Origin: Candidatus Thalassarchaeaceae archaeon
GTDB taxonomy: Archaea > Thermoplasmatota > Poseidoniia > Poseidoniales > Thalassarchaeaceae
Length of the DNA stretch: 32,000 nt
Direction: 5' to 3'
NCBI GenBank assembly: GCA_045568075.1
Contig: JBJLBP010000001.1
Coordinates: 900,001-932,000, forward strand
Shown here piece by piece: positions 1 to 32,000 of this stretch. The position numbers and the translations under genes were made by a program. Below the pieces are notes generated by a model. That model searched no databases. It worked only from the letters and a program-made list of their open reading frames with translations, and had not been told where the DNA came from. Position 1 is the first letter of the stretch. Each line of letters begins with the position of its first letter.

Positions 1-119
1 AGAGTGCGAACTTTCGCATTCCATTGATCACGCTCTTCGCGATTGTAGGTAATCTGCTCCTGAACATCATCGCAGCGAGGCTGCAGGAATCCGCGGATTT
101 CCTGACTTTCCATCTGCAT
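1..119 (-). CDS. 5' fragment of a probable further coiled-coil protein; the gene runs off the left edge
   Basis: Not in the ORF track because it has no stop inside the window. Reverse-strand ATG at 119..117 opens 'MQMESQEIRGFLQPRCDDVQEQITYNREERDQWNAKVRT' with no stop to position 1. The peptide is charged, and 'RD-x-WN-x-KVR' resembles the N-terminal repeats of the neighbouring coiled-coil genes. It follows those genes on the same strand and has its own TATA-like box upstream. Confidence 0.3.
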   Translation of the reverse strand, partial: MQMESQEIRGFLQPRCDDVQEQITYNREERDQWNAKVRT

Positions 120-155
120 ACAATCTTGCTCCTGTGGCTTTGCGTCCGACGTTTT

Positions 156-164
156 CCATATAAG
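156..164 (-). promoter_or_regulatory. TATA-like box (CTTATATGG on the minus strand) upstream of the truncated gene at 1..119
   Basis: Lies in the 80-nt gap between the stop of 199..1161 and the ATG at 119, about 40 nt upstream of that ATG. It shares the WTATGG core seen upstream of three other genes in the window. Confidence 0.3.
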
Positions 165-198
165 CGCATAGGAATTCTTCATTCGACCCAGAAATCGT

Positions 199-1161
199 TC
201 ATTCTCTCTTACTTGCCGAGCTACCACGTCGTGGTCCGCCTCGAGTTACACCGAGTCTCCGCTTCCCTTTTTTGCCAGAACGACCGCGCTTTTGCGGTTC
301 ATCTTGTGATTCTGTAGTCTTCGACTCACTGGCTATTCCCAATAGGCTGCCTGAGTCGAGTAGGGCGGTTAGTTCGTTGGTGTTCAGAGAACCGCCCGTA
401 CTGGCTCGCTCTTTGACATCAGCGAGTCGGATTGGTCGGCCACGTCCGCCAGTGATTTTGAGGTAGGAACGGAGGCGACCGGCTTCTTTCCGCAGATCTT
501 TTCGCTGTGATTTGATGGAGTCAAGGCGCTTATCGATACCATTGATTCGCCTGCTCATCTTACGGATTTCTCCCCGAGTCACCTTATCGGATTCGATATC
601 AGTGCCTTCAGTGGCGCCATCTGCAGTTGCTTCCCGAGTCTTTCTTGTAGCGTCGAGTTTTGTGGTCACCTTTCGCAGGTCTTCGATTTGAGAAACATAC
701 CGTGCGTGAGCCTCCTCGGCTTCGCGCTTACGAACGACTGCTGCTTGTAATTCGAAGAAGCGACGGAATGAGTCGAGTTCACGGTTGAGTGTTGGGACGG
801 AGGTTAGGTCGTTATCGATGGTGGTGAGTTTGGTGTGAGTTTCATCCATCCACTCTTCAAGAACGGTTGCTGGAGGTGGAATCGATATGTTCACCTTATC
901 GCGGAGATCTCTGTCTTTGTCGGCCTTTTTCTTGATCTCGTGGAAGCGACGGAGTAGTCCACGACGCTCTGAATCCGCTTCTTCGATTCCACCGACCGCG
1001 GTACGGAGGGATTTGACGAGGTCGACTTGTGATCGTCGATCGTGGCGTAGTGAGTTGAATTCATCCTCTAGTGAACGCAATTGCCGATTCAAATCTGCTG
1101 ATTTTTCCTCAATTTCGTCATGAGGTAGACCCTCAAGATCGTCGAAGAGTCCCTCGCTCAT
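199..1161 (-). CDS. Coiled-coil protein, COG1340-like (uncharacterised archaeal coiled-coil family), with a basic C-terminal tail
   Basis: 320-aa ORF, strongly E/R/K/D/L-rich with long heptad-like stretches and no TM or signal peptide. The C-terminus 'LLDSGSLLG...KKGKRRLGVTRGGPRRG' parallels that of 6548..7537. Its ATG overlaps the stop of the upstream gene (ATGA at 1161..1158), which suggests translational coupling. Confidence 0.7.
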   Translation of the reverse strand: MSEGLFDDLEGLPHDEIEEKSADLNRQLRSLEDEFNSLRHDRRSQVDLVKSLRTAVGGIEEADSERRGLLRRFHEIKKKADKDRDLRDKVNISIPPPATVLEEWMDETHTKLTTIDNDLTSVPTLNRELDSFRRFFELQAAVVRKREAEEAHARYVSQIEDLRKVTTKLDATRKTREATADGATEGTDIESDKVTRGEIRKMSRRINGIDKRLDSIKSQRKDLRKEAGRLRSYLKITGGRGRPIRLADVKERASTGGSLNTNELTALLDSGSLLGIASESKTTESQDEPQKRGRSGKKGKRRLGVTRGGPRRGSSASKRE

Positions 1162-2117
1162 TCTTCTTCACCTCCACGAGAAGGTGCGTCGGCCGCCTCA
1201 ACGGCCGGAGCAGTAGGTTCGGAGACAGATTCTACTGATTTCTTGCCTGAACCTACCTTAGCGGGTTGCTTTGATTTGTTTGACTTACCTTTGCGAGGGC
1301 TATTCTTTCCTTTCTTTTGATTATTCGGCTTCGTCTTTCGAGCAAAGGTTGAGTCTCCTCCTTCGGCAACCCGCTTCTTTGCGGCCAAGAGGTCAGTGAA
1401 ACCAAGTCCCAACTCTCCAAAGCCGTCCTTCAGACGGCGTTCCCAGTGACCGATTGCATCATCGGATTGAGCAAGAAGCTCCTTCGCTCTGTCTAGTACT
1501 CTACGAATTTCACGAATTTCAGCCTGCATCGCGACTTTCTTTTCATGCAGCGGTTGAGCTTTCTCAACTGCCTTGATCATGTCGCGATGTGACTTGTCAG
1601 CGGTCTTGAAGAGGTGGGACATTTCTCTTCGGGAATCGACATAATCGACCATTTCCGGGTTCATTTGACGCCTTTCCTTCAGCCACTTCTCATTTTGTTC
1701 GATGAGTTTCTTGCGGCGATCAATCATTTTTTTCTCAGCCTTATGGTCGAGAGCAGAGGTCTGGATGCTATCTTCGATATCATCCAGTTCTTCAAACAAC
1801 TTTTCTTTCTTCCAATCAGGGTCGAGACTCACCATTCCACCGGATTCAACGAGTGAGTCTCGGTGCCCACGCACCTTTGGAAGGAGTCCGTGGGCAACCT
1901 TTTGTGATGAATCTCTAGTACTCTTCAATTTGGCAACAATATCATTTGCTCGCTTGTGATTTTCGACCGCTCGATCTACCTTTGGAGCGAGGTTTTGTTC
2001 CTCTGCTTCAAGAGTGCGAATGACCGTAGGCAACTGATCTTTGAGCAACCTTCTACGGTTGAGCAAGGCTTGCGCCAATTCCTCTGGCGAGACGCGCAGG
2101 AGAGTCTCAGCATCCAT
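1158..2117 (-). CDS. Coiled-coil protein, COG1340-like paralogue with a Lys-rich low-complexity tail
   Basis: The track ORF 1158..2222 starts at a GTG that overlaps the divergent gene. The internal ATGs at 2147 (MARSNL) and 2117 (MDAETLL) are more plausible starts. I prefer 2117 because the TATA-like CCTTTATGG box lies about 31 nt upstream. The body is helical and charged ('LEAEEQNLAPKVDRAVENHKRANDIVAKLK', 'IREIRRVLDRAKELLAQSDDAI'). The tail is 'KKGKNSPRKGKSNKSKQPAKVGSGKK'. Confidence 0.65.
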   Translation of the reverse strand: MDAETLLRVSPEELAQALLNRRRLLKDQLPTVIRTLEAEEQNLAPKVDRAVENHKRANDIVAKLKSTRDSSQKVAHGLLPKVRGHRDSLVESGGMVSLDPDWKKEKLFEELDDIEDSIQTSALDHKAEKKMIDRRKKLIEQNEKWLKERRQMNPEMVDYVDSRREMSHLFKTADKSHRDMIKAVEKAQPLHEKKVAMQAEIREIRRVLDRAKELLAQSDDAIGHWERRLKDGFGELGLGFTDLLAAKKRVAEGGDSTFARKTKPNNQKKGKNSPRKGKSNKSKQPAKVGSGKKSVESVSEPTAPAVEAADAPSRGGEEE

Positions 2118-2143
2118 GTGCAGCCGGCCCAAATTGGAACGCG

Positions 2144-2173
2144 CCATAAAGGTCACTACGTGACCTTGAAATG
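2144..2173. promoter_or_regulatory. Symmetric divergent promoter region with a perfect 19-bp palindrome, AAGGTCAC-TAC-GTGACCTT at 2149..2167
   Basis: Read directly as CCATAAAGGTCACTACGTGACCTTGAAATGG. The core has two exact 8-bp inverted arms and a 3-nt spacer. It is flanked by outward-facing TATA-like elements: CCTTTATGG on the minus strand at 2144..2152, and CCTTGAAATGG on the plus strand at 2163..2173. It sits between the divergent genes whose starts are about 2117 (minus) and 2214 (plus). Confidence 0.5.
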
Positions 2174-2213
2174 GGGTTGGCTTGATACGCTTCACTACAC
2201 CGAGTCGCAGACG

Positions 2214-4130
2214 ATGAAGCACAGGCTGCGCCTACGCAACTTGCTTGTGATTTCCGTAGCCCTTCTCGTTGTCACACTCCTGAGTTCGACAGTCAGTGCT
2301 CAAGATCGCTTTACCATCGAGGATTCTTCCGGATGGGACGTTACCCTCATAGATGGCTCAACCAATGCTGTATCAGACAACTCCTCAGCTTTCTCCGGAG
2401 ACCAAATTCACCTATCGATTGAAGTTGCTAATGATGATACAGCAGCGGGCCATGACGAATGGTCCTTCCACATTGTCCTTGACGAGACTTCCTCACCTGA
2501 ACTGACTGGATTTCTTGACGGTTCAGAGGAATCCGTAATGGTAAACGTCTCGTTCGGGCCACTCCCTGCTGGTGAAATTCACCTCGTATTCACCATTGAT
2601 TCAAGCGGTGAAAGCGAAACAATGGTCCTACTTGTTGAACCCAATCCACTCAATCTAACAGCAGCAGGTTCGCCAGAAATCGCATTAATCGGCGAACCTG
2701 CCCATGTTGGAGATACCCTAACCGCCTCGATTCTTGTCCATAACCAAGGTAACTCCCCTCAAACCGTCCAACTCGAACTAACTCCTGGAACAGCAGAGCC
2801 AACCCTCGGCCCTCCAATCATCATCAATCCCGGCTCAAGCAGGGAAGTTTCAGCCTCCTTTACTCCCGACATCGCTGGACCTCTCAACATTGAGTGGCGT
2901 GTCCATTCAAACAATGGCGGGGTCGCCCGAGAGCTCAACGGAACATCCTCAGTCGAGGTCCTAAATTCGCAGACCATGACTCTCGTAATTGACTCGACGA
3001 CATGGGATCTAACCAATGGATTGAACTCTGAAATATCCCTCTATCTCTCAGAAGGTCGCTCTCGCGAAGTTAGTGTTGAAGTTGCAATTCTCGATCAAAC
3101 AATCGAATCAATCATTCAGACATTTTTACTTACACTCGACCCGGGAAGGAGAGAACTAACTCTCACACTCGGCTATCCTTCTGCAGATTCGCTAATCATT
3201 AGAGTCGAGGCGTTCGATTGGACCGCCTCGCAGGATTTGGAGGTGCAAACAATACTCACACCTCCACTCCTCGATCTCGAAGTTGAGTCATCAGGGGTAT
3301 CAACTGCTCCGCGGACAGGGGAGCAAGTGATTCTTCCGTACGACCTAAGTAACGACGGTAATACACCAACTCTGGCCGGTGAAATCAGGGTAGTGCGAAC
3401 CTCTGACGGCATGATTCTTGACACTAACCCTACCTCCGCAGTTGGCCCCGGACAAAGTCAGACGGGTCAATTGTCAATTGCCTCATGGCCCGATTCTAAA
3501 GTGGTCGAAGTCGAGATAATTTGGATCACTAGCGGTCAAACTGAAAGTCGCCTCCTTGAGATTGAATCTTTTACCGATGCTGATTCAGGAGCTGAGTTAC
3601 CATTCGATCTCTCAGCCGCGATTTATGGTGCAATCTCCGGGCTTGTTCTAGTAATGTTCATTCTCGTTCTCTATCGAACCGTCTCCGAGAGCGTTGCAGA
3701 TACTGGAACCTCTCGTTTCAATCGCTTGAGGGAGGCTCGCGGCGAGCGCAAGAAGGCAGCAGCTGCGACTAAGCGTGAAATCCCATGTCCCGAATGTGAT
3801 CAGCGCCTGAGTATCCCATCGACTCACGCGGGCGCTGTCAAATGTCCTGCTTGTACAACGAGATTTTCGGTCGATGCTGTCGCAGGTGCTACACCAACCC
3901 CGGATGCAGTTGTATCATCGGAGATGAGCCAAATGCCTTCGCCTCAATCGGTACCTGCTCCCGAGCCGGTTCCCGAACAACCTCTTGATGATGTGGCCCG
4001 TTCGATGGTTGATCTCCTTTCATGCCCATCTTGTGATCAAACGCTCAAGGTGCCTGTTGAACGTCGTCCAGTCAAGGCACGTTGTCCAGCCTGCCGTTCT
4101 GAGTTCATCGCGGAGGTTGGACAGGAATGA
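2214..4130 (+). CDS. Type I membrane surface protein: signal peptide, CARDB-like beta-sandwich repeats, one TM helix, and a cytoplasmic tail with two zinc ribbons
   Basis: The track ORF starts at 1956, but that part overlaps the divergent gene. The in-frame ATG at 2214 gives 'MKHRLRLRNLLVISVALLVVTLLSSTVSAQ', which looks like a signal peptide. CARDB-like segments include 'GDTLTASILVHNQGNSPQTVQLEL' and 'GEQVILPYDLSNDGNTPTLAGEIRV'. The TM helix is 'AAIYGAISGLVLVMFILVLY' (about 3615..3675). The tail carries 'CPECDQRLSIP...VKCPACTTRFSV' and 'CPSCDQTLKVP...ARCPACRSEFIA'. Confidence 0.75.
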   Translation: MKHRLRLRNLLVISVALLVVTLLSSTVSAQDRFTIEDSSGWDVTLIDGSTNAVSDNSSAFSGDQIHLSIEVANDDTAAGHDEWSFHIVLDETSSPELTGFLDGSEESVMVNVSFGPLPAGEIHLVFTIDSSGESETMVLLVEPNPLNLTAAGSPEIALIGEPAHVGDTLTASILVHNQGNSPQTVQLELTPGTAEPTLGPPIIINPGSSREVSASFTPDIAGPLNIEWRVHSNNGGVARELNGTSSVEVLNSQTMTLVIDSTTWDLTNGLNSEISLYLSEGRSREVSVEVAILDQTIESIIQTFLLTLDPGRRELTLTLGYPSADSLIIRVEAFDWTASQDLEVQTILTPPLLDLEVESSGVSTAPRTGEQVILPYDLSNDGNTPTLAGEIRVVRTSDGMILDTNPTSAVGPGQSQTGQLSIASWPDSKVVEVEIIWITSGQTESRLLEIESFTDADSGAELPFDLSAAIYGAISGLVLVMFILVLYRTVSESVADTGTSRFNRLREARGERKKAAAATKREIPCPECDQRLSIPSTHAGAVKCPACTTRFSVDAVAGATPTPDAVVSSEMSQMPSPQSVPAPEPVPEQPLDDVARSMVDLLSCPSCDQTLKVPVERRPVKARCPACRSEFIAEVGQE

Positions 4131-4158
4131 GTTCGAATGGTGAGGGAATGGTGGTCAG

Positions 4159-4812
4159 ATGCCCGAACTGAGCGAATTTGAAGAGATGTATCTCAAACGT
4201 ATGTTCGAGATGCATAGTGATCAACCGGATGCTATTGTCAAGACTTCGATGCTCGCTGAATTGATGGGCGTTAGCGCAGCATCGACGACCGAGATGATTC
4301 AGAGATTATCCGGTCGCGAACTCGTGACCTATATTCCTTACAAAGGCTCGAGATTGACTCCAGATGGATTTGCTCGAGCAGCACAGATCAAGCGTCGGCA
4401 ATTGCTGCTCGAATTATTACTAGCTGATGTCATCGGGTTCGATGGTGATGTTCACTCCGCTGCTTGTGAGATGGAACACGCGATCGATTCGGAATTAGAA
4501 GAAGCAATCGATCGACTCCTCGGATATCCCGAACGGACTCCCTCTGGCGAAAGGATTCCTCTGGTTTCACGCCGAGTCGAGCCTGCTGTAAATGCACCTT
4601 TACTACCCATAGCAAATATGCCTGAAGGGAGTTCCGGAACTATCGAATTCATCGCCCTCGAGGGTCAGGATACGCGCACACTTCAGACCCTTGGTTTAAT
4701 CGTCGGGCAATCGATTAAACGAAGCTCAGATTTACTCATTATAGATGGGGCTCCAGTCTCATTTTCAGATTCGTTAGCGACAAGAATTCTAGTCAGAGTG
4801 GAGATGTCTTGA
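4159..4812 (+). CDS. DtxR/MntR/IdeR-family metal-dependent transcriptional regulator with a C-terminal FeoA/SH3-like domain
   Basis: The N-terminal wHTH reads 'EMYLKRMFEM...SMLAELMGVSAASTTEMIQRLSGRELV'. The dimerisation/metal helix 'RRQLLLELLLADVIGFDGDVHSAACEMEHAIDSELEEAIDRLLGYPERTPSGERIP' aligns with the DtxR pattern H-x3-C-x2-E-H. The C-terminal 'GSSGTIEFIALEGQDTRTLQTLGLIVGQSI' is FeoA-like. Confidence 0.8.
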   Translation: MPELSEFEEMYLKRMFEMHSDQPDAIVKTSMLAELMGVSAASTTEMIQRLSGRELVTYIPYKGSRLTPDGFARAAQIKRRQLLLELLLADVIGFDGDVHSAACEMEHAIDSELEEAIDRLLGYPERTPSGERIPLVSRRVEPAVNAPLLPIANMPEGSSGTIEFIALEGQDTRTLQTLGLIVGQSIKRSSDLLIIDGAPVSFSDSLATRILVRVEMS

Positions 4813-5046
4813 ATGGAAGATGAAGATATTTCGGAATTCGACGAAGCCATCTCGGCACTGGCGGAAGAGATTCTCGAGGATGCTCCTGAACAAGTCCCTC
4901 ATCCTCTGGCTGCTCCACCACCACCACCACCACCCCCAGATCTCCCCCGATTGGCGCAGTTGCGGCAGCAAGAAGTGCTTCAGTCGACCCAATCGATGGT
5001 CTACGAGCGCAAGAGCGAACTCTTCTCAGAATCGATCGCCTACTAA
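4813..5046 (+). CDS. Small acidic protein (77 aa) with a central Pro8 run; function unknown
   Basis: The ATG follows the TGA of the regulator gene directly. The sequence is 'MEDEDISEFDEAISALAEEILEDAPEQVPHPLAAPPPPPPPPDLPRLAQLRQQEV'. The other two plus-strand frames and one minus-strand frame are also open here. Only this frame has the acidic composition typical of the other proteins in the window. Confidence 0.45.
   Translation: MEDEDISEFDEAISALAEEILEDAPEQVPHPLAAPPPPPPPPDLPRLAQLRQQEVLQSTQSMVYERKSELFSESIAY
4915..4938 (+). repeat. (CCA)6-CCCCCA trinucleotide tract encoding Pro8
   Basis: Read directly as ccaccaccaccaccaccaccccca. In the +1 frame the same tract gives a His6 run in the alternative ORF 4820..5344. 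Confidence 0.9.
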
Positions 5047-5153
5047 TCAGTGGGGGAATTCGCTTCGTTCTATTCCTCCCGCTTTTGGTCGTAATCAACT
5101 TCGGATTGGCTCATTCGTATCGAAATTCAACACCCGAATGGTGGTTGTTGCAT

Positions 5154-6428
5154 ATGCAGGATGTTGCTCCGGTAGAGATGCATCTTGGCATCCATTTCCT
5201 TTCTCTTTTCATCCTCGTTGCCAACATTACACTCCTCCTCCTACTGTTCCGTTTGCTGTCCGTTACACGCACGATATTCCGCCACGAGGCAGAATCATTG
5301 ACAACGGCAGGATTGACTTTCAAGAGCTCACATGGATATGCTGAGATGCGGGCTACAATCAATGGTTCCCGCCGACAATTAGGGGCGACCATAACCTTGC
5401 TATTCCTAGCCGCCTCTTTACTCGGAATTGCTTTGTGGTTGACTCCGGATGGAAATCTGTCACCGAGATTGGTCGCTCTCTCAACCGGGACGTTGCTAGC
5501 GGGGCATGGGTCTTTCCTCGTATCGAATCAGTCTCGGTTTAATGCCAGTGAACCGTGGGGGATGTTGAACGCTTTCTCCCCCCCAATTCATCCGGCTTTG
5601 TTGCGCCGTCCATTTTCGGATGTAATCAAGGCGCACATTGACCCGCTGCTGACGGTGCGTATCTCGGAGTATCTTCGCACGGTTGAAGAGGAAGTCAAGT
5701 CCGGACATTCAATGGCCCAGATACAGGAGACGCTGCTACATTTGCTGCATCTTCGTCGTAGTTCGTTAATCGACGAGCAGCAATTCCGCAGTGCTCTGGC
5801 TACGATGATAGATTCCGATTCGATAAACCGACTATTCGACCATCCTGAACTTGGTCAGGAGACCTGGGATAGATTACTCTCAGGAGCGATGGTGGATTGC
5901 GCTCCGTTCTTCCGTTTGCACGATCGCTTGCATATGCGTCAACAGACGGGGCGTACCGGTGTAGTTTGGTTTGATGTTGATATGGAGAATCTTGTCGTTG
6001 GTCCGGCTAATCTCTTCGCTTTCATATTGAACCAATCTGACGAAGTGCAAGATATGATTTTACGTGTACAGACCCCTGATTTCCGGCCGAATGAGTGCGA
6101 ATATCGATTGCGCGTAGAGCCTCATCAGGCGCTCGAATTCGATGGCCTCCGTCAGCTTGAATTAACCCAAACTCTGCCTCGATTACTAGCCTCAACCCGA
6201 ATAATTTGGCAGAGTTTACTCCCCTCTGGCACAGGTGAATCGACAGTGACTGTCCGCTTAGAAGATCCAGATGGAAACCTGATTTCCGGGAGAGTTTTGA
6301 CAGTACAGATTCGTAATGATCTATTCTCCCGTCTACGCATGACAACCGGTGCGTTATTCATCGTTGGAGCAACGATAGCCATCCTTTCTCCGATTTTGCC
6401 ATTTATTGGTTCGGTCCTCGGCCTTTGA
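5154..6428 (+). CDS. Polytopic membrane protein of unknown function: three N-terminal TM helices, a soluble domain of about 270 aa, and a C-terminal TM helix
   Basis: The track ORF begins at a TTG at 5085. The first ATG is at 5154 ('MQDVAPVEMHLGIHFLSLFILVANITLLLLLF'), so the start is uncertain. Further TM helices are 'LGATITLLFLAASLLGIALWL' and 'LVALSTGTLLAGHGSFLV'. The C-terminal helix is 'TGALFIVGATIAILSPILPFIGSVLGL'. I recognised no family motif. Confidence 0.6.
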   Translation: MQDVAPVEMHLGIHFLSLFILVANITLLLLLFRLLSVTRTIFRHEAESLTTAGLTFKSSHGYAEMRATINGSRRQLGATITLLFLAASLLGIALWLTPDGNLSPRLVALSTGTLLAGHGSFLVSNQSRFNASEPWGMLNAFSPPIHPALLRRPFSDVIKAHIDPLLTVRISEYLRTVEEEVKSGHSMAQIQETLLHLLHLRRSSLIDEQQFRSALATMIDSDSINRLFDHPELGQETWDRLLSGAMVDCAPFFRLHDRLHMRQQTGRTGVVWFDVDMENLVVGPANLFAFILNQSDEVQDMILRVQTPDFRPNECEYRLRVEPHQALEFDGLRQLELTQTLPRLLASTRIIWQSLLPSGTGESTVTVRLEDPDGNLISGRVLTVQIRNDLFSRLRMTTGALFIVGATIAILSPILPFIGSVLGL

Positions 6429-6435
6429 GCACAAG

Positions 6436-6453
6436 GGATGGAAATACCCATCC
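6436..6453 (+). terminator. Hairpin GGATGG-AAATAC-CCATCC, 8 nt after the stop of the 5154..6428 gene
   Basis: A 6-bp perfect stem with a 6-nt loop, read directly. No strong oligo-T follows, so a terminator role is only tentative. Confidence 0.25.
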
Positions 6454-6547
6454 TACCGAATCTGGCTCATTTGTAGAAAATCGGCCACTCATTAGCCGGT
6501 GATGAAAAGGCGGGTCCATTCAAGAGGGAAACCCGCGTCGCCCGGCC

Positions 6548-7537
6548 ATGTCCGAGGAGCCGGTCAATCCAGACGATGACTTGAGAAGTCGTCTACACGC
6601 GATGGAGACCAAGCTGCGACGAATGCGTGAGCAGCGAAATAGCCACAACGAAAATGCTCGCAGGGCTGCAGATTCGCGTAACGCGGTTCAGGAACAGGCC
6701 AAGAGCCTGCGCGAATCGATAGATGAGATGAAAGAGCAACAAAAGGAAATCCGCGATAGAGCCCGCGTCCACAAAGCCCGCCGCGACGAAATCCAATCCC
6801 ATATACGTGAACTCATAGCAAAGAAGCGTGGTCGAAGGGATGACCAACGTGGCACAAAATCAGTTGTTATCGAACTCTCCGAAACCGAGGGGCAAATAGA
6901 GCGTATCGAGCGCAGGCTGGAAACAGATGGAAGTTTGAAACTTGAGGACGAGAACAAACTTCTGAAGGAACTCAAGAAACTCATCGGCAAGAGAAACGAA
7001 TTACTTCCTGCCGTCAAAGAACATCAAACAATTTCAATAGATCTCGGTGATATGGACGAATCTATCTCACGACTCAAGGTGGAGGCTGACGCCGAGCATC
7101 AAGCAATGGTTGATTGTCATAAGGAAGCCGACGCAGTTTGGGAGGAAATCAAACCGATGTTCGAAGAACGCGATTTCGTACGTGCAGAAGGAGATCGACT
7201 TCACAATGCCTTCGTCGAGGCTCGCAAAGCTGCTGACGAAGTTCATTCTGAGATGAAGGGGCTGCTCGACCAGGTAAACGAAATTCGCGATTCACTCAAG
7301 GCTGCTCGTGATGAAAGAGAACAAACCATTCGCGATCACAATCAATCTGTACGCGATGCATTCCGCTCACCTTCTGAGAATGAAGAATTGGCCGGTTCAC
7401 TTGAGGAGATGTTCCTAGAAAGCGGTTCGTTGACATTGGGTGGAACTGGTGCTGAGCAGGAAAGTGAATCGGTTCGCTCAAAGAAGCCACAGAAAGGTAA
7501 GCGCCGCCGTCTTGGAACAACGCGTGGTCGCGTTTGA
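6548..7537 (+). CDS. Coiled-coil protein, COG1340-like, with a basic C-terminal tail
   Basis: 329 aa. The N-terminal half carries repeated helical segments ('RMREQRNSHNENARRAADSRNAVQEQAKSLRESIDEMKEQQKEIRDRARVHKARRDEIQSHIRELI'). The middle region 'IERIERRLETDGSLKLEDENKLLKELKKLIGKRNEL' is what I recall as typical of the archaeal COG1340 family. The C-terminus is 'FLESGSLTLG...KKPQKGKRRRLGTTRGRV'. Confidence 0.75.
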   Translation: MSEEPVNPDDDLRSRLHAMETKLRRMREQRNSHNENARRAADSRNAVQEQAKSLRESIDEMKEQQKEIRDRARVHKARRDEIQSHIRELIAKKRGRRDDQRGTKSVVIELSETEGQIERIERRLETDGSLKLEDENKLLKELKKLIGKRNELLPAVKEHQTISIDLGDMDESISRLKVEADAEHQAMVDCHKEADAVWEEIKPMFEERDFVRAEGDRLHNAFVEARKAADEVHSEMKGLLDQVNEIRDSLKAARDEREQTIRDHNQSVRDAFRSPSENEELAGSLEEMFLESGSLTLGGTGAEQESESVRSKKPQKGKRRRLGTTRGRV

Positions 7538-7559
7538 TTCAAGCAGTTGTTGAGTTAAG

Positions 7560-8549
7560 TCACCAGCCACGATCTTGTAAGCGGACTTCAAGTGTCTCGA
7601 TTTCGAGTCCAGGCATTGGTTCACCAATCATAGCGCTGGCCTCGGTGACAACCGCTGGATCTTCGAAATGATGAGTAGCGAGAACAATTGCTTCGGCAGT
7701 TTGAACCGGATCTGAACTTTTGAAGATACCAGAGCCGACGAAGATGCCGTCCATCCCTTGGTTCATCATCAAAGCAGCATCGGCTGGAGTGGAGATCCCT
7801 CCTGCAGAGAAAGTGACGACAGGAAGACGTCCGAGGCGTGCAACGTCGTCGAGGACGGAAGCAACTTCGGTTCGTAGATCTTCCATGCTACCGAAGGGAG
7901 TAGTGTTTGGTGATATATCGAATGCCGATACTCTCTCAATGCGATGAAATCCCTCCATTATCACATCCACCATAGCATTGCGCCCCTCGTCACCAGAGGA
8001 CTGAGCATGAGTGATTTCTGAGGCCACCAAACGGGCGTGTTGAATTGCGCTGACAACATTACCAGTCCCCGCCTCGCCCTTGGTTCTCATCATCGCAGCT
8101 CCCTCTGCGATGCGTCGAACCGCCTCGCCGAGACTCGTACAGCCGCAAACGAATGGGATGTTGAAATCGTTCTTCGCGATGTGGAAGAATGGATCAGCAG
8201 GAGTTAGAACCTCTGATTCATCTACCATATCGACGCCGAGACTTTCGAGGACCCTCGCTTCCTCATTGTGACCGATTCTGGCCTTAGCCATCACTGGAAT
8301 TGAAGTCGTCTCTATGATTTCCTTGATTAAATCAGGGTGACTCATTCGAGCCACGCCTCCGCTTGAGCGGATATCTGCTGGAACACGCTCGAGCGCCATG
8401 ACAGATGTGGCCCCAGAATCCTCAGCGATATGAGCCTCTTCGGCTGTAACGACGTCCATGATGACTCCACCTTCTTGCATCTTGGCGAAGCCACGCTTGA
8501 GCAACTCGGTGCCGTGACGCATCTGATTCAGGTCCACTCGCTGAGTCAT
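7560..8549 (-). CDS. pdxS: Pyridoxal 5'-phosphate synthase subunit PdxS
   Basis: Diagnostic stretches are '[35 protein letters not shown]', '[34 protein letters not shown]' and '[32 protein letters not shown]'. The length of 329 aa fits the long archaeal form. Confidence 0.95.
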
Positions 8550-8613
8550 ACCCGAGCCTCACGGCATCCACTCATCAATCTATGTTTGAGGCAGGTTAGA
8601 CGCCAGGCTCGCA

Positions 8614-8889
8614 TCAATCTGCAAGGACTGGTGAGTCGCCTGTGGCGATTTCGAGATCCGGGGATTCGTTCTCATTACGCTCAATCCATTCCAACTCCTC
8701 ATCTGGAACATCGGTGTCAGCGAAGATAGCCTCTACTGGGCACTCAGCGACACATGCTGCACAATCGATACATTCATCCGGGTCAATAACGAGGTAGTTT
8801 TCGGCTTCCTTGAATGCCTCGACTGGACAGACTGCTACACAATCTTGGTACTTGTGGTCAATACATGCGCTGGTCACTACGTGGGTCAT
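8614..8889 (-). CDS. 7Fe-type ferredoxin ([3Fe-4S][4Fe-4S]) with an acidic C-terminal extension
   Basis: From the ATG at 8889 the protein reads '[26 protein letters not shown]...[21 protein letters not shown]'. This matches the C-x7-C-x3-CP plus C-x2-C-x2-C-x3-CP layout of FdxA-like ferredoxins. The track start at 8904 adds 5 residues. Confidence 0.9.
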
Positions 8890-8920
8890 CTCATCCCTCA
8901 TCAAGACGCGTGCTACGCAT

Positions 8921-8930
8921 CCATATCAAG
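8921..8930 (-). promoter_or_regulatory. TATA-like box (CTTGATATGG on the minus strand) upstream of the ferredoxin gene
   Basis: About 36 nt upstream of the ATG at 8889, with the WTATGG core. Confidence 0.3.
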
Positions 8931-8987
8931 GCTCGTACCGCTTCATGGCCCATAATGCTAGATTGGTTTGAGGGGAGTTTGGTCGGA

Positions 8988-9431
8988 CTACACGATATCA
9001 TCGATTAGCTGATTGAGGATTTCAACCGGCTCTTGTCCCGGGTAAGATTCTATCTTGAATCGACCTTTTACTGCGAATTTACGACTTTTTCCGGTTGCTA
9101 AAGAAATTCTGCCCTGCACCAATTCATCGATGTCAATTCTTACGTGCAGGGCCTTATCCTCGTCGATTAGGTCAGCAATTCCTGCAGAACGTAAATCGCT
9201 TAGTGCGGCAACTCCCATACGCAGGAAAGCCTGTTTCGCGCCTTTCTTCCGATCGATACTAGCTTCAATCATCATCTGAGGTGCGCCATGATGCGATTTT
9301 GAGCGCTCACGGGATATTTCAGCACCCTCACCTGCGAGCCATTGCATTGAATCCTCTATCACTGAGAGATCATCCACAGCACTGCAATGCACTCTCCACG
9401 AGGCGCTGTGTAAACTCATATTCGATTGCAC
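8988..9431 (-). CDS. Archaeal DUF54/COG1325-type RNA-binding protein ('predicted exosome subunit' family)
   Basis: Size of about 145 aa. The pattern 'WRVHCSAVDDLSVIEDSMQWL...HHGAPQMMIEASIDRKKGAKQAFLRMG...LHVRIDIDELVQGRISL...FKIESYPG' matches my recollection of that family. The call is from memory only. Confidence 0.45.
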   Translation of the reverse strand: MQSNMSLHSASWRVHCSAVDDLSVIEDSMQWLAGEGAEISRERSKSHHGAPQMMIEASIDRKKGAKQAFLRMGVAALSDLRSAGIADLIDEDKALHVRIDIDELVQGRISLATGKSRKFAVKGRFKIESYPGQEPVEILNQLIDDIV

Positions 9432-9559
9432 TAGTGTGCTGCCCTTGAAGGCGACGCTGCGCCTCTGTCTGAGGTGGACGTTCTGAGGCTTTCATTCATA
9501 TACTGGAGGTAGGTCGCTCGGCCCGCATACGGGGTAGCCCCCGATAAGAGGTGTCTCTG

Positions 9560-10534
9560 ATGGCAAAAGGCGCAAAGGCAAGGGCAGCGGCACGCAAGCA
9601 GAGAGACAAGTGGAAGGCAAAGCGCTGGTTCACGATTCGAGCACCTCGTAATCCATGGTCATTCCGAATCATCGGCGAGACTATCGCGGAAGAGCCCGAA
9701 CAATTGGTCGGACGTACTTTCGATATTATGCAAAATGAACTTGATGGCGACTTTTCCAAGATGCACGTCCAAGTCGTCTTCCGAATCACCGATGTTGTTG
9801 GCGGCGATGCTCTCACCGAGTTTTCCGGTCACAATGTCCAGAAGGATCACATTCGCCGTCAGATTCGTCGCTACCGCGGTAAGGTTGACGACACGGTCGA
9901 CGTTGTTACTGAGGATGGATACTATGTTCGATTCAAGCCGCTATTGATTTCACGTGGTCGCGTCAAGTCGAGTCAGAAGTCAGCAATGCGAGCGAAAGCG
10001 CGCGATGCGATTCTTACTATGGGTGCATCATCAACCTGGATTCAACTCCAGAAGGCTGTTCTCGATGGAACCATGGAGACCGCGATTAAGGAAGCGGTCT
10101 CTACCATTAGTCCAGTTCGAACTGCGATGATTCGTCGCAGCCAACTTTTGCAGAGCGGAGTCACTGGTGAAGACGGACCTACTCTTGATGAAATTCACGC
10201 TGAAGAGAAGGCTGCTGCGGCTGCCTCTTTAGTCGAGGAGGTCGACGTTCTCGCTGCGGCTGAAGCATCTGCAGAATTGGCTGAGGTCGATGGAGATACC
10301 TCTGGTGCTGTAGAATCCGACGAAGAATCTTCTGAGGAATCAACAGAAGATACTGTGGTCGAAGAGGTTGTTGAGGAACCTGCTGACGAAGCCGATGAAA
10401 CTCCAGAAGCAGATGACGGCGACTCACCTGATTACACTTCGATGACAGTGGCAGAGCTCAAGGGACTCCTGAAGGAGGCCGGCAAGCCGGTCTCTGGAAA
10501 GAAGGCAGATCTCATCTCTCGCCTACAAGAGTGA
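9560..10534 (+). CDS. rps3ae: Ribosomal protein eS1 (S3Ae) fused to an acidic low-complexity linker and a C-terminal SAP/HeH-like domain
   Basis: 'MAKGAKARAAARKQRDKWKAKRWFTIRAPRNPW...LVGRTFDIMQNELDGDFSKMHVQVVFRI...FSGHNVQKDHIRRQIRR...DGYYVRFKPLLISRGRVKSSQKSAMR' is canonical S3Ae. The first ATG is at 9560; the track start is a GTG at 9551. Track residues from about 201 to 327 form a D/E/A-rich stretch ending 'MTVAELKGLLKEAGKPVSGKKADLISRLQE'. Confidence 0.9.
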   Translation: MAKGAKARAAARKQRDKWKAKRWFTIRAPRNPWSFRIIGETIAEEPEQLVGRTFDIMQNELDGDFSKMHVQVVFRITDVVGGDALTEFSGHNVQKDHIRRQIRRYRGKVDDTVDVVTEDGYYVRFKPLLISRGRVKSSQKSAMRAKARDAILTMGASSTWIQLQKAVLDGTMETAIKEAVSTISPVRTAMIRRSQLLQSGVTGEDGPTLDEIHAEEKAAAAASLVEEVDVLAAAEASAELAEVDGDTSGAVESDEESSEESTEDTVVEEVVEEPADEADETPEADDGDSPDYTSMTVAELKGLLKEAGKPVSGKKADLISRLQE

Positions 10535-10541
10535 GGTTCCA

Positions 10542-11336
10542 GTGGGCCGTCAAGCCCATGAATGGATACCCGAGGTGGGCTACGTGACACGACTCGTTGT
10601 GCTAAGTGGAACTGGAATGGACGCTCTTGCTTCCGATATGGTCGCTGATGGTACTGAGTCCTCAGAAATTCGTATCGATTCACAGTGGGGGCAAGTTCCA
10701 GCAATCTTGGTTGATACTGGCGATGGAGAGGTACTCTTCATCGATCGTCACCATCGAGATGATGATTCGAGAACTCCTCCTCATGAGATTGAATATCGAG
10801 CAAATGTCCACGCAGCTGCTTCCTTCCGCCCAGACCTCATACTGAGTGTCAACTCGGTCGGGACGATGCGTGAGGATCTACCGCCTGGAATGATTGGGGT
10901 TGCTTCGGATGTTCTCGATCTTGCGGTTCGACCGTGGACCTTTCACGATGATGATGCGATTCACGCCGACCGAACTTCGATTTTTGATGATAAGGGCAGT
11001 AAAATCTGCTTGGAAGCGTTAAATGCTGGGCAGGGAGAAACTCCGAAGTTAGTCGTCGCCCAGTGCGTCGGTCCACAATTTGAATCTCCTGCTGAGATTG
11101 ATGGATTGGTCAGGCTCGGAGCGGATGTCGTTGGAATGACACTTGGCCCTGAGAGCAGATTAGTAGCTGAGACCGGAATTCCTCATGCTGCAATTTCATG
11201 CTCATCAAATTGGGCCGCCGGCCGAACTCCCGGTGACCCATCTGCAGAAATTGACCATCACGCCGTCGATGCGATGGCGGCCACACTGCGGACTCACGTC
11301 CGTTCGTGTATTGAGGGACTGCTTTCTAATCTGTGA
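10542..11336 (+). CDS. MTAP-family purine nucleoside / 5'-methylthioadenosine phosphorylase-like protein
   Basis: 'LVVLSGTG', 'FIDRHHR...PPHEIEYRANVHAA', 'SVNSVGTMREDLPPGMIGVASDVLD' and 'GPQFESPAEIDGLVRLGADVVGMTLGPESRLVAETGIPHAAIS' match the MTAP/PNP trimeric family layout. GTG start, with a GAGGT Shine-Dalgarno-like motif 4-8 nt upstream. Confidence 0.75.
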   Translation: MGRQAHEWIPEVGYVTRLVVLSGTGMDALASDMVADGTESSEIRIDSQWGQVPAILVDTGDGEVLFIDRHHRDDDSRTPPHEIEYRANVHAAASFRPDLILSVNSVGTMREDLPPGMIGVASDVLDLAVRPWTFHDDDAIHADRTSIFDDKGSKICLEALNAGQGETPKLVVAQCVGPQFESPAEIDGLVRLGADVVGMTLGPESRLVAETGIPHAAISCSSNWAAGRTPGDPSAEIDHHAVDAMAATLRTHVRSCIEGLLSNL

Positions 11337-11345
11337 GGGATAGAG

Positions 11346-11648
11346 ATGGACAATCTGAAGATCGGCGCAGTATTGACGATCATTGCCATTTTCTTAGTTC
11401 CTGCCTCGATGAAAACCATGGCTTGGTGGGACGAGGCTCGAATGGAACACGATTTGGAGTGCAATCCTTTGCTGAACCACCAACCAAATATGGAATATTG
11501 CAACGAATTATCTGCGGAAGCTGACTATCGTATGACCATATTCGGTCTCACAGTTCTCTCATTCGTTTTGAGTGGTGTCATCGGTCTGGTCAATCTTCTG
11601 CCTGTTGGTGATGAAGGGATTCGCAGCCCACCTGGCGGGCGATTCTAA
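11346..11648 (+). CDS. Small two-TM membrane protein, function unknown
   Basis: The TM helices are 'IGAVLTIIAIFLVPA' and 'MTIFGLTVLSFVLSGVIGLVNLL'. The ATG lies 10 nt after the upstream stop. Confidence 0.5.
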   Translation: MDNLKIGAVLTIIAIFLVPASMKTMAWWDEARMEHDLECNPLLNHQPNMEYCNELSAEADYRMTIFGLTVLSFVLSGVIGLVNLLPVGDEGIRSPPGGRF

Positions 11649-11683
11649 CTCAGAACTTGGCTCGGCTAATTTGATGGCCCGCC

Positions 11684-12094
11684 GTGGGTCAACATCGTCA
11701 CATGACTAGGCCGATGTCTGTAACTGATTGGATTGAGATCGATGGAGCCAACGAGCCAGATGGAGCTTGGACTACGATGATGGCTCGCGTAGCTGCATTC
11801 CATCACAAACACGATTTTGCCAGCGTAGAGAATAATGGCCATGATATGGGTTATCGAGTAGCTTTGACTGTAGAGGAACTTGGAGAATTCGCTGCGGCGA
11901 TAACCAAAGGAAAACCGAAGGAAGAAGCTGCTGAGGAATTGGCTGACTTACTTATTCTCATTCTCGGCCACTCACTGGCGATGAATATCGACCTCGAAGC
12001 TGAGTTCCATCGAAAAATGGATCGAATCATGCAGCGCAAGGCACGCCGAGGTAATTTGGGTATTCGAGTGACCGAATATGCCGGTGAAGAATAA
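11684..12094 (+). CDS. MazG-like all-alpha nucleotide pyrophosphohydrolase
   Basis: The 'VEELGEFAAAI...EEAAEELADLLILILGHSLAMNIDLEAEFHRKMDRIMQR' E-x2-E...E-x2-D signature is present. The start is uncertain: GTG at 11684, or ATG at 11699 or 11711. Confidence 0.7.
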   Translation: MGQHRHMTRPMSVTDWIEIDGANEPDGAWTTMMARVAAFHHKHDFASVENNGHDMGYRVALTVEELGEFAAAITKGKPKEEAAEELADLLILILGHSLAMNIDLEAEFHRKMDRIMQRKARRGNLGIRVTEYAGEE

Positions 12095-12098
12095 TTGC

Positions 12099-12680
12099 TC
12101 AAATGTCAAAATTGATTTCGACAGAGCCGCGTGCTTGATGCTGCGCTTCGTATAGAATTCGAGAAGTGCACCCTTTGAACGAAGCAACGATATTGTTTGG
12201 AACGAGTTCGATTGCTGTGTTGAAGTTCGTTGCTGAACTATTGTACAATTGGCGTTGATCGGTGACCTGGTCCTCGATTTCCTTGTAATCGTCTTGTAGA
12301 GCAGCGAAATTAGCATTCGCCTTTAGGTCCGGATAATCCTCAGACAATGCCAGCAATTTGGGCATGGCTAGAGATGCCATTGCCTCTGCCGCCATGACTC
12401 CACTTACATCGCCAGACTTTGAGGCGGCAGCGAAAGTTTTCCTCGCTTCAGTCAACTCTCCGAAAATTTCCTTTTCATGACCTGCATACTGCATGACTAT
12501 CTTCACCATATTAGGGATCATGTCGAATCTCTGCTGCAGAACTGTATCGATATTCGACCACGCTCGGTCAACATCCTTCTCGAGTCGGACCAATCGATTC
12601 CATACACCAAAGAACCAGAGAACCAGTACTAGTAGGATTATTCCACCGCACATGGTGAACGCAATAGCAGTGCCTTCCAT
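12099..12680 (-). CDS. lemA: LemA family membrane protein
   Basis: N-terminal TM 'GGIILLVLVLWFFGVWNRLV', followed by 'VDRAWSNIDTVLQQRFDMIPNMV...HEKEIFGELTEAR', 'SEDYPDLKANANFAALQDDYKEIEDQVTDQRQLYNSSATNFNTAIELVPNNIVA'. Confidence 0.9.
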   Translation of the reverse strand: MEGTAIAFTMCGGIILLVLVLWFFGVWNRLVRLEKDVDRAWSNIDTVLQQRFDMIPNMVKIVMQYAGHEKEIFGELTEARKTFAAASKSGDVSGVMAAEAMASLAMPKLLALSEDYPDLKANANFAALQDDYKEIEDQVTDQRQLYNSSATNFNTAIELVPNNIVASFKGCTSRILYEAQHQARGSVEINFDI

Positions 12681-12740
12681 GATGACTCAACTCTAGCCGT
12701 TAGTAATCAAGATTGACCCGGATTTACCAATTATTACTCA

Positions 12741-14156
12741 CTAAAGCCCGATATTGTTGATTGCTAGATATGTGCCCGCTAGACAACCTGCTGCTACTAT
12801 TCCGGGAATTATTTTGTATTCTAATTGACTCTTAACTCTACCAAGGACTCCTAGTTCAGTTCCTCTTTCCAATCTAGCTTCAAAACCAACACCACTTTTG
12901 CCGATTACTTCCATCAGAGTATGTTGATCATTCCTCTTGATAACTTCCATCTCACCCTTTGTTTCCTTGCTGCGATTAGTCGCTTTTCCTAGAATGTAAC
13001 AAGGGTCTCCTAAGGCCATGCCCCACAAGGTCCATTTGTGTTCTAGTATTGTCCAACCACCAAATGTTGTTGTAATCATAGAACCAAATATTTCTCCAAG
13101 ATTTCTGTTATGGTCGACTTTCCATTCTCGAATATATTGACCTAAATTTTGATCTGCAAATGTATCTGGTTTGACAAGCACACCTCCAGTTCCATCATGC
13201 AAAATGAAATTGTGTCCTCCATTTTCTTGTGCGATAGTTTCCCACCTGTATTCGGTTTCGGTTCTAGGCCCATCATCAGTCATCACTATCCTCGTTCTAC
13301 GAAGATAAATTTCGTAGAGCCACCTCCAAGAATGTAGGTTTTGGTAAGTACGGGCAGGGTCTCCACCTACCGAAACAGCAGGGGCAGGAGACGCCCATCT
13401 TCTGACTTGTCCGACGAGTTCCAATTCACCAGCAGCCATCGATCTAATCTTTGAGGTGGGGACATCAATAGTCAACTGCATTTTAGTTCCAGTTTGCCAT
13501 GAAGATATCGCATATCCAATTGAAAATAATGCTGGTCCAATTACCAAAATAAGTCCAAAGAACCACTCCTCAGAATCTCCAGCCGCTTGCATAATAGACA
13601 TGCCGATAGTTACTGAAAGAATAGATACTGGAATTGAGTATAGTGCAATGATTGCGGTAAATATGCCATCAGCAGATATAGTCGCGGGTATTGGAGTTCC
13701 TACAACAGTTGGATGTTCGGAAATTATTCCCATTTTATCTGGTCCATATCGATCTTCCTTATCCCAATGCTCAGGTCCAGGTGCTGAAAATACCCAACCC
13801 CGGTCATCTTTTTTTGGGCTATTTGAATAATGTCCAGTCCAAAAACTACCTGTTCGACCTCCAGTTTCAGACCTATGGACAAAATCACGGGGTTTCTCTT
13901 CCACCCTAATTTGATCGTATGCCTTTTCTAGCCTTGTTGGAGTTAACCAAATTACCAATAAACAACCTGGTACTCCTAATATTCCACCGAAAGTCACCAT
14001 CGTGTAATCATTATTTACAAGGCCAATAAAACTCCAAAGCAACCCTATTACTACTACTAATAATGAAATTACCCAAGGAACAATCATGAAGCCAGAAGGT
14101 GGAGTGAAATCTATGGTTTCTCCTTCACCGAAACGAACACCCGATGAAGACTCCAT
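12741..14156 (-). CDS. Five-TM membrane protein with a GIDE-like (MUL1/GIDE family) beta-rich domain
   Basis: Two TM pairs at the N-terminal side. Then 'TSKIRSMAAGELELVGQVRR...SPAPAVSVGGDPARTYQNLHSWRWLYEIYLRRTRIVMTDDGPRTETEYRWETIAQENGGHNFILHDGTGGVLVKPD', which follows the GIDE pattern as I recall it. The C-terminal TM is 'IIPGIVAAGCLAGTYLAI'. It lies 60 nt upstream of lemA on the same strand. Confidence 0.55.
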   Translation of the reverse strand: MESSSGVRFGEGETIDFTPPSGFMIVPWVISLLVVVIGLLWSFIGLVNNDYTMVTFGGILGVPGCLLVIWLTPTRLEKAYDQIRVEEKPRDFVHRSETGGRTGSFWTGHYSNSPKKDDRGWVFSAPGPEHWDKEDRYGPDKMGIISEHPTVVGTPIPATISADGIFTAIIALYSIPVSILSVTIGMSIMQAAGDSEEWFFGLILVIGPALFSIGYAISSWQTGTKMQLTIDVPTSKIRSMAAGELELVGQVRRWASPAPAVSVGGDPARTYQNLHSWRWLYEIYLRRTRIVMTDDGPRTETEYRWETIAQENGGHNFILHDGTGGVLVKPDTFADQNLGQYIREWKVDHNRNLGEIFGSMITTTFGGWTILEHKWTLWGMALGDPCYILGKATNRSKETKGEMEVIKRNDQHTLMEVIGKSGVGFEARLERGTELGVLGRVKSQLEYKIIPGIVAAGCLAGTYLAINNIGL

Positions 14157-14209
14157 GCCATCTCTTTCTACCTTAGTCGAATTAAGTTTGAGTCGGCATG
14201 AGTTACAAA

Positions 14210-14614
14210 CTACTTACCAGTCTGATATTTTCTCTTCTCTTGATGGTGTTCAGCAATCCATAAACTCAGACTTATTCCGGCTAATTGCAAGAATAGCCTC
14301 ACGACATTTCCTGTTTGAGATAGTGACTCTCCATCACCCAATTCGATATCATTAATCCACATATTGAAATTCGCAGGGTATAGTGAAACCAGCAGTGCCG
14401 CACTTGCATACCCGCCCCACTCTCTTGTCATTGGTAAAATCAACAATATCCCTACAATAATTTCTACTACTCCACTAACCAATACCCAAAATCTAGCAGA
14501 GCCGAGAAATTCAGGGACGATCGGTTCGAACCATTGTGTATCTGTGAAATGTAAAACTCCAACATATACGAAGAAAATCCCGCCAGATAGGGCAGGTAAG
14601 TCGCGTAGATTCAT
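14210..14614 (-). CDS. DoxX-like (COG4270-type) small integral membrane protein
   Basis: 'GGIFFVYVGVLHFTDTQWFEPIVPEFLGSARFWVLVSGVVEIIVGILLILPMTREWGGYASAALLVSLYPANFNMW' matches that family pattern. The track start at 14683 overlaps folA by 68 nt. The ATG at 14614 lies 1 nt after the folA stop (TGA-T-ATG), so I prefer it. Confidence 0.6.
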   Translation of the reverse strand: MNLRDLPALSGGIFFVYVGVLHFTDTQWFEPIVPEFLGSARFWVLVSGVVEIIVGILLILPMTREWGGYASAALLVSLYPANFNMWINDIELGDGESLSQTGNVVRLFLQLAGISLSLWIAEHHQEKRKYQTGK

Positions 14615-14615
14615 A

Positions 14616-15125
14616 TCATCGCCTTGTCCAAATTGAATAGGTTGAATTGTATTCATTATCGTCATCTTTGGCAATTTTTTCAATTATATTTTCAACCCAA
14701 TCATTACGATTCCATGCTGGGAATGAAACATCTCCACTTTGCGATGTGTGTACTGAAGTCAAGTGGATTTCTTCGACTCTATCAAGAAACATTTCGTATA
14801 TTTGCGAGCCGCCAATTATCCAGCATTCATCACAACCGTCAGCATAGGCTATCTCTATTGCCCTACCTGGATAAAGTGCGTTTTCAGCACCCTCATGACC
14901 CCACCCGGTATCTCTAGACATTACTATGTTCAATCGTTCGGGAAGTGGGCGGAAGGAGGGGGGTAGAGATTCCCAAGTCTTCCGACCCATTATCACAGCG
15001 TTGAATCCATCAGCCTCAGTCAGGCGCTTGAAGCGAACCATATCGCTTGACAAGCGCCATGGCAATTCGTTGCCGCGACCGATGCATCCATCGTCATCCA
15101 TCGCTACGATCATTGCGAGCTTCAT
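14616..15125 (-). CDS. folA: Dihydrofolate reductase
   Basis: The sequence 'MKLAMIVAMDDDGCIGRGNELPWRLSSDMVRFKRLT...VIMGRKTWESLP...RPLPERLNIVMSR...WIIGGSQIYEMFL...EIHLTSV' matches the bacterial-type DHFR signature. Confidence 0.92.
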   Translation of the reverse strand: MKLAMIVAMDDDGCIGRGNELPWRLSSDMVRFKRLTEADGFNAVIMGRKTWESLPPSFRPLPERLNIVMSRDTGWGHEGAENALYPGRAIEIAYADGCDECWIIGGSQIYEMFLDRVEEIHLTSVHTSQSGDVSFPAWNRNDWVENIIEKIAKDDDNEYNSTYSIWTRR

Positions 15126-15134
15126 TCAACCACA

Positions 15135-15929
15135 TCACACAGAAATTGGGGCCACAATGTGAGGATGATGCTCGTATCCTTCTATCACGATATGCTCACC
15201 AGTGAATCCATCGATATCCATCACGCTGGGGTCGAGCCGTAGTCGAGGTAGTTCTAGCGGCTCGCGCGAAATCTGTTCACGGGCTTGATCAAGATGATTG
15301 AGATACAGGTGACAATCTCCTCCGGTCCAGACAAATTCCCCAGGCTCGAGACCGCAGACTTGCGCCATCATACAAGTCAACAAACTGTAGGAAGAGATGT
15401 TGAATGGAACGCCGAGGAAGGCATCGGCACTACGTTGGTAGAGTTGGCAAGACAAGCGACCGTCGTTGACGTAGAATTGAAAGAATGCGTGACAAGGCAT
15501 CAACGCCATCTCGTCAAGCTCACCCACATTCCAAGCCGATACGATAATCCGTCGTGAACTAGGATTGGTTTTGATCATTTCAATAGCGTTCTCAATCTGA
15601 TCGACGACACGCCCATCTGGAGTCTCCCACTTCCTCCATTGCTTACCATAAACAGGCCCGAGATTGCCTTCTTCATCCGCCCACTCATTCCAAATTCGAA
15701 CTTTATTCTCTTGCAGATAAGCTACGTTGGTATCACCGGAAAGGAACCACAGTAATTCGTGAATTATGCTTGGCCAATGCAAGCGTTTGGTTGTCACGGC
15801 TGGAAAAGTTTCGGATAAATCAAATCGCATCTGATGACCAAAAACAGAGATGGTTCCAGTCCCAGTCCTGTCCGACTTTTCGTCACCCTCATCGAGGATG
15901 CGCTTGAGGAATGCGAGGTATTGCTCCAT
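15135..15929 (-). CDS. thyA: Thymidylate synthase ThyA
   Basis: '[31 protein letters not shown]', 'LPPCH'-equivalent '[14 protein letters not shown]', '[25 protein letters not shown]' and 'GDCHLYLNH' are all present. It ends 9 nt before folA. Confidence 0.97.
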
Positions 15930-16012
15930 GCCGACTATGCTGACTGAACCTCACAAGTCCATGAAGGATGCGGCGGAAATCACTCAAATTCATCGGCCAT
16001 TCGACAAGATTG

Positions 16013-16789
16013 TCAAGGCGCTCCGAGAATACGAAGATTCTCGATTAATTGGTCTGTGAATCCACGATATAGGGCTTTCATGATTGAACGTTGACCATGT
16101 TCATCGAGGTCAGTCAAGTTCGAAATATCCTCGTCATTCATCGCTCCGCCGGACTCATCTGTCAACCATTCTGCGAAACTGATGGGGTTGTCGATGTGGA
16201 CCTCTACGCGCGCGAAAGGATTGACTTTAGCAGAACCGGGAGCCAGGAAGTTCCGAGCTCCAAGAATTGCCATGGGCACCACAGGAACTTCCGGGAATCG
16301 AGCGGCGAGTCGAGCCACACCTGTTTTGCCACGTAAGAGAAAAGGTGCTTCGGTGCGGCGCGACCGTGTTCCTTCTGGAAAAATTCCCATCACGCCACCA
16401 CCTTCGAGAACATCAACAGCCATTGTCAGTGCCTCGGTGCCACCAGTCTCTCGAATAGTCTCTATCTGACCGGTGGAGGTCATCAATTTCTGGAATGTTT
16501 TATCTTCAAAATGCTCTGCTTTTGCTAGATAGTGAACCGGCCTACGAGCCCCCATGATTTTGACAATTGGATCAATATGAGATGTATGATTACCAGCCAG
16601 GATCGTAGGTCCACTTTTCGGAATTCTTTCTATTCCTTCATATCGAACATTCGTCATGCTACGAACTATTGGTGGCATCACTTGCATCAGTGCCTTGTAG
16701 AATAGCGGAGCTGAGTAGTTCTGTCCGGTTCCATCTAAGCCGGTAAGCCTCGATAATTCGGCGAGACTATCTTCGGTCAGTGTCGCCAT
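16013..16789 (-). CDS. PlsC/LPLAT-family acyltransferase (1-acyl-sn-glycerol-3-phosphate acyltransferase-like)
   Basis: Block I 'AGNHTSHIDP' (H-x4-D), block III 'IFPEGTRSR' and block IV 'VPVVPMAILG' are present. The ATG at 16789 is preferred over the track TTG at 16801. Confidence 0.8.
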   Translation of the reverse strand: MATLTEDSLAELSRLTGLDGTGQNYSAPLFYKALMQVMPPIVRSMTNVRYEGIERIPKSGPTILAGNHTSHIDPIVKIMGARRPVHYLAKAEHFEDKTFQKLMTSTGQIETIRETGGTEALTMAVDVLEGGGVMGIFPEGTRSRRTEAPFLLRGKTGVARLAARFPEVPVVPMAILGARNFLAPGSAKVNPFARVEVHIDNPISFAEWLTDESGGAMNDEDISNLTDLDEHGQRSIMKALYRGFTDQLIENLRILGAP

Positions 16790-16869
16790 CGTCCCTTCCA
16801 ATCATCCCCTGCATTATTGCTTTGCGCCACTGCGATGCTTTCTTCTTCTCCTCCTCGCACCCTCGTCAC

Positions 16870-18003
16870 GTGCTCACTCGACGGTTCGTGTGCCTCGCGC
16901 TTACGGCACTCCTACTGGTTCCGATGATTGCTACTCCGGCCCTTGCCGAATGGGATGAGGATAATTGGTTGTGGAATATCATTGGGCCGGAACGCCTCGC
17001 CCTTGGTGATGAATTTGGCTGCCATGGCTACGAGGGCGTCGACATCCGTGAAGACCCCCTAGTTGTCGAAGATTGTCGAGATTATCTTGTTGGATTCACC
17101 GATTCATCTCGATGGGGGCAGAATCCAGTCTCCTTCGGTCATCCAAATGGTGCTGTGATGGCCGAAACGGCTACTAGCCTGCAAAATGCAGGTTTTTCCA
17201 TTATTGGAGATATGATAGAAGGTGATTCTCATAGTCTCGAATTAGTCCAACGAACGACCAGTTTAGAGAAGGGACAAGCCGACTTGGAGGCTTTGGAGAA
17301 TGCCGAAGCAGATTCGCTGATCAGTATCTATTGGGTTGCTCGCTGGTATGATGTGAAAATTCGTGAGGATAAGGGTGCAATCTCATTACTCGAATCACAG
17401 GATATCTGGTTCACTACATGGGGTGAGTGGCATGGACACCGTGATTCGAGTGAATCATTCAACAGAATCCTAAATTCAGAACCGACCACTCAGTCATATC
17501 AGATTTCAAACTTTGATGATTCTAATTGGGATGTGCCAGGAACAGCCCTATTCGAGTGGTCTGAAGCCCCAAACCAGATTCTCTTTGATGGCGAGAGTGC
17601 CCTACTCATCCCAACCAGTCAGCGTCACCTGATAACCGGGGTCCGTCCTATCGAAGGTGGTGCCTTCATCACTGCCGCACCTGGTGTCACTATCGACCTC
17701 ATCTTCGATACAGCGAATGTTTCGGTTTCCAAAACCCCACAAACAACATTCAACGGATTACACCACTCGGTTACAATCGTTGGTCATCACGTCACTAATC
17801 TCCACGAGTGGTCGTCAGATTTCTATAATTCACCCCTCAGATTTACTTGGCTTATCGAGCGCCCAGCAGCACTCGAAATGAATTGGCATCTACCAGTAAT
17901 AGCAATCGCAGTCCTGATTGCTACACCAGCCACCATCAAGTGGCTGGTCGCCCGTGATCAAGAATCACAAAATGTCGGGCCCGTCGATACGGATTCTCTC
18001 TGA
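16870..18003 (+). CDS. Secreted, C-terminally anchored protein of unknown function
   Basis: The in-frame GTG at 16870 gives 'M/VLTRRFVCLALTALLLVPMIATPALAEWDED', a signal-peptide-like start. The track start at 16780 overlaps the divergent gene. The C-terminal TM is 'LPVIAIAVLIATPATIKWLV'. The last 39 nt overlap the convergent 17965..19020 gene. Confidence 0.55.
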   Translation: MLTRRFVCLALTALLLVPMIATPALAEWDEDNWLWNIIGPERLALGDEFGCHGYEGVDIREDPLVVEDCRDYLVGFTDSSRWGQNPVSFGHPNGAVMAETATSLQNAGFSIIGDMIEGDSHSLELVQRTTSLEKGQADLEALENAEADSLISIYWVARWYDVKIREDKGAISLLESQDIWFTTWGEWHGHRDSSESFNRILNSEPTTQSYQISNFDDSNWDVPGTALFEWSEAPNQILFDGESALLIPTSQRHLITGVRPIEGGAFITAAPGVTIDLIFDTANVSVSKTPQTTFNGLHHSVTIVGHHVTNLHEWSSDFYNSPLRFTWLIERPAALEMNWHLPVIAIAVLIATPATIKWLVARDQESQNVGPVDTDSL

Positions 18004-19020
18004 TCGCATCATATCGACGATGTCCGAAATCACCACATCGCTGAGAACTTCAGGCGCATGAACACCTGCTGGGAGCATTTCTGGGTCTGATAGCCAAGCT
18101 TCGACGCAGCAGGCAGTAACCATCCCAGTCGTCCTTGCCATAGAATGGCCATCATCACCCCCATGGTCTTCAACTTCCCATTCAAGAATCTCCCCGTTTC
18201 TCCCTTCGGCGCGCACCTTCATCCAAGTGAATTCTGGGACTTTGTGATCGTATTCCCATTCGAGAATCAATTGATTCTCGTTTATTTCTCCTGCATCGCG
18301 CATGTCGATATATTTCTGAATATGTCCGGGCCATCGCACAGTGAATTCAGACATCTCGACCGCTGGAATTGATTTGAGAACAGAGCGTAACCCATCGGTC
18401 AGAAATGCCTCCATATCGCCATGTTCACCTGTGTCAACCATATGCCGCAGGCTCAATGCTGGAAGAACCACTTCTTCTCCATCGCGGACAACTCTCGCTG
18501 GTCGTGTGTATTCGGCAATCACGTCGATGGGTGAGAAGGGTGCCATGTAGGACCATTCGCCGAAAGGTCCGGTAGGGTTTCCACCGACCCAGACTTCGGC
18601 TTTTTGTAGAGGTCCTATTCGTCGGTCGGCGATTGCCAACAACATATTCGAAAGCCCAGGTGCGATACCAACATCCCAGAGAATTGTCGCGCCGTAATCA
18701 CGTGCTTTCTCATCGTCGCGGTCTGGGGTATGAGCGCTGAAACTTAGGTCGACAACACGATATGGCGATTCAGCGAGAATTGTGGTCGCAGCATGGCCGA
18801 TAGAACCTGGTAGCATATTGACTACCATATCTACTGGCCCATTTTGCTGGAAAGGCGTCATATCGTCGAAGAGGTCACAGGAGTGGGCAGTAACCCCATC
18901 AACGCCGAGGACGTTGTGTGGATGGAGGTCGTAGGCATGGACTTCGTGTCCGGCCGCAGCCAACCTCTTGACAACCCAAGCTCCGACCAAGCCCGTGCCG
19001 AGACAATGCACTACTGCCAT
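17965..19020 (-). CDS. Saccharopine dehydrogenase-like NAD(P)-dependent oxidoreductase
   Basis: Rossmann start 'VVHCLGTGLVGAWVVKRLAAAGHEVHAYD', then 'VVNMLPGSIGHAATTILAESPYRVVDLSF' and 'ILWDVGIAPGLSNMLLA'. These are typical of the Sacchrp_dh family. The substrate cannot be determined. Confidence 0.7.
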   Translation of the reverse strand: MAVVHCLGTGLVGAWVVKRLAAAGHEVHAYDLHPHNVLGVDGVTAHSCDLFDDMTPFQQNGPVDMVVNMLPGSIGHAATTILAESPYRVVDLSFSAHTPDRDDEKARDYGATILWDVGIAPGLSNMLLAIADRRIGPLQKAEVWVGGNPTGPFGEWSYMAPFSPIDVIAEYTRPARVVRDGEEVVLPALSLRHMVDTGEHGDMEAFLTDGLRSVLKSIPAVEMSEFTVRWPGHIQKYIDMRDAGEINENQLILEWEYDHKVPEFTWMKVRAEGRNGEILEWEVEDHGGDDGHSMARTTGMVTACCVEAWLSDPEMLPAGVHAPEVLSDVVISDIVDMMRSERIRIDGPDIL

Positions 19021-19075
19021 GGCACGGGAAGTCCCGCTGAGTTATTGATAGGTTCCAGTCAGCCTCGTCGCGCAA

Positions 19076-19083
19076 TTTTATGG
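19076..19083 (+). promoter_or_regulatory. TATA-like box (TTTTATGG) upstream of trpS
   Basis: About 40 nt upstream of the GTG at 19120, in the 99-nt divergent intergenic region. The context TTTATGGCG is identical to the box at 2144..2152 on the minus strand. Confidence 0.3.
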
Positions 19084-19119
19084 CGATTAGTTGATTGAGG
19101 AGAGAATTCGCGTCGGGGT

Positions 19120-20502
19120 GTGGCCGACGGCGAACGCATCGATCCTTGGTCGTCTGAGCAGTCTACAGACTATGCTCGGATTCGAGACCAATTTGGGCTA
19201 GAAGGCGTCGATGTTTCTAAACTACCAAACCCTGGGATGTTACATCGAAGGGGAATTGTCTTCGCCCATCGTGACCTCGATGTTATTCTAGGCTGCATCG
19301 AGCGTTCAGACCCATTTGGAGTCCTGACTGGATTAATGCCGAGCGGACGGATGCATCTTGGGCATTCGATGGTAATTGACCAAGTTCGCTGGTTCCAGGA
19401 ACAGGGTGCTGATATCACCGTAACTGTAGCTGATCTCGAGGCTCTTGCTACAAGGGGTACGAGCCTCGCTGAAGGTCGCGAGAATGCAATCAACGAATAT
19501 GTCCACAATTACGCTGCTCTCGGGCTTGATCCGTCGAATACCAACGTCTACTTTCAGAGTAGTCGGCCGGCGGTTCAGAGACTCGCATTCACTCTTGGCC
19601 GGCGTACGAACCTCTCGGAATTCGAGGCGATCTATGGATTCCGTGGCGATACAAACCTAGCTCACGTTCAGGCGCCTCTTGTTCAGGCGGGCGATATCAT
19701 TCATCCTCAACTCGAGGAATATGGGGGGCTGCGTCCAATCGTAGTCCCTGTTGGAGTAGATCAAGACCCTCATCTTCGGCTTACTCGTGGAATTGCCGGC
19801 AAAACCCATTGGTTCAACGTTAAACCTCGTAAAGCTGGAGGACTGACTGTTGCACTCTCAGTTCAGACCGATAATGCAGAATTATTCGGAGTGGCGCCAA
19901 ATGGACGAGTTGATCGCGCTACTAGAGAGACCATATTCCAGCGATTGAAGGACAGTCTCGCTCCTATGGGTTATGCGGATTTCGTCGCTAATCCCAAACA
20001 CGGAACTCTCGATATTCCTGGAGCAAATCTCAGCGATGCGGGGCAGGTCCGAATGTGCGTGCTTGCGCTAGAGCGAGAAATGGGTGGAATGGGTCTGATG
20101 CCTCCTTGCTCAACTTACCATCGTTTCGCAGTGGGTATGACTGGTGACAAGATGTCATCATCCAAGCCGCAGACGACGATTTTCATGGACGATAGCATCG
20201 AAGAGATGTCAAAGAAGGTCAAGCGGGCTTTCAGCGGCGGTCAGCCAACAGTCGAAGAGCACCGCCGCCTCGGAGGAGATTGCTCGAAAGATGTGGCTTT
20301 CCAATATCTGCAATTCTTCTTTGAGCCAGATGATTCGGAACTTGGTCGTATTGCTCGTGAATACGAATCAGGGCGCATGCTAGCGGGTGAAATCAAGCAG
20401 ATTTGCATCGAAAGGGCGAGTGAATGGCTAACCGATTTGTCAGAGAAGCGCGATATGTGGGAAGGTCGTTTGGACGAATTCCTTGCAGCAGACGCTCTGT
20501 GA
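19120..20502 (+). CDS. trpS: Tryptophanyl-tRNA synthetase, archaeal/eukaryotic type, with an internal insertion
   Basis: N-terminal 'IDPWSSEQSTDYARIRDQFGLE'. HIGH-type motif 'SGRMHLGH'. 'VTVADLEA', 'VGVDQDPHLRLTRGIA' and the KMSKS-type 'KMSSSKP' are present. At 460 aa it is about 80-100 aa longer than the compact archaeal enzymes I recall. Confidence 0.85.
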   Translation: MADGERIDPWSSEQSTDYARIRDQFGLEGVDVSKLPNPGMLHRRGIVFAHRDLDVILGCIERSDPFGVLTGLMPSGRMHLGHSMVIDQVRWFQEQGADITVTVADLEALATRGTSLAEGRENAINEYVHNYAALGLDPSNTNVYFQSSRPAVQRLAFTLGRRTNLSEFEAIYGFRGDTNLAHVQAPLVQAGDIIHPQLEEYGGLRPIVVPVGVDQDPHLRLTRGIAGKTHWFNVKPRKAGGLTVALSVQTDNAELFGVAPNGRVDRATRETIFQRLKDSLAPMGYADFVANPKHGTLDIPGANLSDAGQVRMCVLALEREMGGMGLMPPCSTYHRFAVGMTGDKMSSSKPQTTIFMDDSIEEMSKKVKRAFSGGQPTVEEHRRLGGDCSKDVAFQYLQFFFEPDDSELGRIAREYESGRMLAGEIKQICIERASEWLTDLSEKRDMWEGRLDEFLAADAL

Positions 20503-20524
20503 ACTTAGGCAACCAATGCCCAGC

Positions 20525-21130
20525 TCATTCTTGCAAATCTCTCGCATCGAATACAGGGATTTGCGGACCAGTCGCAAGCGCTGCAATTTCTTCTGTTGAA
20601 AGTTCGGCAGATTTTGCTTGATCAGAGAGAATTTGGGAATGTCCCATCGGGTCGAGCAATAGTAATTCGACACTTTCTTCTCCTTCGCGCACGCGAGAGA
20701 GATGTCCAATCAATTCTTGGCAGGCCTCAGCCTGATCGTTACCCTCTTCACCCTCAATCATCGCTGACCTCAGAATAATGCCAATTGCATCTTCAAATCT
20801 CTTCAACACACCTTCGACATTCGAAATGTAGCCAGTTGCATTGTCTCCGGGCTCTACCTCGAGCCCCAATTCTACGATGCGCACAGTACAAGATGAGGAA
20901 CGAACCACGCGCGTCGACATCTGCTCAGCTGAATTCACAGTCAGTGACCAAACACTGGGTTTCTTACCTTCTGATGGAATGAAATCGGTGCGCCTCCAGC
21001 CGCATTCATCGCACACCAAGGTCATCTCGGTGTGCTCACCGAAATAGGCAATTTCCGATGTGTGAACGGTAAGTTTCAGCCCTGCTTGACTGTGACATAT
21101 TGGGCAGGGCTGCTCTATTTTACTCTCCAA
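20525..21130 (-). CDS. ZPR1-type zinc-finger protein
   Basis: 'CPICHSQAGLKLTVHTSEIAYFGEHTEMTLVCDECGWRRTDF' (C-x2-C...C-x2-C) is followed by the ZPR1 beta-domain 'TRVVRSSSCTVRIVELGLEVEPG...GYISNVEGVL'. TTG start, preceded by GGTGAGGGA (Shine-Dalgarno-like), 9 nt after the upstream stop. Confidence 0.8.
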   Translation of the reverse strand: MESKIEQPCPICHSQAGLKLTVHTSEIAYFGEHTEMTLVCDECGWRRTDFIPSEGKKPSVWSLTVNSAEQMSTRVVRSSSCTVRIVELGLEVEPGDNATGYISNVEGVLKRFEDAIGIILRSAMIEGEEGNDQAEACQELIGHLSRVREGEESVELLLLDPMGHSQILSDQAKSAELSTEEIAALATGPQIPVFDARDLQE

Positions 21131-21139
21131 TCCCTCACC

Positions 21140-21547
21140 TCAGTAAGCGAATGACTCGCCCTCGGAAATATCGAAGGTGGAGGGCAGAAGAAGAAGTCTC
21201 GATTGTCCTAATCTGATGACTTCTCCGGCCATATCAGCCTCGACGAATGATTGAATTTTGTCGACGGCCATTTTTAATTCAGTCTCGGCCGTCAATAATC
21301 TACTCATTTCGAGAATTACTATGTCTCCATCCGATAACCAATCAAGAATGTCGGGGATACCGGTTATGTCGTCGAGCACAGCACGGTGGACTATCACATC
21401 TCCAACACCTCTGGCTACAGGAGCGTCCGCGTACAGCTCTCCAAGGTCGTGATAATCCTGGCCGGCTTCGATGGTTGCTGTCGATGCCTGCACGGGCAGG
21501 CTCGGCATCTCAATCCACCTCGGCTCGGGGCGCGTCTCCTTGGCCAT
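21140..21547 (-). CDS. sepF: SepF-like (DUF552) cell-division protein
   Basis: 'VIVHRAVLDDITGIPDILDWLSDGDIVILEMSRLLTAETELKMAVDKIQSFVEADMAGEVIRLGQSRLLLLPSTFDI' follows the SepF core pattern. The ATG at 21547 (MAKETRPEP) is preferred over the track start at 21616. Confidence 0.6.
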   Translation of the reverse strand: MAKETRPEPRWIEMPSLPVQASTATIEAGQDYHDLGELYADAPVARGVGDVIVHRAVLDDITGIPDILDWLSDGDIVILEMSRLLTAETELKMAVDKIQSFVEADMAGEVIRLGQSRLLLLPSTFDISEGESFAY

Positions 21548-21755
21548 GCTCACATCCGGAGTCGCGTGCTCTTTGAGCAATACGGTCCACATTGTGTATC
21601 TGAATGCAAATCGCAAGGGTCGTTCGCGTTTCGGAGAAACCCAGCCAAGCAGAGTAAGCAGAGTTTAGCAAGGTTCGCTCCGTAGCCCCCCGTCGGATTG
21701 ATAAGGGGCCGGATTCGAGTTGTATTCGCAGGGAACTCTCCGTGCGGTCGATCTC

Positions 21756-22382
21756 ATGAATGCAGAAGCAAACGCCGTCAAGACCGGAACCAGCACCATA
21801 GGCATCACCTTCGATGGTGGTGTAGTCGTCGGTGCCGATCATCGAGCGACTATGGGACACTTCATTGCTAACAAGAGCGTTCAGAAGTTGTTCAAGATCT
21901 CTGAGAACGTCGCATTGACTACAGCAGGGCTTGTCGGACACGCACAGTCACTATCTCGCACACTCGCTGCCGAATTGCGATTGTATGAATTGAAGCGCAA
22001 TACTCCGATGACAGTTCGTGGGGCAGCCACGCTCACTGCAAACATCCTAGTTGGCCGCCCACATTACGTCCAACTCCTAATCGTCGGAACCGATGAAGAC
22101 GGTCCTAGCGTCTATTCCATCGATTCCGCCGGCGGCTCGATTCCAGACGTCTATTGCGCCACCGGATCGGGCAGTCCGTACATGTATGGTGTGCTTGAAG
22201 ACCAATACAAGGACGGAATGACTGAAAATCAAGCACTCAAGGTCGCAGCCAAGGCTCTTCTGGCTTCCGCACAGCGTGATGCTGCTAGCGGAAACGGAAT
22301 GGATTTGGCCGTTATAACCAAAGACAAAGGCTTCCAGCTATTGTCCGAGAGCGCGGTCACTACCTTGCTCTCCAACCTGTAA
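21756..22382 (+). CDS. psmB: Proteasome subunit beta
   Basis: Propeptide 'MNAEANAVKTG', then the catalytic Thr in 'TSTIGITFDGGVVVGADHRATMGHFIANKSVQKLFKI...TTAGLVGHAQSL...LYELKR'. The ATG at 21756 is preferred over the track TTG at 21720. Confidence 0.93.
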   Translation: MNAEANAVKTGTSTIGITFDGGVVVGADHRATMGHFIANKSVQKLFKISENVALTTAGLVGHAQSLSRTLAAELRLYELKRNTPMTVRGAATLTANILVGRPHYVQLLIVGTDEDGPSVYSIDSAGGSIPDVYCATGSGSPYMYGVLEDQYKDGMTENQALKVAAKALLASAQRDAASGNGMDLAVITKDKGFQLLSESAVTTLLSNL

Positions 22383-22463
22383 TCGAACTCCACGGCTTCG
22401 CGCCGAACCTCCTCTTTAGAGGAATTTAGGCCGAGGGTGGAGTTCCTCTTTGAGGTGGTTTGA

Positions 22464-24380
22464 ATGAGATTGACATTGTCAGAAGTGAAACAGAGAGTAT
22501 CGAAATTGATACCAGAAGATATTGACTATGAGGTCGATGTGGAAGCGGGCTCGATAGCCATAATTACGAAGCAGCCCGATGCTTTCAGCGCTCCCGGTCA
22601 ATCTTTGACGGTGAAGATTGCTAAGACTGTCAAGCGGCGAGTCATCATTCGCCCGCACCCAGATATCCTTTCTGATGAGGCGACTGTGCGCCAGAAAGTC
22701 ACTGAAATTATCCCGCCAGAGGCTGAAGTCCGTAACGTCTGGATTGACCCGGCTCTCTCCGAGGTCACTCTCGAATGTGACGACCCAGCCGCTGCTGTAG
22801 GTCCAAAGGGGATCAATATCAAGAATCTCAGGGACGAAGTCGGCTGGCTCATTTCGGTCGAACGAGCCCCCGCATTCGAGAGTCGAACTCAGCATGATAT
22901 CCGCCGTTATCGCAAGGAACTCGCCGATGAGCGAAAGTCACTCCTACGAAAGTTTGGGACTCGCATCTACCGTCCAAAGCGTGCGGGCGAGTCTTGGGCT
23001 CGACTCACCGCCTTGGGGTCCTACCGTGAGGTTGGAAGAGCCATGCATCTTGTTACGACAAATGAGTCTCGAGTTTTGGTTGATTGTGGAGCTAAGCCAA
23101 CAATGAACCGTAGTGAGGTTCAGCCCTTTTTCAACGCCCCAGAGCTTCTTCCCCTCGACAATCTCGATGCAATCGTCCTCACGCATGCACACGTAGATCA
23201 CATCGCAATGTTACCGGTCCTATTCCGCTACGGTTACAGAGGACCGGTCTACTGCACCCCTCCTACGAGAGATTTGATGACTTTGTTGCAGATGGATTAC
23301 ATCAAGGTCGCTCAGGCTGAAGGTGTAGATCCACCTTATTCCAAGGCTGATATCCAAGAGTGTATCAAACACGTTGTCGATATTCGCTGGGGCGACAAAA
23401 CCGACATCGCACCGGATGTCAAAATCACCCTTGAAAACGCCGGGCATATCCTTGGCTCATCGAGTGTTTACATGCAAATCGGAGAAGGGAATTCCGAACA
23501 CCGATTGCTATTCTCTGGTGATATCAAATACGAACGGTCATGGCTTTTCGATGCAGCAACCGTTCGCTTCCCCAAGGTCGAGACTCTCGTCATTGAATCG
23601 ACTTATGGTGGTGCTCAGGATTTCCAACCAAATCGACAGGATGCGACTCAAGAATTACAGGATTTGATCAAATTAGCTCTGTCGCGCGGCGGTAAAATAT
23701 TCTGTCCAGTGTTCGCAGTAGGGCGCTCACAGGAAGTGATGATCGCTATCGATCAACTGTTCAAGTCTGGCGAAGTAAAACCAGTCACAGTTTGGCTTGA
23801 TGGGATGATCTCTGAAGCCACAGCAATTCATGCCAGTCATCCTGATTTCCTCAATCGCGATCTTCGCTCAAAGGTTCTCAGGGGTGGCGAAGAAAACCCG
23901 TTCAACTCGAGTTGGTTCCGCCAAGTCGATAGCCGGGAGCAACGAGAATCACTGCTCTATGATCCATCTCCATGCATCGTTCTTGCAACCTCAGGGATGA
24001 TGACTGGCGGCCCTATAATTGAGTACTTCAAGCACTGGGCCCCCGAGACCAACAATACACTCTGCTTCGTTGGTTACCAAGCCTCAGGCACACTCGGTCG
24101 ACGGCTACAACAAGGGCACGCCGAGGTTCCACTGATGGACAAAGGCAAGACCCACATGGTGCCTGTCTCTTGCAATGTGGTAACTATTGACGGTTTCAGT
24201 GGGCACTCCGATCGGCGCCAACTCATGGATTACGTCAAGGCGCTAAACCCAACTCCACGCAAGATCATTTGTCATCACGGTGACCCGAAGACCTGTAATG
24301 CATTCCGCCAAGGTCTTCGCGACGAATTCCGTGTTCAGACCTATGCTCCTGCTAACCTTGAGACTCTGCGCTTGAAGTGA
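22464..24380 (+). CDS. fttA: aCPSF1/FttA: KH-KH-metallo-beta-lactamase-beta-CASP ribonuclease (archaeal transcription termination factor)
   Basis: 638 aa. N-terminal KH region 'AAAVGPKGINIKNLRDEVGW'. MBL motif 'VLTHAHVDHIAMLP'. The beta-CASP body includes 'ESTYGG', 'VFAVGRSQEV' and 'GFSGHSDRRQLMDYV'. Confidence 0.95.
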   Translation: MRLTLSEVKQRVSKLIPEDIDYEVDVEAGSIAIITKQPDAFSAPGQSLTVKIAKTVKRRVIIRPHPDILSDEATVRQKVTEIIPPEAEVRNVWIDPALSEVTLECDDPAAAVGPKGINIKNLRDEVGWLISVERAPAFESRTQHDIRRYRKELADERKSLLRKFGTRIYRPKRAGESWARLTALGSYREVGRAMHLVTTNESRVLVDCGAKPTMNRSEVQPFFNAPELLPLDNLDAIVLTHAHVDHIAMLPVLFRYGYRGPVYCTPPTRDLMTLLQMDYIKVAQAEGVDPPYSKADIQECIKHVVDIRWGDKTDIAPDVKITLENAGHILGSSSVYMQIGEGNSEHRLLFSGDIKYERSWLFDAATVRFPKVETLVIESTYGGAQDFQPNRQDATQELQDLIKLALSRGGKIFCPVFAVGRSQEVMIAIDQLFKSGEVKPVTVWLDGMISEATAIHASHPDFLNRDLRSKVLRGGEENPFNSSWFRQVDSREQRESLLYDPSPCIVLATSGMMTGGPIIEYFKHWAPETNNTLCFVGYQASGTLGRRLQQGHAEVPLMDKGKTHMVPVSCNVVTIDGFSGHSDRRQLMDYVKALNPTPRKIICHHGDPKTCNAFRQGLRDEFRVQTYAPANLETLRLK

Positions 24381-24433
24381 TAACTCTCTCAGGGCGTTAA
24401 GTTCACCGTTACTGAGTAAATACTCTCGGAGGC

Positions 24434-24802
24434 TCAGAGCACTGGTACATCGAAGCCGTCTTCAATTGGATCAGGCGCATCTTTTGTCCCTACAACATCG
24501 GCTTCTTCCTCTTCCTCAACCAATTCAACAGGTTCAACATCAGATCGATTCCAAAACGAGTCTGAAGTCATCGCAGTTGCTAGAGCAGCAGGCATCAGTA
24601 GAAGGTAAATCCAGACTTCAAGAGTTAGCTCACCATCGCTAATCAAACGTCTCATTGAGAGTCCAATCAGCGTTGCGAAGGCCATCCAGCCAATGACCAC
24701 ACGCGCCTGAACCACGCCTCTCGCCTTACTACCCAACAGATTAGGATGGCCCTCCTCAACACAACATACCTCTCTCTTTGCCCAAGTTCGCCCTTCGGAC
24801 AA
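24434..24802 (-). CDS. Small two-TM protein with an acidic C-terminus, function unknown
   Basis: The TM helices are 'VVIGWMAFATLIGLSM' and 'VWIYLLLMPAALATAMT'. The tail is 'VELVEEEEEADVVG'. The start is uncertain. Confidence 0.4.
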   Translation of the reverse strand: MSEGRTWAKREVCCVEEGHPNLLGSKARGVVQARVVIGWMAFATLIGLSMRRLISDGELTLEVWIYLLLMPAALATAMTSDSFWNRSDVEPVELVEEEEEADVVGTKDAPDPIEDGFDVPVL

Positions 24803-24833
24803 CCTCTTGAACCGCGACTACAAACCCCATCGC

Positions 24834-25271
24834 ATGGAGGCGAACTGGATGTTGCTCATTTGCAAGTGCGGACATTCATTTGGCGCCCGCCAAGGAGCCA
24901 GAGTCTCATGCAGTCGTTGCGGCGAGTCAGATAAGATCAGCACAAAAGCAGTCTTCTCCGATTCAGCACAACTTGCACAAGCCGTCGCAACAGCCAATCT
25001 TCCCGCTGAAATTCGCTCTGAAGTCGAATCTAAGATGAAAAGAGAGAGTCAACGCCGAGAAGCAACCCGCGAACGTGCCGGCATCAATACAATTCACCGT
25101 ATACTCCGCGATTCAACCGATGCCCAAGGAATCCTCACCCTCTCCCGACTCCGGGACAATTTAGCGGCCGAGGGTATCGCAGAGCCAACAGCAGAACAAG
25201 TAGTCGGTTCCGCTGAGGAAGAAGGCGTGGTTCATCGTTCAGGGCAAGAGCAGTGGAGGTGGTTAGCGTGA
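24834..25271 (+). CDS. Zinc-ribbon protein (DUF1922-like N-terminus) with a helical C-terminal domain
   Basis: 'MLLICKCGHSFGARQGARVSCSRCGESDKI' is a C-x-C...C-x2-C ribbon resembling archaeal DUF1922, recalled from memory. The ATG at 24834 is preferred over the track TTG at 24807. Confidence 0.4.
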   Translation: MEANWMLLICKCGHSFGARQGARVSCSRCGESDKISTKAVFSDSAQLAQAVATANLPAEIRSEVESKMKRESQRREATRERAGINTIHRILRDSTDAQGILTLSRLRDNLAAEGIAEPTAEQVVGSAEEEGVVHRSGQEQWRWLA

Positions 25272-25306
25272 ACTCCATAAGGACAGCGCAGGTCGCCGAA
25301 TCACTC

Positions 25307-25384
25307 AGGGCCCGTGGGTTAGTCTGGTCTATGCTAGATCGTTTGGGACGATTTGACCCAGGTTCGAATCCTGGCGGGCCCACC
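25307..25384 (+). tRNA. tRNA-Pro: tRNA-Pro (anticodon UGG) with encoded 3' CCA
   Basis: Folded by hand. Acceptor stem GGGCCCG/CGGGCCC. Anticodon stem GATCG/CGATT with loop TT-TGG-GA. T arm CCAGG-TTCGAAT-CCTGG. Discriminator A at 25381 and CCA at 25382..25384. There is no intron. Confidence 0.93.
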
Positions 25385-25419
25385 ACCAACTAATTCCAGC
25401 GGCGAATGCTAAATCATAA

Positions 25420-26184
25420 TCAGAGGAATTTCTGGATTGCCTCGATGTCGAAAAGAGAGACTGCGACTTGGAGTGCCTCTTCTTTAGTGAACCAGCGTGC
25501 CTCTTCGATCTCATCATCCTTCGGCACGATATCTTCTGCTGCAATATCCGCCTCGCAACGGTAAGTGAACGATAGCCAACAGATTCCATCAGGCGTGAAA
25601 ACTTCTTGCCTCACAATTTGAGTCCCTTCTCCTTCACTTCCACGACTGCTTTCTCCAAGTGGATCAGCAATTTTGATATTGATTCCAAGTTCTTCCAGTG
25701 CCTCGCGTTCGGCTCCGGTACGTGGGTGTTCATCATAATCGACAAAGCCGCCTGGAAGCGTCCAACAACCGGTGAAGAATCCTCGCGTAACTTTGCCCAT
25801 CAAAACTTCATTTCGTGGGTTGATGACAACGACTTTGCTTACTACTCTGTGAAGAGTACGATATACCGACTCTCTGGCAACGGGATCGACTTCACTGTCG
25901 CTGATCACCGCATCCTTCCAAGCCCATTCTCCGGGCCAAGGGATTTCTGGTGTTGCTACGATTACCTCATGCATTTCTTGGCCTAACCTAAACCGATTGG
26001 TTCGCTTTGCTTTCCAAGTCAACCCCATCTTTGTTGCTTCTTCTGGGGTTGGTAGTCGAATTGAGAATCCTCCATCGCCTTTTCTTCCCATTTGAGGGAT
26101 TGCTGGGCCTCCACCATCTAAATCCACTAGTAGCAATTTACCGTCATGTTCGAGGTGAATGTGACGGCGAGTGTTACTCATCAA
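25420..26184 (-). CDS. Nudix hydrolase with an N-terminal extension of about 115 aa
   Basis: The Nudix box 'GGFVDYDEHPRTGAEREALEELGI' (G-x5-E-x7-REUxEExGU) lies in the C-terminal half. I could not assign the N-terminal region. Confidence 0.85.
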   Translation of the reverse strand: MMSNTRRHIHLEHDGKLLLVDLDGGGPAIPQMGRKGDGGFSIRLPTPEEATKMGLTWKAKRTNRFRLGQEMHEVIVATPEIPWPGEWAWKDAVISDSEVDPVARESVYRTLHRVVSKVVVINPRNEVLMGKVTRGFFTGCWTLPGGFVDYDEHPRTGAEREALEELGINIKIADPLGESSRGSEGEGTQIVRQEVFTPDGICWLSFTYRCEADIAAEDIVPKDDEIEEARWFTKEEALQVAVSLFDIEAIQKFL

Positions 26185-26272
26185 TCATAGCGGGTGTAGT
26201 AAAGGCGATGAAACCGACGGCTCAATATCACAAGCAATTCGATATTTTTGAGTGGCTTCGTGACACTCGTGT

Positions 26273-27247
26273 CTACAAAAGTTCACTCACTGCATCTCGC
26301 TCCTCAAGGAGGGCTGCGACATTTTCGTCAATCTTCGCTTGCGCGAACGCGTCAACTGGGAGGTCATCCACCACAATCACCTCTCCCCCCTCACATCGAC
26401 AAGGGAAGCTAAACACAAGCCCCTCGGGCACTCCATACCAGCCCTCCGAAGGCAGAGCGACGGACACGATGCGTCCGTTCGAGCCTTGCCACCAGTCGCG
26501 CATGTGATCCACAGCAGCCGATGCAGCAGATGCGGCGGAAGAGGCACCGCGCGCCATAATGACCGCCTTTCCACGAGTAGATACAGTATCGAGGAAGGAG
26601 CCCTGAAGCCAATCGCTATCGAACAAATCGGTCGCTGAGCGCCCGTCCACAGTCCCAAAACGCGGGTCAGGGTACATCGTGTTGGCGTGGTTACCCCAGA
26701 TGAATACGTCTAGAACTTTTGAGGCTGGGACGCCGGCACGCTCTGCCATCTGGCCCACTGCACGGTTCTGATCAAGACGAGTCATAGCGGTAAACTGCCG
26801 AGGGGAAATACCCGGTGCATTAGCGGAGGCGATGAGCGCATTGGTATTGCAGGGGTTGCCCACTGTGATCACTTTGACATTGCGTGAAGCCACTGCATCG
26901 ATTGCCTTACCTTGACCTACAAAGATGGGTCCGTTGGCGGCAACGAGGTCAGCCCGATCCATGTCTTTTGACCGCGGTCGTGAACCAACAAGGAATATCG
27001 CTTCAGCATCGTTAAACGCAATCTTTGGGTTATCGGTGCCGATAATGCCGTGTACCAACGGAAACGCGGAGTCCTTGAGTTCCATAATCACACCATCGAG
27101 TCGTTGCATTCCAGGGGGGATTTCGAGTAACTGTAGAATTACTGGCTGATTAGCTCCAAAGCAATCACCACTTGCGATTCGCCACAACAAGGCGTATCCA
27201 ATGTTTCCTGCGGCTCCAGTAACAGCAACTCGTATCGGTGTTCGCAT
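26273..27247 (-). CDS. mdh: Malate dehydrogenase (NAD(P)-dependent, Thermus/cytosolic-type clade)
   Basis: 'IRVAVTGAAGNIGYALLWRIASG...QPVILQLLEIP', 'GVIMELKDSAFPL', 'FLVGSRPR', 'VGNPCNTNALI', 'TRLDQNRA' and 'IWGNHANTMYPD' are present. A Shine-Dalgarno-like GAGGAG lies 6 nt upstream. Confidence 0.93.
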   Translation of the reverse strand: MRTPIRVAVTGAAGNIGYALLWRIASGDCFGANQPVILQLLEIPPGMQRLDGVIMELKDSAFPLVHGIIGTDNPKIAFNDAEAIFLVGSRPRSKDMDRADLVAANGPIFVGQGKAIDAVASRNVKVITVGNPCNTNALIASANAPGISPRQFTAMTRLDQNRAVGQMAERAGVPASKVLDVFIWGNHANTMYPDPRFGTVDGRSATDLFDSDWLQGSFLDTVSTRGKAVIMARGASSAASAASAAVDHMRDWWQGSNGRIVSVALPSEGWYGVPEGLVFSFPCRCEGGEVIVVDDLPVDAFAQAKIDENVAALLEERDAVSELL

Positions 27248-27356
27248 TAGTTCTCCTCAATTGGTGGGGTTAGAATTCAACCCTTAGCCTTTGGTGAGGC
27301 GTTTGTTCGACTGACGACGCCCTAAGCCTCAATTATGCCGTGTTCGACCAGAGTGC

Positions 27357-28055
27357 ATGGAGCGTCGTGGGCAAGCCCTTCTAGCATTGTTTCTAGTGTC
27401 TCTGATGCCGACTACCTCTATTCTCTTCGCTTACTCGTGGAGTGACTCAGAACTCGCTGGGCAGGTCTTCTTCGTTTTCGCGAAGTTGTGGATAATCGCC
27501 ATTCCAATCTATTGGCTGTATCGCGTCGAAGCAAACAATTTCTCAATTCGAAAATTACTCGGCCTCGATTCACTTAACTCGGCATCTCGCAATGAAGCGA
27601 TAATCTCGGGCCTCGGTATGTTTGCGATTATTGCGGGAACTTATGCTGTGCTCGGCGATTCGGTTGATATTACACTGATGAAGGAGGAGATTGGTGCGAC
27701 GGGGTTGTTGAATCCGACAACATTCTTCCTTGGCGCGATCTATTGGATAACTCTCAACAGTCTCATCGAAGAATTCGTTTTCAGGCAATTTGTTGGCGAC
27801 CGTTTACTCGAACTTACTGGTAGCAATTTCGCCTCGGTCGCCGGTTCGGCAATTGTATTCACTCTGCACCACACCGTCGCACTCAGCTATTATTTTGCAC
27901 TCTGGCAAAACGCATTAGCGACAATCGCAATACTCGGAGCAGGTGCGATATGGTCAATCCTCTGGCTACGCCACCGCTCGCTCGCAGCCTGTTGGATATC
28001 TCATGCGATAGCAGATGTCGCAGTCTTTGGCGTAGCCTATCTCCTCCTCTTTTGA
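27357..28055 (+). CDS. CPBP-family (CAAX-type) intramembrane glutamic endopeptidase
   Basis: The protein is multi-TM and carries the motifs 'EEFVFRQFV', 'FTLHH' and 'SHAIADV'. Confidence 0.8.
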   Translation: MERRGQALLALFLVSLMPTTSILFAYSWSDSELAGQVFFVFAKLWIIAIPIYWLYRVEANNFSIRKLLGLDSLNSASRNEAIISGLGMFAIIAGTYAVLGDSVDITLMKEEIGATGLLNPTTFFLGAIYWITLNSLIEEFVFRQFVGDRLLELTGSNFASVAGSAIVFTLHHTVALSYYFALWQNALATIAILGAGAIWSILWLRHRSLAACWISHAIADVAVFGVAYLLLF

Positions 28056-28214
28056 TCTTCATCCGACCCATTGTGACCCCCTATTGTCATTATCCGATGC
28101 TGCACAATCGTGAATGGTGTTGGAACCAAACCATCCGTTTGATTCAATAATCGACTTCCGGTCGCTTGGCCTGTCTGACTTGAGCCTACGGCTCATTTGG
28201 AGAGCGTGATCTCG

Positions 28215-29375
28215 ATGAGACTTGGTGTGTTGAAGGAACCTGAAGGAGAAGACAGGGTTGCCATCGTGCCGAAATCCCTGCGTAAATTGGGCAAGGCTGG
28301 CTTCGAGATCGTAATCGAATCAGGTGCTGGAATTGCTGCGAATCACCTCGACTCAGAATACGTCGAAAGTGGTGCTACAGTTGGCTCTCGCTCCGACGCG
28401 TTGGGTGCTCCTCTGCTCATCACGATTCACCTCCCTGATGTCTCGGACCTCCACTCTGGTCAGGTAGTCGCTTGTGTTGCTGATCCTTTTCGCAACCCTG
28501 AGAAAGTTCAGGCTTGCCTCGATGCGGGAATTACATTGCTTTCGATGGATATGATTCCACGTCGTCTTTCACGAGCTCAATCGATGGATGTTAATTCGAG
28601 TCAGGACAACCTAGCAGGATACAAGGCAGTCCTGCTCGGCGCTGCGTCTGTACCGAAAGGTATCCCCATGATGACAACTTCTGCTGGTACAATACGTCCT
28701 GCTAAGGTCGTAATCATGGGTAGTGGCGTCGCTGGCTTGCAAGCCATCGCTACAGCCAAGCGTCTTGGCGCAGTTGTCTACGCCTCTGATGTACGCAAGT
28801 CTGCCGCCGAGCAGATTGAATCAGTCGGCGGTCGATTCATCGAAGTCGATGGGATGGATGATTTCGAAGATGAATCAGGATATGCTAAGCCTTTGACTGC
28901 TGAATTCATCCAAAAGGTGAACGACACCGTTTGCGGTGTCGCGAGCGATGCCGACATCATTGTCACCACCGCTCGTATTTTCGGCCGACCCGCGCCAATC
29001 ACTGTGCCAAGCAGTGCAGTGGCCGAATTCAAGCCGGGGGCGGTCATTGTCGACATGAACGCAGATGTCGGTGGTAATTGTGAGGACACAGTGGCAGGAG
29101 AGACCGTGGTTACTGCGAATGGAGTAACAATCATCGGCATCAAGAATCTCCCAGGAACTCTAGCAAATACTGCCTCATTCCTCTATTCAAACAACCTTAC
29201 GTCATTCATTACCTCGATTTTCAAAGAGGGAGAATTGGTGATTTCCGAAGATGATGATGTCTTGGTCGGCTCTCCAGAAGGCAATGATTTCCACGTCCCC
29301 GGTATGGGTGGCGTTTTGATCTGCTCAGGGGGCAATATGCATCCTAAGCAGACTCGACTTGGAGGTGTTCTCTGA
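28215..29375 (+). CDS. pntAA: NAD(P) transhydrogenase subunit alpha part 1 (dI, NAD(H)-binding)
   Basis: 'MRLGVLKEPEGEDRVAIVP', 'MDMIPRRLSRAQSMDVNSSQDNLAGYKAVLLGA' and 'VVIMGSGVAGLQAIATAKRLGAVV' are present. The ATG at 28215 is preferred over the track TTG at 28197. The stop overlaps the next start (TGATG). Confidence 0.92.
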   Translation: MRLGVLKEPEGEDRVAIVPKSLRKLGKAGFEIVIESGAGIAANHLDSEYVESGATVGSRSDALGAPLLITIHLPDVSDLHSGQVVACVADPFRNPEKVQACLDAGITLLSMDMIPRRLSRAQSMDVNSSQDNLAGYKAVLLGAASVPKGIPMMTTSAGTIRPAKVVIMGSGVAGLQAIATAKRLGAVVYASDVRKSAAEQIESVGGRFIEVDGMDDFEDESGYAKPLTAEFIQKVNDTVCGVASDADIIVTTARIFGRPAPITVPSSAVAEFKPGAVIVDMNADVGGNCEDTVAGETVVTANGVTIIGIKNLPGTLANTASFLYSNNLTSFITSIFKEGELVISEDDDVLVGSPEGNDFHVPGMGGVLICSGGNMHPKQTRLGGVL

Positions 29376-29689
29376 TGGATCCAACAATGCTTCTCGGTTC
29401 AATCACATTATTCGCGCTCTCGATTTTCCTTGGCTTCGAGCTCATCAGCAAAGTGCCTGCAACTCTGCACACTCCTCTGATGAGTGGTGCTAACGCGATT
29501 TCAGGAATCAGTATCGTCGGCGCTCTTCTCGGCGCTAATGTTGCCTACGCGGGTGGCGACACTCTAGTCAGCGGAATTCTGGCATTCGTTGCAGTTGTCC
29601 TCGCAATGATCAATGTGGTCGGCGGTTTTGCGGTAACGAATCGTATGCTCAACATGATCGCTGGAAAGAAGCGAGGTGGTAATCGATGA
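29375..29689 (+). CDS. pntAB: NAD(P) transhydrogenase subunit alpha part 2 (membrane)
   Basis: 104 aa with three TM helices. The sequence includes 'LHTPLMSGANAISGISIVGAL...VVGGFAVTNRML'. It has an ATGA overlap with pntB. Confidence 0.9.
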   Translation: MDPTMLLGSITLFALSIFLGFELISKVPATLHTPLMSGANAISGISIVGALLGANVAYAGGDTLVSGILAFVAVVLAMINVVGGFAVTNRMLNMIAGKKRGGNR

Positions 29690-31113
29690 TCAATGATGAA
29701 TGGGTTGCCATCGGCTATCTTTTCTCAGCAGCTCTCTTCATCTTTGGATTGAAGAATCTCTCACATCCTCGCACCGCACCACGCGGTAACCAACTCGGTG
29801 CGATGGGAATGCTTGTTGCAGTTCTGACAACCATTCTTCAGATGGAACTCGGAGAAGGTATCGAAGGTTGGATTCTAATCGGTAGCGGCCTTTTCATTGG
29901 CGGATTAATTGGTTGGATTATGGCTGTCCGTGTCGAGATGACTGGAATGCCAGAACTTGTCGCTTTGTTCAACGGGTTTGGCGGTGCAGCTTCGGCTTTA
30001 GTAGCGCTTTCTGAGTCGTGGAAATATATCGAAGATGAATCACTAGAGTTGCCTACTGGATTAGAACTCGAGGTTATGGTCGTCGCTGCAGGTCTCTCAG
30101 CCCTCGTAGGTTGGATGACTCTGACAGGTTCTCTTCTAGCGATGCTCAAACTCAAGGGTGGCGTGGAAATTTTCGGTAAGTGGATTCGTACACCTACTTG
30201 GGGCCCTGAATGGTTGAATCCAATCAAGGCCATCTTGTTCTTAGGAACTCTAGTTCTAATCGTCCTAGCGATTGATGATCCTACCAATACCGATTACCTC
30301 TACGCGATAATTGGAATTTCTTGTCTCCTAGGAATTCTCCTCGTCCTGCCTATAGGCGGCGCTGATATGCCAGTCGTAGTCTCTCTGCTTAACTCGCTGT
30401 CAGGAATCGCCGCCGCATTCACCGGTTTCATCATCTCAAACAGCGTCCTCATCGTAGCCGGTTCACTCGTCGGCGCAAGCGGTCTAATCTTGACTTTCAT
30501 CATGTGTAAGGCGATGAATCGACAACTCAAGGATGTCCTGTTCAAGGCCTTCGGTGGCTCGGATAAGGAACAGGTAACACGCACTAAGGTGGGCAGCGAT
30601 GCCGACGAGGTAGCGATGATGATCGATGGTGCCCAGAAAATCATAATTGTTCCTGGATACGGAATGGCGGTAAGCCAGTGCCAACACCAAGTGAAGGAAT
30701 TCGCAGATTTGGTCAGCGAGAAGTTCGATACTGAAGTGAAGTATGCAATTCACCCAGTAGCAGGAAGGATGCCTGGTCACATGAATGTCCTACTCGCTGA
30801 GGCAAACGTGCCTTATGAGCAACTCATCGAGATGGCCGAAATCAATCCTGAAATGCCTGAAGCAGATATTGCACTCATCATCGGTGCTAACGACACTTGC
30901 AACCCTGCAGCACGCACTGGTGAAGGCCCTCTCGCTGGAATGCCAATCATCGACGCTGACGTCGCTCGTACGGTTGTAATAATCAAGCGCAGTCTATCAG
31001 TTGGCTATGCTGGAGTGGACAATGACCTATTCTACATGGACAAGACGATGATGCTCTTTGGTGATGGAAAGAAAATGATGAATGAACTCAACTCGGCAGT
31101 CAAGGAGCTGTGA
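29686..31113 (+). CDS. pntB: NAD(P) transhydrogenase subunit beta (dII+dIII, NADP(H)-binding)
   Basis: The N-terminal half is multi-TM. The C-terminal half carries 'IIIVPGYGMAVSQCQHQV', 'KYAIHPVAGRMPGHMNVLLAEANVPY' and 'ALIIGANDTCNPAA'. Confidence 0.95.
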   Translation: MINDEWVAIGYLFSAALFIFGLKNLSHPRTAPRGNQLGAMGMLVAVLTTILQMELGEGIEGWILIGSGLFIGGLIGWIMAVRVEMTGMPELVALFNGFGGAASALVALSESWKYIEDESLELPTGLELEVMVVAAGLSALVGWMTLTGSLLAMLKLKGGVEIFGKWIRTPTWGPEWLNPIKAILFLGTLVLIVLAIDDPTNTDYLYAIIGISCLLGILLVLPIGGADMPVVVSLLNSLSGIAAAFTGFIISNSVLIVAGSLVGASGLILTFIMCKAMNRQLKDVLFKAFGGSDKEQVTRTKVGSDADEVAMMIDGAQKIIIVPGYGMAVSQCQHQVKEFADLVSEKFDTEVKYAIHPVAGRMPGHMNVLLAEANVPYEQLIEMAEINPEMPEADIALIIGANDTCNPAARTGEGPLAGMPIIDADVARTVVIIKRSLSVGYAGVDNDLFYMDKTMMLFGDGKKMMNELNSAVKEL

Positions 31114-31119
31114 TAGCGA

Positions 31120-31138
31120 CGCCTCCCCTTGGGAGGCG
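31120..31138 (+). terminator. Hairpin CGCCTCCC-CTT-GGGAGGCG, 6 nt after the pntB stop, followed by a T-rich tract
   Basis: An 8-bp perfect GC-rich stem read directly. TTATTTGTT follows at 31151..31159. Confidence 0.45.
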
Positions 31139-31192
31139 AGCAAGCAATGGTTATTTGTTCGACGAGACTGGGAAAGAGGAAGGTGAGTGTAG

Positions 31193-32000
31193 ATGGGTCG
31201 TACTCCGAGACTTCTGGTTGCATTAATTCTCATCGGCTTACTGGCACTTCCAGTCATCGCGAATAGCCAGGGCCCACCTTATCTCAATGCCGAGAATGAC
31301 GAGACGGCCAAATACGGTTGCACCTGCCACGGTAACGCGGCACCCGGTGACCGTGCTGTTGTGATGATTTCAGGAGTGCCGGTGATGTATGATGCTGGTG
31401 CAGATTACGAGATGATTATCACGGTCGCTGATTCGGTCACCCTATCTGGTTCGGATGGCAATACGAAGGCAGGATTCCTCCTCACAGCGAATGGAATGGG
31501 AAGTTTCTCATGGGATTCTTCGGAGGGGATTCGCGAGGCTGAGGACAATCCAGAAGCAATCTCTCAAGATCAGACCGGAAATGGTGTTTGGACATTCACT
31601 TGGTCAGCACCTGCAAGTGATTCAGGTGCGGCACACTTCAGCCTCGTCGGTAATTCAGTGGACGCTAGCGGCTTGCCAGACGAGGGCGATTATTGGAACA
31701 TACTGACTTTCTCAATCAATGCCCCCGGAACTATAGCCGATGGTGACAGCGATGCAGTGCTACAAACTCGCACCATCGCAGTCGGCGATTATGAGACTCT
31801 ATTTGTCCTTGAAGAAAGTGAAGCTGAGAAGGAAGCAGAGCGCCAGAAGCATCTATCGGAAACAATTTTCGAAAAGGGCAATTTGTTCTACTGGACCTCA
31901 CTAACCGCTCTTCTTGTTGGTGCAGTTTTCCAGCGTGAAATCATGGAACGCCGATACGAAACCGGCCCTGAACATCTTGCTATGGAATTAGCCTATCCAC
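31193..32000 (+). CDS. Secreted protein with a reeler/DOMON-like domain (partial; runs off the right edge)
   Basis: Not in the ORF track because it has no stop in the window. The ATG at 31193 is preceded by AGGAAGGTGAG. The signal peptide is 'MGRTPRLLVALILIGLLALPVIANSQG'. The domain reads 'GCTCHGN...YEMIITV...KAGFLLTA...GVWTFTWSAPASDSGAAHFSLVGNSV...YW', and the GFLL / FTW-x-AP / YW spacing recalls reeler domains. A later TM helix is 'LFYWTSLTALLVGAVF'. Confidence 0.45.
   Translation, partial: MGRTPRLLVALILIGLLALPVIANSQGPPYLNAENDETAKYGCTCHGNAAPGDRAVVMISGVPVMYDAGADYEMIITVADSVTLSGSDGNTKAGFLLTANGMGSFSWDSSEGIREAEDNPEAISQDQTGNGVWTFTWSAPASDSGAAHFSLVGNSVDASGLPDEGDYWNILTFSINAPGTIADGDSDAVLQTRTIAVGDYETLFVLEESEAEKEAERQKHLSETIFEKGNLFYWTSLTALLVGAVFQREIMERRYETGPEHLAMELAYP

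What the first reader, a model, noticed from the sequence alone, without database searches (positions are those of the whole stretch)
1..7537. Three to four paralogous coiled-coil (COG1340-like) genes bracket a surface/membrane module: a candidate uncharacterised envelope-scaffold system
Seen in sequence: three complete cytoplasmic coiled-coil ORFs (199..1161, 1158..2117, 6548..7537) and a 39-codon start of a possible fourth (1..119) lie within 7.5 kb. Two share a C-terminal signature not shared with anything else in the window, 'SGSL-x-LG ...(acidic)... KGKRR(R)LG-x-TRG'. The third ends in a Lys-rich tail. The first two are coupled by an ATGA overlap. Between the minus-strand trio and the plus-strand copy sit a CARDB-like surface protein with cytoplasmic zinc ribbons, a DtxR-type regulator, a 77-aa acidic polyproline protein and an orphan membrane protein. 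All are on one strand with gaps of 0 to about 120 nt. Established knowledge: as far as I know, COG1340 archaeal coiled-coil proteins have no assigned function. Inference: the paralogue expansion and the tight linkage to membrane proteins with cytoplasmic protein-binding modules suggest a submembrane scaffold or cytoskeleton-like assembly. In this model the basic tails would bind nucleic acid or acidic lipid.
Basis: partly seen in the sequence, partly recalled or inferred. Interest (0 to 1): 0.7.

Follow-up and report, generated by a model that had tools for sequence, protein, structure and literature searches.

The report
Coiled-coil paralog cluster with membrane partners
A Marine Group II archaeon keeps four diverged copies of a widespread, uncharacterised archaeal coiled-coil protein beside two membrane proteins and a metal-sensing regulator; the arrangement holds across both families of the order, and in the sister family one copy is fused to an RNA-tailing enzyme, a first functional lead.

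Summary
ORFs 199-1161(-), 1158-2117(-) and 6548-7537(+) are conserved genes, and 1-119(-) is the start of a fourth. By profile comparison, three belong to DUF7121/COG1340, which I infer equals arCOG01159. That arCOG is listed as a top-priority archaeal unknown, present in 492 of 524 genomes. The 199-1161 protein is a highly diverged relative. One correction: the "77-aa polyproline protein" and the "orphan membrane protein" are a single 537-aa gene, split here by an indel in a CCA/C run.

The block p4, p1<-p2 | palindrome | surf->DtxR->memb->p3 is invariant in 80 species genomes. Its core also survives in deep lineages with rearranged flanks, including Poseidoniaceae. The p2/p1 ATGA overlap, the operon-like spacing, a conserved 19-bp palindrome in the divergent promoter, and the surface protein's two cytoplasmic zinc ribbons are all conserved.

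In most deep-lineage loci, including one labelled Poseidoniaceae, the p1 orthologue carries an N-terminal URT1/Cid1-type terminal nucleotidyltransferase. This favours RNA over lipid as the ligand of the basic "TxRG" tails.

Function remains untested. My best guess, at low confidence, is a membrane-tethered heteromeric coiled-coil adaptor that handles RNA. This is a new variant of a known but uncharacterised family.

The parts
1..119 (-). p4: first 39 codons of a fourth DUF7121 paralogue. It is 291-294 aa in relatives and has the type-b C-terminus '...LMSGDTLSTDEIMALQRN' with no basic tail.
   Evidence: The translation is identical to the N-terminus of L005:11049-11924. That orthologue scores 32.7 bits on PF23435 (cut-off 29). 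hhalign to canonical DUF7121 gives 99.2%.
199..1161 (-). p1: 320-aa highly diverged coiled-coil hairpin. It carries 'GGSLNTNELTALLDSGSL', then an acidic spacer, then the basic tail 'KKGKRRLGVTRGGPRRG'.
   Evidence: No Pfam family reaches its cut-off. Orthologues are found only among MGII-type sequences. AF2 gives pLDDT 78.4, a long helical hairpin and a disordered tail. hhalign p1-p3 gives 94.7%, E 6e-8, over 265 columns. The tail pI is 11.6.
1158..2117 (-). p2: 319-aa DUF7121 paralogue (an alternative start at 2147 would give 329 aa). It carries 'GGDSTFARK', a Lys-rich tail and a terminal 'GGEEE'. Its stop overlaps the p1 start (ATGA).
   Evidence: All listed orthologues carry precomputed PF23435.3. 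hhalign to canonical DUF7121 gives 98.3%, E 1.2e-14. The overlap is conserved in 109 of 113 loci.
2149..2167 (.). 19-bp perfect palindrome AAGGTCAC-TAC-GTGACCTT in the p2/surf divergent intergenic region. It is a candidate operator overlapping a TATA-like 'CTTTAT' about 33 nt upstream of the p2 ATG.
   Evidence: The core AGGTCAC-N3-GTGACCT occurs once in the window. It occurs exactly once per locus in 62 related loci, and lies in this intergenic region wherever I checked. The deep lineages (including loci I assign to MGIIa) carry a different palindrome, ACCCACCC-N4-GGGTGGGT, in the same intergenic region.
2214..4130 (+). surf: 638-aa type-I membrane protein. In order: signal peptide, CARDB/Ig-like repeats, one TM helix, and a cytoplasmic tail with two zinc ribbons.
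   Evidence: CARDB scores 28.3 bits (cut-off 22.7) and Zn_ribbon_4 22.7 bits (below cut-off). The exact 638-aa product is on 40 contigs. Both zinc ribbons are conserved in all lineages, while the whole protein varies from 488 to 955 aa.
4159..4812 (+). DtxR/MntR-family metal-dependent regulator with a weak C-terminal FeoA/SH3-like region.
   Evidence: PF02742 scores 66.7 bits and PF01325 50.1 bits. The NCBIfam MntR model scores 97 bits, below its cut-off. Read by eye against DtxR (alignment from memory), Met10, Cys102, Glu105 and His106 equivalents are present ('EEMYL', 'CEMEH').
4813..6428 (+). memb: one gene, 537-538 aa in near-identical strains. In order: acidic/poly-Pro cytoplasmic N-terminus, 4 TM helices, a ~270-aa conserved domain predicted to be cytoplasmic, and a C-terminal TM helix. 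In the window it is split into 4813..5046 and 5085..6428 by an indel at about 4915-4938.
   Evidence: Searches show the indel. No Pfam family matches. It is unrelated to DUF373. The topology comes from my reading with the positive-inside rule (inference).
6548..7537 (+). p3: 329-aa DUF7121 paralogue with 'LLESGSLTLGG', an acidic spacer and the basic tail 'KGKRRRLGTTRGRV'. It is the last gene of the surf-DtxR-memb-p3 unit.
   Evidence: PF23435 scores 30.5 bits (cut-off 29). hhalign to canonical DUF7121 gives 100%, E 5e-43. AF2 gives pLDDT 82.5 with helices 8-126, 132-272 and 277-291 and a disordered tail. The memb-to-p3 gap has a median of 38 nt and is <=0 in 54 of 151 loci.

Best explanation
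The region is a conserved, probably co-regulated divergon of Poseidoniales (Marine Group II). A translationally coupled pair p2->p1 (with p4 downstream) faces an operon surf->DtxR->memb->p3.

Shown: p2, p3 and p4 are members, and p1 is a strongly diverged member, of the archaeal coiled-coil family DUF7121/COG1340. I infer this family equals arCOG01159. Each protein is predicted to be a long antiparallel two-helix hairpin, about 18-20 nm by my estimate. It has a conserved tip, a short C-terminal motif next to the N-terminus and, in p1, p2 and p3, lineage-specific charged tails.

Inferred mechanism:
1. The hairpins pair into heteromeric rods. p2 (type-a C-terminus) pairs with p1 (type-b), and possibly p3 (a) with p4 (b).
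2. The rods are held at the membrane through the conserved cytoplasmic parts of surf (two zinc ribbons) and memb (acidic N-terminus plus a ~270-aa domain).
3. The Arg/Gly-rich 'TxRG' tails of p1 and p3 bind nucleic acid, most likely RNA. In most deep-lineage loci, including the lineage labelled Poseidoniaceae, the p1 orthologue delivers a URT1/Cid1-type terminal nucleotidyltransferase on the same coiled coil.
4. Expression of both arms is set from a palindromic operator in the shared promoter region, plausibly by the embedded DtxR-family regulator.
For: Family identity:
- Pfam, precomputed Pfam and hhalign results support membership.
- Signature motifs 'RDxxN/Q' in helix 1 and 'AxxHxxxV' in helix 2 are shared by p1-p4 and canonical members.
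- C-terminal motifs of type a and type b are shared with non-MGII homologues.

Fold:
- AF2 predicts hairpins for p3 and p1.
- Foldseek finds only generic antiparallel coiled coils, and the top hit is the same for both models.

Linkage:
- The order is identical in 80 species genomes.
- The core p1-p2 | surf ... p3 is kept in deep lineages. There the block proteins are 23-44% identical and PdxS 63-69%. This holds despite inversion or relocation relative to L7Ae/RNAP and PdxS, loss of DtxR or memb, and insertions next to p4.
- In the six deep loci I inspected in detail, nothing is inserted inside the core.

Coupling:
- ATGA or GTGA at the p2 stop in 109 of 113 loci.
- Median gaps are 9 nt (surf to DtxR), -1 nt (DtxR to memb) and 38 nt (memb to p3).

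Cis element: a palindrome occurs once per locus in the divergent intergenic region, in 62 loci for type A and 28 loci for type B.

Cytoplasmic constraint on the membrane proteins: the zinc-ribbon tail is conserved while overall protein length varies about two-fold.

RNA lead:
- 33 of 38 complete p1 orthologues in the deep-lineage loci are 617-755 aa.
- Two of the three long forms scanned match MTPAP-like_central (5e-32) and PAP_assoc (3e-12).
- One of them matches URT1, TUT7 and Cid1 structures by sequence (7e-39 to 3e-31).
- One such protein is labelled Candidatus Poseidoniaceae.
- The tails are basic, with pI 11.6-11.7.
Against: - No physical interaction has been tested, and no multimer prediction was possible.
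- AF2 monomer runs tend to fold long helices back on themselves, so the hairpin is a prediction. The conserved Gly/Pro-containing tip at mid-length supports it.
- Coiled-coil composition can inflate profile scores, and p1's link to the family is the weakest (74-95%).
- The window's own p1 has no transferase domain, and the window contains no transferase homologue.
- Much of the wider neighbourhood (PdxS, ferredoxin, S3Ae) is also syntenic, so part of the conservation may be inertia.
- In three canonical homologue contexts from non-MGII archaea, the gene is single within +/-6 kb, sits next to small-molecule enzymes such as a SerB-like HAD hydrolase, and has no such membrane genes nearby.
- DtxR-less lineages keep a 1-mismatch version of the palindrome, so the DtxR-operator link is unproven.
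- The T. kodakarensis protein TK2157 was seen in a chromatin fraction. That could point to DNA rather than RNA.
Confidence: 0.33

Rival explanations
1. Envelope scaffold. The coiled-coil paralogues polymerise into a submembrane lattice or cytoskeleton. The lattice is anchored by surf and memb and stabilises or shapes the envelope. The basic tails bind acidic lipid head groups.
For: The coiled-coil genes are linked to two membrane proteins with constrained cytoplasmic parts. Four paralogues could build a heteropolymer. The tails are strongly basic.
Against: The predicted fold is a closed antiparallel hairpin, not a parallel IF-like rod. No filament-forming family is matched. The tail contains a specific conserved 'TxRG' motif rather than an amphipathic helix. 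The transferase fusion points to RNA. Three canonical family contexts showed no membrane partners of this kind.
Confidence: 0.17
2. No joint system. The four genes are diverged housekeeping copies of the arCOG01159 family with separate cytosolic roles. Their adjacency to surf, DtxR and memb reflects conserved synteny and a shared promoter region only.
For: The whole neighbourhood (RNAP operon, L7Ae, PdxS, ferredoxin, S3Ae, PNP) is syntenic across MGIIb. Three canonical homologues from elsewhere sit in unrelated contexts. DtxR or memb can be lost without loss of the rest.
Against: The core block moves as a unit when the flanks rearrange, and no insertion was seen inside it in the six deep loci inspected, at 23-44% protein identity. 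p3 sits in operon-like spacing behind memb, with overlaps in a third of loci. The divergent promoter carries a conserved palindrome.
Confidence: 0.3
3. Metal-starvation module. The embedded DtxR-family repressor controls surf and memb as a surface/membrane system for metal (Fe/Mn) acquisition or homeostasis. The coiled-coil genes are merely co-regulated passengers.
For: A DtxR/MntR regulator sits inside the operon with the primary-site ligands retained. A 19-bp palindrome of DtxR-box size lies in the promoter region. The metal-site residues and the palindrome type change together between MGIIb and the deep lineages.
Against: Neither surf nor memb resembles any transporter, siderophore receptor or metal-binding family. 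Two lineages lack DtxR yet keep the block, and at least one of them keeps a related palindrome. The co-variation between regulator and palindrome is not phylogenetically independent.
Confidence: 0.15

Closest known systems
DUF7121 (PF23435) / COG1340 'uncharacterized archaeal coiled-coil protein'. I infer it equals arCOG01159 (representative TK2157).
   Same: p3 and p4 pass the Pfam cut-off. p2's orthologues carry the precomputed hit. All align to canonical 286-300-aa members at 98-100% hhalign probability. They share the size, the hairpin fold, the internal 'RDxxN/Q' and 'AxxH' motifs and the C-terminal 'GGxxTL' or 'GxxLSxxEFxxL' motifs.
   Different: There are four clustered copies, against a single copy within +/-6 kb in the three other contexts seen. 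p1, p2 and p3 carry added charged tails. p1 has diverged beyond Pfam recognition and is fused to a nucleotidyltransferase in deep lineages, including one labelled Poseidoniaceae. The genes are linked to membrane proteins rather than to the SerB-like HAD gene reported for the arCOG. The equation with arCOG01159/TK2157 is an inference: I could not obtain the TK2157 sequence.
SMC/Rad50/MukB coiled-coil arms
   Same: Long antiparallel two-helix coiled coil. The best structural matches are Smc arm fragments (5xg2, 5nnv), and there are weak profile hits to the arm regions.
   Different: There are no ATPase head, hinge or zinc-hook domains. Scores of 12-25 bits compare with cut-offs of 300-1087. The proteins are complete at about 320 aa and are not fragments.
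Eukaryotic Cid1/URT1/TUT4/7 terminal nucleotidyltransferases (relevant to deep-lineage p1 orthologues, not to the window's p1)
   Same: The N-terminal ~380 aa of L103/L164-type p1 has the palm and PAP-associated domains, and the GS...DLDL catalytic motif is intact. phmmer against URT1 gives 7e-39.
   Different: The domain is fused to a diverged DUF7121 coiled coil with a basic tail, in an archaeon. It is absent from the window lineage. One deep lineage (L093) has a degenerate catalytic motif. Activity and substrate are untested.
DtxR/IdeR/MntR-regulated loci with a ~19-bp palindromic operator
   Same: The regulator domains pass the Pfam cut-offs. A 19-bp palindrome lies in the promoter region of the unit that encodes the regulator.
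   Different: The operator sequence differs from the DtxR box as I recall it. Binding is untested. The regulated genes are not recognisable metal transporters.
Bacterial coiled-coil cytoskeletal or scaffold proteins (crescentin/IF-like, DivIVA)
   Same: Coiled-coil-rich proteins proposed to act at the membrane.
   Different: There is no sequence or fold match. The predicted intramolecular hairpin differs from parallel dimeric rods, and there is no evidence of polymerisation.

Membership tests
DUF7121 / COG1340 (inferred = arCOG01159) | Sequence match to the family profile (PF23435) at or above the curated cut-off | tested here: met
   This holds for p3 (30.5 bits, cut-off 29) and for the full-length p4 orthologue (32.7 bits). 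p2 gives no hit in the local Pfam copy. However, all its listed orthologues carry precomputed PF23435.3, and hhalign to canonical members gives 98.3%, E 1.2e-14.
DUF7121 / COG1340 (inferred = arCOG01159) | The same profile criterion applied to p1 (199..1161) | tested here: inconclusive
   No PF23435 hit for p1 or any listed orthologue. hhalign gives p1-p3 94.7% (E 6e-8, 265 columns), p1-p4 88.5% and p1-canonical 74%. Shared internal and C-terminal motifs support membership.
DUF7121 / COG1340 (inferred = arCOG01159) | A protein of about 290-330 aa made of two long helices forming an antiparallel coiled-coil hairpin | tested here: met
   AF2 for p3: helices 8-126 and 132-272, pLDDT 82.5. AF2 for p1: helices 14-117 and 125-237, pLDDT 78.4. 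These are monomer predictions.
DUF7121 / COG1340 (inferred = arCOG01159) | Genomic linkage to a SerB-like HAD phosphatase (arCOG01158), as reported for the arCOG | tested here: not met
   I found no HAD gene among the window ORFs I scanned or among the block genes. The linkage is seen in a non-MGII homologue (L172). It is a context feature, not a membership requirement.
SMC / Rad50 | ABC-type ATPase head domains plus a hinge or zinc hook at the ends of the coiled coil | tested here: not met
   Only arm-region matches of 12-25 bits against cut-offs of 300-1087. The ORFs are complete at 319-329 aa.
DtxR/MntR family regulator (4159..4812) | N-terminal winged-HTH (PF01325) plus the metal-binding/dimerisation domain (PF02742) | tested here: met
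   50.1 and 66.7 bits against cut-offs of 26 and 27.
DtxR/MntR family regulator (4159..4812) | Metal-ligand residues and metal-dependent binding to a palindromic operator | tested here: inconclusive
   'EEMYL' and 'CEMEH' fit DtxR Met10, Cys102, Glu105 and His106, while the His79 equivalent is Gln. This was read by eye against DtxR from memory. A palindrome is present, but binding is not testable here, and DtxR-less lineages keep a related palindrome.
CARDB/Ig-like archaeal surface protein (2214..4130) | Signal peptide, CARDB-type beta-sandwich repeats and a membrane anchor | tested here: met
   CARDB scores 28.3 bits (cut-off 22.7), with weaker HYDIN/ASH Ig-like hits. The N-terminal signal-like sequence and the single TM helix before the zinc-ribbon tail were read from the sequence.
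Intermediate-filament-like / polymerising coiled-coil cytoskeleton | A parallel dimeric rod that self-assembles into filaments | not testable with these tools
   The monomer models fold as hairpins, which argues against this. Assembly cannot be tested in silico here.
Cid1/TUTase non-canonical nucleotidyltransferases | Pol-beta palm with GS...DxD plus a PAP-associated domain | tested here: not met
   The feature is absent from the window's p1, and tblastn finds no significant match in the window. It is met only by deep-lineage orthologues such as L103 and L164.

The most novel reading that the evidence does not exclude
The block is a membrane-anchored RNA-handling platform built from heteromeric arCOG01159 hairpins. 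The rods dock on the zinc-ribbon tail of a surface protein. They present Arg/Gly 'TxRG' tails to RNA 3' ends and, in Poseidoniaceae, a eukaryote-type terminal uridylyl/adenylyl-transferase as well. If so, a near-universal archaeal 'dark matter' coiled-coil family would be an RNA/RNP adaptor, and Marine Group II archaea would possess a eukaryote-like RNA-tailing enzyme.
Probability: 0.15. Interest if true: 0.8.

Novelty: new variant of a known kind. Interest (0 to 1): 0.55.

Why it matters
arCOG01159 is listed as a top-priority uncharacterised archaeal protein family, present in 492 of 524 genomes (PMC6393860). I infer that COG1340/DUF7121 is this family. In the literature I could search, no function has been assigned to it.

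Marine Group II archaea are among the most abundant planktonic archaea and are uncultured. Their four-copy cluster gives three kinds of context that the three single-copy homologue loci I examined do not show:
- conserved membrane partners with constrained cytoplasmic domains;
- a translationally coupled pair of paralogues of the two C-terminal types;
- a domain fusion to a URT1/Cid1-type RNA nucleotidyltransferase.

These turn "function unknown" into hypotheses that can be tested in tractable archaea such as Thermococcus and Haloferax: a/b heteromers, RNA binding, and membrane tethering. The fusion also flags a possible eukaryote-type RNA-tailing activity in archaea.

Tried and rejected
- Pairwise BLASTP among the three proteins gave nothing significant.
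- Narrow-alignment hhalign gave only 75-80% probability. Broader alignments were needed.
- A PDB sequence search with the p3 profile found only a chance rootletin hit.
- Foldseek against the PDB, for both models, found only generic antiparallel coiled coils and no E <= 1e-3. ESCRT-III, PspA and IF-like folds did not appear among the top 50.
- The afdb50 fold library was unavailable.
- I tested whether memb is a diverged DUF373, the membrane gene next to a canonical homologue in L170. hhalign rejected this at 0.2% probability. No Pfam family matches memb.
- PADLOC gave only weak SMC-arm-type hits, so there is no evidence of a defence system.
- Rfam found no RNA family in 1-9500.
- Presence or absence of DtxR against the palindrome first looked clean: none of the 8 DtxR-less loci had an exact palindrome. 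A search allowing mismatches then found related palindromes in DtxR-less loci. I therefore do not claim the operator assignment.
- The first genome-contig scan returned only the 80 closest species, all with the same order. Deeper lineages came from a metagenome scan seeded with the most distant orthologues.
- Literature searches for COG1340, DUF7121, arCOG01159, TK2157 and TUTase in MGII found no functional study.

Full report
WHAT IS THERE

The window comes from a Marine Group II archaeon. Homologues are labelled Candidatus Thalassarchaeaceae/Thalassarchaeum, and P0121 is 100% identical to the 199..1161 product on 154 contigs.

Genes in 1-7537:
- p4: start only, 1..119(-).
- p1: 199..1161(-), 320 aa.
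- p2: 1158..2117(-), 319 aa.
- surf: 2214..4130(+), 638 aa.
- DtxR-family regulator: 4159..4812(+).
- memb: 4813..6428(+).
- p3: 6548..7537(+), 329 aa.
PdxS follows, convergent with p3 (7560..8549).

CHECK OF THE OBSERVATION

Coordinates, the ATGA overlap, the Lys-rich tail of p2 and the shared C-terminal signature of p1 and p3 are all correct. In the six-frame translation of the window, 'SGSL(x)LG' and 'RRLGxTRG' occur only in these two ORFs. Both motifs are kept in orthologues down to 35-50% identity.

The 39-codon fragment is identical to the N-terminus of a 291-aa protein in near-identical contigs. That protein passes the DUF7121 cut-off.

One item is wrong. The 77-aa acidic polyproline 'protein' and the 'orphan membrane protein' are one gene. 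Contigs L005-L007 carry an uninterrupted 537-538-aa ORF. The window differs by +2/-1 nt inside the CCACCACC...CCCCC run at about 4915-4938. No gene with the 77-aa product is on record, whereas the intact 537-aa product is on 60 contigs.

ARE THEY PARALOGUES?

Pairwise BLASTP shows nothing (E 0.04-0.19), so the claim rests on profiles.
- p3 matches PF23435 (DUF7121) at 30.5 bits against a cut-off of 29.
- All listed p2 and p3 orthologues carry the precomputed PF23435 hit. No p1 orthologue does.
- Local HMMs built from p3 and p2 orthologues hit each other's families at about 1e-8.
- With alignments that include deep lineages, hhalign gives: p3-canonical 100% (E 5e-43), p4-canonical 99.2%, p2-canonical 98.3%, p1-p3 94.7% (E 6e-8 over 265 columns), p1-p4 88.5%, p1-canonical 74%, and p1-p2 nothing.
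- Consensus strings show shared internal motifs. Helix 1 carries 'RDxxN/Q' and helix 2 carries 'AxxHxxxV' in all four paralogues and in the canonical set.

Non-MGII homologues (286-300 aa) mostly end in '...LLKKGKIEL' (type a). A few end in '...GEKLSFEEFxxLxxxGxL' (type b).
- p3 ('LLESGSLTLGG') and p2 ('GGDSTFA') look like type a.
- p4 ('SGDTLSTDEIMAL') and p1 ('GGSLNTNELTALLDSGSL') look like type b.
- hhalign agrees modestly: p3 prefers a (1e-44 against 1e-19) and p4 prefers b (1e-21 against 2e-18).

So 'three to four paralogues' is supported. p1 is by far the most diverged.

STRUCTURE

AF2 predicts long antiparallel hairpins.
- p3: helices 8-126 and 132-272, a short helix 277-291, then a disordered tail; pLDDT 82.5.
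- p1: the same plan; pLDDT 78.4.

Foldseek against the PDB returns only generic antiparallel coiled coils: Smc arm 5xg2 is top for both models, then chemoreceptors and dynein stalks. Nothing reaches E <= 1e-3. The proteins have no ATPase heads, so they are not SMC fragments.

THE FAMILY

[quoted passage not shown] - I equate DUF7121 with arCOG01159 by inference. A non-MGII DUF7121 gene overlaps a HAD hydrolase gene (L172). Cluster members are named 'phosphoserine phosphatase' or 'coiled-coil DUF342 family protein'.
- TK2157 appears only in proteomic lists and in one transposon mutant. I found no functional study.
- A profile search of 1.84 billion representatives found only 271 proteins at E <= 1e-3. 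About nine are full-length clusters of the tailed p3 type.

IS THE LINKAGE CONSERVED?

In 80 species-level genomes (p3 identity 54-97%), every contig is consistent with the order L7Ae, unkC, p4, p1, p2 | surf, DtxR, memb, p3 | PdxS. By my reading of the table, 68 contigs contain the full string.

That alone could be synteny inertia. I therefore seeded a metagenome scan with the most distant p3 orthologues. In those loci the block proteins are 23-44% identical to the window's and PdxS is 63-69%. One long-p1 protein is labelled Candidatus Poseidoniaceae and another Poseidoniia. The block is therefore present in both families of the order.

The flanks differ in these deep lineages:
- PdxS is inverted and separated from p3 by a sugar nucleotidyltransferase.
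- In one lineage the block lies inverted relative to unkC/L7Ae/RNAP, and p4 is not adjacent.
- Small genes are inserted between p4 and p1.
- DtxR is missing in two lineages, and memb in one of them.

In the six deep loci I inspected in detail, nothing is inserted within p1-p2 | surf ... p3.

Other conserved features:
- The p2 stop is ATGA or GTGA in 109 of 113 loci. This includes loci where the ATG opens the long form of p1.
- Median gaps are 9 nt (surf to DtxR), -1 nt (DtxR to memb) and 38 nt (memb to p3).
- The surf cytoplasmic tail with two zinc ribbons is conserved everywhere, while the protein varies from 488 to 955 aa.
- By the positive-inside rule (my reading), memb has a cytoplasmic acidic/Pro-rich N-terminus, four TM helices, a ~270-aa conserved cytoplasmic domain and a C-terminal TM helix (alignment).

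In contrast, three canonical homologues from other archaea are single within +/-6 kb and sit in unrelated contexts.

A CIS ELEMENT

The 97-nt divergent region holds a perfect 19-bp palindrome, AAGGTCAC-TAC-GTGACCTT (2149-2167).
- Its core occurs exactly once per ~20-kb locus in 62 loci. Wherever I checked, it lies about 32 nt upstream of the p2 ATG.
- Deep-lineage loci carry ACCCACCC-N4-GGGTGGGT in the same intergenic region, in 28 loci.
- The embedded regulator keeps the Cys102, Glu105 and His106 equivalents in both groups. It has Met at the DtxR-Met10 position in window-like loci and Glu in the deep lineages.
- Loci without DtxR keep a 1-mismatch AT-rich palindrome.

So the element is real, but its assignment to this regulator is only plausible.

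THE FUNCTIONAL LEAD

In 33 of 38 complete p1 orthologues from the deep lineages, the protein is 617-755 aa.
- Of the three long forms I scanned, two have an N-terminal ~380 aa that matches MTPAP-like_central (5e-32), PAP_assoc (3e-12) and NTP_transf_2.
- One of these matches URT1, TUT7/4, CutA and Cid1 structures at 7e-39 to 3e-31 by sequence, and the GS...DLDL motif is intact.
- The third lineage (L093) looks catalytically degenerate.
- All 73 window-like p1 proteins are short, and the window has no transferase homologue.

A terminal RNA nucleotidyltransferase sitting on the same coiled coil and basic tail argues that the tails contact RNA rather than lipid. The tails have pI 11.6-11.7 and a conserved 'TxRG' core.

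INTERPRETATION

Shown:
- Family identity and the predicted hairpin fold.
- Conservation of the block in both families of the order.
- Translational coupling of p2 and p1, and operon-like spacing of surf-DtxR-memb-p3.
- The conserved palindrome.
- Constrained cytoplasmic parts of the membrane proteins.
- The transferase fusion.

Inferred:
- a/b heteromeric rods.
- Docking on the cytoplasmic domains of surf and memb.
- RNA binding by the tails.
- Control by the DtxR homologue.

I give the joint model about one chance in three. Three rivals remain open: pure envelope scaffold, no joint system, and metal-response module. PADLOC and Rfam gave nothing relevant.

VERDICT

This is a real, conserved, undescribed gene block built on a known but uncharacterised family, so it is a new variant of a known kind. 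The evidence shifts the most likely ligand of the tails to RNA.

Noticed in passing
L103:2235-4301(-), L164:2064-4241(-), L093:1852-3849(-); 33 loci among L093-L169: In deep lineages, one of them labelled Candidatus Poseidoniaceae, the p1 orthologue is a 617-755-aa fusion. A eukaryote-type URT1/TUT7/Cid1-like terminal nucleotidyltransferase (Pfam 5e-32; PDB sequence match 7e-39) is joined to the diverged coiled coil and basic tail. Sources call it 'hypothetical protein'. I found no literature on such an enzyme in MGII. In the L093 lineage the catalytic DxD is degenerate.
   Followed up: partly
window 4915-4938: An indel (+2/-1 nt relative to near-identical contigs) in a CCA/C homopolymer-like tract that encodes poly-Pro splits the 537-aa membrane protein gene. 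It is either an assembly error or a strain-specific, possibly slippage-prone, frameshift.
   Followed up: yes
window 2149-2167: A perfect 19-bp palindrome, AAGGTCACTACGTGACCTT, lies in the p2/surf divergent promoter region. Its core occurs once per locus in 62 loci. Deep lineages carry a different palindrome (ACCCACCC-N4-GGGTGGGT) in the same intergenic region. Over-extended gene calls translate the palindrome as a pseudo-conserved 'PFQGHVVTF' N-terminus of p2.
   Followed up: partly
p3 residues ~75-83 and ~179-187; p1 ~74-91 and ~149-155 (window 6548-7537 and 199-1161): Conserved His, Arg, Asp and Glu residues lie inside the coiled coil ('HxxxRDxxQ' on helix 1, 'EADxEH' on helix 2). They are shared with canonical DUF7121 proteins and lie roughly opposite each other in the predicted hairpin. 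This may be a buried polar network or a ligand/metal site.
   Followed up: no
L005:11902-12855(-) and equivalents (just outside the window's left end): A conserved ~317-aa gene with no Pfam match ('unkC') is convergent with p4, and their 3' ends overlap by ~23 nt. In the rearranged lineage it travels with L7Ae and the RNAP operon rather than with p4.
   Followed up: partly
window 9551-10534(+): Ribosomal protein S3Ae carries a C-terminal SAP domain (47 bits). This holds in all related loci whose gene tables I saw.
   Followed up: no
window ~12000-15000: GC drops to 0.42-0.45 against ~0.50 elsewhere. The stretch covers a LemA-family gene (12099-12680), a 471-aa ORF with no Pfam match (12741-14156) and a MauE-like membrane ORF. 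It may be an island.
   Followed up: no
window 20525-24380: A cluster of ZPR1-like (20525-21130), a weak SepF-like ORF (21140-21616; 25 bits, below cut-off), proteasome beta (21720-22382) and FttA/aCPSF1 (22464-24380).
   Followed up: no
L143, L146, L151, L163, L167 (low-GC lineage, GC ~0.34); L090/L091: These are reduced versions of the block. The low-GC lineage lacks DtxR, has p2 truncated to ~163 aa and has a short surf (~490 aa). The P0369 lineage (L090/L091) lacks both DtxR and memb, so surf is followed directly by p3.
   Followed up: partly
L015 (WTHU01000131.1), L081 (NZEN01000001.1), cluster member P0557: Contigs carrying this archaeal block are filed under bacterial MAGs (Acidimicrobiales, Opitutia, Deltaproteobacteria). 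This is most likely mis-binning.
   Followed up: no
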